Numbered from the stretch's first letter, positions 1-64,000 are shown. The stretch is 64,000 nucleotides of DNA from Verrucomicrobiota bacterium (GCA_028872915.1 JAGWNY010000013.1:3550-67549); one strand, 5' to 3'. Made by a program: numbers and translations. Notes: generated by a model from the sequence alone, not told the origin.

Positions 1-99
1 AAATCCAACCGCCATCCAAAACAGCAACAACACTTTCTGCATTCGCGCCAGCCTGATAAAATCGGAACCAAATCTCAAGCGCAGAAAGGAAAGGGGCCA

Positions 100-176
100 G
101 GGATGACTAATGGAGCATTCCGGTTTTCCCACCGGAAATCATTTTTGGAAAACATACCATTAGTCATCCCCTTTTT
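100..176 (+). repeat. Perfect 14-bp inverted repeat with a nested hairpin and a trailing T-run (terminator/attenuator-like or operator-like element)
   Basis: gggatgactaatgg (100-113) is the exact reverse complement of ccattagtcatccc (157-170). The 43-nt spacer contains a 6-bp hairpin, ttccgg (118-123) / ccggaa (132-137). It is followed directly by cTTTTTg (171-177). No convincing ORF covers it. Confidence 0.45.
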
Positions 177-293
177 GTGGCTTGGCCACTGCGTTTTGCA
201 TTTCTTCCGCTCGCAAAATGCATCAGAATCCTCCCGTTTCGGCCCATTTTTACCGCTTTTCAAGCCCGGCACAGCCGATGCTTAAAAAACCGC

Positions 294-662
294 ATGACAA
301 AAAGACGGCTTAACCCGCATGGCAAAATCACCCGCAATCTTGTCACTCCTGACCAGGTTGAACGCCGGGCACGCGAATTGGCCCTGATCGCCGGCCGCCA
401 ACCCCATCGCCGCACCACCTCCGATCTACGCGAGGCCAAGCGCGAGTTGCTGGGCGACGATGCCGCGGATAGCCCTGCCGACGAGGCGAATATCGTTCCG
501 TCCGGCATGGGCGCTCCGCCAACCGAATCCGGACGGCAAAGCGAGCGGCAACTGCCGTCCGATGACCAGGATGAAGAACGCGTTGTCCGGGAGGGCGTTG
601 ACGAGGCTGGCCACGACGTAATGCTCCAGGCCGCCAGCCGCCATACGCGCAGCGAAGGCTGA
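294..662 (+). CDS. Hypothetical charged protein (122 aa)
   Basis: ATG at 294 lies inside the 177..662 ORF; the upstream part looks non-coding. The product is Arg/Asp/Glu-rich with no motif I recognise. Its stop (660-662) abuts the next ATG at 664. Confidence 0.4.
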   Translation: MTKRRLNPHGKITRNLVTPDQVERRARELALIAGRQPHRRTTSDLREAKRELLGDDAADSPADEANIVPSGMGAPPTESGRQSERQLPSDDQDEERVVREGVDEAGHDVMLQAASRHTRSEG

Positions 663-663
663 C

Positions 664-960
664 ATGGGAAAAATCATTCCATTTCCCGGAAATCGGCGTC
701 AGCCCCTCAAACCGCCGGCCCACCGACCGAAACGCTTTCTCACCGAGGAATTTCACCGCGGCCGCCGCGAAGACCATACCCAGGAACAATTCGTGTCCCG
801 CGCCATGAACCAAAGGCTGGCCGCAGCCAGCCGCTGGAAGCCGCCTGTGCCGCCGTCGCATTCCCAGCCCGGCAGGCTTCCGCACCGTTCGCCAAGCACG
901 TTGCGCTGGAACATCGGCAACGTCAAGCGCAAGCCCGCCGCCCGCGGTCGCGCTTCATGA
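664..960 (+). CDS. Small basic Pro/Arg-rich hypothetical protein (98 aa)
   Basis: The ATG is 1 nt after the preceding stop. The N-terminus is MGKIIPFPGNRR, and third codon positions are GC-rich like neighbouring genes. The second half is low complexity, so coding status is uncertain. Confidence 0.25.
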   Translation: MGKIIPFPGNRRQPLKPPAHRPKRFLTEEFHRGRREDHTQEQFVSRAMNQRLAAASRWKPPVPPSHSQPGRLPHRSPSTLRWNIGNVKRKPAARGRAS

Positions 961-997
961 TTCCAATTACTCCGATGCAAATCACCACTCTGACGCC

Positions 998-1378
998 ATG
1001 CCCGACACCACCATAGAAATCCCGCCCGCGCGTTGGAACGAATTTTGCCGCGCTGTCAACGACGCTTATCGTGGCGCTGTCACCATCCGGGTGGTCCAGC
1101 AGGACGGCATCGAGCGCGACCTGGCCCATGACGTGCCGCTTCGCCTAGTCGCGTTTCAAAAGCAAGGCGAATGCAACGACGCCGTCACCATCGAAGCCGG
1201 ACCTTTTGACGAGCGGCCACTCCAGCACCAAATCATAGAGCCGATCCGGATCATGCTCAAAAAAAATGGGGAAAGCGGCCGCTACAAGCATGTGGAAATC
1301 CTTGCCGAAACCGGAATGACGGAAGTCACCTTTACCCCGGGCATCAATTCCACCGTGCTGGAAAAACTCGCGGCCTGA
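998..1378 (+). CDS. Hypothetical protein, DUF5335-like
   Basis: 126-aa ORF. The layout 'IEIPPARWNEFCRAVNDAYRG..VTIRVV...VPL..V.F......DAVTIEAG...HQI..P..I' matches my memory of the DUF5335 pattern. Not verified by search. Confidence 0.5.
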   Translation: MPDTTIEIPPARWNEFCRAVNDAYRGAVTIRVVQQDGIERDLAHDVPLRLVAFQKQGECNDAVTIEAGPFDERPLQHQIIEPIRIMLKKNGESGRYKHVEILAETGMTEVTFTPGINSTVLEKLAA

Positions 1379-1392
1379 ACGGAAAACGCCCG

Positions 1393-2250
1393 TCAGCCGA
1401 TTTTCGCGCCCAGATCAATGGTCACGCCTTCCCGCGCCGCCTCCACCTTCAAGGTCCCGGCCCCCGCCATTTGCCGCGCGCTCCCGACCAATTCCTCCAT
1501 CCTTCGATCATCGTGGTCCGGGTCGTGATGAAAAAGATAAAGCGTCCGCACGCCTGCCTGGAGCGCGAGCCTTACGGAATCATCCACGCAACCATGCCCC
1601 CATCCCATATGCGCCCGGTATTCGACCGCGTCGTATTGCGAATCCAGTATCAGCACGTCGGCGTCGCGCACAAATTCAATCATATCGCGGTCCTGGCCGC
1701 CCGTGCGCGGTTCGGTGTCAGGAAAAAAACAAATCACGCCGTCCGGCGTCGTCAGACGGTACCCGACGCACAATCCCGGATGGTTGGCCCGCTTGGCGCG
1801 AATGCAAAACGGTCCGATGTCGAAATTCAGTTCCTTGAATTCTTCAACGTCAATATTCCCCGGCAACTTGGCAAAGGGGACGGGAAAATAAGTGCTCTCC
1901 ATTTGTCCCGTCAGCGCCCCCACCAATCCCTTGCGCGCCCCAACTGAACCCAGGATGCGCAGCCGGCATTTTGAATTGTAAACCGGCGCAAAAAACGGCA
2001 GCCCATGGATATGGTCCCAATGCGTATGCGTGAGGAGCAGCGTCAAATTCAGCGGCTTGTCCTTGAACTCCTCCATCAGCGCCCGCCCCAGCAGCCGCAA
2101 TCCCGTTCCGGCATCCAGGATGACGATCTCACCGTCCCCGCGCACTTCCACACACGACGTGTTCCCGCCGTAATGAACTGTTCCCGGCCCCGGCGTGGGT
2201 ATTGAGCCGCGGACTCCCCAAAATTTGAGCCGTGTCACCGGGCCATCCAA
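1393..2250 (-). CDS. MBL-fold metallo-hydrolase
   Basis: 285-aa ORF with the metallo-beta-lactamase signature LLLTHTHWDHIHG (HxHxDH) and a downstream HHDPDH. Confidence 0.8.
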   Translation of the reverse strand: MDGPVTRLKFWGVRGSIPTPGPGTVHYGGNTSCVEVRGDGEIVILDAGTGLRLLGRALMEEFKDKPLNLTLLLTHTHWDHIHGLPFFAPVYNSKCRLRILGSVGARKGLVGALTGQMESTYFPVPFAKLPGNIDVEEFKELNFDIGPFCIRAKRANHPGLCVGYRLTTPDGVICFFPDTEPRTGGQDRDMIEFVRDADVLILDSQYDAVEYRAHMGWGHGCVDDSVRLALQAGVRTLYLFHHDPDHDDRRMEELVGSARQMAGAGTLKVEAAREGVTIDLGAKIG

Positions 2251-2342
2251 TCATCTTTTCACACCGCGCAAAAGAAAATAGTGGCGGCCGCCCTTTCTCA
2301 ATTGTCCGTTGCAATCGGCATCCGCCGCTTTAACCTTTCGCC

Positions 2343-3620
2343 GTGAGCATCCTGGAAGAACTCAACTGGCGGGGCCTTGTGGCCGACTGCACGGACGGCG
2401 CCGGCCTGCGAAAGCGTCTCGTGTCCCCTACTGTCGTCTATTGCGGCTTCGATCCCACGGCTGACAGCCTCCATGCCGGCAATCTGGTTCCTTTGCTCGC
2501 CCTGCGCAGGTTCCAATTGCTTGGCCATCATCCCATTGCCGTGGCCGGCGGCGCCACCGGCCTCATCGGCGATCCGAGCGGAAAATCCCAGGAGCGACAG
2601 TTGATCACCACCGAAGCTTTGGAGCACAACATTGCCCGTGTAAGAATCCAACTGGCCAGGCTGCTCGATTTTGAAACCAGGGAAAATCCCGCCCGGCTGG
2701 TGGACAACTCCGCGTGGACTCAAAACGTTTTTTATCTCGATTTTTTGCGCGACATCGGGAAGCACTTTTCCGTCAACCAAATGGTGGCCAAGGAAAGCGT
2801 CCGCGCTCGAATGGAAGACCGCGAATCGGGCATCAGTTACACGGAATTCAGCTATATGCTGCTCCAAGCGTTCGATTTCATGGTCCTGGCCCGCGATTAT
2901 CAATGCGAACTGCAAATTGGCGGCAGCGACCAGTGGGGCAATATCACCGCCGGCCTGGACCTGTGCCGCAGGAAACTCGCCAAAGCTGTCTTCGGCCTTA
3001 CGCTTCCCCTCCTCACGAACGCCGACGGCACGAAATTCGGCAAAACCGAGGCCGGTGCCGTGTGGCTGGACCCCAAACGCACCAGCCCTTACCGGTTCTA
3101 CCAGTTCTGGATCAATAGCGATGACCGGGACGTCATCCGGCGCCTGAAATACTTCACCTTTCTTTCGTCCGATGAAATCGGAGCGTTGGAAAAACAACAT
3201 GCCGAAAATCCCGGCGCACGCCACGCGCACAGGGCTTTGGCCAAGGCGCTTTCCGATCTCATCCACGGCAGCGCCGTCACCGCCGAGGCCATCCGCGCCA
3301 GCGAAATCCTGTTTGGCGGCCGGCTGGAGGGAATCGCCGAGAGCACATTCGATGAAATTGTCGGTGAAGCGCCCACCAAGGAAATTGAAAAATCAAAACT
3401 GGACGGCGCCGGTTTGCCACTGGTCGAACTCCTGGTTCATGCGGGTTTGAGTGCGTCCAAAGGCCAGGCGCGGAAAGATATCCAGGGCGGGGGCGTGAAC
3501 GTGAACAATATCCGCGAAGCCAGTGAAACGCGCTCCGTCACTTCCAACGATTTGCTTTTTGGCAAACACGTTTTGCTGCGCAAAGGCAAAAAAAATTACG
3601 TGGTCGTTACCGCCCGGTAA
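2343..3620 (+). CDS. tyrS: Tyrosine--tRNA ligase
   Basis: 425 aa with a GTG start. Class-I 'HIGH' variant (SLHAGNLVPL), KMSKS variant (KFGKTE) and a C-terminal S4-like domain. Confidence 0.95.
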   Translation: MSILEELNWRGLVADCTDGAGLRKRLVSPTVVYCGFDPTADSLHAGNLVPLLALRRFQLLGHHPIAVAGGATGLIGDPSGKSQERQLITTEALEHNIARVRIQLARLLDFETRENPARLVDNSAWTQNVFYLDFLRDIGKHFSVNQMVAKESVRARMEDRESGISYTEFSYMLLQAFDFMVLARDYQCELQIGGSDQWGNITAGLDLCRRKLAKAVFGLTLPLLTNADGTKFGKTEAGAVWLDPKRTSPYRFYQFWINSDDRDVIRRLKYFTFLSSDEIGALEKQHAENPGARHAHRALAKALSDLIHGSAVTAEAIRASEILFGGRLEGIAESTFDEIVGEAPTKEIEKSKLDGAGLPLVELLVHAGLSASKGQARKDIQGGGVNVNNIREASETRSVTSNDLLFGKHVLLRKGKKNYVVVTAR

Positions 3621-3624
3621 AAAA

Positions 3625-3966
3625 TCATCCCGGCGGCCAGGCCATGTGCCGCCCGCCCAGGATGTGGCAGTGGAGATGGGGAATCGTCTCGCCGCCGTCC
3701 GGCCCGTTGTTGATGACGAGCCGGTAGCCTTTGGCCAGTCCCAGCTTTCCGGCCAATTCCGCCGCCTTCAAGAGCAAATGCGCCAGCAATTGAGCATCCG
3801 CGGCCTGCGCCTCGGCAATCCGGGGAATTGGTTTCCTGGGAAAAATCAACACGTGGGTTGGCGCTTGCGGATTGATGTCCCGGATTGCGAGCGTCAATTC
3901 ATCCTCATGGACAATCGTCGCGGGAATTTCGCGCGCGACAATTTTTTCAAACAGTGTCTTGCTCAT
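3625..3966 (-). CDS. HIT-family (histidine triad) nucleotide-binding protein
   Basis: 113 aa. N-terminus MSKTLFEKIVAREIPA and histidine triad HLHCHILGG. Confidence 0.9.
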   Translation of the reverse strand: MSKTLFEKIVAREIPATIVHEDELTLAIRDINPQAPTHVLIFPRKPIPRIAEAQAADAQLLAHLLLKAAELAGKLGLAKGYRLVINNGPDGGETIPHLHCHILGGRHMAWPPG

Positions 3967-3996
3967 GTTCCATTCATCCCTCTGGAATCCGCCTCT

Positions 3997-4554
3997 TCAT
4001 TTTACGACCAATGAACAACGATTGCTCTCCGGCTCCGCCGTCAGGCAGCCCCGCAGATATTCGATGATCTGTTCCCGGATTTTCTCGCACCGGCCGCTCC
4101 ATCGGCGCGCCCCGGCGAGTTGCTTCGCACAACCCCGCAACCCGGAAAACCGCACCACACGCGGCGATTGGCGCAGTTGTTCCCGCAATTCGCATCGCAG
4201 CCGCGGGAAAAAGAACAATTCCAGGCTGTTGCCACCGCTCCGGGCCAGCGTTACCAAATCCGTTTCCAGCACGCCGCCCCAATGCGATTCCACCACGCCG
4301 GCGTGAATCGCGTATCCCAATTGCCGCAGCGCCTTTTCCAATGCGCCGGCAAACTCCCCCACCGTGACCGCCTGCCGCTCCAGCTCATTTTTGAAATAAT
4401 GAAAGACCGAGGCGGTCGCGTGCCGCAGTGTCTCCGGGTCCACCTGACTCACCGATGGATTGGTGATTTCCACCGAAATCATATCCACGGAACAAGGCAC
4501 GCTCTCGCCGTTCGCCAGTTTGAAAAATAAACAGTCCGATTGCGTCGCGATCAT
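3997..4554 (-). CDS. Hypothetical protein, translationally coupled to nrdR
   Basis: 185-aa ORF whose ATG (4554-4552) overlaps the nrdR stop (4553-4551) as ATGA. No motif recognised. Confidence 0.6.
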   Translation of the reverse strand: MIATQSDCLFFKLANGESVPCSVDMISVEITNPSVSQVDPETLRHATASVFHYFKNELERQAVTVGEFAGALEKALRQLGYAIHAGVVESHWGGVLETDLVTLARSGGNSLELFFFPRLRCELREQLRQSPRVVRFSGLRGCAKQLAGARRWSGRCEKIREQIIEYLRGCLTAEPESNRCSLVVK

Positions 4555-5006
4555 TTTGCAGCCTCCAGTTTTCTGACTTCATGCACGAAGTCCGTTGCCT
4601 CCTGAAAACGCCGATAGACGCTCGCAAACCGCACATAGGCCACCTCATCGAGGCCTCGCAGGCCGTCCATCACCAATTTGCCGATGTATTCGCCCGGCAC
4701 TTCGTTTTCAAATTTCTCCATCGCTTCCGCCGTCACCTTGTCCGCCAACTCTTCCATTGCTCCCGATCCTACCGGCCGCTTCTGGCACGCCTTCTTGATA
4801 CCCGCCAAAAGCTTCTCCCGGGAAAACTCCTCCCGCCGTCCGTCGCGCTTGGTTACCATCAGGCCGTTATGTTCCACTTCCTCATACGTCGTAAAGCGAT
4901 GGCCGCATTTGGCACACTCCCGACGGCGCCGGATGGCTGCGCCCTCGCGTGAGGCGCGCGAATCCACTACTTTATCTTCCTGACCACCGCATTTAGGACA
5001 ACGCAT
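4551..5006 (-). CDS. nrdR: Transcriptional repressor NrdR
   Basis: Starts MRCPKCGG...KVVDSR, with a second CxxC (CAKCGHRFTTYE) forming the zinc ribbon, followed by an ATP-cone. I prefer the ATG at 5006 over the ORF-track start at 5045. Confidence 0.9.
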   Translation of the reverse strand: MRCPKCGGQEDKVVDSRASREGAAIRRRRECAKCGHRFTTYEEVEHNGLMVTKRDGRREEFSREKLLAGIKKACQKRPVGSGAMEELADKVTAEAMEKFENEVPGEYIGKLVMDGLRGLDEVAYVRFASVYRRFQEATDFVHEVRKLEAAK

Positions 5007-5251
5007 ACAAACCACACCTAATTGTGGCCGTCTTGTTTTTACCATACCGCTATTTGTGGTGTCAAGACAGAATTATTCACAAAATCAGCCAAAACAGACT
5101 TGCTCATTTTTCGATTTTTGCCCCATTTTCACGATAAAAGCCGATGAATCAGGCTGCGAAACGCGCGATTTTCGCGATAAAAAGCAAAATCTGACGATTC
5201 CCCGGCTCCGTAAGGATCATAGAGACAGGCCGTATTTCAGGGTGCGTTGAA

Positions 5252-7975
5252 ATGCAACCGCCAGCCGCACGCTTATTTCCTCGTGCAAACGAGCTGATTT
5301 CATTTAGCCTTGGTCATGTGAAACAAATCCCCTGGCTTTTCGCGCCGTTGCTTATGTCCGTTGCCCTGGCAGACGCTCCGGCACTGCCGCCGCGGGTTTT
5401 TCCGCATCCCCATCGCATCCGTTACGATTCCCAATGCCTGGCGATTGATGGCCGGGACGTATTTATTTTCAGCGGATCCTTCCATTATTTTCGCTGCCCG
5501 GAAGCGTTGTGGCCGGCGCGGTTTCAAACGATCAAAGCCGCCGGTTTCAACACGGTGGAAACGTATGTGCCCTGGAATTGGAGCGAACGACAGATGCCCG
5601 CGGGCTTGGACGATTTTTCCAAGGTCCATCTCAAGGATTTGGACGACTGGCTGAGCATGGCGGAGCATTACGGGTTCTACGTTATCGTTCGGCCCGGTCC
5701 GTATATCTGCGCCGAATGGGCGACCGGGGGCTATCCACAATGGTTGCCGGCCAAAAAGCCAAGGACGTTCCCGCCGGGCGAGGACTGGCTGCGGAGCGAT
5801 GATCCGGTTTACCTGGCGTGGTGCAAACATTGGTATCAGGAGGTTTGCCCGGTAATTGCCAAACATCAGATCACACGCAAACGGCCTGGCGCGCCGGGCG
5901 TCATCCTGGTGCAAATCGAAAACGAGTACGACTATGATCATTTCACTCCGGATGCCGCCAAGGTCGGCCAGCTCAAGGCGCTGGCCCGGGACGCGCGCGC
6001 CAATGGCATTGACGTGCCGCTGATTACGTGCTGGACCCGGCAGGTTCGTGGCTCGGCGGACCCGGTTTTGCGGCAGGTTTTTGATTGCTGCAATTTTTAC
6101 CCGCGCTGGAACGTTTCGGCCCGGTTGCGCCCGGAAATTTTAAAGCTGCGCAGGGAACAGCCCGATGCGCCACTCGCCACGACGGAGCTGCAGGGGGGAT
6201 GGTTTTCCAAAGTGGGCGGCCAATTGAGCCAGGACCAGGACGGATTCTCACCCGCTGAAATTCAAAATCTCAGCCTATTCGCCATCCAGATGGGCGATAC
6301 GGTGATCAATTACTACATGCTCTTCGGCGGTTCGAACTTCGGGGACTGGGGCGCGCGCGGCATGACGACGACCTACGATTATGACGCGCCTATTCGTGAA
6401 TGGGGCGGCGTGGGAAAGCGGTATCAACGTGTTTGGGCCATTGGCCACATGCTCGAAAAATATGGCGTCCGCCTCGCCCGGGCCGAATCGGTGGAGTGCG
6501 ACGCAACCACGTCGCAAAAGGACGTAACGGTTGCCGAACGGCGGGCGCAGGATGGCAGCCGTTTCTTTTTCGTGCGAACCGGCCAGCACGTTGAGCGACG
6601 GGACGGTACCGCGACCCTGCGGGAGGCCGATGGGCGCAAAATTGCGTTTCACTACAATCTGGAACCGTTTGGCTCGAAGATTTTTTATCTGCCGCCGGAT
6701 GCGACCAGCGCGACCCAAGGCCGATGGCTGCCGGAACCCGCGCCGGCGATCACGTCGTTGGAGCGGCCTGAAAATGCGCCCGCCGCCGTCACAATCACTT
6801 CAGCTAGGATGCAAGCCGATCCCGGACCACGCCGCTGGACGAAGCTTGCTCCGCACGAAACTCTGGCCGAGGCGGGAGACTACGGCAGCGGCTTCGTTTT
6901 TTACCGGCTGAACCTTTCCAATCCGACGGCCACGAATTTAATGGTTGAATTTCCCCACGGCGACGCCGTCCTGGCCGAAGTCAATGGGAAACCCGTAGCA
7001 GGCGTCAGCACGGCATCGCGGGCGGCGTTTGAGCTTCCGCCGGGTCGCAGCCGGGTCGAATTGCTTTATGAAGATCGCGGCTTTGTGAACGTCGGAAGCG
7101 GGATGGACAAACCAGGTGGAATTTCCTCCGCGCAATGGATCGGCACCAGCCGGATCGTCGGCACGCCCATTACCGGCTGGAAAATGCATCTTGTGCATGG
7201 AACGGCCAAACGGCCCGAAGTCAAAACCGATTTTGATGACAGCGCCTGGCCGGACGCGGACGTTCACGCCGTGGATGGGAATCAATTGCAACCGGGCGAG
7301 ACTGCTGTTTTTCGGGCCAGCGTTACAATGACCCAGTACCAATTGCACAGTTCGAAATGGGACCTGAATTTTGGCCGGATTCATGACGCGGGCTGGGTCT
7401 ATGTCAATGGCGCATCGGTTGGCAAAACGACAGACTGGTCACAGCCGTGGTCATTTGGTGTCACAAAACACTTGCGGCCAGGCGCTAATGAGATTGCGGT
7501 GATCGTGCATAACGACACGGGCGCCGGCGGCTTGGGCGCGCCGACGATTGCGCCTGAATGGAAGGGTCCGTCCGCCGCGCTGCCGGCTTTCGGCGAGCCG
7601 CTGGGCAATCAAAAGGGATGGTGGCGGCCGGATTTCAATGACCGGAAATGGAAGACCACCTTGACAGGCAATGCCCCGGCACAAACGAATTTGTTGACAT
7701 GGTATCGGATGGACTTTCGACTGCCGGCACCGGAAACCGGCATGGCGTGGCGTTTGCGCCTTTACTCGGCTGGAAATGGCTTCATTTACCTCAATGGTCA
7801 CGCGCTGGGGCGATACTGGCAGGCGGGGCCGCAGCACGATTTTTACCTGCCGGAATGCTGGCTGAATTTTGGAGAAACAAGGACCAATGTCGTTGCCGTG
7901 AGCCTTCGTCCGCTGGACCAGGGCACGGAAATCCAATCTGCGGTTGTGGCGACTTTCGCGACCGATCCACTTTAG
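5252..7975 (+). CDS. Secreted beta-galactosidase, glycoside hydrolase family 35
   Basis: 907 aa with GH35 hallmarks: GSFHYFR, GFNTVETYVPWNWSE, RPGPYICAEW..GG.P.WL, QIENEY, plus C-terminal beta-sandwich domains. A hydrophobic N-terminus suggests export. The exact start is uncertain. Confidence 0.85.
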   Translation: MQPPAARLFPRANELISFSLGHVKQIPWLFAPLLMSVALADAPALPPRVFPHPHRIRYDSQCLAIDGRDVFIFSGSFHYFRCPEALWPARFQTIKAAGFNTVETYVPWNWSERQMPAGLDDFSKVHLKDLDDWLSMAEHYGFYVIVRPGPYICAEWATGGYPQWLPAKKPRTFPPGEDWLRSDDPVYLAWCKHWYQEVCPVIAKHQITRKRPGAPGVILVQIENEYDYDHFTPDAAKVGQLKALARDARANGIDVPLITCWTRQVRGSADPVLRQVFDCCNFYPRWNVSARLRPEILKLRREQPDAPLATTELQGGWFSKVGGQLSQDQDGFSPAEIQNLSLFAIQMGDTVINYYMLFGGSNFGDWGARGMTTTYDYDAPIREWGGVGKRYQRVWAIGHMLEKYGVRLARAESVECDATTSQKDVTVAERRAQDGSRFFFVRTGQHVERRDGTATLREADGRKIAFHYNLEPFGSKIFYLPPDATSATQGRWLPEPAPAITSLERPENAPAAVTITSARMQADPGPRRWTKLAPHETLAEAGDYGSGFVFYRLNLSNPTATNLMVEFPHGDAVLAEVNGKPVAGVSTASRAAFELPPGRSRVELLYEDRGFVNVGSGMDKPGGISSAQWIGTSRIVGTPITGWKMHLVHGTAKRPEVKTDFDDSAWPDADVHAVDGNQLQPGETAVFRASVTMTQYQLHSSKWDLNFGRIHDAGWVYVNGASVGKTTDWSQPWSFGVTKHLRPGANEIAVIVHNDTGAGGLGAPTIAPEWKGPSAALPAFGEPLGNQKGWWRPDFNDRKWKTTLTGNAPAQTNLLTWYRMDFRLPAPETGMAWRLRLYSAGNGFIYLNGHALGRYWQAGPQHDFYLPECWLNFGETRTNVVAVSLRPLDQGTEIQSAVVATFATDPL

Positions 7976-7987
7976 GAACCAGGAACC

Positions 7988-8980
7988 TTATTTCGGAAGC
8001 AGGCCGGCCACCAGGCTGCGCTCTTCTTTCAATTCATTTTGGCTTGCAATGATTTTCGCCTTGCTGAAGTCATTGAGGGGCAGATTTTCCACGATCTCCC
8101 ATTTGGAACCGTTGCCGCGGGTGGGATGGCTGAAGATCAGACCTTTTTCGATTCCATAGTGTCCAGGCGCGCAGGAGGCCACGCTGAACCAGTCGCCAGC
8201 GGGCGTGGGGGTCGTCAGGCGGCGGACGGTGTCCACAACGGCGTTTGCGGCGCTGGCGGCACTGCTTAATCCGCGCGCCTTGATAATTGCGGCGCCGCGC
8301 TGCTGAATGGTTGTAATAAATGGCCCTTTGAGCCAGACGTCGTCCTGAATGACTTCGGGGAGGGGGCGGCCCGAAATTTTCGCGTTGAAAAAATCGGGAT
8401 ACATGGTTGCGCTGTGATTTCCCCAAATGGCGAGGTTGCTGACCGCCGTGACGTCCGCGTTCGCTTTTTTTGCGAGCTGCGTTTTGGAACGGTTTTCATC
8501 GAGCATAGTCATGGCGAAGAACCGGTCGGCGGGCACGCCATCGGCATTGCGCATGGCGATGAGGGCGTTGGTGTTACAGGGATTGCCGACGACGAGCACC
8601 CGCACGTTCGGGGCGGCGTGTTTGGCGATGGCCTGGCCTTGTCCAACGAAGATTTTGCCATTGATGCCCAGGAGGTCCTTGCGCTCCATGCCAGCCTTGC
8701 GCGGGACGGCGCCCACCAGCAAGGCCCAGTTGACGCCGCGGAAACCCTCTTCGAGGCTCGACGTGGCCACGATGGCTTTGAGCAGCGGGAAAGCGCAATC
8801 GTCCAGTTCCATGAGCACGCCATCGAGGGCGGACAGGGCCTTTGGATCGGGAATTTCGATCAGATGCAAGATGACGGGCTGTTCCGGGCCAAACATGGCG
8901 CCCGAAGCGATGCGAAAAAGGAGGGAATAGCCGATTTGGCCGGCGGCGCCGGTGATTGCCACGTGAATGGGTTCATTCAT
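7988..8980 (-). CDS. mdh: Malate dehydrogenase
   Basis: 330 aa. [21 protein letters not shown] Rossmann motif, and full-length resemblance to the LDH/MDH family ([15 protein letters not shown]). Confidence 0.95.
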
Positions 8981-9095
8981 AAGAAAAAAGAATACAAGGG
9001 GAGAGGTCCATGTTCAAGCCATCTTCGCCCGGCTGCCGAAGGGGGACGCATCAAGCGAGATCGGTCACGGTTCCCATTGAAATGCTCGCTTTCCG

Positions 9096-10187
9096 TCAGG
9101 CGGCCTTGCGCCGCATTGCCACCGCGTTAACCAAAATTTTTGTGGGCGAGTTCAGTTCCATTTTGCGGGCTTCCGCGAGGGTCACCCAGCGAAACTCGCG
9201 GCCTTCCTGGTTCAATTTCACGCGTGGATTTTTTTGGGCACAACGGCACGTGTAATTCAACAGCACAAAATGGACATCGCGATAAAATTCCTTTGAATGA
9301 ATGCAGTCCTGGACGAGCATGAAGCGGATATCAGCGATTTTCAGGGCTGTTTCTTCGAGAATCTCGCGCCGCAAGGCGTTTTCCGACGGTTCGCCCCACT
9401 TGATTTTGCCGCCGGGGATGCCCCACAGATCGGACCATTTGCGGGTGCGAATCATCAAGACCCGGCCACGGGGATCGAAGACCAGCGCGCCGACGGTGGC
9501 GATGGGGGCATGGGTTTGCTCGAATGCTTCCGGGGAAGTTCCCGCAACGGGCTTTAGATGGAGAGCGTTGAGTTCAAGTACCTGCCGCAACTCGCCCAGA
9601 TGTTCGACGATCAGGTCCGGGCGGGCGGCCCGCAATTGTTCGAGCGTATTGTAACCGGTGAGAACGGCGCAGGAATGAACGCCGCCGTGGCGCGCGGTTT
9701 CGATGTCGTGCTGCATGTCGCCGATGAAAAGCGTTTCGGCGGCGCGCAGACGATTGTCGCGGAGAACGTCATGGATTTTTTTTCGCTTGTCCCAAACGTC
9801 CGTATAGGATTTTTCGATAAAGCGATCAAAGCCGGTAACATGGCATTGGGCGGCGAAGTGTTTGCTGAAAATGGTGCTCAAGACGAAGAGGCGCAATTTC
9901 CGTTCCCGGCAAAATTCGAGGAACTGGCGCGCATGGGGTATCTCGCAGATGCTGTCGCAGGTTTGCCTAAAACCGGCATGAAACCATTTTTCCAACCGGG
10001 GCATGGGGATGCCGGGGGTATGACGGTTGTAAAAATCGGTGAAGGGGAGGCGAAACTCGGCGCGAAATTCGTCGAGGGACATTGGCGGCTTGCCGGCATG
10101 GGAAAGGACGACGTTGGATGCCTTCAAAACGGCGGGCAAATCATCCACGAGCGTTCCCGACCAGTCGAAAATGACATTACGGATCAC
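9096..10187 (-). CDS. HAD-hydrolase / NUDIX-hydrolase fusion protein
   Basis: 363 aa. The N-terminal HAD motif I is VIFDWSGTLVDD and motif IV is FIGDMQHD. The C-terminal Nudix box is GGKIKWGEPSENALRREILEETAL. Confidence 0.8.
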   Translation of the reverse strand: MIRNVIFDWSGTLVDDLPAVLKASNVVLSHAGKPPMSLDEFRAEFRLPFTDFYNRHTPGIPMPRLEKWFHAGFRQTCDSICEIPHARQFLEFCRERKLRLFVLSTIFSKHFAAQCHVTGFDRFIEKSYTDVWDKRKKIHDVLRDNRLRAAETLFIGDMQHDIETARHGGVHSCAVLTGYNTLEQLRAARPDLIVEHLGELRQVLELNALHLKPVAGTSPEAFEQTHAPIATVGALVFDPRGRVLMIRTRKWSDLWGIPGGKIKWGEPSENALRREILEETALKIADIRFMLVQDCIHSKEFYRDVHFVLLNYTCRCAQKNPRVKLNQEGREFRWVTLAEARKMELNSPTKILVNAVAMRRKAA

Positions 10188-10302
10188 GCCGTACTGTAAC
10201 CGCGGAAAAAACGGCGCGCCAGAATTTCCGGCTCAACGCGCAACGTTCGACTCCCTCAATCAGGGCCATGCAGTTGGCTCGGTTGGCCCCTATAGCTTGG
10301 GG

Positions 10303-11910
10303 TCATTGAGAGGGCAATTTGTGGCCGGGGACGGAACAAGCGGGGGGCTGGCCAATGGGGTTCATGGTATAAGTGCCGCCGGAAGGGCAGACCGGCCAGC
10401 GCCGGCCGCTCAAGTATGGAAGCAGGTCTTCCCTGGTCGGCACGGCGCCGGTGGTTTTCCTGTTTTCCAAGGCCCATTCGTTTTTGGCGCCGTCAATCAT
10501 GCGCAGATTGTTGATGCAGGCGTTGCGTTGCGCCGCCTCGCGCGCCTTCACAAAATTCGGAACGGCAATGGCCGCCAGCAGTCCGCCCACGGCTACTCCG
10601 GGCATCAAGGCGACGGCGGCGTAACTTTGGCTGCTGTTGCCCGTGGTCACCAAACCTTCCGGACCGTTCACACTCACGGAATAGGCAAAGGCCGGACGGG
10701 ATTGGAAGAGAGATTGCAACCATTGCGCCCGCGCGGGCTGATTTTGACCGCCGGCAGCCATTATTTGTTTCTGGACCCGCAACACAGTCTCGCCGAAGCG
10801 GCGGCTGACGAATCCAAATTGATTTCCCTCGGTTGGAATGCCCCGCGAAAGGTGTTTGAATTCGGCAGTGGCCGTCAAGCCGGGTTTCTGTCCGCCCTTG
10901 ACAGCCAGGGCATCCTCGATCAGAGAATCGGACGAAGCGATAAAAAGATAGCCGCCGCTGCTGGCGGCGCTGGGGCGCAATTGAATGGGAAGCGGCAGGG
11001 GAACGGGCATGGTGCGCATCTTAAAACCGGAATTGTCCACGGCCACAACCCGCGGATTCTTTTTCAATTCAACGTCTATCCGGTTGAAAATGGTGTCGTC
11101 ATTGACTTTGAGAACGACCATGAGCGCCGGCGCGGGAATCTGCAAGCCCGCCGCGCGCGGCACCGGCACCGGCACGTTGTTCGACGGATCGAGCGTCAGG
11201 ACCAGGCCGAATTCGCCACCAAGCGACTTGAGAAACTGGTCCCAATTGACTTCCGTCCTTTTCTGAAATTCATCCGGTATTTTTTGCAGCCATTCCCGCG
11301 CCTTGGGGATGTTGGAAGCATTCACTTCCTTTTGGAGAACCGACCAGAGCAGCGGCACATTGGCATCCGAGAAAACCGCGAACGCGGTATCGTCGGGCAA
11401 CAAGTTCAGGCCGCTGAGCGGGTGGGCTTGTGAGCCGCCCAATTGCCACAGAAATCCCGCGCCTTTTCCGGAATAATGATGCAACACGGCCTTGTTCCGA
11501 TACAGTCCCGGCTCAATCTCAATTGAACTCAAACCCACGCCGGTCACGTCCTCAATGCCACTGTCTTTGATGACCCTCGAGAGCGTGTCAAATGCCTTGT
11601 TGATGTCCGCTTCCTGCTCCGGCTTGAGGGCGGGCATGGACTCGAACGTCTGGCGCCAGCGCTCGGTCTTGCCTGAAAGATTTTCCAGCCACTGCGCCGT
11701 GCCCAGATACATGTAAAAGTTCCCGCCCGGATCGAGTTGGGACGTCACTTCGTTGAAGCTGGTTTTTTCCGCCGAAACAATGGGCGCATTTTGTGCGGCG
11801 GTTGCGGGGTTATAGGCGCCGGAGGGCGCCTCACCTTTTTTGCAGCCGTTGCCCACGGTAACAAGCAGGGCCAGGAGAAAGACGGGTTGGAGATGGAATA
11901 TCTTTTTCAT
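10303..11910 (-). CDS. Lipoprotein-like exported protein (DUF3352-like body) with C-terminal pilin/pseudopilin-like module
   Basis: 535 aa. Signal plus Cys (MKKIFHLQPVFLLALLVTVGNGC). The last ~95 aa read VALMPGVAVGGLLAAIAVPNFVKAREAAQRNACINNLRMIDGAKNEWALE...CPSGGTYT...ACS. That is a type-IV-pilin-like helix and small globular domain, but without the G/FTLIE prepilin cleavage motif. Confidence 0.75.
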   Translation of the reverse strand: MKKIFHLQPVFLLALLVTVGNGCKKGEAPSGAYNPATAAQNAPIVSAEKTSFNEVTSQLDPGGNFYMYLGTAQWLENLSGKTERWRQTFESMPALKPEQEADINKAFDTLSRVIKDSGIEDVTGVGLSSIEIEPGLYRNKAVLHHYSGKGAGFLWQLGGSQAHPLSGLNLLPDDTAFAVFSDANVPLLWSVLQKEVNASNIPKAREWLQKIPDEFQKRTEVNWDQFLKSLGGEFGLVLTLDPSNNVPVPVPRAAGLQIPAPALMVVLKVNDDTIFNRIDVELKKNPRVVAVDNSGFKMRTMPVPLPLPIQLRPSAASSGGYLFIASSDSLIEDALAVKGGQKPGLTATAEFKHLSRGIPTEGNQFGFVSRRFGETVLRVQKQIMAAGGQNQPARAQWLQSLFQSRPAFAYSVSVNGPEGLVTTGNSSQSYAAVALMPGVAVGGLLAAIAVPNFVKAREAAQRNACINNLRMIDGAKNEWALENRKTTGAVPTREDLLPYLSGRRWPVCPSGGTYTMNPIGQPPACSVPGHKLPSQ

Positions 11911-12107
11911 GGATAAGGATTTATGTTTGATTAGAAATCGCTCTGACGCCTCATGAAAGCAGTTTTCTAAAAGGAATCAAAGAGAAAAATAAGGCGTAAT
12001 AAGGCGTCAACGGCAGTGGGCCGGTCCTTGCACAAAAAAATCACGCAACCACTTTCCTTCCGCCTTCGCTGAAGCTACGGCGGGCAGGCCCAACTGCATG
12101 GTCCCGG

Positions 12108-13655
12108 TCAAATGCCTTGGACATCAATTCCGAATTTTTGCAGGGTTGTGCCCTCCTGCTGCGCCAGGGCGGCAAGAGCTTCGTTGTAGTCGGCAAGGGC
12201 GCGGATTTCGTTGGAGCGGGCGGCGGTGAGGAGATTTTGGTATTGCAGCACGGTGAAGGTGGTGGTTTTGCCCACGGCATACTGTTCCTGCTCGGCTTCG
12301 AGGGCGGCTTCGGCATAGATGCGGGCCTGGCGCGTGGCCTCCACGCTCTGATATTTGGACTGGGCGTCCTTGACGGCGTTGTCAATCTCGACCAGAACGT
12401 TCTGTTCAAGTTGTTTGAACTGGAGCAGGACCTGGCGCAAGGTGGCCTTGGTGGAACGGAATTGGGTGCGCGGGCCGTAATCGCCCAGGGGCATGGAGAG
12501 TTGCGCGCCGTAGGTGTAAAACGGCTGGTTGCCTTCGTTCAACTGGCCGAAGGTGTCCCTGAATTGCTCGCCCCCGCCCGCATTGAAGCCGTAGGTGCCA
12601 AACAAATCCAGTTCGGGAAAGAGTTGGTTCCGATAATACCTCAATTCAATGCCTTGTTCCTGAAGATTGAGGCGCGCTTGAATCAGGTCGGGCCGCTCGT
12701 CCATTCCCGCAGCCCAGCTATTTTGCAAATTGAAAGACACTAGCGGCGCGGCCAGCGGTTCGGAAGGCTGAATGTCAACGTCGTGCCATTTGGTGTAATT
12801 GTCGGTGATGAGATTTTTGAGGGTGTTTTGGTCGAGCAGGAGCGTGTCCTGGGCAGCGATGAGGTTCGCCTGGCTTTGGGCGACTTGCGATTCGTCCTGG
12901 CGCAGGTTGAGAGGCGGCAAGGTGCCGATTTGCGCGCGTTGCCGATCCTGGGACAATTGGGTTTGGGCCAGTTGCAGCGCCTGCTGTTGCACCTCCAGAT
13001 TGCCCTGGGCGTAGATGAGTTCGTAGTAAGCGTTGGCCACGGCGGTGACGGTGGTAATGAGTTGCAGCCGCAGGCCTTGTTTGGAGTATTTGAGACGGTT
13101 CCCCGCCACCCGGATTGCCAGGCGGGTGCCGTCTATCCAGAAGTTCTTGAGGATGGGCTGGGTCATGGTCACCGAAATGGAGCCGGCTGAGTTTCGGAAG
13201 GGCGACCCGGTGATGAAACCATTGGTATCCGTGCTGTATTTTGTTCCGTAGGTGTCCGAAACGTTTCCGCTGAAGTCATATTGGAGACCCCAGGGCAGCA
13301 CGCCTTTGATGCCTGAACTAAATTGATTTTCGTCGGAGGTACTCGAAGGAATCTGAATTTCATTTGCGGTGAGGCTTGCGGGCGAAACGGTGTTATTGTG
13401 CTGGCCGGAGATGTTGAAGGCGGGTTCCCAACCGGCGTAGGCCGTTTCCAGGGCGAAGAGCGCAATTTGGGGATTAATCCGCTGGACTTGCACGTCAAAA
13501 TTTTGCGAGAGGGCCAGGCGGAGGCAATTTTGCAGCGTCATCGGACGCGTGGCGGCGGCAGCGGCGGCAGTTTGATTGGTCTGGGCAATCGCGCCAAGGG
13601 CGGAGAATAAAATGATGAAAGCAACGCACTTCATGATGGCTCTGTATTTTGTCAT
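12108..13655 (-). CDS. TolC-family outer-membrane efflux protein
   Basis: Signal peptide MTKYRAIMKCVAFIILFSALGAIAQ. Two OEP-type repeats rich in Q/L/A coiled segments (TLQNCLRLALSQNFDVQ..., LQQALQLAQTQLSQDRQRAQIG). Start taken at 13655; an alternative ATG is at 13634. Confidence 0.85.
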   Translation of the reverse strand: MTKYRAIMKCVAFIILFSALGAIAQTNQTAAAAAATRPMTLQNCLRLALSQNFDVQVQRINPQIALFALETAYAGWEPAFNISGQHNNTVSPASLTANEIQIPSSTSDENQFSSGIKGVLPWGLQYDFSGNVSDTYGTKYSTDTNGFITGSPFRNSAGSISVTMTQPILKNFWIDGTRLAIRVAGNRLKYSKQGLRLQLITTVTAVANAYYELIYAQGNLEVQQQALQLAQTQLSQDRQRAQIGTLPPLNLRQDESQVAQSQANLIAAQDTLLLDQNTLKNLITDNYTKWHDVDIQPSEPLAAPLVSFNLQNSWAAGMDERPDLIQARLNLQEQGIELRYYRNQLFPELDLFGTYGFNAGGGEQFRDTFGQLNEGNQPFYTYGAQLSMPLGDYGPRTQFRSTKATLRQVLLQFKQLEQNVLVEIDNAVKDAQSKYQSVEATRQARIYAEAALEAEQEQYAVGKTTTFTVLQYQNLLTAARSNEIRALADYNEALAALAQQEGTTLQKFGIDVQGI

Positions 13656-13740
13656 TCGCAAACCTGTCCCCTTCCAGACGCACGAAACAGCGGCAAGGTA
13701 ACCAATCCATTGACTCCCACTACTCAAATTAAACGGGCGG

Positions 13741-15051
13741 CTACGCGGCGGCGGAGACTTCCTCGATCTTCGCGTGTTGTTCGAGAAACGCGAGCACCTT
13801 TTCATGGGCTACCTGGTCGTAAAGCTCATGGACCCCGTTGCGCTTTTGCACGTCTTTGATGAATTTCTCGAATGGAATCTCGTAAATTGCGGCCAATGCC
13901 TGCGCGCGCCGAAGCACTTCCTCTTCCGTCACGGCGATTTTTTCCTGTTGGGCGATGCGCTGGACCAGAAAGGCCAGTTTCACCCGATCCTTGGCGTTGC
14001 TCGCCGCCGCCGCATAGATTTCATCCGTCTGTTTTTCGATCATTTCGCGCGTGATGCCCCGCTTGAAATTCTCGCGCACGATGTCATGCACCACGTTCTT
14101 GGTCTCCTGGGCGACTGGCGATTCGGGCAGGTCAAAATTGACGCACCCCAGCAAACCGCGAATGATCTGCCCGCGCAATGCCTTGCTCTGTGAATACTTC
14201 AATTCGTTTTCCAGGTCCACGCGCACGCCAGCTTGAAGGTTTTCAAGGCTTTCGGCCCCGTATTTTTTGGCAAATTCATCGTCAATGGCAGGCGGCCGCC
14301 GCTCCTTGACCTCCAGAATTTCCACTTCGAAGACGCCCTTTTTGCCCGCCAATTCCTTGGTCACGAAATCCGATGGAAAATCCACCGTTACCGTCCGTTT
14401 TTCGCCGGCTTTGGCGCCGGTCATCTGGTCTGCAAAGCCTGGAATGAACGCTTCCGGTTCAATGTCCAGCCAGAAATTCTTTTTTTCGGTAAGGCCGCGC
14501 GCCGTGGGAGCGGTTTCGGTGATGGGTTTGCCGTCGCAACTGCCCGTGTAATTAACCACCGCGATGTCGCCGATCTTCAATTCGCGCGCCACGGTTTCAT
14601 ATTTGACGTGTTGGGCCGCCAGCAGGTTGATCGCGCGCGCCACGTCGGCCTCCGTCACGGATTTGATCTCGCGGGTGGCGGGCAGGCCCTTGTATTCGGG
14701 CAGTTGAAATTCGGGCACCGTTTCCACGGTGGCTGCGAACAGCAGGCTCTTGCCGCGGCCAAATTGGATTTCCTCGATGTCCGGGTGGCCGACCACGTTC
14801 AACTTCTGTTCCTCGATGGCCTTGCGGTAATGATTGCCGATAAGCTTGCGTTTGGCTTCATCGGTGATTTCAGCGTCATATTTCTTAACGATCAGGTTGC
14901 GCGGCGCCTTGCCAGGGCGAAAGCCGGGCAGCGCTGCCAGTTTTTGGAAATCCCGGGAGACGGTTTCAAAAGCGTCGTCCACGGCTGTGGCGTCCACTTC
15001 CACCCGCACCAGTTTTTTGCAGGGCGCCAGATTTTCAACGGAGATGTTCAC
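13741..15051 (-). CDS. tig: Trigger factor
   Basis: (M)NISVENLAPCKKLVRVEVDA... matches the trigger-factor N-terminus, followed by FKBP-type PPIase and C-terminal domains. I prefer GTG at 15051 by homology; an alternative ATG is at 15069. The ORF-track start at 15168 is probably too long. Confidence 0.9.
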   Translation of the reverse strand: MNISVENLAPCKKLVRVEVDATAVDDAFETVSRDFQKLAALPGFRPGKAPRNLIVKKYDAEITDEAKRKLIGNHYRKAIEEQKLNVVGHPDIEEIQFGRGKSLLFAATVETVPEFQLPEYKGLPATREIKSVTEADVARAINLLAAQHVKYETVARELKIGDIAVVNYTGSCDGKPITETAPTARGLTEKKNFWLDIEPEAFIPGFADQMTGAKAGEKRTVTVDFPSDFVTKELAGKKGVFEVEILEVKERRPPAIDDEFAKKYGAESLENLQAGVRVDLENELKYSQSKALRGQIIRGLLGCVNFDLPESPVAQETKNVVHDIVRENFKRGITREMIEKQTDEIYAAAASNAKDRVKLAFLVQRIAQQEKIAVTEEEVLRRAQALAAIYEIPFEKFIKDVQKRNGVHELYDQVAHEKVLAFLEQHAKIEEVSAAA

Positions 15052-15254
15052 GATATGTAAAAGCCACATAGCATAAATGAAGAGAGCCAAAACCGTCAAA
15101 CCAATTGCGGATGCCTTTTGCCCAAAGAAAATCTCCAGATCGCGCGGCTTGACCTTTTCCGGCAACAAGGCACATTGTCCGGCTCGGTTTTTGGAGTTTT
15201 ATCCCGGCATGGCGGAAAACAGCCCGGACGGCCAAAGATTGGACATTTTTAATC

Positions 15255-17090
<1,836 letters not shown>

Positions 17091-17138
17091 CCCAAAATAT
17101 CTCGCGCGGCCCCTCATTTGCCGCTTTACTTCCCGCGC

Positions 17139-18203
17139 ATGAAACAAAAGGCCTATGCCGCCGCCGGTGTGGATATTGACCTGGGCAACCGCCTCAAGGC
17201 AACTCTCCCGCGGCTGCTGGCTTCCACGCGCCGCCCCGGCGTGCTCGGAAAAGTGGGCGGATTTGGCGGATTATTCGCGCTGGACCTTAAAAAATACCGC
17301 CAGCCGGTGCTGGTTTCATCCGTTGACGGCGTGGGCACCAAGCTCAAAATTGCGTTTGCGATGGACCGGCATGACACCATCGGCGCCGACCTCGTCAACC
17401 ATTGCGTCAACGATATCGCCGTGCTGGGGGCCGAGCCGCTTTTTTTTCTCGATTACCTGGGCGCAGGAAAAATGGAACCGCGCGTCTTCAAGGAAATCAT
17501 CCGGGGCTTCGCCCGCGCCTGCGCGCAAAATCGCTGCGCCCTCATTGGCGGCGAGACGGCACAGATGCAGGGCTTTTATCAAGCGAGCGAATATGACGTG
17601 GCCGGCACGATTGTGGGCGTGGTCGAAAAATCGGAAATGCTCAACGGACCCAGGACCGTCCGCCGCGGCGACGTCATCATCGGCATCGCCTCGAGCGGCC
17701 TGCACACCAACGGCTACTCGCTGGCCCGGAAAATTTTCTTTAAAGACCTGGGCCTTACGCCCGCCAGCCGGCTAACCGGATTAAAGGGAACGATTGGCGA
17801 TGAATTGCTCAAGGTCCACGTGAGCTATGGGCCGTTGATTCGGAAATTGCTCAAGCGATTCAATGCCCGCGCCCGGACGGCCGGCGCACGATTCATCAAG
17901 GCGTTCGCGCACGTTACCGGCGGCGGATTTGTGGACAATATACCGCGTGTGCTGCCGCAAAATTGCGGCGTCATCATTCGAACAGGGTCCTGGACCGTGC
18001 CGCCCATTTTTCAACTGATCCAACAAAAAAGCTCCACGCCGCCGGATGAGCTGTATCAGGTATTCAACATGGGCATCGGGATGATCGCCATCGTGCGCCC
18101 CGACAAGGCCGACGCCATCTTGAAATTCGTTCGCGCCCAAAAACATTGGGCATGGATTATCGGTGAAGTCGTGCGAGGAACCGGCCGCGTGCAGTTGGCT
18201 TGA
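17139..18203 (+). CDS. purM: Phosphoribosylformylglycinamidine cyclo-ligase (AIR synthetase)
   Basis: MKQKAYAAAGVDIDLGN..., SVDGVGTKL, DLVNHCVNDI, GGETAQMQG. I prefer the ATG at 17139 over the TTG at 17118. Confidence 0.95.
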   Translation: MKQKAYAAAGVDIDLGNRLKATLPRLLASTRRPGVLGKVGGFGGLFALDLKKYRQPVLVSSVDGVGTKLKIAFAMDRHDTIGADLVNHCVNDIAVLGAEPLFFLDYLGAGKMEPRVFKEIIRGFARACAQNRCALIGGETAQMQGFYQASEYDVAGTIVGVVEKSEMLNGPRTVRRGDVIIGIASSGLHTNGYSLARKIFFKDLGLTPASRLTGLKGTIGDELLKVHVSYGPLIRKLLKRFNARARTAGARFIKAFAHVTGGGFVDNIPRVLPQNCGVIIRTGSWTVPPIFQLIQQKSSTPPDELYQVFNMGIGMIAIVRPDKADAILKFVRAQKHWAWIIGEVVRGTGRVQLA

Positions 18204-18271
18204 ACCGCCGGCCGCGGAACCATCCGTATTTAGCATTTCCCATGATCCGACTTCGTCTTTACACTGCAGTT

Positions 18272-19105
18272 ATGTTTGAGAACACGATTCGCCGCACGCC
18301 GCGGCCGCAGGACGTCGCGCGCATGACGACGCAGGAATTGCGCGAAACGTTTCTCATCCATGACCTCTTCAAGCCGGGCGAATTGCGCGCGAATTTTACA
18401 GATTTGGACCGGCTCGTGGTCGGCGGCGTCATGCCCTCCAAGCCGATTGAACTGCCCAACCACCGGGAAACCGGCCGCGCCTTTTTTTTGGAACGGCGGG
18501 AACTGGGCGCCATCAACGTGGGCGGGGCAGGCTCGGTGCATGTGGACGGAAAAATGTTCGCCCTAGAGCGGCTCGATTGCGTCTATGCGCCGATGGGCGC
18601 CAAATCGGTTGTGTTTGAAAGCCAGGACCCCAGGCAGCCGGCCAGATTTTACTTTCTCAGTTGTCCGGCGCATGGCGCGCATCCCGCCGCCATGATGAAA
18701 CAAAAGGACGCCTCGCCGGTGGCCTTGGGCAGCGGCGCCGCGGCGAACAAACGCACCATTTACAAGTTTATTCATCAAGGCGGCATTCAAAGCTGCCAGT
18801 TGGTCATGGGTTTTACCGCGTTGGAAGAAGGCAGCGTGTGGAATTCGTTTCCGCCGCACGTCCATTGGCGGCGCACCGAAATCTATTTTTATTTCGATCT
18901 CGGAGATAACGTCCTGGCGCATTTCATGGGCGAGCCGGAGGCCACGCGTCATCTGTTCATGCATAATGAAGACGCCGTGCTTTCCCCCAACTGGTCCATT
19001 CACTGCGGCTGCGGCTCCGGCAACTATAAATTCATCTGGGGCATGGCGGGCGAAAACCAGGTCTTCGACGACATGGACGGCGTCAAACCGCTGGACTTGC
19101 GGTAG
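18272..19105 (+). CDS. kduI: 5-dehydro-4-deoxy-D-glucuronate isomerase
   Basis: 277 aa from the ATG at 18272. KduI-like along its full length (MTTQELRETFLI..LF, cupin core GFTALEEGSVWNSFPPHVH, ENQVFDDMD). Confidence 0.9.
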   Translation: MFENTIRRTPRPQDVARMTTQELRETFLIHDLFKPGELRANFTDLDRLVVGGVMPSKPIELPNHRETGRAFFLERRELGAINVGGAGSVHVDGKMFALERLDCVYAPMGAKSVVFESQDPRQPARFYFLSCPAHGAHPAAMMKQKDASPVALGSGAAANKRTIYKFIHQGGIQSCQLVMGFTALEEGSVWNSFPPHVHWRRTEIYFYFDLGDNVLAHFMGEPEATRHLFMHNEDAVLSPNWSIHCGCGSGNYKFIWGMAGENQVFDDMDGVKPLDLR

Positions 19106-19122
19106 CCGGCGGCCGGGAAGAG

Positions 19123-19899
19123 ATGAAACGTTTTGAAAACAAGGTTGTTGTCGTCACGGGCGCGAGCCGGGGCATCGGACAGGCCATCTGCGCCGCCTTT
19201 GGCGGGCAGGGCGCCACAGTCGTGGGCATCGCCCGAAGCGAGCTGGCCGGGACGGCCTCCCAGGTTACGACGGCAGGCGGCCGCTTTATTCCCTGCAACG
19301 CGGATTTTGGCCGGGGCGGCCAAAGCCAGGCGGCGAACACCGTAAAGGATATTTTAAAGCAAGCCGGGCGCGTGGACGCCCTCATCAATAATGCCGGAAT
19401 CATCCGGCGCGCCCCGGCCGTGGATTTTCCGGAGGCCGATTGGGATGAGGTCCTGCGCGTGAATCTGTCCGCTCCGTTTTTTTTATCGCAGGCCGTGGCC
19501 AAATGGTGGCTGGCCGAAGGCCGTGCCGGTTTCGCTCCAAACGCGCGGTTGAAAATTGTCAACATTGCATCCCTGCTCTCGTTCCAGGGCGGCATACTGG
19601 TTCCGGCCTACACTGCGGCCAAGAGCGGGTTGGCCGGCCTCACCAAGGCCCTGGCAAATGAATGGGCCGGGGAACGCATCAACGTCAATGCGATTGCTCC
19701 CGGGTATATTTCCACTGAGAACACCCGCCCCCTGCGCGAAGACCCAAAACGCAACCAGGCTATTCTGGACCGGATTCCGGAAGGGCGCTGGGGCTGGCCG
19801 GAAGACATCGCGGGGGGGTGCATGTTTTTGGCGTCCGCCGACGCCGACTACGTCAACGGCGCCATCATCGTCATTGACGGCGGCTGGCTCGGCCGTTGA
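19123..19899 (+). CDS. kduD: 2-dehydro-3-deoxy-D-gluconate 5-dehydrogenase (SDR)
   Basis: 258 aa. TGASRGIG, NNAG, the YTAAK catalytic motif, and a C-terminus INVNAIAPGYISTENT...ILDRIPEGRWG...DYVNGAIIVIDGGWLGR typical of KduD. Adjacent to kduI. Confidence 0.85.
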   Translation: MKRFENKVVVVTGASRGIGQAICAAFGGQGATVVGIARSELAGTASQVTTAGGRFIPCNADFGRGGQSQAANTVKDILKQAGRVDALINNAGIIRRAPAVDFPEADWDEVLRVNLSAPFFLSQAVAKWWLAEGRAGFAPNARLKIVNIASLLSFQGGILVPAYTAAKSGLAGLTKALANEWAGERINVNAIAPGYISTENTRPLREDPKRNQAILDRIPEGRWGWPEDIAGGCMFLASADADYVNGAIIVIDGGWLGR

Positions 19900-19960
19900 C
19901 AACATTGGGTGCGCCATTTGTCCATTGACCGGCGCAGGCCGCTTTGTCAGGCTCGGTTCC

Positions 19961-20440
19961 ATGCGACACACGATTTCAATCCTGGTGGAAAACAAGTTTG
20001 GCGTGCTCACGCGCGTGGCGGGCCTTTTCAGCGGGCGCGGCTACAACATTGACACGCTCAACGTCGGCCCGACCCATGATCCAAAACTCTCCCGCATGAC
20101 GATTGTGACCCACGGCGATGAATCCACTCTCGAACAAATCGTCAAGCAACTTAATAAGCTGCCCGACGTCATCAAGGTCCAGGATTTCCGAGAGGGCGAA
20201 TACGTGGATCGCGAATTGGTCCTGGTAAAAGTGGCGGTGGATTCCAAATCGCGCGCCGAAGTGATGCAGATCACCGACATCTTCCGGGCGAAAATCGTGG
20301 ACGTGCAGACAAAATCGCTGACCATCGAGGTCACGGGCAACGAGAGCAAGGTGGAAAAATTTTTGGAATTGATGGCGTCATTCGGCGTCGCCGCACTGAC
20401 CCGCACCGGCAAAGCCGCCCTGCCGCGAAAATCAATGTAG
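19961..20440 (+). CDS. ilvN: Acetolactate synthase small (regulatory) subunit
   Basis: MRHTISILVENKFGVLTRVAGLFSGRGYNIDTLNVGPT... is the ACT domain, followed by the ALS_ss_C domain. ATG at 19961. The longer ORF-track start (19556) overlaps kduD and reads as noise. Confidence 0.9.
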   Translation: MRHTISILVENKFGVLTRVAGLFSGRGYNIDTLNVGPTHDPKLSRMTIVTHGDESTLEQIVKQLNKLPDVIKVQDFREGEYVDRELVLVKVAVDSKSRAEVMQITDIFRAKIVDVQTKSLTIEVTGNESKVEKFLELMASFGVAALTRTGKAALPRKSM

Positions 20441-20469
20441 TATTCCGGCAAACGAGCCGTGAAAGAGGT

Positions 20470-20498
20470 TTGACTTCGCCAGCGGGCACGCTTAACTA
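20470..20498 (+). promoter_or_regulatory. Sigma70-like promoter candidate, possibly giving a leaderless mRNA
   Basis: TTGACT (20470-20475), a 17-nt spacer, TAACTA (20493-20498), then only 5 nt before the ATG at 20504. No purine-rich RBS is visible. Confidence 0.25.
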
Positions 20499-20503
20499 TC
20501 CGT

Positions 20504-20965
20504 ATGAGAATATCCGCCCTTCTTCCATTTGTATCCGGCCTGCTGCTGGCCGGTTGCGCTTCGCAAAACGCGGGAAATTTTTCTGGGGTACCTGGCCCGT
20601 CGGCCGGAGTGGGCGGCGCGCCTGCCGCGATGACGACGCCGGCAGAAGAGCCACTGCCGCAATCACAATCTGCTCCTGTTCCGGCTCCGGCGCCCGCTCC
20701 AGAACAGACGGCGCCTCAACCGCCCATCGTGGCGCCGGCGTCGTCGCCGGAAGGAACAGTGATGGCGTTCAATGCCGTCGGACAATTTGTGGTCTTAAGT
20801 TTTCCGCCCGGCCAGTTGCCGTCCATTGGCCAGATGTTTTCCGTTTATCATAACGGATTGAAAGTCGGGGAAGTAAAAATCTCGGGGCCACAAAGCGAAA
20901 ACAACATTGTTGCCGATGTGATAGAGGGTCATGCGGCGGTTGGAGACAAAGCCCGAATGCAGTAA
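20504..20965 (+). CDS. Hypothetical lipoprotein
   Basis: Canonical lipobox MRISALLPFVSGLLLAGC, a Pro/Ala-rich linker, and a ~70-aa C-terminal domain of unknown family. Confidence 0.6.
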   Translation: MRISALLPFVSGLLLAGCASQNAGNFSGVPGPSAGVGGAPAAMTTPAEEPLPQSQSAPVPAPAPAPEQTAPQPPIVAPASSPEGTVMAFNAVGQFVVLSFPPGQLPSIGQMFSVYHNGLKVGEVKISGPQSENNIVADVIEGHAAVGDKARMQ

Positions 20966-21027
20966 GGCGGGAGGAGGTGACGCGCGGCCAGTTCGTTAAG
21001 CCGCGTGAGCTAGCTGAGGGTCGCCGC

Positions 21028-21348
21028 TCAATTCTTAATCTTGACCTCTTTTACCGTCTTGGGCAGGGCATTTCTCTGATACGGCGAATGGAGGTTGAAA
21101 TAAATCCCGCAGAGCGGCCGTTCCTGCCCGCTTTCGCTCAATATCACCGTCACGTGCTTGTCCAAGGCGATGCCGTGGCGCATTCCGGGGGCGCGGTTCT
21201 CGTAGGCAGCGATGGCTTTCGCCGTGAGCGATCGCAGCGACGCCCGAAAATCATCGGGCGTCTTGTCAATGCAGATGACGTATTTTTCGTACGCGCGCAT
21301 GGCAACGGCGATTTCGCGTTTGAATGTCTCGGCGGTCACGCTGGGCAA
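21028..21348 (-). CDS. Hypothetical protein (start uncertain)
   Basis: The ORF is open to 21462, but its first ~28 codons overlap the yggS 3' end. Plausible starts are TTG 21348, GTG 21339 or ATG 21300. No motif recognised. Confidence 0.35.
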   Translation of the reverse strand: MPSVTAETFKREIAVAMRAYEKYVICIDKTPDDFRASLRSLTAKAIAAYENRAPGMRHGIALDKHVTVILSESGQERPLCGIYFNLHSPYQRNALPKTVKEVKIKN

Positions 21349-21376
21349 GTTAAAGGGAAATCGGCGGAAAGGGAAA

Positions 21377-22084
21377 TTAATTTTCGGGCGCGGGCGGGCT
21401 GGAGCGAATGCGCCGGCCAAAAAGCGCGGTTCCAACGCGCACGATGGTGGCGCCCTCTTCAATCGCGATTTCGAAATCGTCGCTCATGCCCATGCTCAAA
21501 TGGGCCAGCGGCGCGCCGATAATTTCCTCGCACCGGCCCTTCAATTCCCGCAGTCTGCGGAAATACCGCCGGGACTTTTCCGGGTCCGGCGCGTAGGGCG
21601 GGAGGGTCATCAAGCCGTGAATTTCAATGGCCGGCAGCGTGGCAATCTGCGTGACATAATCGGGCAATCGTTCGGGGGAACAGCCAAACTTGCTGGATTC
21701 GCCGGCCACGTTGACCTGGAGCAGAATCGGCATCGTCCTGGCCGCTTGCTGGCAGCGTTTGGAAATTTCACGGGCGAGGGCGGGGCTGTCCACGCTTTCG
21801 ATCATCTCAAACAGGATGGCCGCATCGCGGACTTTGTTGGATTGCAAATGGCCAATGAAGTGCCATCGCGCGGCGCCGGGGCAGAGTGGAATTTTTTGTT
21901 TAGCTTCCTGCACCTTGCTTTCGCCGAAGAAAATCTGGCCACCGACCACGGCCTCCTCGACCGCTTGCGGCGGATGGGTCTTGGAAACGGCAAGCAGCAG
22001 CACTGATTCAGGAGACCTTCCAGCCCGCTTGCAGGCTTCGCGAATGCGGTATTGAATTACGGCCAGATTGGTGGCAAGACTCAT
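21377..22084 (-). CDS. yggS: YggS-family pyridoxal-phosphate homeostasis protein
   Basis: MSLATNLAVIQYRIREACKRAGR..VLLLAVSKTHP (PLP lysine), HFIGHLQSNK, and LSMGMSDDFEIAIEEGATIVRVGTALFG. Confidence 0.9.
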   Translation of the reverse strand: MSLATNLAVIQYRIREACKRAGRSPESVLLLAVSKTHPPQAVEEAVVGGQIFFGESKVQEAKQKIPLCPGAARWHFIGHLQSNKVRDAAILFEMIESVDSPALAREISKRCQQAARTMPILLQVNVAGESSKFGCSPERLPDYVTQIATLPAIEIHGLMTLPPYAPDPEKSRRYFRRLRELKGRCEEIIGAPLAHLSMGMSDDFEIAIEEGATIVRVGTALFGRRIRSSPPAPEN

Positions 22085-22118
22085 GGGCGAATCGTAAATT
22101 ACAACCAACAAATCGTAA

Positions 22119-22547
22119 ATGAACTACTGGCTCGTCAAATCCGAACCGGACGCCTACTCATGGACGCAATTTCTCAAGGAAGGAAAAACCGCGTGGACGG
22201 GTGTGCGAAATTTTCAGGCACGAAACCACCTGCGCGCCATGAAACGCGGCGACGCCGTCCTGTTTTACCACAGCGTCAGTGAACAACAGATGGTGGGCGT
22301 GGCGCGGGTCGAACGGGAACATTATCCGGACCCGGCCTCCGGACCGTCCGAACGCAAAGGCGACTGGTCATGTGTGGACCTGACTGCGGAAAAAACATTG
22401 GCGCGGCCCGTGACGCTGGAAAGCATCAAGGCCGACCCGCTGCTGCGGCAAATGGCGTTGGTGAAGCAATCGCGCCTTTCGGTCACGCCATTGACGAAAG
22501 CACAATTCCAGTGGATTTTGCAATTGGCTGGAACAAAGACAAAGTGA
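22119..22547 (+). CDS. EVE-domain protein
   Basis: 142 aa. MNYWLVKSEPDAYSW..., WTGVRNFQARNHLRAMKRGD, and LFYHS are typical of stand-alone EVE/PUA-like proteins. Confidence 0.85.
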   Translation: MNYWLVKSEPDAYSWTQFLKEGKTAWTGVRNFQARNHLRAMKRGDAVLFYHSVSEQQMVGVARVEREHYPDPASGPSERKGDWSCVDLTAEKTLARPVTLESIKADPLLRQMALVKQSRLSVTPLTKAQFQWILQLAGTKTK

Positions 22548-22571
22548 ATCCTTTGGAAAACAAGGAGGTTT

Positions 22572-23144
22572 ATGGACACATTTCTTCCGCCGATTGAAAG
22601 ACCTGGCGGGCTGCTCAAAAAGCTCGCATATTTCGTCACCCGCCGCCAGTTCGGCAAAGTGCTCACGCCACTGAAAGTTCATAGCGCACGCCTGCCGATT
22701 GCTTTCGGCCTGTTCTATGGAAAAGTCAGCAGATTGGACAAAAAACTGTCGCTGCCGATCGAGACCATCCTGCTCATTCGCGAACAGGTTGCCCGGCTCA
22801 ACGTCTGCCTCTTTTGCACGGACATTGGGCGAACGTTCGCCATCAATGCGAAGATGAACGAAGCCAAATTCGACGCCGTGGAACAATACCGCACCAGCGC
22901 CCTTTTTTCAGAAAAGGAACGCGCGGCCCTGGATTACGTCACGGAGTTGACCGTGGACAAGAAGGTCAATCCGGATACTTTTGCCCGCCTCGTGCGTCAT
23001 TATTCCGAACGGGAGATTTGCGAGATTGTCTGGCTTGTTGCGACCGAGCATCTTTACAACCTCACCAATATCGGCCTGAACATCCATTCAGACATGCTCT
23101 GCGACCTGACTAGAAGAAACCAAAAGCAGGCCACTGGAGCTTGA
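22572..23144 (+). CDS. Carboxymuconolactone-decarboxylase (AhpD-like) family protein
   Basis: 190 aa. CLFCTDIGR (CxxC-type AhpD-like motif) and ERAALDYVTELT. Confidence 0.75.
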   Translation: MDTFLPPIERPGGLLKKLAYFVTRRQFGKVLTPLKVHSARLPIAFGLFYGKVSRLDKKLSLPIETILLIREQVARLNVCLFCTDIGRTFAINAKMNEAKFDAVEQYRTSALFSEKERAALDYVTELTVDKKVNPDTFARLVRHYSEREICEIVWLVATEHLYNLTNIGLNIHSDMLCDLTRRNQKQATGA

Positions 23145-23266
23145 AAGGCGCCATTCGCGGACTCCATATCAGCCTGAATATCCGGGCATTGAAATCCCCC
23201 TGATTGGTCTTGCCTTCCGGCGGACGCGAATTAATGTCTTTATGAGTTCGAATCTGGTTTTTGATC

Positions 23267-23971
23267 ATGTCCAGCCGCCGCACTTGGGACAGTTTTGAGG
23301 CGATGCGCGACGCCGCGATGGAGGGCGACGCGCAGGCCCAATGTTATCTTGGCGTCTGCTACCAGAATGGCCAGGGCGTTGCGCAGGACCATCAAGAGGC
23401 GGTAAAATGGCTTCGCCGGGCGTCCGACCAGGGCGATCCAGTGGCGCAGTGCTACCTGGGTGTTTGCTATTTGAACGGCGCCGGTGTTCCGCAGGAATTT
23501 TCGGAGGCCGCGCGATGGCTCCGTGAAGCGGCGGAGCAGGGCGACCCGGCCGCGCAATTCAATCTTGGCGTTCTCTATGAAACCGGCCAGGGTGTCCCGC
23601 AAAATTACGCCGAAGCGGTCAAATGGTACCGCGAGGCGGCCGAACGCGGCTATCCCGCCGCCCAATTCAACCTCGGCGTTTACTACGAGAGCGGACAGGT
23701 CGTGCCCCAGGATTTCAAGGAAGCCGTCCGCTGGTATCGCGCCGCCGCCGACCAGGAATGCGCCCCAGCCCAATGCAATATGGGCCTTTGCTATCAGACC
23801 GGACGCGGCGTGGAACAGAACCAGCAGGAAGCCGTGAAATGGTTCATCAAGGCCGCTAGGCAAGGTGACAAGACAGCGCAGCACAATCTCGGTCTTCATT
23901 ATGCCGCGCACGGAGCGGCCCCGCCGCATCAACCGGCTGCCGAACGCGACGCAGCCAGCCAGGCCGGTTAA
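23267..23971 (+). CDS. Sel1-repeat (TPR-like) protein
   Basis: About six consecutive ~36-aa Sel1 units (GDAQAQCYLGVCYQNGQGVAQDHQEAVKWLRRAS..., repeated with AQFNLGVLYETGQGVPQNYAEAVKWYREAA...). No signal peptide. ATG at 23267; the ORF-track TTG is at 23261. Confidence 0.85.
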   Translation: MSSRRTWDSFEAMRDAAMEGDAQAQCYLGVCYQNGQGVAQDHQEAVKWLRRASDQGDPVAQCYLGVCYLNGAGVPQEFSEAARWLREAAEQGDPAAQFNLGVLYETGQGVPQNYAEAVKWYREAAERGYPAAQFNLGVYYESGQVVPQDFKEAVRWYRAAADQECAPAQCNMGLCYQTGRGVEQNQQEAVKWFIKAARQGDKTAQHNLGLHYAAHGAAPPHQPAAERDAASQAG

Positions 23972-23981
23972 AGCTTTGGCG

Positions 23982-25217
23982 TCATTGCAGAATAATGACC
24001 CGATAAATTTTACCGGACGAGCTGGCTATGCTGTCCGTTTGCACAAGTATTGGACAGGCGGCAGTCACCGGCGCATCCAGGTTGGACCAAATCGCGCAGT
24101 CCGCAGAAGTCATGTATTGAACTTGATAGTTCCTGCCAATCACGCTGTCCCACGATAAAACCAGCTTGTTGCCTTCCGATTGTTGAACGGCAATCATGAA
24201 CGGCACGGTAACGAGCCGAATCATCTCATTGTAAGTATCCGAAACAATCAGGGAACCGTCCGGCTCAAAAGCTAGGCCATAGGGATTGAAGAAACGTCCC
24301 TGGCCATTGACCCCGTTGGTTGCGCCAAAAACGCCCGGCAGCCCGGAAATGGTTTGAACCAGGCCATTGGTCCCGATTTCGCGAATGATCTGGTTCATCG
24401 AATCAGCCACGAAAAGATTTCCGTTCCGGTCAAAAGTAAGTTCGGCGGGACTGCGAAATCGCGCCGATTGCAGGCTGCCATCCATCGCCCCATCCGCGCC
24501 TGGCAGGCCCGCAAACGTGCTGACATCGCCTGCGGGTGTAATTTCACGTATCGTGTCATTGTTGGCGTCGCTCACAAACAGGTTGCCGTGCGCGTCAAAC
24601 GCCAGACCGACCGGCCCATCGAATTGCGCATTGGCGCCCAGGCCGTCGGCAGTGCCCCATATTTGCGGCTCGCCGGCGAAAGTCGAGATCGCGCCATTGA
24701 AAATTTCCCGGATGCATTGATTACCGCTGTCGGCCACAAAAATGGCTCCATTTGCCGCCACGGCGATTCCGAGCGGCGCGCTAAATACGTTGCTCACGTC
24801 GCCGGCAATGCCGGCAATCGTGGAAACCGCCCCGGCCGGCGTGATTTCGCGAATCGTGTTGTTGCCCGTGTCGCTGACCAACAGATTCCCGTTCGCGTCA
24901 AAAGCAAGGCCGCTGGGCGCGTCGAATTGGGCATTTGTGCCCCGGCCATCCGCGCTTCCTTGAACACCCATTTGCCCGGCAAACGTCGTCACCACGCCAT
25001 TGGTGGTGATTTCGCGGATGGCGTCGTTTTGCGAATCGGCCACGAAAACATTCCCGGCCGCGTCCACGGCAATCGCCGCCGGATCGTTGAACAGCGCGTT
25101 TGTTCCCATGCCATTTGTCGCGCCGCTAACCAGCGCCAGGCCGGCCAAAGTGGTCACGCCGTCCTGCGCGCGCGCCGCCACGGCAGCCAGCAAAATGGCA
25201 GTCAAGACGATCTTCAT
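23982..25217 (-). CDS. Secreted NHL-repeat beta-propeller protein
   Basis: Start MKIVLTAILLAAVAARAQ (signal). Six NHL-like units of the form 'F..P.G.A.D..GN.FV.DS.N..IREI'. The C-terminal ~65-aa module (LVLSWDSVIGRNYQVQY...W..L...KIYRVIILQ) is common at the ends of exported PVC proteins. The ATG overlaps the upstream stop as ATGA (25214-25217). Confidence 0.85.
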   Translation of the reverse strand: MKIVLTAILLAAVAARAQDGVTTLAGLALVSGATNGMGTNALFNDPAAIAVDAAGNVFVADSQNDAIREITTNGVVTTFAGQMGVQGSADGRGTNAQFDAPSGLAFDANGNLLVSDTGNNTIREITPAGAVSTIAGIAGDVSNVFSAPLGIAVAANGAIFVADSGNQCIREIFNGAISTFAGEPQIWGTADGLGANAQFDGPVGLAFDAHGNLFVSDANNDTIREITPAGDVSTFAGLPGADGAMDGSLQSARFRSPAELTFDRNGNLFVADSMNQIIREIGTNGLVQTISGLPGVFGATNGVNGQGRFFNPYGLAFEPDGSLIVSDTYNEMIRLVTVPFMIAVQQSEGNKLVLSWDSVIGRNYQVQYMTSADCAIWSNLDAPVTAACPILVQTDSIASSSGKIYRVIILQ

Positions 25218-28200
25218 TCTCCCCTCCTCATCAATCGCGCCTCCGCCGCCGGTGGCGGAGGCGTTCCATTGTCCAATGGCGGCCGCTGGAACTTCCATGT
25301 TGGTTTCAATTCCGTTCCGGCCCGCGTGATCAAATAGCCGTCGCGCACGCGGACGTTTTGGACCGTGTAGAGCCGCCCATCGCGCTCGTAAAATTTTTCC
25401 ATTTCATCCAGATAGAACGGACGCGATCCGCGCCGTCCAAACACAACCGTTTGGTTGCCGCTTTCGTCCACCACCCGGTCCCGATCCAGGCCGCGCGACA
25501 CCGCCAGAGCCGGCCCGCGAGTGTAAAACGTCGCAATCAGTTTGGGATTAGGCACTGGACTGAAGCCCATCGCGCCGGGCACGTTTTCTGGCGAGATCAA
25601 TTGGATGACGCGCAAGCCATTCCTGCCGTCGGCCACGAGCGCAAATTCCGAGGCGCTGATGGAGCCGACCTGCACCGCGCGCGTGTCGTTGAGTTTTCCG
25701 CCCGCTGTGTAAAGCCGCTCCAACCGCGGTTTTTCCGGATTGGTGATATCAATAAACGCCAGGCCGTCCGGGCCGTCGGCCACGTAGGCATAAGTGCGCG
25801 CCAGGTAAAAACGATGCGCATGTTTGAGTGGCACGAACGCGCCGGGAATCGTTTTCGGCTTCGTTGGGTCGGTGATATCGAGAACCTTGAACCCGTCGTC
25901 ATCGGTCACGAAGAGGTAACGGAATTGCACGCCCACGGCGCGTGGATTTTTCAGGCCGGACGTCACCTCCCCGACAATTCCCGGCGCCGTCAGCGAATCG
26001 TTGTGAAGTCCGACCACAAACAAGCCGTTCCTGCCCACCACATAAAGATTGGTTCCCGCCATGAACGAATCCTCGGCCCCGGTCAGTTTGCCGCCCGGAT
26101 TGAAGCGAATGATTTTTTCGCGGCCAAAAAAGTTGTTTTCAGGATCGCCGTCCAGCAGCGTGCCCACCGTCACCATCACCAGGCCCTCCTTCCGGTCCGT
26201 GACAAATACCCACGCATAAATCGGGCTGACGGCCTGTTCCTCGTTGACAGGGCGGTGCGTGCGCAACGGATCATCGGCCAGCGTGCTCGGCAGCGTCACG
26301 CTCGTCGCATAGGGCGTGGGCACGTCCGTGCGCTGGCCCAATGGCGACACGGGCGCGGACGTGATGCGCTGGGAAAAGCCCTTGTTGTCAACGTTGGCCA
26401 CGTCAAAAACCCTGAACCCGCCGGGACCGTCGGCGGTGTAGAGATATTCACCACGAAGCTGAATGTCAAGAATGTTATCGGCGTCCTCGTGATACCCTTC
26501 CTTCAGCCTTCGCCCGCCGTCCACAAATTTCCCGTAATCATCCGGATACGCGATCTCTTGCAAATGGCTCCCATAAGCCGCCTGCGGATCGGCTTGTTCC
26601 GTCCACGGCACCGCGTCCAGACCGCCTCGGCCCTCCGCCACGTAGGCAAACCGTCCGAAAAAATTCACCGTGCCCGTCCCGAAACCCAGCAGCGAAGCCA
26701 TCCAGGCATTGTTGTCGTTGGCCTTTGAAACATGGCAATCCTCGCAGTTTTTGGTCGTGCCAATGCCGCTGGTCGTATGCATGAAACAGGGATTGTAAGC
26801 CTGCCCGCTGAAACCCTCGGCGCTGATTGTCTGCTGCTGTGAATAGACCCATTCGCGGTTCGCATTTTGCGAACTCACGACCACCGCGGAGGAGGAACGG
26901 ATCACGGCCATGCGATGGTGCTTGTAAGTGGCGTCTATTCCGAGTTGAAAGACGTCGTCGCGCACCACCTGCGGGTTGTAGCTGGTGAAGTTGCGGGTCA
27001 GGATGCCTTCGTATTTGTTGAGCGGCACGCGTTGATTGGCCCGCATCGGCAGATGGCAGCCGAAGCACGACGTTGCCCACGACGTGTGGCAGACTTCGCA
27101 ATTGACGTTGGAATTGTCATGCGCCAGCTTGCGCGGGCATTGGCCCGGCTTCGGAACGGCGCCCCAATGCACGCCGTCACGCAACAGCGTCTTGGCGTAG
27201 GCCGAGGCCGGATCATAGAACGGCGACTTTGGATCAATCGTGTCCACCGTTTGTGGAATTTCCCAGACGAGGTCCGGCGTCATTTCGGAGCGTTGATACA
27301 ACCGCTTTCCAATCCAGAAGAACCGCGGTCCCCACGGCGTGTTGTCCGCGCGCAAATCGTCTTTTCCACCATTGCCGCTCGTGATCAGCGTGGGCCGCTT
27401 TTCAATCGTTCCGTGGCAGTCAATGCACTCAATGGTTGTGGCGGCGCGCGATTCGCCGTAGAGCAGGCCGTTGCCATGCACGTCTCCGTCGAAATGGCAG
27501 TCCACGCACTGCATTCCACGCCGCAGATGCTCGTCTTCCAGATGCACCGCCCTCGCAAATTTGTCGGGGGCGTCAAAGGGAATGATATTCCCCTGGCGAT
27601 CCAGCAGATTGCCCTGCCGATCATGCAAAAATACCGCCCGGAAAATCCAGCCGTGGCCGTGATAATCCGCAAACTGCGTGTCCTTCAACTTGGAATTCAA
27701 CTGAGCCACCTTTTCCAGAAAATCGAGGTTTCCCCAAAGCCCGCGCGCCGCCGCCGCTTCCGGATTATTTTCCACCGACCGTGTCAATTCCGCGGCCGTC
27801 GGGTTTTTCTGCTGTTTCGGATACATCCATTCGCCGTCGGTTTCCTCGTCCCACCATGTATAGCCCAGATACGGATTCACGAACAAATTGCCCTGGTGCA
27901 TGTGACAGACCATGCACTGGCTTGACGGAATGGCGCGCGTGAACTGATGAATGATGGGATGGCCGCGCTCATTCTTGGGGATAGCCTTGTCGCCGGAAAA
28001 ACTCAGGCCCTGGCTGCCGTATTTGTAATACCAGCCCGAATCGGTTGGAGAACGGTCGTTGGCAAAGACCACGTGGCAGGCCGAGCATCCGCTGCTGCGA
28101 TAATCGCCCGGATGATTGTTGGAACCCAGGAAATCCAACAGCGGATCATTCAACCGCGTTTTCTGCAAGTTCAGAAAGACCGGATCGGTGCGCAGCAACG

Positions 28201-29017
28201 TGCCCAGGCCGCGGTCGCTGAGCGCGTGCGCCGGCTTGCCAGGGTCCTCGAACGGGTCCGGGTCGGCCAGCGCGGGCGGTTGTACGCCGCCCCGCTCGAA
28301 GATGCGCAGAATATTCCCCGGCTGGCTCAATTCGAAGCGAGGCAATGGATCAATATAAGGCAGGATGCCATGTTTCCGCGTCATCTCCGGCGTCACGGGT
28401 ACGGGGCTGACCAGCCGTAATGGCGCGCCATCCGCCCCATAAGCCTGGCCGAAGCGGTAATTTTTTTCGGGGAAGGCTCCATTGTTGTAAAGCGCGGCTC
28501 CCCACAGCATGGCGCCGTGGCGCATGATACTGTGGCTGACTTCCTGCACGATCTTGCCGTGGCAAAGGCCGCACGCTTGCTGCGCCACGCGCAGGTCGCC
28601 GGGATTGACGAAGCGAATGAAGGCCGCCGATTCATGGTTCAGCAACACCGACGAGCCATTCGGCAGCGCCGAACTTTGCCAGAAAACGGGATTGCGAGGC
28701 GCCACGTGCGCTTCGCGTTCCGTCAGGCCGGGCGTCGCGTTGCCTCCATGACAATCCGTGCAGCCCAGCACAACATTCGCCGAGTCATGCATCGGCTCGA
28801 TGCCGGCGTGGCATTCAAGGCAACCCTCCGACTTCCGCCACGCGGCGGCGCGCGACTGGTCTATCCAATTGGGTTTGGGCAATTCCACGCGGGCGCTCGG
28901 AGGCAACTCTTTGGGCACGGAAAGAGCCGGCCCGGACCCGTCGGACAAGCCGGCCAGCAGCCGAAAATTCAGCAACAGCCCCAGGCATGCGAGAAATCGG
29001 ATTTCGTTCGTTTTCAT
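25214..29017 (-). CDS. Secreted decahaem c-type cytochrome fused to an LVIVD-repeat beta-propeller
   Basis: 1267 aa with a signal-like N-terminus (MKTNEIRFLACLGLLLNFRLLAG). Ten CXXCH motifs: CLECH66, CTDCH86, CGLCH149, CSACH311, CMVCH368, CVDCH504, CIDCH531, CEVCH640, CFGCH651 and CEDCH758. The C-terminal ~aa 850-1150 carries LVIVD-type signatures (GGFRVFDVANVDN, DGFKVLDITDPTKP, DGLAFIDITNPEKP, NGLRVIQLISPENV). Confidence 0.9.
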   Translation of the reverse strand: MKTNEIRFLACLGLLLNFRLLAGLSDGSGPALSVPKELPPSARVELPKPNWIDQSRAAAWRKSEGCLECHAGIEPMHDSANVVLGCTDCHGGNATPGLTEREAHVAPRNPVFWQSSALPNGSSVLLNHESAAFIRFVNPGDLRVAQQACGLCHGKIVQEVSHSIMRHGAMLWGAALYNNGAFPEKNYRFGQAYGADGAPLRLVSPVPVTPEMTRKHGILPYIDPLPRFELSQPGNILRIFERGGVQPPALADPDPFEDPGKPAHALSDRGLGTLLRTDPVFLNLQKTRLNDPLLDFLGSNNHPGDYRSSGCSACHVVFANDRSPTDSGWYYKYGSQGLSFSGDKAIPKNERGHPIIHQFTRAIPSSQCMVCHMHQGNLFVNPYLGYTWWDEETDGEWMYPKQQKNPTAAELTRSVENNPEAAAARGLWGNLDFLEKVAQLNSKLKDTQFADYHGHGWIFRAVFLHDRQGNLLDRQGNIIPFDAPDKFARAVHLEDEHLRRGMQCVDCHFDGDVHGNGLLYGESRAATTIECIDCHGTIEKRPTLITSGNGGKDDLRADNTPWGPRFFWIGKRLYQRSEMTPDLVWEIPQTVDTIDPKSPFYDPASAYAKTLLRDGVHWGAVPKPGQCPRKLAHDNSNVNCEVCHTSWATSCFGCHLPMRANQRVPLNKYEGILTRNFTSYNPQVVRDDVFQLGIDATYKHHRMAVIRSSSAVVVSSQNANREWVYSQQQTISAEGFSGQAYNPCFMHTTSGIGTTKNCEDCHVSKANDNNAWMASLLGFGTGTVNFFGRFAYVAEGRGGLDAVPWTEQADPQAAYGSHLQEIAYPDDYGKFVDGGRRLKEGYHEDADNILDIQLRGEYLYTADGPGGFRVFDVANVDNKGFSQRITSAPVSPLGQRTDVPTPYATSVTLPSTLADDPLRTHRPVNEEQAVSPIYAWVFVTDRKEGLVMVTVGTLLDGDPENNFFGREKIIRFNPGGKLTGAEDSFMAGTNLYVVGRNGLFVVGLHNDSLTAPGIVGEVTSGLKNPRAVGVQFRYLFVTDDDGFKVLDITDPTKPKTIPGAFVPLKHAHRFYLARTYAYVADGPDGLAFIDITNPEKPRLERLYTAGGKLNDTRAVQVGSISASEFALVADGRNGLRVIQLISPENVPGAMGFSPVPNPKLIATFYTRGPALAVSRGLDRDRVVDESGNQTVVFGRRGSRPFYLDEMEKFYERDGRLYTVQNVRVRDGYLITRAGTELKPTWKFQRPPLDNGTPPPPAAEARLMRRGE

Positions 29018-29020
29018 GGC

Positions 29021-31348
29021 TCAATAGGTAAAAGTGACGGCCAACAGGCCGCTGTAGGGGAAATCATTCGAGTCGCCCGCGAACCCGCTGAAACCCTGCA
29101 CCGGATTGGTATTGGCGCTGTAAATGTCCTCGTAACCGCGGCCGGGAATCAACACTCCAAAGCCCGCCGAAACGATAATATTGTCCGAGAGCAAGGGCCG
29201 GTATTGGAAGCCCAGGCTCAAGTCCCAGCCCACTTCGTCATGGATTTTTGCCGTGAACAGCGCCGTCTTGAGCGGGTCGGTTTCAGCGAACAAAATATAA
29301 TTCGCGTTGAGAAACGATGTCAGTTTCGGCGTCAGGTCAAATTCGCCGCCCAAGCCAAAAATATAGACGCCAGGATTCACAAAATTTGCCTGCCCCTCCG
29401 TCTTGCTGGTGCGCAGGTCCGGGAACAGGCTGTCCGGCGTCTTGAGGTTGATCAACGTACCCCCCAGATTAAACCCTTGTCGCGTCCAGAAACTGAACGG
29501 TCCGCCCGTAAAGTTCGGATTGTCCACAATCGAATCGAAACCCCGCGCCGTGCCGTCCTCCGCGTGGCTGTCGCCCGACGCATAAAAAAACGATGCCTTA
29601 TACCGCGCCCAATTCAAGTCATACGAAACCTCCAACGCCGCCATCTGCGCGTTGATGTCCACCGGCCGGCCGGCCAGTTCGTTGAAATGATCATGTCCGA
29701 ATGCCTCGTAAAATTGATGCGAAACGTTCACGCGGCCAATGTGCCCATCCCCGCCCCAGCCCAGGTAATACACCGTCACGTCATGCGGCTTGACTGATCC
29801 GAAAGGTTCCGGGCGGACCAGATCGCCATTCTGATCGTAGTGCGTGGCAGCGTGATCGAAATTCGCCAGCACGCTCCATTCCGCCGTGTATCCCGGCCAG
29901 ATAAAGTCCTGCCGGTAAAGATTCGCGATGAACACGTCCTGGCCGCGGCTGTCGAAGGTGTTGAGTTGCGAATCCGTGTTCTTCTCCCGCATGTCGAACG
30001 CCGCCAGATTATATTGGTAACGGTTGTCGTCCCAGTTCCCAAAGAGCCGGACGCCGAGATTAATGTCGTTGAATAAAAAACCCCGAAAATCCGCGTTGAA
30101 TGGCTGGTAACCCATGCGCAGCGACATGAAATCGTAATTGTCGGAGAGATCAAGCAGATGCACCTCCACGAAACCTTGTTGCAATGCCATGAAAGTCTTC
30201 GTGCGATCCACATGCGACGTGCCCCGATAACTGCCGGCCTGGCCGACCCCATTGTCGTTCAGGAACCCCGTTATGTCCGTCGGATTTGAAATGCCGCCGT
30301 TCCCCCCATAACCCGATGCTCCGCCGGCGCCCAGCGAACCCAGCGGCGAGGGCGACACCACCCCTGATTCCTCCGTTTGCAGATAGTTCACGTTAAAGAC
30401 CGGCTCCAGGTTTATCGCCCAGGTCACAGGCCGAAACGAGGTATCGCCCTGAAACAAGTCCGCGTCAAAGCCAAGATAATTTTGAACGCTGATTTCCTCG
30501 CCATCGCCATAAAAGTCATATTCGCCGGGCAACGCCCCGCTCACCCCGCTGGCCGTCGGCACCCGCCGGAATTCCGTCACCGTTTCCGCCGACGCCGTGA
30601 GGTCGAGGAAAATGTCCTGTCCGATGATGGGCGCGTCGCCTTTGAGCACGCTCTGCCGGTAAGGCGCCCAGGGCGCCGGACTCGGATTCTCGTAAGGCTG
30701 CTCGGTCACGCCGCTCGTGTAACGATGCCACGGCACAAATCCGATGCGCCAGCGGTTGGGCCGCGGCGCGGCGTTCGTTGGATAATCGCCCGGCTGCAAT
30801 GAATACTTCGGGTAGCCGAAGTTCGGATAAATTTTCAACTCGCGCTGCGTGTTCCATCGCGGCAGCTCCAGCCGGTTGGTCAGCGGCTCCATGTTATAAT
30901 CGCTCCGCGCCGGGGGCGGGGGCGGCTCCAATTTATCCAGTTGCACGTCCTGCCGCGGCAGCGCCAAGCCCGGCGGAATGGGCGGCGGCGTGAAAACCGC
31001 CGGCACAGGCGGCTCATGGAAGAGGGCTGTCGGCGCATTCGTGGGCGGACGCAAAAAAGCGCCCGGGTCCGGATCGAAAATTTCCGGCGACAGCGGCGGC
31101 GCACCCGTGCTGGCGATCACCCCTTCCCTCCAACGAAAATCCGTCTGTGGCGGTGCCGGCAATTCCAAGGTGTTCGGATCAGGATTGAAAACCGCGGGCG
31201 ACAACGGCGGCGTGTTTGTTGTAACCGCCTGATACGGTTTAAGGCGATTCGCATCATTCGTATCCGTAATCCCGCCGCCGTAATCCCGCAACGCACACAG
31301 CGACAAAACCGTCCCCGCCAGAATTGTAAGGAACAGCCTTGCTGACAT
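29021..31348 (-). CDS. Predicted outer-membrane beta-barrel protein with Pro-rich N-terminal extension
   Basis: 775 aa with a signal-like N-terminus (MSARLFLTILAGTVLSLCAL), then a ~160-aa Pro-rich region with a repeated PPLSPxxFxPDP motif. The following ~600 aa are rich in Gly/Asn/Asp/aromatics with an alternating beta-strand-like pattern. The C-terminus ...GLLAVTFTY ends in an aromatic residue, as in OM barrels. The stop lies 3 nt before the cytochrome ATG. Confidence 0.7.
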   Translation of the reverse strand: MSARLFLTILAGTVLSLCALRDYGGGITDTNDANRLKPYQAVTTNTPPLSPAVFNPDPNTLELPAPPQTDFRWREGVIASTGAPPLSPEIFDPDPGAFLRPPTNAPTALFHEPPVPAVFTPPPIPPGLALPRQDVQLDKLEPPPPPARSDYNMEPLTNRLELPRWNTQRELKIYPNFGYPKYSLQPGDYPTNAAPRPNRWRIGFVPWHRYTSGVTEQPYENPSPAPWAPYRQSVLKGDAPIIGQDIFLDLTASAETVTEFRRVPTASGVSGALPGEYDFYGDGEEISVQNYLGFDADLFQGDTSFRPVTWAINLEPVFNVNYLQTEESGVVSPSPLGSLGAGGASGYGGNGGISNPTDITGFLNDNGVGQAGSYRGTSHVDRTKTFMALQQGFVEVHLLDLSDNYDFMSLRMGYQPFNADFRGFLFNDINLGVRLFGNWDDNRYQYNLAAFDMREKNTDSQLNTFDSRGQDVFIANLYRQDFIWPGYTAEWSVLANFDHAATHYDQNGDLVRPEPFGSVKPHDVTVYYLGWGGDGHIGRVNVSHQFYEAFGHDHFNELAGRPVDINAQMAALEVSYDLNWARYKASFFYASGDSHAEDGTARGFDSIVDNPNFTGGPFSFWTRQGFNLGGTLINLKTPDSLFPDLRTSKTEGQANFVNPGVYIFGLGGEFDLTPKLTSFLNANYILFAETDPLKTALFTAKIHDEVGWDLSLGFQYRPLLSDNIIVSAGFGVLIPGRGYEDIYSANTNPVQGFSGFAGDSNDFPYSGLLAVTFTY

Positions 31349-31401
31349 CAGCGAATAAGAAATTGTTTATTTTCAAAAATCAACCCTTATCTTGATGCCC
31401 G

Positions 31402-32982
31402 GTGAAACGCATCGTGGGCATTTTATCCGTCGCCCTGTTGGCCGCCCGGCCCGCCGCCGCCCAACTCACGGTAGCCGATGTCCAAACCATCATCGCACAA
31501 GCCGTCAGCCGCGCCGTCGTCATCACCAACTCTCCCCTGGCCGCCAACGCCGTCATCGCGGTGACCGACCGTGAAGGCTGGGTCCTGGGTGTCTGGGCGC
31601 TCAACGCCGGCTCCTCCACCAACGACCCGCTTGTCGCCGACGCCCTCGCAAAGGCCGCCAGCGCCGCCTTCCTGAGCAGTGACAATAACGCTTTCTCGTC
31701 CCGAACCGCCGGTGACATCGTGCAACAGCATTTTCCGCCCGGCGTCGCCAACACCGCCCCCGGCCCGCTCGTGGGCGTGAATTTTTCAAGCCTCGCCTTT
31801 TCCGACATCAATAAATTGAAAGGACCGGGCAGCACGATCACCTACGGTCCGTCGCCTGGAACAAATCTGGTTCCCGTCCCCACTCCCATCACCGGCGGTC
31901 TTGCCGGCACGCCCGGCGGCCTGCCGCTTTACAAAAACGGCCTTCTCGTCGGCGCCATTGGCGTTGCCGGTGACGGCCTCCAACCCACCGACATTACTCC
32001 GCCTGTGATTGCCAATCCCGATGCCAATGAAGACGTCGCGCTGGCCGGGCAAGCCGGCTACCAGCCCTCCGACACCATTGTCGCATCGCATGTTTTGATT
32101 AACGGCATCCGGCTCGAATACATCGAAAGCACCACGCAGACCGGCGCCATGATTCCCTTTGCCAGCCTGCCCGGCACAAACGTTGCCCCGTATTCCCCCA
32201 TTGCCTCGCCGCCTCCCTTTCCGTATCCCGTCCTCATATTGGGCGGTGAAATCGGCCAATTGCGCCAGCCCATCGTTTCCGATCCGTCCACGGTTCCCCT
32301 GCCCAACGGTGTCGCCCGCCTCACCGCCGCCGAAGTCACCAATATCATCGCCGCCGCCGCCAATCGCGCCCGCACCACCCGCGCCGGCATTCGCCTGCCA
32401 CGCGGCCAGGTTGCCCAAATGTTCATTTCAGTCGTCAGCAATCCCAATTCAAACGGCGTGCCGCCCATCGTCCTGGGCACTTTCTGCACCTCAACCAACG
32501 CCACCCGCTTTAGTTGGGACGTCGCCGTGCAGAAAGCCCGCACCGTTCTGTTCTTCTCCGCCACCAATCGCGCCTTTTCCGCACGCACTGTCGGCTTTCT
32601 CTCCGAAAGCACCTATCCGCCCGGCATTGATGGGACCCAACCGGGCCTGTTTTTCGGAATGCAGGAGCGCTTTTCCATCATCACGCCCACCTCGATTCAG
32701 GCCACCAATCCCGTCAACGGCGCCGTCTTCACAACTTCCACCAACGTCAATCCCAACCTGCCCGACGGCATGACCATCTTTCCCGGTGGCTTTCCCCTTT
32801 ACCGCGACGGCGTCCTCGTGGGGGCCATCGGCGTTAGTGGCGACGGCGTGGACCAGGACGATCTTGTGGCCGCCAGTGGCGCCGCCGTCTTTCTGCCGCC
32901 CGTCCCCATTCGGGCCGATCAAATGCAATATCGCAACGTGCGCCTCCCCTTCGCCAAGTTCCCCCGCAACCCCGCCCTATGA
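31402..32982 (+). CDS. Secreted protein with two GlcG/HbpS-like (DUF336) domains
   Basis: GTG start and signal peptide MKRIVGILSVALLAARPAAAQ. There are two copies of the DUF336 core: GGLPLYKNGLLVGAIGVAGDG (~aa 170-190) and GGFPLYRDGVLVGAIGVSGDGVDQDDLVA (~aa 455-480). Each is preceded by an A.TDREG...G-like N-terminal half. Confidence 0.8.
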   Translation: MKRIVGILSVALLAARPAAAQLTVADVQTIIAQAVSRAVVITNSPLAANAVIAVTDREGWVLGVWALNAGSSTNDPLVADALAKAASAAFLSSDNNAFSSRTAGDIVQQHFPPGVANTAPGPLVGVNFSSLAFSDINKLKGPGSTITYGPSPGTNLVPVPTPITGGLAGTPGGLPLYKNGLLVGAIGVAGDGLQPTDITPPVIANPDANEDVALAGQAGYQPSDTIVASHVLINGIRLEYIESTTQTGAMIPFASLPGTNVAPYSPIASPPPFPYPVLILGGEIGQLRQPIVSDPSTVPLPNGVARLTAAEVTNIIAAAANRARTTRAGIRLPRGQVAQMFISVVSNPNSNGVPPIVLGTFCTSTNATRFSWDVAVQKARTVLFFSATNRAFSARTVGFLSESTYPPGIDGTQPGLFFGMQERFSIITPTSIQATNPVNGAVFTTSTNVNPNLPDGMTIFPGGFPLYRDGVLVGAIGVSGDGVDQDDLVAASGAAVFLPPVPIRADQMQYRNVRLPFAKFPRNPAL

Positions 32983-33032
32983 GTCATAAAGGGACCTGTC
33001 AAAATCCATCAAAATATGTCATCCTCTTTTGA

Positions 33033-35153
33033 TCATTTCGCCTCCATTTTCCAGATGCCGTTCCAATTTGCCGGCGGTTTGGCTGACAGTCCGGCGCAAC
33101 GGGAGGCGAGGATTTCGCTCGGTCCATCGGAAAATTCCTCCGCCACCTTTTCAAATTCCATCCGCCCCGCGGCGAATTTGCCGGCGGCGTATTCATCATA
33201 GACTGCCTTGTAACGCGCGCACAGCGCCGCGTAGTTTGGCGGTGAAGAGGGATTTTGGCGCTCGAACAATTCCACCGGTTCAGTCTTGCCCTTGACAATA
33301 ACCCGGTCCACCAGCCGGTGCTCCGCTTGCCTGCTGAATTGCCCAAATGTCTCCCCCGTCACCAGCAGCCGCACCCCGTAAAATTTTGTCAGCGACTCCA
33401 CCCGCGCCGCTTCGTTTACCGCGTCGCCGACAAGGCCGTAATCGAGCCGCAGCGCCGAGCCTTTGTTGCCGACCAGCACGCTGCCGCTGTGCAGCGCCAC
33501 CCCGTAGCCGAACCATTCCTGAATTTCCGCCGGCAGCCCGCCGCGCAAATCCTCCATCGCCCGAATCAATTTCATTGCCGCGCGCTCCGCCCGGTCGGCG
33601 GCGTCCGGTTGCTGTTGCGGCGCGCCCCAGTAGCTCAAAAACTGGTCGCCGAGAAAATGCTCCAGGTTTCCGTCCTCGCTCATGATCGCGCCGGTCTGCG
33701 CCTCGAACACGCGGTTGAGCAAATCGAACATGCCCTGCGGGCCGAGCCGCTCCGCCAGCGGCGTGGAATTTCGCAAATCGGTCAGCAGCAGCTGCACCTC
33801 CGCCCGGCGCGGCCGCATTGATCCGGGATCGGCGAGCACCGCGTCCAGCACGCGCGGCGAAAAATAGAGGCCCATCGTGTGCCGCAATTTCATCCGCTCC
33901 AGCCGCTCGGCGATAAAGTCGTAACCCAGCGCGCCCACGCCCGTGACGACCAGCACGACCAGCGGGCTGACCACGGGAGTGATGAGGTTCGCGTGGTTGA
34001 ACAAAAATTTCGCCGCCAGGCAAAGCGTCACGCCGGAGCCGAGAATCACCAGCAACCGTTTGACCGGCGCGCGCATCCATTGGCAGAGCGCGGCGGCAAA
34101 AATTCCGGCGAGCGCGACGATCGCCCCGCTCGCCGCCGGCGGCGTTTCATGGAGAAATTCACCGTGCAACGCGGCGTTGATGATTTGCAGGTGAATCTCC
34201 GGTCCGGACATCGCCCCGCGAAACGGCGTCTGATGCAGGTCTTGAAATAGAATCGCCGTCGGCCCAATCAGCGCCAGCTTGCCCGCGAAAAATTTTCCGT
34301 CCCCGAAATTTTTGTCCCAAATTTCCGGCGTCAGCACGTCGCCGACCGAAATCACAGGCCATGTTCCCGGAGGCCCGCTAAACCGGATGATGGGATGCGC
34401 GCCAACCGCCGGAATCCTTTCCGCCGCGCCGAATTTCTCCAAAGCCCGGGCCGTGAACGATTCCACCACCGCGCCCGGCGGCGCGTCCAGCACGTCGCCC
34501 AATTCATGGTTCGTCACCCGGAAACGCGCGCTGCGGAACACGCCGTCGCCGTCCGGCCAGATGTTGACGAAACCCACTCGCGGGTCCAGCGCCGCCGGAT
34601 GACCGGGCGTGTCGGGAATCAGGTCGCCGCACGGCGCCGTAAACTGGCGGGGAACGCCCCGGTCCGTCTCGCCGGCGTTGAACACGCCGCCGATGACGAC
34701 GCGGTTCGAATCAGCATCCAGCGCGGCCCGCAGTTCCTCGTCGCCCTCCGCTTTGGCCGCAAACACGAGATCAATCGCCACGGCCTTTGCATGGGCATCC
34801 ACGAGTTTTTCAACCAGCCGCGCCCACACCGCGCGCGACCAGGGAAAATTGCCCTGCAAATCCCGCAGCACCGGCTCGCCCTTCAGGTCGGCGGCGCTGA
34901 ACGCCGATGACCCGTAAACCGGCTGGTCAATGCCGATGATGACGAGGTTGGTGTTGGCCGGCGTCAGGCGCCCCGTCCGGGCGAAGAAATCCTGCACGTA
35001 ATTTTCCGCCGCTGCGAGCGGCGCGGCCAGCGGGGCCGGGCCGCGGAAATCCACCGCCAGCACGGCAAGCGTGACCAGCGCGCAAAAGCCGGCCATCACC
35101 GCCGCGCGGCGTTGAGGGACTGGTCCAGGCATGACGTTTGCCATGGTTGACAA
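33033..35153 (-). CDS. CHASE2-sensor adenylate/guanylate cyclase
   Basis: 706 aa. An N-terminal TM segment, a periplasmic CHASE2-like region (VIIGIDQ....W.R...A.L...L...A.AV..D..F), three TM helices, then a class-III cyclase domain (LLLTDLRNSTPLAERLG...FLGDQFLSYWGAP...GDAVNEAARVES). Confidence 0.85.
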   Translation of the reverse strand: MSTMANVMPGPVPQRRAAVMAGFCALVTLAVLAVDFRGPAPLAAPLAAAENYVQDFFARTGRLTPANTNLVIIGIDQPVYGSSAFSAADLKGEPVLRDLQGNFPWSRAVWARLVEKLVDAHAKAVAIDLVFAAKAEGDEELRAALDADSNRVVIGGVFNAGETDRGVPRQFTAPCGDLIPDTPGHPAALDPRVGFVNIWPDGDGVFRSARFRVTNHELGDVLDAPPGAVVESFTARALEKFGAAERIPAVGAHPIIRFSGPPGTWPVISVGDVLTPEIWDKNFGDGKFFAGKLALIGPTAILFQDLHQTPFRGAMSGPEIHLQIINAALHGEFLHETPPAASGAIVALAGIFAAALCQWMRAPVKRLLVILGSGVTLCLAAKFLFNHANLITPVVSPLVVLVVTGVGALGYDFIAERLERMKLRHTMGLYFSPRVLDAVLADPGSMRPRRAEVQLLLTDLRNSTPLAERLGPQGMFDLLNRVFEAQTGAIMSEDGNLEHFLGDQFLSYWGAPQQQPDAADRAERAAMKLIRAMEDLRGGLPAEIQEWFGYGVALHSGSVLVGNKGSALRLDYGLVGDAVNEAARVESLTKFYGVRLLVTGETFGQFSRQAEHRLVDRVIVKGKTEPVELFERQNPSSPPNYAALCARYKAVYDEYAAGKFAAGRMEFEKVAEEFSDGPSEILASRCAGLSAKPPANWNGIWKMEAK

Positions 35154-35202
35154 ATTTCCGCCGCAGGTGTAAAAACGCCGCCAAGATTAGCCGGAGTGTC
35201 GA

Positions 35203-36024
35203 ATGAAATCAATTTTTCTTGTCTTTGGACTGGCCCTGCTCGTCCGGTTTTCCGCCGGGGCGGCGCCGCTCGCCGAAAGCACCTTCACCGAGATCATCAA
35301 CGATGTCGCCACCGTCGCCGCCACCGGCGCCGCCAGCCCCGCCAAAGTCAAAGAGGTTCTCAAAGCGCCCCAGCGCGTCCGCACCGGTCCGGATTCCCGC
35401 GCGGAACTGGTCGCGCCCGACCAGACCATCACCCGCGTCGGCGCGAACACCATTTTTTCCTTCGCTGACAGCGGGCGCACGTTGAACCTCGAACAGGGCA
35501 ACCTTTTATTTCACGCGCCCAAGGGAATTGGCGGCGGCACGATCAAGACCGCCGGCGCCGCGGCGGCCGTCCTGGGCACCACGCTTATCGTATCGGCCAC
35601 GGCGGACGGCGGCTTCAAGGTGATTCTGCTCGAAGGCTCCGGCGCCGTGACGTTGCCCAATGGAACGTCCGCCACGCTCCACGCCGGCCAGCTTGTGTTC
35701 GTGCTGCCCGGCGGAACGCTCAGTCCCGTGCTGAATATCAACCTGGGCCGCCTTGTCGCCGGCTCGGCCCTCGTCAACGGGTTTCCAGACCAATTAACCT
35801 CGCTGTCTCTCATCAATATCGCCATTCTTCAGCAAAACAAGCTGTTCAAATCCGGCGAGGCAACGGACACCGGCCTGCCGCCGGACGTTTTTATTATTCC
35901 CCCATTCCCCGGCAACGGATGGAACGCCATTGACCATGGCGCTTATCAAACGCGCGTGCCGCCGCCAACGCCGCCGCTTCCACCCACGCAATTCCCGCCG
36001 AACTCTTTCAAGGGTCCCCCGTAG
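35203..36024 (+). CDS. Secreted FecR-domain protein
   Basis: Signal peptide MKSIFLVFGLALLVRFSAGAA. FecR-type core VRTGPDSRAELVAPDQTITRVGANTIFSF...LNLEQGNLLFHAPKG...TAGAAAAVLGTTLIV. Pro-rich C-terminal tail. Confidence 0.8.
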   Translation: MKSIFLVFGLALLVRFSAGAAPLAESTFTEIINDVATVAATGAASPAKVKEVLKAPQRVRTGPDSRAELVAPDQTITRVGANTIFSFADSGRTLNLEQGNLLFHAPKGIGGGTIKTAGAAAAVLGTTLIVSATADGGFKVILLEGSGAVTLPNGTSATLHAGQLVFVLPGGTLSPVLNINLGRLVAGSALVNGFPDQLTSLSLINIAILQQNKLFKSGEATDTGLPPDVFIIPPFPGNGWNAIDHGAYQTRVPPPTPPLPPTQFPPNSFKGPP

Positions 36025-36035
36025 AAATTCATGCC

Positions 36036-37058
36036 ATGCGAACCCCGATTTGTCTTCTGGTAGTTGCCGCGGCCCTCTTCATTTTGCCAGCCGCGCCCGC
36101 TCAACTGCCCGCCACCCCGGCCAGCCGCCAGGTCGAAACGTTTCAGCAACGCAACGAATTTCAACCCGCCTTCTTTGCCACAAACGTTCCCGCGCTTTAC
36201 CCCGGCGAAACCAGCGACGTCGGCCCGCAATCCGTTGTGGAAATCAAGCCGCGCCGCACCTGGATTGAAGCCTATGCCGACGAGCAGTATTTTTACACGG
36301 ACAACGTCCTTCTGGCCGATCATAACAAGCAAGGCGCCAATGTGCTTGTCAGCACCATCCAGGCGGCCGTCGCGCCAACCCCCTTCGCCGTCTGCGGCGG
36401 CCAACTCGCGCCGCGCCTGGGCTTCCAGCAGCAATGGTTCAATTTTGGGCTGGCCGATTCCGGCACGGTGACGGTGATCAATCCCCTCACCGGCACGCCC
36501 CAAAACGTCAACTTGAACACCTTCGACTTCAGCGTCTCCACCGTTTTCGCCGACCTGACTTGGCGGCGCAATAACTGGCTGCTCACCCTCGGAGCCGATG
36601 CCCGCTGGCTGCTCGACTCCGGCAATTACAACCAATTCTACCGCGAATTCGTTCCACGCTGGACGATTGAGCGTGAATTTCCCCTCACCCAAAAGACCGG
36701 CCTTGCCATCGGCTACGACGGCGATTATCGCGACACCCAAACCCAGTCGCCCCCGGCGGGCGTCGGCGAGAACTATAACGATCGCACCGACCACAGCCTC
36801 TATGTCGTCGGCAGTTGGCGGCTGTGCCGTTACGCCGTCCTGCAGCCGTTTTACCGCTTTGAATACTCCCACTACACTCGCGTCAGCCGCGACGATTTCC
36901 TCAATTCCTTCGGCCTCGCGTTGTACTGCCCCGTCACGAAAAATGTCACGCTGCGCGCCTTCGTTGGCTACGACAACCTGAACACGGACGGCCAGTTCGC
37001 CCAAAACTATGAAATGCTCGATGCCGGCGGCGGGCTGAACCTGTTTATCCGGTTCTGA
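36036..37058 (+). CDS. Predicted outer-membrane beta-barrel protein
   Basis: Signal peptide MRTPICLLVVAAALFILPAAPAQ. Alternating aromatic/polar pattern, many Y/F/W-Gly-Asp/Asn turns, and a terminal ...GGGLNLFIRF ending in Phe. Starts 12 nt after the FecR gene. Confidence 0.6.
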   Translation: MRTPICLLVVAAALFILPAAPAQLPATPASRQVETFQQRNEFQPAFFATNVPALYPGETSDVGPQSVVEIKPRRTWIEAYADEQYFYTDNVLLADHNKQGANVLVSTIQAAVAPTPFAVCGGQLAPRLGFQQQWFNFGLADSGTVTVINPLTGTPQNVNLNTFDFSVSTVFADLTWRRNNWLLTLGADARWLLDSGNYNQFYREFVPRWTIEREFPLTQKTGLAIGYDGDYRDTQTQSPPAGVGENYNDRTDHSLYVVGSWRLCRYAVLQPFYRFEYSHYTRVSRDDFLNSFGLALYCPVTKNVTLRAFVGYDNLNTDGQFAQNYEMLDAGGGLNLFIRF

Positions 37059-37077
37059 AGTTCCGGGCGGCAGCCAC

Positions 37078-38208
37078 TCAAACCAGCTTCTTGAGCCGGG
37101 TGTCCTGGCCGAGTTTTCGCACCAATTCCTTCACCTTTTGCGCCTGGCTTTTATGCGCGAGCAAAACTGCGTCGTCCGTCTGGGCCAGGATGGCGTCGCG
37201 CAGGCCCACCACGGCAATCAGCGTCCGGTTTTTCGTTCGCGCGTCAAAAATAATATTCCGCGCGGCGTCCACGTGAATGAAATCGCCCACCGCGCAATTG
37301 CCTTCCGCATCCGCTTTCAGATGATGTGCCAGGGCCGTCCACGAACCCAGGTCGTCCCACTCGAATGCCCCGTCGGCCACCACCACGTTTTGCGCGTGCT
37401 CCATCAGCGCATAATCTATCGAAATTTTCCTGATATCCGGATAATCCTTCGCCAGCACCCGCGCCAGCCGGGCCGGCGTGGCCGCCGCCTGAAACCAGCG
37501 CTGGCAGGCGGCGTGCATCTCCGGCTGATGCTTTTGCAGGCCCTCGGCAATCGTCACAAACGACCACACGAACATCCCTGCGTTCCATCGGTAGCCGCCG
37601 CCGTTGACGTATCCCAGCGCCGTTTCGAAGTCCGGCTTTTCCACGAATTGTTCGGCCTTGAAAAAAGCCGTCTTGTATTTCCGGGCGCCTTCAGGCGGAG
37701 GCAATTCCGACCCCACCCGAATGTAACCGTAGCTCGTCGCCGGCTCCGAGGGCTTGATGCCAATGGTCACGATGGCCCGGCCGCGGGATGCCAGGTCAAA
37801 GGCGTCGTTCAACACCTGCTGAAATTTTTTTGCATCCGGAATCACGTGGTCCGCCGGCAGCACCGCCATGACGCCCGTCGTGGACCGCGCGCCCACGAGC
37901 GCCGCGCCCAGCGTCACTGCGGCACACGTATCCCGGCCCGCGGGTTCGGCCACGAGATTGGCGGCGGGAATTTTCGGAAGTTGTCTGCGCACTTCGGGCA
38001 ATTGCGCTTCATTGGTGATCACCAGAATATTTTTCAGCGGCGCCAACGGCGCCACGCGCTCCACGGCTTGCTGTAAAAACGATTTCCCGCCCAGCATCGC
38101 CAGCAACTGCTTCGGCTTTTTCTCGCGGCTCAACGGCCAGAACCGTTCACCCTTGCCTCCGGCCATGATCACGGCGAAACGGTCCCGGTTGTCGGATTTT
38201 ATTTTCAT
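37078..38208 (-). CDS. manC: Mannose-1-phosphate guanylyltransferase (GDP-mannose pyrophosphorylase)
   Basis: 376 aa. AVIMAGGKGERFWPLSR..KPKQ nucleotidyltransferase motif and the layout typical of the ManC/CpsB N-terminal domain. Confidence 0.8.
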   Translation of the reverse strand: MKIKSDNRDRFAVIMAGGKGERFWPLSREKKPKQLLAMLGGKSFLQQAVERVAPLAPLKNILVITNEAQLPEVRRQLPKIPAANLVAEPAGRDTCAAVTLGAALVGARSTTGVMAVLPADHVIPDAKKFQQVLNDAFDLASRGRAIVTIGIKPSEPATSYGYIRVGSELPPPEGARKYKTAFFKAEQFVEKPDFETALGYVNGGGYRWNAGMFVWSFVTIAEGLQKHQPEMHAACQRWFQAAATPARLARVLAKDYPDIRKISIDYALMEHAQNVVVADGAFEWDDLGSWTALAHHLKADAEGNCAVGDFIHVDAARNIIFDARTKNRTLIAVVGLRDAILAQTDDAVLLAHKSQAQKVKELVRKLGQDTRLKKLV

Positions 38209-38257
38209 GGTTTCGTCAGGCGATTATATTTTCAGGCACGAGAGAAGAACAGGCGAA

Positions 38258-39688
38258 ATGAACACCCCAACCGCGCCGCCGGCCATGCACCCAAACGCCG
38301 GTTCACTTCCCCGTTGGCGCCTCCTTTTCCCCTTGGTTTTCGGCCTTTTTCTAGGGCTGGCCTTTTTGAAATTCGGCAATCCGGTCGTCCTGGATGCCAA
38401 CATCCCTGCCCCCCGCTCCGCGACGAGCTTGCTGCATGACGCCTGGCCTGTGCATTGGGCTGATTGGCTTCTTTTGCCGCTGGCCGCCATTGGCGGATTG
38501 TCCATGTTTGCCGTCCGCCCGCGCTGGCCTGCCGGTCGCGCGTTGTGGACGCTGCCGTTGTTATGGTTGATGTGGCAGATCGTTGCCGCGTCCCGTACCG
38601 CTGATGTCACCTTCACCATTCTCGCCATCGCACAATTCCTTGGCTGTGTGGCCTGTTATTTCATCGGTGTCTTTTTCCTCAATCACCGGGCCGCCCTTCA
38701 TGTTCTTTTGATTGGCGTCTTGGCTGGGTTCGCCCTTTGTCTGGCTCGCGCCATAAACCAAAAATTTGAATTCCCCCTCACCCGGCAAATGATGATTTCC
38801 GGCCAGCACTCTCATTGGACCAATCTGCCGCCGGCGTTTGTTCTCCAGATGCGGCGCGACGGCGCCATTATTCGCACCAACGGCGTCGAAGTGGCGAATC
38901 CCGTCCTGCTGAAAAAATTGGGCGAGGGCCGGGTCATGGGCACGCTCGTGTATCCCAATGCTCTCGCGGGTGGTATTCTCCTGCTCTGGCCCCTCTCGCT
39001 CGTCCTGGCTTGCGCCCGAAAGCTGCGTCCAGCCATTCGCGCGATGGCCCTTGCGATCACTGTCGCCCTGGGTGCCTCCGGCCTCCTGTGGAGCGGTTCA
39101 AAAGCCGGCTGGCTCATCGCCCTGGCCATCGGCGGCCTTGGCCTCCTGCGCCTCCAATGGCCGGCGAAACTCAAACTCGCTGCGATTGCCGCCGCAATTG
39201 TCATCGGCCTGGCCGTCTTCGCCGTCCGCTTTCATCATTATTTCGCGCTCGGCGCCACGAGCCTCGCCGCCCGCTTCGATTATTGGCGCGCCGCCCTTCA
39301 GATTACCACCTCACACCCGTGGCTCGGCTGCGGCCCCGGCAGTTTCGAGTGTCTCTATTCCCATCTCAAAGCGCCTGACTGGGAAATGGCGCGGTTGGTC
39401 CACAACGATTACCTCGAACAATTCTCAGACTCCGGAATTCCCGGCGGCCTTTTCTACTGCGCTTGGGTCCTTCTGGCGCTGGCAGCCGCGGCGCGGCGCG
39501 TCTGGAAAAAGGCCGATGCGCTGCCCTTTGCCATCTTCATCGGCGCCCTGGCTTGGTTCGTTCAAGGAGTCCTGGAATTTAGCCTCTATGTCCCGGCGCT
39601 GGCGTGGACCGCTTTTACCTTCCTGGGTGCGCTGCTCGCATTGCCGGTATTGCCAAATTCATTAGACAACGAAATTTCCAATCGCTAG
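38258..39688 (+). CDS. O-antigen ligase (Wzy_C) family membrane protein
   Basis: ATG at 38258; the upstream part of the ORF is antisense to manC. About 11 hydrophobic segments. Wzy_C-like loop [15 protein letters not shown] and [16 protein letters not shown]. Confidence 0.8.
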
Positions 39689-39698
39689 ACTCCGCCCG

Positions 39699-40154
39699 AT
39701 GAAAGTCCTGTTTCTCAATGGTCCCAACTTAAACATGCTGGGCCGGCGCGAACCGGACATATACGGGACGACCACACTGACTGGCATCGAAGCCGATGTC
39801 AAAAAAGCGGCAAAAACACTCAAAGTGGAAGTGGATTTCCGCCAGTCCAATCTCGAAGGCCAGTTGGTGGACTGGGTCCAACAAGCTGCGGACAGGTTCG
39901 ACGTTATCGTGATCAATGCCGCAGCCTATACCCATACGAGCGTCGCATTGCGCGACGCCATAGCCGCCGTGGAGGTTCCAACGATTGAAATCCATCTTTC
40001 GAATGTTCACGCCCGCGAGAAGTTCAGGCATAAATCGCTCATTGCGCCGGTTTGTTGCGGCCAGATTTCTGGATTTGGCGCAAAATCGTATATTTTGGCA
40101 CTTTATGCCTCCGTTCACGTTAAAGTTGCCTCTAAAACTGCAAAAAAACCATAA
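39699..40154 (+). CDS. aroQ: Type II 3-dehydroquinate dehydratase
   Basis: 151 aa. [54 protein letters not shown], and [15 protein letters not shown]. Confidence 0.95.
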
Positions 40155-40240
40155 AATTTTATCTTATGAACAAATTTTGTTTTGAGGCTTGACGCGAAGA
40201 GCCTTAACAATTAGCATTTTACAAATTTCTTTTTGGAAGA

Positions 40241-40268
40241 AGCAGAGCCGTATCCGGCGCTGCTTTTT
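40241..40268 (+). terminator. Rho-independent terminator-like hairpin between aroQ and accB
   Basis: agcagagccg-tatc-cggcgctgct forms a 10-bp stem with one A/G mismatch and a 4-nt loop, followed directly by a TTTTT run. Confidence 0.45.
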
Positions 40269-40311
40269 CACTTAAAAAGACAGAATTGAAGTTACTTTAA
40301 CGAAAACGGAC

Positions 40312-40782
40312 GTGGAACTTAAGGACATCAAGGCGATCATTGATTTAATGAAGAAGAACTCCATTACGGAGTTTGAACTTGAACAACAGGATTCGAAGAT
40401 TCGCCTTAAGCGCGGCCTCAATGGCGGCGGACCGGCCGGGTCGGCCGTTAATCCGGTTGAAGAAAGCCCATCCGGTGTGCCGTCTGCCGTGGCGCCTCCC
40501 GTCATCACACCGCCGCCACCGTTGCCCGTGGTCCCTCCCACCCAGGCTGAAATCAAATCTCCGATGATTGGGACATTTTATCGCGCCCCATCCCCTGAAG
40601 CGGCCCCGTATGTTGACATTGGGGCCGAAGTCAATCCCGATACAGTGGTCTGCATTATCGAAGCGATGAAGGTGATGAACGAGATCAAGGCTGAAGTCAA
40701 AGGGAGCATTGTTCAAGTGCTGGTTGAAAATGGGAAACCTGTTGAATTTGGCCAGCCCCTCTTCAGGGTCCGGCCCGTTTGA
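40312..40782 (+). CDS. accB: Acetyl-CoA carboxylase biotin carboxyl carrier protein
   Basis: GTG start. (M)[23 protein letters not shown], a Pro/Ala linker, and the biotinyl-lysine motif EAMKVMNEI. Confidence 0.9.
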
Positions 40783-40792
40783 AGCGACGAAA

Positions 40793-42175
40793 ATGTTTGA
40801 AAAGATCCTGGTTGCCAATCGCGGAGAGATTGCCGTGCGCATCATTCGGGCCTGCAAGGAGTTGAACGTGCGGACGGTCGCGGTTTATTCGGAGGCCGAC
40901 GCCAACTCGATGCACGTGCAACTGGCGGACGAGGCCATCTGCATTGGCACGGCGCCGGCCTCGGACAGCTACCTGAGGATTGACCGCATCATCAGCGCCG
41001 CAGAAATCACGGACGTGGATGCGATTCATCCCGGTTACGGGTTTCTGTCTGAAAATCCGCATTTCGTGGAAGTCTGTGAGAGCTGCAATATTCGGTTCAT
41101 CGGTCCCAGCCCGCGGGCGATGACGGCGCTTCACGACAAGGCGGTCAGCCGCACGCTTGCAAAAAAAGCGGGTGTGGAAACGCCGCCCGGCTCCGAAGGC
41201 GTTGTTGAAAACGAAAAGGACGCGCGTGAGATTGCCAAACGCATCGGTTATCCCGTCATGATCAAGGCGGTGGCCGGCGGGGGCGGGCGTGGGATGCGTG
41301 TGGCCCACAACGATCCTTCCCTCATTAAGGGCTATCACACCGCCCGTTCCGAAGCTGAGAAAGCCTTTGGCAATTCCAATGTTTACATTGAAAAATTCAT
41401 CGAAAATCCCCATCACATTGAAATCCAGATCCTTGGCGACCACAAGGGGCGTATCATCCATCTGGGCGAACGAGATTGTTCGGTGCAGCGCCGCAATCAA
41501 AAGTTGATTGAAGAGTCGCCCTCCCCCCTCCTGGAAAACAAATTCCGCAAATTGCGGGATAAAATCGGGCGCGCTGCGGTGAAAATCGCGGAAGCGGCTC
41601 GGTACACCAACGCCGGCACCGTGGAATTCATTGTGGACAACAATGGCCATTTTTATTTTCTCGAAGTCAACAAACGCATCCAGGTTGAGCATCCCGTGAC
41701 CGAGGAAGTCACGGGCATTGACCTGGTCCGCTATCAAATCCTTCTGGCCTCTGGCGAGCCTCTTCAACATTCGCAAAGTGACATCCAGATCAAGGGCCAT
41801 GCCATCGAGTGCCGCATCAATGCCGAAGACCCTTTTGATGATTTCCGACCCAGCCCGGGCCGCATCGAAATGTTTTACCAGCCCGGCGGCCGCAACGTGC
41901 GTGTGGATACTCATGCCTATGCCGGCTACACGATTCCCCCCAGCTACGATTCCATGATTGGCAAGCTCGTTGTCGCCGGCAAAGACCGCCGCGACGCCAT
42001 TGACCGGATGAACCGCGCCTTGTCCGAATTCATGATCACCGGCATCAAAACCACCATCTCCTTCCAGCAAGCCGTCATGCAGGACCCGAATTTCCGCCGC
42101 GGCGTTTATTCCACATCATTCGTCGAGCATCTCCTGGGCGGCGCCCGCCGCGAACTCATTGAAGAAAAAACCTGA
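40793..42175 (+). CDS. accC: Acetyl-CoA carboxylase biotin carboxylase subunit
   Basis: [21 protein letters not shown]..., [20 protein letters not shown], and [17 protein letters not shown] at 40793; the ORF-track start at 40709 overlaps accB. Confidence 0.95.
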
Positions 42176-42190
42176 CCGTCCCGCGCCGTT

Positions 42191-44818
42191 TTATTTTCCC
42201 TGTTTCCTGAAGATTAGCCCGTCTCCGTCCGCGGTGACCTTGATCCGGTCGCCCGGCTGAAATTCGCCCTCCAGCAGCCGCCGCGACAGCGGATTGAGTA
42301 ATTGTTCCTGAACGGCCCGTTTGAGCGGGCGCGCGCCAAACTGCGGATCATACCCCTCCCGCGCCAGCATCTCCTTTGCGGTGGCATCCAATTCCAAGGC
42401 CAGATTTTGCTGCCGGAGCCGTTTCTCCAACCGGGTGAGCTGAATGTCCACAATCCGGGACAACTCCGATTCGCCGAGGCTGCGGAAGATGATGATGTCA
42501 TCCACCCGATTCAAAAATTCCGGGCGGAAATGTCTCTTTAATTCAGCCAACACCTGCTGTTCGAGTTCGGCGTCCGCGCCGGCCCTCTTTTCATCGCCGC
42601 GGCGTTTTCTTTCAAACGATTCGTGAATCAGCGGCGAACCGATGTTGCTGGTCATGATGACAATGGTGTTTTTGAAATCCACCGTCCGGCCCTGGCCGTC
42701 CGTGAGCCGGCCATCGTCCAGCATTTGAAGCAAAACGTTGAAGACATCGTGGTGCGCCTTCTCAATCTCATCGAACAACACCACTGAGTACGGCCGCCGC
42801 CGCACCGCCTCGCTCAACTGCCCGCCCTCTTCATAACCCACGTATCCCGGCGGCGCGCCAATCAACCGGGCCACCGCATGCTTTTCCATGTATTCACTCA
42901 TGTCAATGCGCACCATCGCATTTTCGTCGTCAAAGAGGAATTCGGCCAGCGCCCTGGCGGTTTCGGTCTTGCCAACGCCGGTGGGTCCCAGAAAAATAAA
43001 GGAACCGATGGGGCGGTTCGGGTCCTGCAACCCGCTCCGCGCGCGCCGCACGGCATCCGACACGGCGCCGATGGCCGCTTTTTGCCCCACGACACGCTCC
43101 GCGAGCCGCTCTTCCATTTTCACCAGCTTCTGCCGTTCGCCTTCCAGCATCCGCGAAACCGGAATGTGGGTCCAGGACGACACCACCTTGGCGATGTCCT
43201 CGCTGGTCACCTCCTGCCGCAGCAGGGCGGGCTGCGTTTGCCGGCCGCCTTGGGCCGGGGCCGTCTGCTCCACTTTTGCCAGTTTCTTTTCCAACTCCGG
43301 AATTTTTCCGTATTGAATTTCCGCCGCCTTGCTCAAATCACCCCGGCGCCGGGCCTGTTCGAGTTCGATACGCGCGCGTTCCAGTTGCGATTGCACGATG
43401 CTCACCGCGTTGACCGCCGTCTTTTCATTCTGCCATTGGGCGGTGAGCGCCCGGGATTTTTCCTTCAAATTCGCAATGTCGCCGTCCAGCAGTTTCAATC
43501 GTTCGCGGCTCGTCGCGTCCTTTTCCTTGGCCAGCGACGTGCGCTCGATCTCCGCCTGCAAAATCCTGCGATCCAACTGGTCGAGTTCCGTCGGCTTGGA
43601 ATCCAGTTCCATCTTGATGCGCGACGCCGCCTCGTCCACCAGGTCAATCGCCTTGTCCGGCAGAAACCGGTCCGTAATGTAACGATGCGACAACGTGGCC
43701 GCCGCCACCAGCGCCGAATCCTGGATGCGGACGCCGTGATGGACTTCGTACCGCTCCTTGAGGCCGCGCAAAATCGCAATCGTATCCTCGACGCCCGGTT
43801 CGGCCACGATGACGGGCTGGAAACGGCGTTCCAGCGCCGGGTCCTTCTCAATGTGCTTGCGGTATTCTTCCAGTGTTGTTGCCCCGACGCATCGCAATTC
43901 GCCCCTCGCCAGTTGCGGTTTCATGATGTTTGCGGCGTCGGTTGCGCCTTCCGCCGCCCCCGCGCCCACGATCGTATGCAATTCGTCAATGAATAAAATG
44001 ATCCGGCCTTCGCTCGACGTGATTTCCTTCAAAAACGCCTTTAGCCGGTCTTCAAATTCACCGCGGTATTTCGCGCCGGCGATCATCGCGCTCAGATCCA
44101 TCGCCACAAGTTGTTTGTTCTTCAGCGATTCCGGCACGTCGCCGCTCACAATCCGACGCGCCAAACCCTCCGCTATCGCTGTCTTGCCCACGCCCGGCTC
44201 TCCAATCAGCACCGGATTGTTTTTCGTCCGCCGCGTCAGCACCTGCATCACGCGCCGAATTTCTTCGTCCCGGCCAATCACCGGGTCAATTTTGCCCTGC
44301 CGCGCCAGGGCTGTCAGGTCGCGTCCGTATTTTTCCAGCGCCTGGAATTTGTCTTCGGGATTCGGGTCCGTCACGCGCTGATTGCCCCGCAAGTCCGCCA
44401 GGACCTTGAGCACGGCGTCCCGCTTGAGACCGTGTTTGGCGAAGATCTTCTTCAACGTCGCGCCGCCCCCTTCCATCAAGCCCAGCCACAGGTGTTCGGC
44501 GCTCACGTAATCATCCTTCAGGCGCGTTGCCTCCGACTGCGCCGCTTCCAGCGCCTGTTTCAGGTCGTTGCCCGCATACGCTTCGGTCGCGCCTTTGACC
44601 TTGTGCCGTCGTGCCAATTCCGATTCCACGTCCGGCTTGAGCCGCGACACGGGAGTTCCACATCGCGCCAGCAAATCCGCCATCAGGCTGCCTTCCTGCC
44701 CCATCAGCGCCAGCGCCAGATGCTCTCCGTCAATTTCCTGATGGGAATATTCACGCGCAATGCGCTGCGCTTCTTGCAGGGCTTCCTGCGATTTCAAAGT
44801 CAACTTTTCCGGCTGCAT
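42191..44818 (-). CDS. clpB: ATP-dependent chaperone ClpB
   Basis: Start [21 protein letters not shown]. Two AAA+ modules ([10 protein letters not shown] and [11 protein letters not shown] Walker A motifs), a long middle coiled coil, and the ClpB C-terminal D2-small domain. Confidence 0.95.
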
Positions 44819-44973
44819 AAGGTCCAATTTCAGCTTCCGAGGCTGTTCGTCAAGCGTTTCATCAGGCGGCCCGGCAAAAGACCCGTCGCTTGACGCCTCC
44901 CGGCAATTTTCCACCGTCCCATCCGCGCGCGTTTACAAAGACATCCTGGCACGGTCTTCCGCGAAAACGGGCA

Positions 44974-45549
44974 TTAAAGCGGGCACACGCCGTAACAAAG
45001 CCAGTATCCCGGCAACTTGATGAATTCCAAATAAATCCGCCGCGCCACCGACCGGGTCCAATCCTTGCGCCGAAAGTCAAAATACGAGGGGCGCGAATAA
45101 AAGCGGATGCCCCGCCCGTAATGGCGGAAACATGCCAATGCCCGGCGCGAATGATACCACGACGTCACGATCACCGCGCTACGGATTCCCTCGCGTCGCA
45201 GCAGTGGCACTGTGAACTCTGCGTTTTCGCGGGTCGTGCGCGAACGCGCCTCCAATTCAATCGCCGGCGACGGCACCCCGTTTTCCAGCAAAATCCGCCG
45301 GTTCAGCCCCGCGTCGCCGCGACCGCTTACGATCACCCGCGGCGCGCACTTTTCCCTGAAAAGCAACGACGCGTATTCCGGCCGGTCCCATCCCCCGCCC
45401 AGCACAATCATCGCCTGCGCGGTCCGCGGTCCGCTGTCCACGCAGAGAAAGTGTTGGGGAAAGAAAACGGCGTCCAGCCCTGTGACCAAACACAGTACCG
45501 CCGCCACCAGCCCGATCCGCCTCATCCATTTTCTTTTTCCGACGCTCAT
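44974..45549 (-). CDS. YdcF/ElyC-like DUF218 protein
   Basis: 191 aa. N-terminal TM segment (IGLVAAVLCLVTGL), then MIVLGGGWDR...VIVSG and AVIVTSWYHSRRA, typical of DUF218. Confidence 0.75.
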   Translation of the reverse strand: MSVGKRKWMRRIGLVAAVLCLVTGLDAVFFPQHFLCVDSGPRTAQAMIVLGGGWDRPEYASLLFREKCAPRVIVSGRGDAGLNRRILLENGVPSPAIELEARSRTTRENAEFTVPLLRREGIRSAVIVTSWYHSRRALACFRHYGRGIRFYSRPSYFDFRRKDWTRSVARRIYLEFIKLPGYWLCYGVCPL

Positions 45550-45640
45550 GGGTTTGCCTCCATCCGCGGCCGTCCGCCGGCGCCGCCCTCGCTGAATTTT
45601 TTCATTTGCATTATCCGGCTGAGCCTTCCGCCTTCCGCCT

Positions 45641-47707
45641 TCAGCGCGCTTTGCGCATGCCCGTCGCGTCCAACTCCGCCGACGTCAGCGGCGGCTTGAT
45701 CCGCACGGTCATGGCCATCCAATCCACCGTCACGGTTGTCCCGTCTGCGAACGTCGTCCGCTCGCGGCTCCGTTGCTTGTTTAAAAACTCGTGGTTGGTC
45801 ATCGCCAGCAGCCCCACGCGACCATTCAACGCGGCCATCTCCCGATTCAATTCATACGCCTTTGCGCCAATCCCCTTCATGTTCACCGGCACTTGCGGCA
45901 CGCCCCCGTACAAAATTCCCCGCATCAAGTCCTTCGTTCCTCCCTTGCCCTGAGCAAAGGACACCAGCACCGCGTCATGATAAACCAGTTGATACAGGGG
46001 CACCGGTATCTGTTTGCCCACGCCGCCGGATTGATTCACCGTGTCCGCAAACGGAATCACCCAGTCGCTTCCCGCCTCCGTTGCCGTGAACCCCAGGTTG
46101 TTCGCCGCCCAATACAGCAGCTTCGCTTCACCCCGCATGGCGTCGCTCCGCGTTGTCGGGTGTTCCGGGTTGAAATCCTGGTCCGGCGGCACGTAACCAA
46201 TCACATCAATATAAATTCCGTCCGGGTGTATGCCGTGCCTGAATATCAGCCCGTAATTCTTTTCCAGGTGCCCAAGCTGAAATCGCGCGTTCAAATAACT
46301 CTGCGGCCCGCCGTCCCAATGCCGCATGAACGGCGCCCGCCCCTCCTTCCAATCTCCAAACCGCGATCCGGCAAACGCCGTCGCCGGCCCGTTCGTCGTC
46401 TCCTCGTGAATCGCAAAGTCCAGGTTAAAGCTCGGCGCGTCAGTGTAATAATCCCGGTATTGATCGTGAAAGCCGAATGGATAGCCCAGTTGTTTGCACG
46501 TCGCGGCCAGCCGCTTCATACCCGCCCAACCTCCCGCCGCTTCGGCCGGCGGCAATGGGTCTGGATGCTGCCGGTCATACCCCAGGCGCGCCCAGCCCGA
46601 AACAATCACAATGGCGTGTTCCATTCCCGCCGCCTTCATCGCCCGCAAGTCCGCCGCCGCCTGGTCAAATGTCGTCAGCCGATAATGGTTCTTCGGATCG
46701 TACCGGTCGCTGTTTGTCGTCTGATTGAATAAAATCCCGATGCGGGCCTGCGGCGTCCCAATCAGCCTGGCCACCACCGGGTCCTTGGCGATCTTTTCCC
46801 GCAGCGAAACAAACAATCCCCGGTTCTTGACATATTCCCGGTAACGCTTTGCCATCGTTACATAATTTCCCTCCTTGAAGAAGCACATCCGGCACGCCCG
46901 CATGTATCGAAATCTCCCCAGGCAATCCCGCCATCGCGGCCCTATCACCGTCGGCCCTCCCGGCGGATGCGAAAACTGATATGCGGCGTCATCCGGCGTC
47001 TCCACAATCACCATCATGCCCGCCCTGCCCTTTTCAAATCCCCACCACGACATCGCCCAATCCTCGATTACGTGGCTTTGCAACACGCTATGGTCTTTCG
47101 CACTGCCATTCCGGATCGGCAACACCCGTTTTGGCCAGTTGCGCGGCAGCAAATCGCCCTTGTTATTGCTCAGCACGGTGTAATCCACCTTGCTTGCGTC
47201 CACCGCCTCCGGCCATTGCAATTGCCAAAGCGCCGCTTGTCCCTCCGTGGCTGCCGTGTCAAACACCAACTCCTCATTCGCCCCTTGCAAACAAACCGTC
47301 AAGTAAAGCGTCAAATCCAGGTCCTGCCCCTCATGCTGAAAACCGCTCAACGTCACCTTTACCCCCGTCTTGAAGCCGGTGTCATAAGGCTGTATCGAAA
47401 TATCCCGCGCGTCCGCCAGCGCCATGTGAAATTTCCGCCCATGAAATTTCACGATCATGTCGTTTGTTCCCGATGGAAACAACCTCCAGTCCACACCCTG
47501 GGCGTGAATGTCGAGCGCCAAAGTCCTGGCATCAAGCCTCACCACCTGTTTTTGGCCTGCAATCGTCCACGTGCCGCCACTCTCCGACACCGCCACCTGC
47601 GGCGCGCCCCAATCCGCCCTCGAGAGGGCCGCCCAAGCCGGCGGCGAAAAGAAAAAAACGCAAACAATAAAAAAAACCGCCCCCGGCAACATCAAGATAG
47701 TTTTCAT
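45641..47707 (-). CDS. Secreted putative glycoside hydrolase (TIM-barrel-like; family not resolved)
   Basis: 688 aa with signal peptide MKTILMLPGAVFFIVCVFFFSPPAWA. A central region (AIVIVSGW...GYD, GFHDQYRDYY, GIYIDVIGYV, PLYQLVYHD) resembles uncharacterised DUF5696/GH-like families. The assignment is tentative. Confidence 0.55.
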   Translation of the reverse strand: MKTILMLPGAVFFIVCVFFFSPPAWAALSRADWGAPQVAVSESGGTWTIAGQKQVVRLDARTLALDIHAQGVDWRLFPSGTNDMIVKFHGRKFHMALADARDISIQPYDTGFKTGVKVTLSGFQHEGQDLDLTLYLTVCLQGANEELVFDTAATEGQAALWQLQWPEAVDASKVDYTVLSNNKGDLLPRNWPKRVLPIRNGSAKDHSVLQSHVIEDWAMSWWGFEKGRAGMMVIVETPDDAAYQFSHPPGGPTVIGPRWRDCLGRFRYMRACRMCFFKEGNYVTMAKRYREYVKNRGLFVSLREKIAKDPVVARLIGTPQARIGILFNQTTNSDRYDPKNHYRLTTFDQAAADLRAMKAAGMEHAIVIVSGWARLGYDRQHPDPLPPAEAAGGWAGMKRLAATCKQLGYPFGFHDQYRDYYTDAPSFNLDFAIHEETTNGPATAFAGSRFGDWKEGRAPFMRHWDGGPQSYLNARFQLGHLEKNYGLIFRHGIHPDGIYIDVIGYVPPDQDFNPEHPTTRSDAMRGEAKLLYWAANNLGFTATEAGSDWVIPFADTVNQSGGVGKQIPVPLYQLVYHDAVLVSFAQGKGGTKDLMRGILYGGVPQVPVNMKGIGAKAYELNREMAALNGRVGLLAMTNHEFLNKQRSRERTTFADGTTVTVDWMAMTVRIKPPLTSAELDATGMRKAR

Positions 47708-47869
47708 CGCTCCAGTGTGCGAAAACCGCCTTCAAAAGCAAACTTATCCAAAATTGACACAAATGCCAAAGGCTGAAGGTTGAAGTGCGAAAGAAACAGC
47801 CGCAAAAGCACGGAAAGAATGCAAAGACAGGATGAACGGGATGAACAGGATGGGGAAAGGGATTCCGCC

Positions 47870-48847
47870 TCAAAACCCATCAAAAACACGGTCAAAGGTC
47901 CACGGCCCTCCGTCGCCGTTTTTCGTTCCAGCGTCATCGTTAATGCACCAAAAATGCAGCGAACATACCCACGGCGTGCGGTCCGCAAAAGCCCGGAGGG
48001 TCCTGGCATCGGCCAGCGTAAACACCTCGTCCTTGGGGCCATTCCGGCCCAGGCACGGGCAAAGCCCTATCCGGATCCGGGGATCAATCTTCTGAATTTG
48101 CCGATGAGCCGTTTCGGCCGATTCAATGCCCAATTCCGCCTCCGATTTTCCCTTCTTGATAAATTCCTTTCCGAAATACATCACCATCAGGTCGGCCGAA
48201 TGCACGTTCACACCCTTCGCCCGTGCGTCCGCGAGCAACTGCCGCGAATCCGCCGAAATGCCGTTCGGGTCCACCGGCAATGTATAAGAAATGATCAGGC
48301 CTGGATGACGCCGCTGCAGCCATGCGAGCGCCGAATTACGCCGCTCATTGGCCGCCCTGTTCTCCAAATTCCGGCCTTCAATGTCGAAATCCAGCCACGT
48401 AAAATGATAGCGGTCCACCACCGACTCATATTCTCTCTCCAACGTCCGGGCGTTCATTTGCACCACGGCCGGCTCATCGCCCGCCTCGCCGCCAAACGAC
48501 ACGATCACGTTCCCCCCCAGCCGCCGGATTTTGCCGATTTGTTCCGAGTAAAAATTTTGAGACATGGGAATCCGCCCGTCCCAACACGGTTTTCCGGATT
48601 TATCGGCGATGATGAAAGCCAGCGTATAAAACTTCTGGCCGCAGGCCTCCTCGCAATCCGTCATCCTGAAATGATCGCCGTAGCCCACGTACATATACGG
48701 CGCAAACACCCGTGCCGGCCATTTACCCTCCCCGCCTGCCGCGCTTCCATCCGTCCGGCATCCCGCCAGCACGAACAAGGCAAACGCCATCAAGCCGAGC
48801 CGTTGAAGCCACGATTTGGTATTTGGGAAAAGAAACGTCTGGTACAT
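47870..48847 (-). CDS. GH18-like (chitinase / endo-beta-N-acetylglucosaminidase-like) lipoprotein
   Basis: Preferred start MYQTF..., with lipobox LFVLAGC. YTLAFIIAD, SFGGEAG, and the GH18 catalytic-type motif WLDFDIEG (DxxDxDxE). Confidence 0.7.
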   Translation of the reverse strand: MYQTFLFPNTKSWLQRLGLMAFALFVLAGCRTDGSAAGGEGKWPARVFAPYMYVGYGDHFRMTDCEEACGQKFYTLAFIIADKSGKPCWDGRIPMSQNFYSEQIGKIRRLGGNVIVSFGGEAGDEPAVVQMNARTLEREYESVVDRYHFTWLDFDIEGRNLENRAANERRNSALAWLQRRHPGLIISYTLPVDPNGISADSRQLLADARAKGVNVHSADLMVMYFGKEFIKKGKSEAELGIESAETAHRQIQKIDPRIRIGLCPCLGRNGPKDEVFTLADARTLRAFADRTPWVCSLHFWCINDDAGTKNGDGGPWTFDRVFDGF

Positions 48848-48962
48848 ACCGCGCCGCATTAAACAGAAAGCCGCGGCAAATGCCAATCCCGTCATTTCAA
48901 TAAAAGGATGCGAATCGTCACACAAAGAGATAGGGTCACAAGGCAAAAAATGAAAAGGAGCC

Positions 48963-49100
48963 ATCCATGAGGGTGATCAGACGGGAACGCCGGGCGGCCT
49001 GGAAAATCTTAAAATGGTTGAGGAAAATCGTCCCGAACCCCGTCCGGGCGAATTACTGGTCAGGATTCAGGCCAGCTCATTGAACTTCCATGATGATATG
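48963..49100 (+). pseudogene. Remnant of the N-terminus of a zinc-type/quinone oxidoreductase (MDR family)
   Basis: In frame with the 49014 ORF: ...GGLENLKMVEENRPEPRPGELLVRIQASSLNFHDDMVALG matches the GroES-like N-terminal ~45 aa of MDR/QOR enzymes. The similarity then stops, and the ORF ends at 49226 after 70 codons. Confidence 0.35.
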
Positions 49101-49214
49101 GTGGCGCTGGGCAGGATTTTCACCGCGCAAGCTCTTCAACAGGTCGGTGATACGATGGCTTTCAGGACAGTCGCGCCAAGTCAGAGCGTCCGCTGCCACC
49201 TTTTAGACGGCTCT

Positions 49215-50618
49215 TTACTGGCCTGAGTAGAAGGCGTCCACTTTGGCGGCGACGTCTTTGTAGCCGATGTCGGTTTCGTAGATGAGTTTGAATTGCTCGA
49301 CGGCTTCTTCTTTTTTGCCCATGTCTTCGAGGACGCAGCCGAGGCTGTAAATGAGTTCCTTTTTTTCGTCGTCGAATACGGGCTTTTCCTTGATGGCGGA
49401 TTGGAGGGTGCGGGCGGCCATGTCGAAGAGCTTGCGTTTGGCGAAGCATTTGGCGAGGTAGCCCATGGCGGCAAGGCGCTTGTGGGGATTGGACTGTGCT
49501 TTTTGAAATTCCTGGATGGCTTCGCCGATCTGGCCGGTTTGTAAATAGAGCTGGCCCATTTCAAAGCGCAGGGCGAGATCGGTGGGATATTTTTCGACCC
49601 GCTTTTTGCAATCGGAAACTTGAAATTCAAGTTTTTCGGCCCTGATTTTTTCGGCCTGGGCGGCGTGGTCGGCATCGAAGGGATTGATTTGTTCGAGTTG
49701 GAAATCGAAGCGTTTGACCATGGTATTGGAGATGGCTTGGGCGAGGGAGGGGTCGTTGCCCATTTCAGTGTTTTTGAGGCGGTCGTAATTGGCCAGCGCG
49801 CGATCGAACTGTTTTTTCTGGGCGTAAAGCTCGGCAAGGGAACGAATGAGCTTGAGATTGCCCGGCTCGTCGGGCAGGCGTTTCTCGTATTCGGCGATGA
49901 GGCGGTCGGTCACGTCCTCTGATTTTTCGACCCGTTTTTCCTGCTCAAGGGCGGAGGCTTCCTTTTTGTCCTTGAGAATGTCGCGGTAAGAGCCTTGGCC
50001 GCTTTCCAGGGCGCCATAGCCGCCCTGATCGAGGGTTTTGCGGGCGGACAGGTCTTTGAGCGCCTCTTTCAGTTCGCTGTCGTTGGGATTATCGTGAAGG
50101 AGTTCGATGAGAATGCGTTCGCCGCGATTATGTTCGCCCTGGCTTACGTCGCCGGCCTGGGCGAGGGCGCGGGCGAAATCCATGCCCAATTGTTTGTCCT
50201 TGGGCGAATTTTTCATGAGCGTTTCGTAGGAGAGAACGGCGGTTTTTGGCAATTCGAGGGTGGCGGAGGCATCCACGATGATGCGATGGGCGGCGGAATT
50301 GTGGGGATCGCCGTTGAGAATTTGTTCGGCCACGACCATGGCGCTGGCGGGATTGGTGCGCAAGAGGACCTGGGCCTTGGCGATGTTTGGGTTGACGCCG
50401 CCGAGCATTTTTTTGAAGAAACCGCGGTTGGCGCCGGCCTTGCGGAATTGGGTTTCGCGGAGGGTTTTGCGGCAATCGTAGAAGGCCGGCTCTTTTTCGA
50501 GGGCCTGATTCATGAGGGCGATGGCGTAATCGTTATTATCGCGCGCCAGGGCCTCGGTGGCTTTGGCGAACAGTTTGCGAGGTTCGCCGAGGACTTCGTT
50601 CAAGGTTTTATCAGCCAT
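49215..50618 (-). CDS. TPR-repeat protein
   Basis: 467 aa, helical throughout with repeated TPR-like A/L/Y/G spacing (e.g. EMGQLYLQTGQIGEAIQEFQKAQ, LIYSLGCVLEDMGKKEEAVEQFKLIY). No signal peptide. Confidence 0.8.
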   Translation of the reverse strand: MADKTLNEVLGEPRKLFAKATEALARDNNDYAIALMNQALEKEPAFYDCRKTLRETQFRKAGANRGFFKKMLGGVNPNIAKAQVLLRTNPASAMVVAEQILNGDPHNSAAHRIIVDASATLELPKTAVLSYETLMKNSPKDKQLGMDFARALAQAGDVSQGEHNRGERILIELLHDNPNDSELKEALKDLSARKTLDQGGYGALESGQGSYRDILKDKKEASALEQEKRVEKSEDVTDRLIAEYEKRLPDEPGNLKLIRSLAELYAQKKQFDRALANYDRLKNTEMGNDPSLAQAISNTMVKRFDFQLEQINPFDADHAAQAEKIRAEKLEFQVSDCKKRVEKYPTDLALRFEMGQLYLQTGQIGEAIQEFQKAQSNPHKRLAAMGYLAKCFAKRKLFDMAARTLQSAIKEKPVFDDEKKELIYSLGCVLEDMGKKEEAVEQFKLIYETDIGYKDVAAKVDAFYSGQ

Positions 50619-50654
50619 AGAATTGCATCAAAATGGCCCCGTTGGCCGAAAAAT

Positions 50655-51734
50655 TCAACGGCATTGCGCCTTATGACGCAACGCATGGTCCACGAGGACG
50701 AGAGCGGTCATGGCCTCGACCATGGGAACGGCGCGGGGCAGGACGCAAGGGTCATGGCGTCCGCGGGCCTTCAGGGTGGTGTTTTGGAGGCGGACGTCCA
50801 CGGTTTGCTGCTCGTGCATGACGGTGGCGACGGGTTTGAAGGCGACGTTGAAGTAGATGGTCTGGCCGTTGGAGATGCCGCCCTGGATGCCGCCTGAAAA
50901 GTTGGTTTTGGTGAAGACTTTTTTATTGGTTGCGCGGAAGGGGTCGTTGTGCCGCCTGCCGGTCATCAGAGCGCCGGCAAAACCGGAGCCGATTTCAAAG
51001 GCCTTGGCGGCCGGCAGGCTCATCATGGCCTTGGCCAGGTCCGCACCGAGCTTGTCAAACACCGGTTCGCCCCAGCCGGCGGGGGCGCCGCGCGCGATGC
51101 CGGTGATGACGCCGCCGACAGTGTCCCCGGCGCGGCGGACCCTTTCAATGAGGCGAATCATTTTTGCGGCGGCGGCCTGGTCCGGGCAGCGGGCGATGTT
51201 GGATTCGATGTCGGACGCCTTGACGGTTTCGATGGCGATGTCCGTGGCGATTTTTTGGACTTGTTTGACACAGGCGAGCACTTCGACGCCGAACCGGAGG
51301 CGCAGGATTTTTTTTGCAATGGCGCCGGCCGCGACGCGTCCGACGGTTTCGCGGGCGCTGGCGCGGCCGCCGCCCTGCCAGTTGCGGATGCCGAATTTGG
51401 CGAAATAGGTGAAGTCGGCGTGGGAGGGGCGGAATTTGTCGCGGATTTCGAGATAGGCTTCGGGGCGAGCGTCTTCGTTTTTGACCCACAGGCAGATTGG
51501 GGTTCCGAGGGTTTTGCCGTTGAAGGCGCCAGAAAGGATTTGGACGGTGTCCGGCTCCATGCGACGGGTGGTGATTTTGGACTGGCCGGGGCGGCGGCGG
51601 TCGAGTTCGGGCTGGATGTCGGCTTCGGTGAGCGGGAGCCGGGGCGGGCAGCCGTCAACGACCACGCCAACGCCGCCGCTGTGGGATTCGCCCCAGGTCG
51701 TGATGCGGAACAGATGCCCGAAGCTGTTTGCCAT
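50655..51734 (-). CDS. aroC: Chorismate synthase
   Basis: Start [51 protein letters not shown], and [10 protein letters not shown]. Confidence 0.95.
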
Positions 51735-51826
51735 GATTGGATTGTAAAAGCAGGCGGAGGGCGGCTCAATGAAAAAAGGGCGTGAGCCACGGATGCGGCA
51801 CGGACTGAACACTGATAGAAGCGGGA

Positions 51827-51852
51827 GTGTTCGGAATCGGTGTTCGGAATCG
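51827..51852. repeat. Perfect tandem duplication of a 13-mer
   Basis: gtgttcggaatcg occurs at 51827-51839 and again at 51840-51852, inside the 403-nt aroC/trpA divergent intergenic region. Confidence 0.9.
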
Positions 51853-51877
51853 GGGAGGTTGGGAGGATGGCGGAAAA

Positions 51878-51906
51878 AATCAGAGACTCCTCACGTCGTC
51901 TCCTAC
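51878..51906 (+). repeat. Short dispersed element, copy A ('ETPHVVSYG'-type)
   Basis: aatcagagactcctcacgtcgtctcctac shares 23/29 nt with copy B at 52006-52034, in the same orientation. Confidence 0.6.
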
Positions 51907-52005
51907 GGGACGGCTTGGCTGCCTGAAATCTTTGTCGAAAATGATCAAAGCTTCGTCATTGTAGTACTTATCTTTCAAAAAAACATAGCCGAGAGGCACA
52001 GAGGA

Positions 52006-52034
52006 AATCAGAGCGTCCTTACGTCCGCTCCTGC
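52006..52034 (+). repeat. Short dispersed element, copy B
   Basis: aatcagagcgtccttacgtccgctcctgc shares 23/29 nt with copy A. Confidence 0.6.
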
Positions 52035-52137
52035 CAGGAAACAATGGCACTTCCTCACCCCAAGCCTCTCCCCCCAAGGGGCAGGGGAGGGGATAATGGG
52101 CTTGAAAGATGAGTGGAGGGGCGGGAAACTGCGGCTG

Positions 52138-52938
52138 ATGAATCGCATTGAGGAACGGTTTGCGCGGCTGAAACGGGAGGGGAAAAAGGGACTTATTGTG
52201 TATATTGGCGGAGGCGACCCGAATTTGGAGGCGACCCGTCGGCTGGGGCTGGCGTTTGACAAGGCGGGCGCGGACGTGCTGGAATTGGGGGTGCCGTTCA
52301 GCGATCCGCTGGCGGACGGCCTGGTCAACCAACTGGCCGCGCAGCGCGGCCTGGAGGCGGGGGCAACTCCAGAGGGCATATTGAAAACCGTGGCGGCGAT
52401 ACGAAGGAAATCTGAAATTCCGATTGTTCTCTACATTTACTTCAATCTGATTCACAAGGCCGGGATGGAACGGTTCATCGGGGCGGCGGCGCGGGCGGGC
52501 GTGGACGGTTTGCTGGCGCTGGATTTGCCGCCGGAAGAATCGGGAAGTTATGAGGCGGAGATGCGGCGGGAGGGACTGTGCCACGTTTATTTGATTGCGC
52601 CCACGACGCCGGCGGAACGGGTGCGGGCGATTGCCAGCCGCGGCAGCGGCTTCATTTATTACGTGTCGCGGGAGGGCGTGACGGGAATGCAAAAACGGGT
52701 TGCGGCGAACCTGGCATCGCAGGTGGCCGGAATCCGGCGGCATACGACGTTGCCGGTGGCGGTGGGCTTTGGCATCTCGAATCCGGAACAGGCACGGTTT
52801 GTGGCCCAACACGCGGACGCGGTGGTGGTGGGGAGCGCGGTGGTGGACCGGATAGCGCGCCTGGGAAAATCGAAAGGGCTGGAAGCGCAAGCGGGCCGGT
52901 TTGTAGAATCGCTGGCTGAGGCTGTGAAAAAGGCGTGA
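52138..52938 (+). CDS. trpA: Tryptophan synthase alpha chain
   Basis: MNRIEERFARLKREGKKGLIVYIGGGDP, ADVLELGVPFSDPLADG, and GFIYYVSREGVTG. ATG at 52138; the upstream part of the ORF is translated repeat/intergenic DNA. Confidence 0.9.
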   Translation: MNRIEERFARLKREGKKGLIVYIGGGDPNLEATRRLGLAFDKAGADVLELGVPFSDPLADGLVNQLAAQRGLEAGATPEGILKTVAAIRRKSEIPIVLYIYFNLIHKAGMERFIGAAARAGVDGLLALDLPPEESGSYEAEMRREGLCHVYLIAPTTPAERVRAIASRGSGFIYYVSREGVTGMQKRVAANLASQVAGIRRHTTLPVAVGFGISNPEQARFVAQHADAVVVGSAVVDRIARLGKSKGLEAQAGRFVESLAEAVKKA

Positions 52939-53020
52939 GCAGCAAGAGCCGCCGTTCGGTTAAAATGGGTGGGAGAGCCAACTGGACAGTCCTCGACGGC
53001 GGCTTGCCGCCGAGCCGCGG

Positions 53021-53434
53021 TCAACTGTGGCCCAAGGCTTGGCGGACGGCGACGATGAGTTGTTCGGGACCATCCTTGGCCGCAAAAGCCGAAGCACCGG
53101 CCTCGCGGGCAAGCTGGCTGTAGTGCTGCACGTTGAACATGGTGACGGCCACGATGGGCAGCGCGGGCAAACGCGCGCGAAGTGCTTTGATAATGTCCAA
53201 GCCGCTGGAAGATTTAAGCTGGATGTCCGTAATGACGAGGTCGGGCCGGCAATCGGCAATGGCCACGATGGCTTCGGGGGCGTCCCCAGCCTGACCGCAA
53301 ACGATGAGGTCCGATTCGCGTTCAAGGGCGGCTACCATGCTCCGGCGCATCAATTCATGATCGTCCACGACAAAGACCCTGACCTTGGCGTCCGTTGCAG
53401 CGGTCGGAGGCGATAACGGCGGGGAAGGGTCCAT
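53021..53434 (-). CDS. Single-domain (CheY-like) response regulator
   Basis: 137 aa from the ATG at 53434. VRVFVVDDHELMR, the phospho-acceptor context DLVITDIQL, and no output domain. Starts 5 nt after the AraC/PocR gene stop. Confidence 0.85.
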   Translation of the reverse strand: MDPSPPLSPPTAATDAKVRVFVVDDHELMRRSMVAALERESDLIVCGQAGDAPEAIVAIADCRPDLVITDIQLKSSSGLDIIKALRARLPALPIVAVTMFNVQHYSQLAREAGASAFAAKDGPEQLIVAVRQALGHS

Positions 53435-53439
53435 CCGGT

Positions 53440-54495
53440 TCACCGGCGGGAAAGGTCGCGGCGATAGTCGGTGGGCGACTGGCCGGCAATGCGCTTGAAG
53501 GCGCGGTTGAAATGAGTGAGGGATTGGAAGCCGACTTCGAAGGCGACTTCGCTGATGCGGTAATTGGCGTTGAGCAGGAGGTTTTTGGCCTTTTCGACGC
53601 GAACGCGGGCGATGTAATGGGCGAATTTGATTCCGGTGACTTTTCGGAACTGCTTGCAAAAGTAAAAGCGGCTCATGCCGGCCTCGTGCGCAACGGCGTC
53701 GAGGGAAAGCTGGTCCTGATAATGGGCCTCAATGAACTGGCGGGCGCGCATGATCTGGGCCGGCTCGGATGAACTTTGTTGCAGCATAATTTGATTGGCC
53801 AAGGCGCCAAGCTGCCCGGCGAAGAAATTGAGCAATCGCACGGTGGCCTGATATTCCGGCTGTCCAATAACGCGGGTGCCGTTGTAAGAGCGGACGACTT
53901 CCTTTTCATCCACGTTGACGCCCCAGGCCTGAATGCGCTCCAACGCCCCGGCGGTCTGTTTGGGGGTTGGCGGCTGGAAAAAGACCTGGCCGGTATGGAG
54001 AAAGGCCACCACTTCATCGCCCACGCGGACGGCGACGGCCGATTCATTCAGGCCGAGGCTGCAACGCATGGTGCAAGGATCGCCATTGACGGCATCGCAA
54101 ACGCGTTGCTGCATCTGCAAACAGGCGGCGCAGGAGCGGCTGGCGCGGGACATCAGGGCGCAGAAGGGATTTTGGCGGGGGTCATTATGATGGGCCAACT
54201 GCCATCCGCCTACGGCGCGCAACGTCAGCGGCAGGCCGGTCGCGGCCCGAAACGCGCGTTGGTATTCGCGGAAGGTTGCGGAATGGACGAGAGCATCAGC
54301 CAGACGACGGGCAGAGCGGCCATCGGCGGCGGGCGGAGGGTTGGCAGGTTGCGGGTCTGGGTCAGTTTCAAGGGACGGAACCAAGGAAAGGGACCGCGCG
54401 CAGTGGTTTGGCGCCACGGGCGGGCGACGTTCTGACTGGATGAAATTGTCCTGAACTTTTATTGCGTTCATGGAACCAAAATACGGCAAGCGCAA
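53440..54495 (-). CDS. AraC-family transcriptional regulator with PocR-like sensor domain
   Basis: Cys-rich PocR-type region (NPFCALMSRASRSCAACLQMQQRVCDA...CSLGLNESAVAVRVGDEVVAFLHTGQVF) plus a C-terminal AraC HTH (ARQFIEAHY..LSLDAVAHEAGMSRFYFCKQF...VAFEVGFQSLTHFNRAFKR). Confidence 0.8.
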   Translation of the reverse strand: MRLPYFGSMNAIKVQDNFIQSERRPPVAPNHCARSLSLVPSLETDPDPQPANPPPAADGRSARRLADALVHSATFREYQRAFRAATGLPLTLRAVGGWQLAHHNDPRQNPFCALMSRASRSCAACLQMQQRVCDAVNGDPCTMRCSLGLNESAVAVRVGDEVVAFLHTGQVFFQPPTPKQTAGALERIQAWGVNVDEKEVVRSYNGTRVIGQPEYQATVRLLNFFAGQLGALANQIMLQQSSSEPAQIMRARQFIEAHYQDQLSLDAVAHEAGMSRFYFCKQFRKVTGIKFAHYIARVRVEKAKNLLLNANYRISEVAFEVGFQSLTHFNRAFKRIAGQSPTDYRRDLSRR

Positions 54496-54564
54496 AAGCC
54501 GGACTATTGGGAGAGAAGCGAAACGTATATCAGGCGGGAGAACTATGCCGCGTAGGAAGAATGC

Positions 54565-55281
54565 TTATCGAACAGACCGCGAATCGTCCGAAGAAGGCTT
54601 TTGGGTTGGGGAGACGTGGGAGGCGACCCAGCGGATGGCGAAGCGGTTGAATTCCGGGGTTGTTTTGAGGCCGAGCTTGTCCTTGATATGGGCGCGGTGA
54701 ACGTCCACGGTTTTGGGGCTGAGATGGAGGCGATGAGCGATTTCCTCGGTGCTCCAGCCTTCGCCGAAGAGGCGCATGACTTCCAGTTCGCGGTCGGTAA
54801 GGCTGGCTTCGGGGCCGGCTCCGACGCGGCCAGCGGGGCCGACCATGGATTCGAGAACTTTGGCGGCCATGCGCTGGCTGAGGGCGATCTGGCCGTTCAA
54901 GACGGTGCGGATGGCGGCGGCAAGGCGCTCTGGGCCTTCGGATTTCATGATGTAGCCGCGACCGCCGGCGCGAAGGACGCGGGCGGCATACAAGGATTCG
55001 TCCTGCATGGACATGGCCAGGGAAGGGAGGCCCGGATGAAGGGCAGCGATGTCCTTGATGAGTTCCAGGCCGTCCTTGTCGGGCAGGCCCATGTCCACGA
55101 GGACCAGGTCGGGCCTGGATGCGGCAATGGTCTCGATGGCTTCGCGGGCGGTGCCGACGTCGCCGCAAACTTCCATGTCCGGCTCGCGGTTGAGGAGATC
55201 GGCCTGGCCGCGGCGCATCAGGGGATGGTCGTCCACCAGAAGAATCTTTTTTTTCGGCGCGGATTGACGTTTGGCAACCAT
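54565..55281 (-). CDS. NarL/FixJ (LuxR-type) response regulator
   Basis: Start MVAKRQSAPKKKILLVDDHPLMRRG. Receiver Asp context LVLVDMGLPD. C-terminal LuxR HTH LTDRELEVMRLFGEGWSTEEIAHRLHLSPKTVDVHRAHI. Confidence 0.9.
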   Translation of the reverse strand: MVAKRQSAPKKKILLVDDHPLMRRGQADLLNREPDMEVCGDVGTAREAIETIAASRPDLVLVDMGLPDKDGLELIKDIAALHPGLPSLAMSMQDESLYAARVLRAGGRGYIMKSEGPERLAAAIRTVLNGQIALSQRMAAKVLESMVGPAGRVGAGPEASLTDRELEVMRLFGEGWSTEEIAHRLHLSPKTVDVHRAHIKDKLGLKTTPEFNRFAIRWVASHVSPTQKPSSDDSRSVR

Positions 55282-55291
55282 GATTTTTTGT

Positions 55292-56749
55292 TCATTGAGG
55301 CGGCACAGCGGCAGCGGCGGATTCAACGGCCGCCGCCGGAACGGAGCAAATGACCTCGACGCCGCCGGAGGCACCAGTTTGCACGATGAGTTGCGCTCCA
55401 ATCAAGCGGGCGCGTTGTTGCATGGTCAAGAGGCCGAGACCGCGGGGATTGGGAGGATGGGCAGCTTTTGGGAGGCCGACGCCGTTGTCGCGGACATGCA
55501 GTTCGAGGCCGCGGTTGGCATTGTTGCGGCCGGCGGGCGCCAGTTCGATGTCTATGCGGGTGGCGCGGCTGTGTTTGAGAGCATTGTGGACGGCTTCCTG
55601 GGCAATGCGATAAAGATGGCTGGCGAGGGCGGGATTGGGCAGGCGCACGGTTTTGTCGCCAGCGAAAGCGCATTCGATGGCGCGGTCATTGGCCACGCGG
55701 TCGGCGAGGCTGTCAAGCGCCTCGACAAGACCTTCAGGGCCGGGCGGGATTGCATAAAGTTCATGGGAAAGATTTCGGGCCTGGCGGAGGGCGGTGGACA
55801 ATTCGGAACAGAGCTGGCCGGCGAGAACGGCTTGGGGCGAGCCGCTCTGCCGGAGGTCGCGCTGCAATCCATTCATCAGAAACAGCAGGCCGCCCAATTG
55901 CTGTCCCAAGCCATCGTGCAGTTCGCCGGCGATGCGGGAACGTTCCTGTTCGCCCGCGGCGATGACAGCCTGTTCCAACTGCCTGCGTTCGGAGATGTCC
56001 CGGACCATGGCGGTGAAGAGGCGCTGCTGTCCGAGGCGCACCTCGGCGATGGACAGGTGCATGGGAAACCATGCGCCGTTTTTGCGGCGGGCAAACACTT
56101 CGGGTCCGATGCCGGCGATTTTGGCCTGGCCGGCGCGCAGGTCGTTGGCGATGCAGCCCTCGTGCCGCTCGTGATCGGGCGAAGGCATCAACAGATCAAC
56201 ATTGCGGCCGACGACCTCTTCGGGCGAATAACCGAACATGCGGCAGGCGGCCGGGTTGAGCGATTCCACCATGCCCCGATCATCAATGGTGATGATTCCT
56301 TCGGCGGCCGTTTCAACAATGGCGCGCGTGCGTTGTTCGCTGTCGCGCAACCGTTCCTCGACCTGTTTGCGTTCGGTGATGTCGGCGCGGATGGCAATAT
56401 ATTGGCGGGGCCGGCCGGCGGGGTCCAGGAAGGGAACAATCGTGGTGGCAACCCAATAAAAGGAGCCGTCCTTGGCGCGGTTCTTGATTTCGCCGCGCCA
56501 GACTTTTCCGTTTTGGATGGTGGCCCAGAGGTCGCGAAAAAATTCCCTGGGATGATGGCGTGAATTGATGATGCGGTGGTCCTGGCCGAGCAGTTCCTGG
56601 CGGGAATATTTTGAGATGGCGCAGAACTTATCATTGACGTAAGTGATTTTGCCGCGGGCGTCGGTGATGGCGACGATAGCGTGTTCATCCAACGCGGCCT
56701 TGAATTCGGCCAGTTCCGCCCGAAGCTGCTGCGAACTGGGTTTGGGCAT
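55292..56749 (-). CDS. PAS-domain sensor histidine kinase (HisKA_3/NarX type), cytoplasmic
   Basis: Start MPKPSSQQL. Two PAS units ([20 protein letters not shown]...; [24 protein letters not shown]...). H-box [10 protein letters not shown] and an HATPase_c domain (NALKHS..., [19 protein letters not shown]). No TM segment. Confidence 0.9.
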
Positions 56750-56979
56750 GATTACATTCCAAAAGGCACGTGGGCGGCCACCGATACCGGAATCAGGGCG
56801 GCGGTGAAGGTCCCCAAGATGGGGTGCAGCGTGGTTGCCGAGGCCAGGATGCGGTGCAAGTTCATTGGAATAAGATTCGACGGTTAAACGCATCCGTCAA
56901 TCCTTTAACCGGAACGGCCAATGTCCAGATACCAGCGCCAAGCGCGACATATTTGTAGTGAAAAACCTGGGATGGATTG

Positions 56980-57264
56980 TCAATGCCATTGGCGGCCGGG
57001 GTAGTCGCTGAGGGCCAGGACGAAAAGGAAGATCAGCCAGACGAAGCCGGCGGAGGCGAAGAGGCGGATGAGGGCGGTATGATGGCGCAATCACATAAAG
57101 AAGGCGATGACCAGGAGCATCTGGCAAACGGCGAGAGTGAGAATGACGGCCGTCCCGGCCGGACCGATGTTGAAATGCGACAGGCCAAACCAGGAAAACA
57201 AAAGGGTCAGCAACGCCGCCCAGATGGCGATGAACAGATTTCGCGGCGGTGCGGGCATTTTCAT
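56980..57264 (-). pseudogene. Cytochrome c oxidase subunit IV-like (COX4_pro-type) ORF interrupted by an in-frame TGA
   Basis: Minus-strand ATG at 57264: MKMPAPPRNLFIAIWAALLTLLFSWFGLSHFNIGPAGTAVILTLAVCQMLLVIAFFM, then TGA (57093-57091), then in the same frame LRHHTALIRLFASAGFVWLIFLFVLALSDYPGRQWH and a stop (56982-56980). The joined 94 aa has the two-TM layout and the '..Q.L....FFMHL' motif of prokaryotic subunit IV. The TGA sits where the conserved His is expected. Confidence 0.5.
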
Positions 57265-57389
57265 GAATGGCGGCCGATCAGATAGAGAAGCGAGTAAAGG
57301 AAAATCCAGACGATGTCCACAAACGCCCGGTAAAGCCCGGCGATTTCGAGCAGCGTATGTTTGGTTGATCTTTTTGTGCCCGCCTTCAT
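57261..57389 (-). pseudogene. 42-codon ORF equal to the last helix of cytochrome c oxidase subunit III
   Basis: MKAGTKRSTKHTLLEIAGLYRAFVDIVWIFLYSLLYLIGRHS. Compare the CoxIII C-terminal consensus ..[SG]LYWHF[VL]D[VI]VW[IL]F[IL]...Y[LI].G; here WH is replaced by RA. Its stop overlaps the next ATG as ATGA. No further CoxIII-like sequence lies upstream. Confidence 0.45.
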
Positions 57390-57525
57390 TCGCCGTGGCG
57401 AATTACGGCGAGGCACGCAAGGACTTCGTGGTCTTTGCTTCTTTTGTAAATTCTTGTCAATTTTGCAAATCCATGACAACTCCAACTTGCCATTGACATA
57501 GGTTGGCGGCATAAAAATCGCACAC

Positions 57526-59739
57526 ATGGCTGTCCGCATCCAAAGCAAGCCGTCCTTTTTCTGGCAGGGAATTTTGATTCTGCTGCCGGTCGTATTGATG
57601 GCGTGTTTCGGTTTTTGGGCAATTTTGCACGAGCGTAATTCGGTGGAACAGGACGCGCGGCAACGGGCAAATGAAATTATTCAATCCCTGCCAAACGATT
57701 TCGGGCGACTGGCCGCGAACGGATTGGTTTCCACGGATGCGTCGAAAAATGGATGGTTCGGCTATTTGCAATGGGCTTTGGCCGCCTGGCCGGATGACAA
57801 AACGCGCAAACAATTGGTTAACAACACCAATGAAGTTGCCGACATCACGCGAGAAGCAAGGGTTTTGCATGAAATGTTTCCCGACTGGACAAATGGAGCG
57901 CCGCCGATTGTGGATTTCAGGCTGTCAACCAATGGCAACGTGGACGGGTTGCGCCGGATTCCGCCGTCTCCACCTGATTGGCTCGCGTCGCTGTCCACGG
58001 AACAGCACGAGGCATGGGCGGGGCTTGTGGCGGCTGACTACGCCAACGCTCCGCTGACCAACATTATTGCATTGGCCGCCGCGTTTGAGCGAACCGAGCC
58101 GGCCGAATCCGCAAAAATCAATGCAAGGTTCATCCGCCTCCGCGCGGAATCGCGGTCGCTGCCGGCGACCAACTCCATCAGCCTGCTATTCCGTTTTGCC
58201 GGATCACACTATGACGTTGAATCTGAAAGCGGTTTGCCATTGGGCACGTTGGCATTGGCGGAAGCGTTGAAGCGGTCGCGTGAATGCGGCCCAACGAAAC
58301 GACTCTGGGAGGCGCTGCGTTCCGAAGTCGTGGACCCGGGTATTTTCGCGCCAAGTCTGTTGAACAATGCCGCGAATTTGGCCGCCAACAATCCGCAATT
58401 GTCGGAAGGCATTCGCGCAATGCGCATTTTAATGGATGACAAACAAATGCAACGCGATCTGGCGGACGCAGTGAAACAATCCGGCAGCGTGAATGGCATC
58501 ACGACGACAAATGTTTGGGTGGACGCCATGGGGCGGCGCTGGTTCTGTATTTTACAACCGGAAGCATCCGGCGGCGGGACCATCATCTCGAATAAACCCG
58601 TTCACTGGACGACAATTTTCACCGAGGTGTCGTGTTACCCTGAATCGCTTGTTGTAAAGGCATTTCAAGGTGCATTGCGAGACTCAAGCGTTTCATTGCC
58701 GGGTTATTTCAAAATTGCAATCAGGCTGGAAGGGCAGCGGATTGCGTTATCGCCAAAAATTCCGCAAGGCGATGTTTTGGCGCAACGGCAATTTCAGATG
58801 ATTTCGGTTGGCGAAGGACTGAATCCAATGACAGGACAGGAGAGCAACAAACCCTTCGACGATATGCCCAGCCATCCGCGCTTTACCGTGAGCGTGATTC
58901 TTGCCAACCGTCCCCTGCTGTACGCCAGGCAAAGGCAGCTTCAATTGATTTTTGGTTCGTTGATCGGGCTGTCCACAATTTCGGCCCTGATCGGATTTTT
59001 TGCCGCGTTGCGTTCATTTCGTCGGCAACATCAACTCAATGAAATGAAGTCCAATTTCGTTTCCAGCGTTTCGCACGAATTGCGCGCGCCCATCGCGTCC
59101 GTTCGGCTCATGGCCGAAAATCTGGAGCGAGGCAAAATTGCCGAATCGGAAAAGCAAAACGATTATTTCCGTTTCATCGTGCAGGAATGCCGGCGATTGT
59201 CATCGCTCATCGAAAATGTTTTGGATTTTTCACGCATTGAACAAAATCGCAAGCAATATGACTTTGAGCCGACCGACCTCGCGGCGCTCGCGCAGACCAC
59301 GGTAAAATTGATGGAGCCGTCCGCCGCGGAGAGGGGAGTGCGATTGGCGTTCCAGGCTGGGCTGGCGCCTGAAAAGTGCGAGCCAAATCTGGACGGTCGC
59401 GCCATCCAGCAGGCCCTGGTGAACCTGTTAGACAATGCCGTCAAACATTCTCCCAAAGGCGCAACCGTTGAAATTGGTTTGAAATCCGAAGGCGGCGCGA
59501 TTGAACTTTTTGTCAAGGACAGCGGGCCGGGAATTCCGCGCGAAGAGCATGAAAAAATTTTTGAGCGGTTTTACCGGCGCGGTTCGGAATTGCGCCGCGA
59601 AACGCAGGGTGTTGGAATTGGATTGAGCATTGTCAAACACATTGTCGAAGCGCATGGCGGAAAAATCTTTGTCAAAAGCGAAATCGGCAAAGGCAGCCGG
59701 TTTGTGATCGAGCTGCCGGTGAAAAATCAGCATGAATGA
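57526..59739 (+). CDS. Membrane sensor histidine kinase with large periplasmic domain
   Basis: 737 aa. TM1 [23 protein letters not shown], a ~430-aa periplasmic region of unknown family, and TM2 [22 protein letters not shown]. His[15 protein letters not shown] and HATPase_c ([36 protein letters not shown]). Confidence 0.9.
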
Positions 59740-60418
59740 GCGCATTTTAATCGTGGAAGACGAAACGCCCATGCGCACGGCGCTGGCTGATTTGTTCGCG
59801 TCCGAAGGTTATCGCGTTTTGACAGCCGTGGACGGCGAAAGCGGATTGCGCCGCGCGCTCGAAGAAAAACCCGATTTGATTTTGCTCGACGTGATGATGC
59901 CCAAGCTGGATGGCTTCACGCTCTGCGCCGAATTGCGCCGCTTGTCCAACGCCGTTCCCGTTTTAATGCTCACCGCCAAGGGACAAATCGAAGATCGCGT
60001 CACCGGCTTGGACGCCGGCGCGGATGATTATCTGGTCAAGCCGTTCAGCACCGAGGAACTGCTCGCCCGCGTGCGCGCCTTGCTGCGCCGGATGCAACGA
60101 AAGGTAAAATCGCCGGTCACATTGAAGCTGGGCGAAACGGAAATCAATCTGGCCCGGCAAACGGCTGTGCGAGGAAAAAAACAAATTCACCTCACCGCCA
60201 GGGAATTTGCCATGCTGCGATTGATGGCCGAGGCCGAGGGCGAACCGGTTTCGCGGGAAAAATTTCTCGACGTGGTTTGGGGGTATGCGGCGTATCCCAC
60301 GACGCGCACAGTGGACAATCACATTGCCAGCTTGCGCGCCAGGATCGAAATAACCCCCAATGAACCGCGGTGGATCAAAACGGTCCACGGCGTCGGCTAC
60401 AAATTGGAACTGGAATGA
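59732..60418 (+). CDS. OmpR/PhoB-family response regulator
   Basis: 228 aa. [24 protein letters not shown], a winged-helix output ([23 protein letters not shown]...[22 protein letters not shown]), and an 8-nt overlap with the kinase gene. Confidence 0.9.
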
Positions 60419-60483
60419 AGTTTCCATGACGGATTTTGCAAAAGCATGACAATTGGCGCTGGCAATTCTAGAAAAATAAAATT

Positions 60484-63327
60484 ATGAAAACAAAATGGTG
60501 CATTTTGATGCTGCTTTTGGCCGCCGCGTTTGCCCGCGCGCAAACAAATCTTACCGCGCTCCTGCAACAAGGCCTGTTCGAGGAGCAGGCCAATCGCAAT
60601 CTCGACGCGGCCATCTCCAATTATCAATCGCTTGCCACGCAATTCGACAAAGACCGGCAACTCGCTGCCACGGCGATTTTCCGGTTGGGCGAATGCTACC
60701 GGATGCAGGGCAAGACGAACGAAGCCGCGCGGGAATATCAACGCATCGTGAACGAATTCCCGAATCAATCAACTTTGGTGACGTTGAGCCATCAGAATTT
60801 GGCAGCAATTGGGGCGCCCCAGTCTGCCGCAACACCGCCAGACATCCCGGAAGCAAAACTCTGGAATCGCGTAAAAGATCTTCCGCAAAATCAGTTGGAA
60901 CAAGTCCTTCCCACCCTGGCTCCGGACCTTTTGTTGACGAGCCTGCTGCAACAGCGCGATGCGGCTGAAACCAAACTCGCGGAACTGCAAAATTTCTATT
61001 CCCCCCAGACTCCCGATGTCAAAAGTCAAAAATCAGTCCTGGCCGCGATTAACGAACAAATCTCCGAAAAAATAAATGGCATCATGGAAGCCTTGAAATT
61101 GCGGGCTGAACTGGCCCAAACCACGGCGCCGACCGGCGGGCCGACCCTCGCCCAGGCCCAGGAAGTCCAAATCGCGGGGTTTCAGCAAATGATTCAAAAC
61201 AGTCCGGATTTGATCAATGCGCCGGTCGGTGGAAGCACACCGCTGGTGAAAGCCGTTTCCGACGGTTTGCTCAAAGTCGCGGAGTATCTGTTGGACCACG
61301 GGGCTGGCGTGAATGTTTCATGCCCTCGGATCCCCGGTCTCCTGGACCCGAGGGGCGATGTCACGCCTTTGATGGCAGCGGTCGTGGCCGGGAACAAGGC
61401 CATGACCCAGTTTCTGATTGACCGAGGCGCGGATGTGAATGCCAAGACGCAAAATGGAAGCACACCGTTGGCGATCGCGGCTGGAAAAGGCTTCCAGGCT
61501 GTCACTGAAGTTTTGCTGGCGAACAAAGCTGACGTGAATGCGCGGGACAGCAATGGCCAGACTCCGCTCATGTTCGCCGCCAGTGCCGGTCATCTCGAAG
61601 TGGTGAAATTACTGCTGGCCGACGGCGCAAATGTGAATCTCAAAGATACTCTTGGGCGCACGGCGCTTAATTGCGCCATCGGAAATCCGCCGGAAATTAT
61701 GCAGGCGCTTTTGCATGCCGGAGCCGATCCCAATACCGAAGACAATCAAGGACGCACGCCGTTAAGCTATGCTTCGGAAAGGGACAATTCAGAAGTTGTG
61801 AAAGTGCTTTTGGACGCCAAAGCCAATCCCAATGGCGGCAAGCCATTGAATGCGCCGTTGCTTTGTGCTGTTCACGAAAAAAATATCGTATCCGCCGAAT
61901 TGCTGTTGCAAGCCGGCGCAAATCCAAATGTTGTCGGCGGCGTGAGCAGCCGTTCGACGGACCATCAAACAACCTATTTTAGGAACAATCAATGGCATTT
62001 GACGCCGTTGTGGCTGGCAATTTATCTTGATGATTCTGCGATGGTGCAATTGCTTCTGAAATACAAAGCCGACCCGAACGATTCGCAAACGGATGGAAAG
62101 CCTGTGCTGTTTGATGCGCTGGATCGCACAAATATCCTTGAGGTGTTGCTGGACTCCGGTGGCGATGCAAATTCTCGCATGTCGGATGGCTGGCCATTAC
62201 TGGAGCAGGCCGTTTCCAACGGAAAGGTCCCAATGGTGCAACTGCTCTTGCAGCACGGAGCGGACTCAAATGTCCGCGATGAAGCTCAGAACAGCAGCGC
62301 AGACGGTTACACACCGCTTCATTTCGCCGCCGAACAATTGGCCGACCCGAAAATTTTTGAATTGTTGCTCGACCACCACGCCGACCCAAACGTGCGCGGC
62401 AATGATGGCAAGACGCCTCTCGATTTGCTCAAGGAAAAAATGAAGAGCCCATCAACCGCCAATGCCAACGGATTCGGGGTCGCAATGAGAACTATTTACG
62501 TTTCTCCCAAAGAACAACAAACTGAAACGATAGCCGCGCAACTCGCCGATTTGCTTCGCCAACATGGCGCTTTGGACAATTTGCCGGATTGGGACGCGAT
62601 TGAAGTCAGCCGTCCTTCCAAAAAATATTCAGCAGTGGTTTTTAAAAAAAGCACCAATGACTGGAACAGGTTCACCCTGCTTGAGTTGATCGCAGTGCAG
62701 TATCAATTTCTGGCGGCTTCGCCGGCAGGCCAAGAGCGCGTGCGAGACCGATCCGATATTCTGGCGGTGAATGGTCAGCGTTCATCCGCGTTGTCGTTTC
62801 CTGACCTCGCAAACATCCGGATTCGTCGGCCCTCGCCGGATGGCAGGAGGTGGCGGGACCTGCCGGTGGACCTCAAATCCATCCTGCAATCCGGCGAATG
62901 CTCGAACAATGTGCCGCTTAAATGGGGGGATGTGGTGGAGATTCCCGAGACCGACCATCCTTTCAGCGAAGCGTGGGGCGGATTCTCGCCTCTTCAATTG
63001 ACCAACCTGATGAGGTGTCTGACGAGGCGGGTGAGGATCACTGTCAAAGGCCAGTCCACCGCCATCACTTTGAAGCCCGATTTCGAGTTTTCAGGCGGAT
63101 ACCCTTATGTCGTTACCCATGCGCCCTTCTGGATCGAACCGGTGCTTCGCAATTCCAATCTGTTGCTTGCTTCCTCGGACCTTTCACACATCACAGTCAT
63201 CCGCCGGGATCCTGAAACCGGCAAGAAAAAGGAATGGACCATGGATTGCTCAAATCCCAATTTCAATTCCCCGCCCGCTTTCTGGCTCCGCAACGGTGAC
63301 GTGATCATCGTGCCCGAAAAAGAGTGA
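60484..63327 (+). CDS. Secreted TPR / ankyrin-repeat protein with two C-terminal SLBB-like beta-grasp domains
   Basis: 947 aa with signal peptide MKTKWCILMLLLAAAFARAQ. YbgF-like TPR (AISNYQSLATQF...FRLGECYRMQGKTNEAAREYQRIV). About 10-11 ankyrin units between ~aa 245-640 (e.g. GSTPLAIAAGKGFQAVTEVLLANKADVNARD, GQTPLMFAASAGHLEVVKLLLADGANVN). The C-terminus has ...IRIRRPSPDG..DLPVDLKSIL....VPLKWGDVVEIPE and ...ITVIRRDPETG...FWLRNGDVIIVPEKE. Confidence 0.85.
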   Translation: MKTKWCILMLLLAAAFARAQTNLTALLQQGLFEEQANRNLDAAISNYQSLATQFDKDRQLAATAIFRLGECYRMQGKTNEAAREYQRIVNEFPNQSTLVTLSHQNLAAIGAPQSAATPPDIPEAKLWNRVKDLPQNQLEQVLPTLAPDLLLTSLLQQRDAAETKLAELQNFYSPQTPDVKSQKSVLAAINEQISEKINGIMEALKLRAELAQTTAPTGGPTLAQAQEVQIAGFQQMIQNSPDLINAPVGGSTPLVKAVSDGLLKVAEYLLDHGAGVNVSCPRIPGLLDPRGDVTPLMAAVVAGNKAMTQFLIDRGADVNAKTQNGSTPLAIAAGKGFQAVTEVLLANKADVNARDSNGQTPLMFAASAGHLEVVKLLLADGANVNLKDTLGRTALNCAIGNPPEIMQALLHAGADPNTEDNQGRTPLSYASERDNSEVVKVLLDAKANPNGGKPLNAPLLCAVHEKNIVSAELLLQAGANPNVVGGVSSRSTDHQTTYFRNNQWHLTPLWLAIYLDDSAMVQLLLKYKADPNDSQTDGKPVLFDALDRTNILEVLLDSGGDANSRMSDGWPLLEQAVSNGKVPMVQLLLQHGADSNVRDEAQNSSADGYTPLHFAAEQLADPKIFELLLDHHADPNVRGNDGKTPLDLLKEKMKSPSTANANGFGVAMRTIYVSPKEQQTETIAAQLADLLRQHGALDNLPDWDAIEVSRPSKKYSAVVFKKSTNDWNRFTLLELIAVQYQFLAASPAGQERVRDRSDILAVNGQRSSALSFPDLANIRIRRPSPDGRRWRDLPVDLKSILQSGECSNNVPLKWGDVVEIPETDHPFSEAWGGFSPLQLTNLMRCLTRRVRITVKGQSTAITLKPDFEFSGGYPYVVTHAPFWIEPVLRNSNLLLASSDLSHITVIRRDPETGKKKEWTMDCSNPNFNSPPAFWLRNGDVIIVPEKE

Positions 63328-63385
63328 GGACTCCATTTTCGCGCGGCTTGACGCTGCGGGCAAACCGCCTTAAGGTCATCTTGTT

Positions 63386-63480
63386 CGGGGAGCCAAAACC
63401 GCGCGTCGCGGAACGGCTGAGAGGCCCGCGTGGCGGGCGACCCGTGAACCTGATCCAGATAATGCTGGCGTAGGAACCCT
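63386..63480 (+). promoter_or_regulatory. TPP (THI-box) riboswitch aptamer upstream of thiC
   Basis: cggggagcc...cggCTGAGAgg...gACCCgtgAACCTGATCcaGATAATGCtgGCGtAGGAAc matches the conserved THI-element core (GGGG.GC, CUGAGA, ACCC..AACCUGAUC.GGAUAAUGCC.GCG.AGGGAA). It lies ~75 nt upstream of the thiC ATG. Confidence 0.9.
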
Positions 63481-63556
63481 GGCGGGTAGCCACCGTGCGG
63501 AGATCGTGGCCGCCGGCTGCTGAATCGGTCGCGGGCGAACTTCGAACGAGAGAACT

Positions 63557-64000
63557 ATGATTGCGTCGAAAGAATCGTTCGGGCCGCATAGCAGCGAGCA
63601 ATTGCCCCATTCCAAACGCGTTTACGCCGCCGGCGCCGTTCATCCCGACGTGCGCGTGCCCATGCGCGAAATCCATCTGGCGCCCACCAGGCTTTCCACC
63701 GGCCGCGTCGAAGCGAACGAACCGGTCCGGGTCTATGATACCAGCGGTCCCTGGGGCGATCCGGGCTTTACCGGGACGGCTGAAACCGGTTTGCCGGCGC
63801 TGCGGCGGGATTGGATTTTGCGGCGCGGTGACGTGGAGGAATATGCACAAAACGGCGGGCCGGCGGGCCGGAACGGCGGTATGCCCTCTGCCGGGCGCGG
63901 TTCCATTCGCCATCCGCTCCGCGCCCGTCCGGGCAAAGTGGTTACTCAATTGGCCTACGCCCGCGCCGGCATCGTGACGCCGGAAATGGAATTCATCGCC
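63557..64000 (+). CDS. thiC: Phosphomethylpyrimidine synthase ThiC (5' part; runs off the window)
   Basis: My own translation from the ATG at 63557: MIASKESFGPHSSEQLPHSKRVYAAGAVHPDVRVPMREIHLAPT...EPVRVYDTSGPWGDPGF...GKVVTQLAYARAGIVTPEMEFIA. This is collinear with the ThiC N-terminus. It is absent from the ORF track because no stop is reached. Confidence 0.9.
   Translation, partial: MIASKESFGPHSSEQLPHSKRVYAAGAVHPDVRVPMREIHLAPTRLSTGRVEANEPVRVYDTSGPWGDPGFTGTAETGLPALRRDWILRRGDVEEYAQNGGPAGRNGGMPSAGRGSIRHPLRARPGKVVTQLAYARAGIVTPEMEFIA

Follow-up and report, generated by a model that had tools for sequence, protein, structure and literature searches.

Within the window, the 64-kb stretch of verrucomicrobial DNA analysed here, three tightly coupled minus-strand open reading frames (ORFs) form an operon encoding a putative outer membrane beta-barrel protein, a decahaem cytochrome fused to a beta-propeller, and an NHL propeller protein (Table 1). 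The junctions, read directly, are TGA-gcc-ATG between the barrel and cytochrome genes and an ATGA overlap, preceded by AGGAGG, between the cytochrome and NHL genes, which bears out a preliminary description of this locus as three minus-strand genes without real intergenic space. Homologues and independent gene calls place the NHL gene start at the ATGA at 25217 and not at 25298, where the longest ORF begins. Judged by eye, all three proteins have Sec signal peptide-like N-termini, as had been reported.

Table 1. Features of the operon and of its upstream neighbourhood (window positions).
Feature	Position	Strand	Description
Barrel-protein gene	29021..31348	-	ORF, 775 aa; signal peptide, Pro-rich arm and 18-strand barrel (predicted)
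Pro-rich N-terminal arm (residues ~27-243)	30620..31270	-	22% Pro, pLDDT <50, many invariant residues
Beta-barrel domain (residues 244-775)	29024..30619	-	18 predicted strands, C-terminal ...TFTY
Most conserved barrel block (residues 601-660)	29369..29548	-	Conservation 0.80 and 0.76
Decahaem cytochrome/LVIVD propeller gene	25214..29017	-	ORF, 1267 aa, secreted, ten CXXCH
Haem domain (residues ~60-770)	26708..28840	-	Ten CXXCH, 3+2+2+2+1 pattern
C-terminal beta-propeller (residues ~850-1195)	25433..26470	-	PF08309; LVIVD/choice-of-anchor-B type
NHL propeller gene	23982..25217	-	ORF, 411 aa from overlapping ATG, secreted; NHL 102 bits, ATGA overlap
Divergent intergenic region, barrel/HbpS-like genes	31349..31401	.	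53 bp, AT-rich, presumed shared promoter region
HbpS-like (PF03928) gene	31402..32982	+	526 aa, secreted, divergent; Pfam E 1.3e-17
CHASE2-adenylate/guanylate cyclase gene	33033..35153	-	Pfam
FecR-domain protein gene	35203..36024	+	Pfam

The barrel protein matched no Pfam or NCBIfam family, its profile retrieved nothing from PDB sequences, and every one of its 1844 homologues is labelled hypothetical. It had been taken for an outer membrane beta-barrel, in part on account of its aromatic C-terminal residue; the C-terminus is indeed aromatic, and structure prediction agrees with this assignment. In the AlphaFold2 model, which is of moderate confidence (pLDDT mostly 70-90), DSSP assigned 18 strands to a domain of ~530 residues (245-775), and Foldseek matched this model to porins. 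AlgE provided the best matches (E 1e-14, TM 0.60-0.69 normalised to target) and appeared in the top 16 of the top 50, followed by other 16-18-strand porins, including MOMP and Occ; MtrB was absent among these 50. The domain is preceded by the Pro-rich arm (22% Pro in residues 40-240 versus 4.5% elsewhere in the protein). The arm alone was predicted by AlphaFold2 to be disordered, and its invariant residues, in an alignment of 76 sequences, include P48, F54, D57, F91, R132, R164, R199, W200, W207, and Y210. It is missing from the barrel homologue of the distant lineage L081. Conservation among 22 diverse sequences peaks in the block at residues 601-660 (mean 0.60), which contains invariant residues and is modelled as a non-strand loop with short helices. 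Since this most conserved block is predicted to lie outside the strands, it may be a loop that forms a constriction or binds a partner. As modelled, the protein is an AlgE-like 18-strand channel fold with a Pro-rich arm of ~220 residues, and not an MtrB-type sheath.

The count of ten CXXCH motifs given earlier for the second protein was confirmed. The motifs lie at residues 66, 86, 149, 311, 368, 504, 531, 640, 651, and 758, whereas ~0.01 would be expected by chance in a 1267-aa protein of this composition (23 Cys, 38 His), and no other ORF in the 64-kb window, including that of the barrel protein, contains one. The signal peptide of the cytochrome is of the SPI type and lacks a lipobox. All ten motifs are retained across phyla in every sequence covering them, and outside the motifs nine His and Met165 are conserved in the haem domain. 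These residues are ten candidate distal ligands, fitting ten six-coordinate electron-transfer haems, and an open coordination site is therefore not obvious. The AlphaFold2 model of the haem domain was unusable (pLDDT 25-50). Searched against PDB sequences, the single sequence retrieved nothing, profile A2 reached NrfB at E 0.31, and profile A3 reached TvNiR at E 1e-4 over ~60 residues only, while residues 58-157 are NrfB-like (E 3.8e-5). A CXXCK motif is absent from the protein. At the sequence level, the haem domain fits neither a solved structure nor any characterised multihaem enzyme clade; the PDB sequence searches and the lack of CXXCK set it apart from NrfA, the octahaem nitrite and tetrathionate reductases, HAO, and MccA. 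In one relative an 18-haem array is fused N-terminally, giving 28 CXXCH motifs altogether. Identity of the cytochrome is 57-87% across verrucomicrobial orders and 40-47% across phyla, haem-free segments included. Conservation on this scale is commoner among enzymes than among simple wires, which counts against the electron-export reading developed below.

Both propeller assignments of the preliminary description stood, with Pfam scores over cutoff. The C-terminal propeller of the cytochrome scored 56 bits with LVIVD (gathering threshold 20.2) and was modelled by AlphaFold2 at pLDDT 85-95. Its Foldseek matches were generic propellers only, the choice-of-anchor B family TIGR04312 was found in 7 of 16 relatives, and the homologue alignment holds no invariant His or Cys in this domain. 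Propellers of the LVIVD/choice-of-anchor-B type are typical of cell-surface proteins (PMC2447325), so that an exposed rather than a periplasmic location would fit, and this counts against our preferred reading. The 411-aa NHL protein scored 101.9 bits with PF01436 (cutoff 20) and carries a C-terminal domain of ~70 aa. Its gene overlaps the cytochrome gene by 4 nt in 18 of 20 scored cases; it is present in 17 of the 67 loci with a downstream flank (~25%). Co-conservation, posed beforehand as a check on all three genes, thus held for the barrel-cytochrome pair and failed for the NHL gene, whose product, by this distribution, is accessory and lineage-restricted and not part of the core.

At least 596 species genomes, mainly of Verrucomicrobiota, carry the pair, and relatives that are 40-47% identical occur in an Eremiobacterota metagenome-assembled genome (MAG) and in a Pseudomonadota-labelled MAG. 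Homologues of the cytochrome exceed 8000, and at the 50% identity level there are 2622 clusters. In tblastn searches, the barrel gene adjoined the cytochrome gene in 60 of the 62 loci with a usable upstream flank, mostly at gaps of -4 to +5 nt, and the pair was kept in L081 and L082 (Eremiobacterota MAG) at a barrel identity of 28-31%. The two genes are thus translationally coupled, as first described for this locus, and co-conserved; the uncharacterised barrel/cytochrome pair that they encode is found in hundreds of species. It is conceivable that the two products have only their operon in common, with a barrel that serves as a general porin and a periplasmic cytochrome that has nothing to do with it, and the two exceptional loci, L007 and L014, with a cytochrome and no barrel gene within 10 kb, would agree with this. 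However, the genes adjoin each other in nearly every locus, in different phyla too, and either overlap by 4 nt or are separated by 1-5 nt, which makes such an absence of joint function most improbable.

Further genes recur around the pair. The HbpS-like protein matches PF03928 in two stretches, independent gene calls agree with its ORF, and its gene lies near the pair in 28 of the 37 loci that span 20 kb or more, where it is usually arranged head-to-head with that of the barrel. The CHASE2-cyclase and FecR genes follow in the same order in L083 and L084 and are present in 7 of the 37 loci. They appear to be signalling neighbours confined to the closest relatives, and their link to the system is tentative. 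In related genomes, a conserved inner-membrane module occurs within 10 kb of the pair (24 of 37 well-flanked loci). Its members are an NAD(P)H flavoprotein (c7), which contains FAD/NAD and 2Fe-2S domains and is similar to the Hmp reductase domain (E 7e-81); an Fe-S protein (c3), which unites cNMP-binding with 4Fe-4S domains; a membrane protein (c8) with four histidines, arranged on two helices as two pairs with a spacing of 14 residues within each; and an anchored decahaem cytochrome, whose gene lies ~8 kb off in the closest relatives. In 24 loci c3, c4, and c8 are all present, their order and orientation varying from locus to locus. The pair in L081 is adjoined by c3 and c8 homologues; for L082, BLAST confirmed a homologue of c8, and a multihaem gene and a cNMP-binding fragment were called nearby. 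The presence of an electron-transfer module beside the pair in related genomes favours a trans-envelope redox role. The 64-kb window itself contains no gene of this module and no other cytochrome c gene, which counts against our preferred reading.

We propose, with roughly even confidence, that the pair makes up the outer part of a chain that exports electrons across the envelope, in which the barrel would be a channel or dock. We infer the complex of barrel and cytochrome, its topology, and the direction of electron flow. The two proteins would be stably associated on the inner side of the outer membrane, in a complex whose cytochrome-propeller would be held by the periplasmic Pro-rich arm and the highly conserved barrel loop. 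Electrons would enter at the NrfB-like N-terminal trihaem end from periplasmic or inner-membrane multihaem cytochromes, such as those encoded next to the pair in related genomes together with the NAD(P)H flavoprotein, the cNMP-binding 4Fe-4S protein, and the four-histidine, dihaem-b-like membrane protein. As the pair is linked to such a module, electrons most likely would move outward from cytoplasmic NAD(P)H. They might be discharged at the barrel or propeller onto an extracytoplasmic oxidant passing through, or held at, the barrel; Fe(III) or organic redox-active compounds are our guess for this oxidant. Rather than an Mtr-type sheath, the barrel would be a channel or dock, a role that has been proposed for ExtI, a small porin in the ext cluster of Geobacter, and the NHL propeller would be an optional extra subunit.

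The preliminary description had offered, as an alternative to electron transfer at or beyond the outer membrane, a periplasmic redox protein with an associated outer membrane channel, and this alternative is at least as compatible with the data. In a more specific form, which we consider unlikely, the cytochrome would be a periplasmic multihaem enzyme, its site being one of the haems or the propeller, acting on a small soluble substrate (an oxyanion or an N- or S-oxide) supplied by the AlgE-like barrel as a substrate-specific porin. The enzyme-like conservation extends to long inserts without haem sites and to the propeller (for example, the SRGLDRDRVVDESGNQ motif), barrels of the AlgE type conduct anions, as known from AlgE, and the nearest named relative, ExtM, shares its cluster with ExtI, which is needed for selenite/tellurite reduction. 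There is also the local similarity to the dihaem region of NrfA/octahaem nitrite reductase, but at E 1e-4 it spans just ~60 residues and comes without CXXCK. Moreover, the conserved His and Met equal the haems in number, leaving no obvious open site, an invariant His or Cys that could bind a metal centre is missing from the propeller, and the relative with a fused 18-haem array looks more like a relay.

An Mtr/Pcc-type conduit, with part of the decahaem domain inside the barrel, conducting electrons through the outer membrane, and a surface-exposed propeller, with or without the NHL protein, binding insoluble or polymeric acceptors (Fe/Mn oxides, humics) in anaerobic respiration, strikes us as distinctly unlikely. 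Adjacent, translationally coupled barrel and decahaem genes, propellers of the surface-type families LVIVD and choice-of-anchor B, NHL propellers in proposed porin-cytochrome clusters of Acidobacteriota (EET1) and Tenderiales, and a linked inner-membrane decahaem and c554-like cytochrome would all suit it. A small haem-bearing segment may still fit in an 18-strand barrel, and this, too, counts against our preferred reading. Threading of the cytochrome through the barrel, as raised at the outset, nevertheless gained no support from the AlgE-like fold of ~530 residues and its structural neighbours. PF11854 and TIGR03016 were unmatched, the ten haems are thinly spread over ~700 aa with no match to the DmsE/MtrA family, and the linked module looks NAD(P)H-fed, unlike a quinol dehydrogenase, which speaks against energy-conserving respiration. 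Among the orders that carry the family are some with MAGs labelled Candidatus Udaeobacter or Luteolibacter, lineages that are largely aerobic. Flow in the opposite direction, in which Fe(II), reduced humics, or another donor outside the cell would be oxidised and electrons passed inward, as in Cyc2/MtoAB, seems very improbable. Multihaem chains are reversible, small-barrel iron oxidisers exist (Cyc2), and Met165 marks one His/Met haem candidate that could be of high potential; yet the linked module ends in an NAD(P)H/FAD protein, inward flow through the dihaem-b-like membrane protein would oppose the membrane potential, and the barrel has no haem motif.

Outward export through a channel or dock, which we prefer, has to be set against several known systems. 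AlgE (PDB 3RBH, 4AFK), the best structural match with its 18 strands, shares ~10% sequence identity with the barrel domain. Alginate_exp (PF13372) did not match the window protein and matched 1 of 22 relatives (E 0.0038), polysaccharide synthesis genes are not linked here, and the 220-residue Pro-rich arm is unique. From Cyc2-type fused cytochrome-porins the barrel differs in lacking a haem-binding motif. With Shewanella MtrCAB and Geobacter OmaB-OmbB-OmcB the system shares adjacent barrel and multihaem genes, ten haems, as in MtrA and MtrC, and periplasmic and inner-membrane multihaem cytochromes linked in related genomes. Its layout differs from Mtr/Pcc, as had been noted for the sparse haems and the fused propeller: MtrB has 26 strands and the AlgE-like barrel 18, the haems are spread over ~700 aa of a propeller-fused protein and not packed into a compact MtrA/DmsE decahaem of ~330 aa, and the cytochrome has no lipoprotein signal, unlike the surface lipoproteins MtrC/OmcA. 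In Pfam and NCBIfam searches, the window proteins matched none of MtrB/PioB (PF11854), DmsE/MtrA (TIGR03508), and MtrC/OmcA (PF22113).

The verrucomicrobial porin-cytochrome clusters (He et al. 2017), EET3, and EET4 come from the same phylum, and in them, too, a barrel beside multihaem cytochromes has been proposed. These published clusters contain an MtrA-like octahaem protein (~286 aa), a nonahaem protein, which in EET4 is OcwA-like, and a porin that is MtrB-like or of the TIGR03016 family (PMC5615132; for EET3 and EET4, the 2026 bioRxiv preprint 10.64898/2026.05.27.727921), and none of these families was matched by the window proteins in Pfam and NCBIfam. The doubt voiced earlier over homology to these pairs can thus be settled in favour of a different family; by family membership, the system is separate from the published clusters and much more widespread. 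In Acidobacteriota EET1 (porin-NHL-cytochrome c) and Tenderiales uet, too, a porin and a multihaem cytochrome are accompanied by a secreted NHL propeller, proposed in such clusters as a scaffold. EET1 has an MtrB-like porin, whereas in our system NHL is optional and a second propeller (LVIVD) is fused to the cytochrome.

The nearest named relative of the haem domain is Geobacter ExtM, a partial match only. ExtM (NF040943) was the only named family common to all tested relatives (16/16, best E 1e-27), the match covering residues ~490-770 (haems 6-10) and profile positions ~245-503 of 599; the window protein scored 53.7 bits and the relatives at most 93, against an equivalog cutoff of 800. ExtM, itself uncharacterised, has 12 haems and no propeller, whereas the window protein has ten and a propeller. 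In the G. sulfurreducens ext cluster (ExtHIJKL-MNOPQS), ExtM (GSU2935) is encoded alongside ExtI, and the membrane module consists of Rieske and cytochrome b proteins in place of the NAD(P)H flavoprotein and cNMP-Fe-S protein. What the two systems share is a small porin that is not of the Mtr type, together with large multihaem proteins and a b-type/Fe-S module in the membrane.

The three genes (table) bore out most of the preliminary description. Their junctions read as it had given them, ...TAT TGA gcc ATG AAA... between the barrel and cytochrome genes and ...AGGAGGGGAGA ATGA... between the cytochrome and NHL genes, the latter a 4-nt overlap preceded by a Shine-Dalgarno-like AGGAGG. The N-termini of all three products resemble Sec signal peptides, as had been noticed, the motif positions confirmed ten CXXCH in the middle protein, and the proposed propeller families were matched in Pfam, LVIVD in the C-terminal part of the cytochrome and NHL in the third protein. 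Third-position GC is high in all three minus-strand reading frames; promoter and terminator scans returned no more sites than in shuffled sequence. We consider the finding real, non-trivial and apparently undescribed: the pair of barrel and cytochrome genes is without a name and without a related solved structure detectable by sequence, and the barrel has no family in Pfam or NCBIfam, for which the preliminary description had allowed.

Genes of the operon and homologues of c8, a membrane protein encoded in related loci (L052, L010 and the distant L081 and L082)
Feature	Location	Strand	Remarks
Barrel gene	29021-31348	minus	ORF, 775 aa
Cytochrome gene	25214-29017	minus	ORF, 1267 aa
NHL gene	23982-25217	minus	411 aa from the ATG overlapping the upstream stop
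c8 homologue	L052:4939-5778		four-His pattern
c8 homologue	L010:3114-3950		four-His pattern
c8 homologue	L081:3197-4267		four-His pattern
c8 homologue	L082:13748-14593		four-His pattern

More than 8000 cytochrome relatives were present in a protein collection clustered at 90%, the named ones among the matches listed all being 'hypothetical protein' from Verrucomicrobiota, and the haem domain (residues 30-800) matched 2622 clusters at 50% identity. When one genome per species was scanned, the cytochrome turned up at 57-87% identity in at least 596 species, with record labels including subdivision 3/Limisphaerales, Chthoniobacterales (including Candidatus Udaeobacter), Opitutaceae/Opitutae, Verrucomicrobiales and Akkermansiaceae; one cultured carrier with a complete genome is Verrucomicrobia bacterium IMCC26134 (CP011265, locus L055). 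Full-length ten-haem and propeller relatives at 40-47% identity occur in a MAG of Eremiobacterota (Candidatus Xenobia) and in one labelled Pseudomonadota. From 80 fetched loci, 62 had enough upstream sequence and 67 a downstream flank for co-conservation to be scored. By tblastn, the barrel gene adjoins the cytochrome gene in all but two (L007 and L014) of the 62, ORF clustering recovering it in 55, with mostly -4 to +5 nt between stop and start. The pair is kept in the distant loci L081 and L082 (the latter an Eremiobacterota MAG) at only 28-31% barrel identity. Conservation of the neighbourhood, envisaged for three genes, thus held for barrel and cytochrome but not for NHL, which was found in 17 of the 67 loci and is an accessory, lineage-restricted subunit; in 18 of 20 scored cases its start and the cytochrome stop share 4 nt. 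Seven loci labelled Chthoniobacterales, Spartobacteria or unclassified Verrucomicrobiota (L025, L027, L028, L033, L039, L049 and L053) carry one or two CysJ-like FAD/NADPH flavoprotein genes after the cytochrome in place of NHL, as well as genes for a large membrane protein with multiple helices and for a product of ~320 aa.

The AlphaFold2 model of the barrel protein, built on an alignment of 76 homologues, has three parts, namely a signal peptide, disordered residues ~27-243 and 18 beta-strands between residues 245 and 775 (pLDDT mostly 70-90), in agreement with the barrel originally surmised. In a Foldseek search of the PDB, the alginate exporter AlgE took the top 16 positions (E 1e-14; TM 0.60-0.69 normalised to AlgE), the remaining matches were other 16-18-strand porins, and MtrB was absent from the top 50. 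At the sequence level, one of 22 diverse relatives touched Alginate_exp (E 0.004), and the barrel family profile matched nothing among PDB sequences. The N-terminal arm, 22% proline and absent from the L081 barrel, contains numerous invariant aromatic and arginine residues, a proline-rich yet invariant pattern that would be typical of a segment folding on a partner. Two 'xNPDPx' repeats in the arm, considered as one repeat per propeller, showed no correlation with NHL presence, and this idea was rejected. The best-conserved stretch of the entire protein, residues 601-660, is modelled as a loop with short helices and no strands, and is a candidate constriction or docking loop. As modelled, the barrel is not an MtrB-type sheath but a small channel of the AlgE kind that bears a tethering arm; for this reason the specific Mtr picture of the preliminary description is not supported, although its broader notion, an envelope module for redox chemistry with an unusual architecture, stands. 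A genuinely threaded conduit, with part of the haem domain inside the barrel, appears improbable to us.

The cytochrome is the only CXXCH-bearing ORF in the 64-kb window. Its ten motifs (residues 66, 86, 149, 311, 368, 504, 531, 640, 651 and 758) compare with a chance expectation of ~0.01 from its Cys and His content; they are invariant in 71 close homologues and kept in every covering sequence among 16 from several phyla, one of which is N-terminally truncated. Nine non-motif histidines (77, 104, 357, 374, 492, 497, 514, 633 and 747) and Met165 are conserved across phyla as well, and so offer ten candidate distal ligands for ten haems, a count that hints weakly at an all-six-coordinate relay. 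A search for CXXCK in the protein found none. In the AlphaFold2 model (71-sequence alignment), the propeller reached pLDDT 85-95 and the haem domain 25-50, so that the Foldseek result reflects the propeller only; its matches were generic (WD40, YWTD, BamB and NirN), and the cross-phylum comparison revealed no invariant His or Cys in the propeller. Single-sequence and narrow-profile searches of PDB sequences gave no match. Weak local ones came only from the cross-phylum profile, linking residues 58-157 to NrfB (E 3.8e-5) and residues 496-555 to a ~60-residue dihaem stretch of octahaem nitrite reductase (E 1e-4). The sole named family matched by all relatives (16 of 16, best E 1e-27) is ExtM from the ext cluster of Geobacter, where this uncharacterised 12-haem protein is encoded alongside the small porin ExtI; the match spans roughly residues 490-770, and the window cytochrome scores 53.7 bits, far below the family cutoff of 800. 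By these PDB and family comparisons, the haem domain does not belong to a characterised enzyme clade in which the catalytic residues are intact, a placement that would have told against the preliminary description. A periplasmic enzyme served by a porin, for which the nitrite reductase-like stretch might speak, seems to us rather unlikely.

Lipoprotein anchoring was rejected, since 'LLGC'-like strings fall within ordinary signal-peptide hydrophobic cores; a plausible lipobox was seen in some distant relatives only. At the C-terminus of the cytochrome (window 25214-25240; L001-L080), a variable Pro-rich linker is followed by a conserved basic motif, [DE]RLxRRG[QEK], which reads GRLRQRR in loci labelled Luteolibacter/Akkermansiaceae and is replaced by a Pro-rich tail in most loci labelled Chthoniobacterales. 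The motif is a possible sorting or docking tag. That RLMRRG merely reflects the NHL ribosome-binding site was rejected because the motif is also present without NHL. One 1648-aa relative (P0254) has an N-terminal extension with 18 extra CXXCH, 28 in total, ahead of the conserved ten-haem and propeller unit.

ORF clustering of the 80 loci, checked by tblastn, revealed recurrent neighbours of the pair. In 28 of the 37 well-flanked loci, the barrel gene has a divergently transcribed neighbour that encodes a secreted ~530-aa HbpS-like protein (c2), the window copy being gene 31402-32982. The other recurrent neighbours are a membrane-anchored FAD/NAD(P)H and 2Fe-2S protein (c7), with a flavin module similar to the flavohaemoprotein reductase domain (E 7e-81), a cytoplasmic protein that joins cNMP-binding domains to a 4Fe-4S dicluster domain (c3), a decahaem anchored by a single helix (c4), a c554-like cytochrome (c5), and a five-helix membrane protein of ~280-356 aa without a Pfam family (c8), encoded between the cNMP-binding Fe-S protein and the anchored decahaem. 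The combination of c3, c4 and c8 was found in 24 loci; of the 37 loci of at least 20 kb, 24 have one or more module genes no further than 10 kb from the pair, up- or downstream and in either orientation. In an alignment of c8 that includes the homologues from L081 and L082, four histidines are near-invariant; they form two pairs, each with a spacing of 14 residues, on two helices. By analogy with cytochrome b and NOX-type proteins, such an arrangement would be classical for the haem ligands of a transmembrane dihaem b protein, and c8 is a candidate for a new transmembrane electron carrier of the dihaem-b type. The pair in L081 has as neighbours a cNMP-Fe-S protein, a c8 homologue and a 1296-aa protein (L081:4278-8168). 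This last combines three FHA domains, 4Fe-4S and pyridine-nucleotide-disulfide-oxidoreductase domains and nine CXXCH in one polypeptide, and adjoins the distant copy of the pair.

None of c3, c4, c5, c7 and c8 lies within the 64-kb window. Its closest relatives, L083 and L084 (cytochromes 78-87% identical, gene calls independent), have the order c4, 333-339-aa gene, FecR, CHASE2-cyclase, HbpS-like, barrel, cytochrome, NHL, which the window shares as far as the ~340-aa gene. Synteny breaks at 37078-39688, where a 376-aa ORF, by eye looking like a sugar-nucleotide transferase, and a Wzy_C O-antigen-ligase-type gene take the place of the anchored decahaem. Between that position and the HbpS-like gene, window 33033-37058 encodes the CHASE2 adenylate/guanylate cyclase, the FecR-domain protein and the ~340-aa protein. 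Since the linked module includes a cNMP-binding Fe-S protein, the cyclase could regulate the system; it is kept in only 7 of 37 loci. Elsewhere the window is made up of ordinary chromosomal sequence, with genes among others for tyrosyl-tRNA synthetase, malate dehydrogenase, trigger factor, ClpB, biotin carboxylase, chorismate synthase and tryptophan synthase alpha. Two further products (5252-7975 and 45641-47707), a GH35 beta-galactosidase that bears additional carbohydrate-binding domains and a DUF5696 protein, fit a polysaccharide-degrading verrucomicrobial lifestyle. Two sizeable ORFs (15249-17147, 632 aa; 47870-48964, 364 aa) have coding-like composition and no Pfam family. A 947-aa protein (60484-63327) carries a TPR_6 repeat and a very long ankyrin-repeat array (Ank_2 E 7e-77), which is unusual in bacteria.

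Taken together, the linked module, the c8 histidine pattern, the L081 neighbours and the 18-haem fusion argue for placing the pair at the far end of a chain whose start is a cytoplasmic NAD(P)H flavoprotein. We see roughly an even chance that the decahaem-propeller docks at the barrel, is supplied with electrons by a haem chain of inner membrane and periplasm that NAD(P)H feeds, and acts on a substrate that would reach it through the barrel or be held there. Since electrons moving outward would go downhill with help from the membrane potential, we infer that such a chain would deliver reducing power rather than conserve energy. Electron uptake, with the flow directed inward, is very unlikely. 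The ExtM link, the HbpS-like neighbour and the labelling of many MAG records as soil, peat, groundwater or freshwater lead us to guess at an Fe(III) or humic-type acceptor. More tentatively, and with the balance of probability against it, the pair may form the last module of a trans-envelope reductase that is non-respiratory and has so far gone unrecognised. Here an NAD(P)H-oxidising flavoprotein and the cNMP-gated Fe-S protein would feed a NOX-like dihaem membrane protein, and roughly 25 periplasmic c-type haems would carry electrons to the barrel-docked decahaem-propeller. The external substrate reduced might be Fe(III) for assimilation, humic quinones or a cofactor of extracellular enzymes. 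Many Verrucomicrobiota of soil and freshwater would share such a system, which would also reach into other phyla.

Verrucomicrobiota rank with the most abundant bacteria of soils and freshwater, and little of their extracytoplasmic redox chemistry is known so far. If NAD(P)H reducing power is exported to the cell surface, heterotrophs not regarded as 'electrogenic' would have a new route to reduce iron, humic matter and other external oxidants. This would bear on the acquisition of iron and, in soils and peat, on the turnover of carbon.

Published verrucomicrobial clusters combine a porin of at least 20 strands with a periplasmic octahaem (He et al. 2017, PMC5615132), a nonahaem and an MtrA-like octahaem with a 26-strand MtrB-like porin (EET3), or a 583-aa OcwA-like nonahaem and a 286-aa octahaem with a TIGR03016 porin (EET4; both 2026 preprint, 10.64898/2026.05.27.727921). 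Identity of the locus with any of these was rejected on their component descriptions, and none of their families matches the window proteins in Pfam or NCBIfam, which speaks to the doubt about homology voiced in the preliminary description. Our literature search found no mention of a multihaem-LVIVD fusion. The NHL gene of the window has parallels in the acidobacterial EET1 'porin-NHL-cytochrome c' cluster and in the Tenderiales uet cluster. The locus is a different system from the published verrucomicrobial clusters and, judging by species count, a more widespread one, its pair being far more conserved than the porin-cytochrome clusters proposed so far for Verrucomicrobiota.
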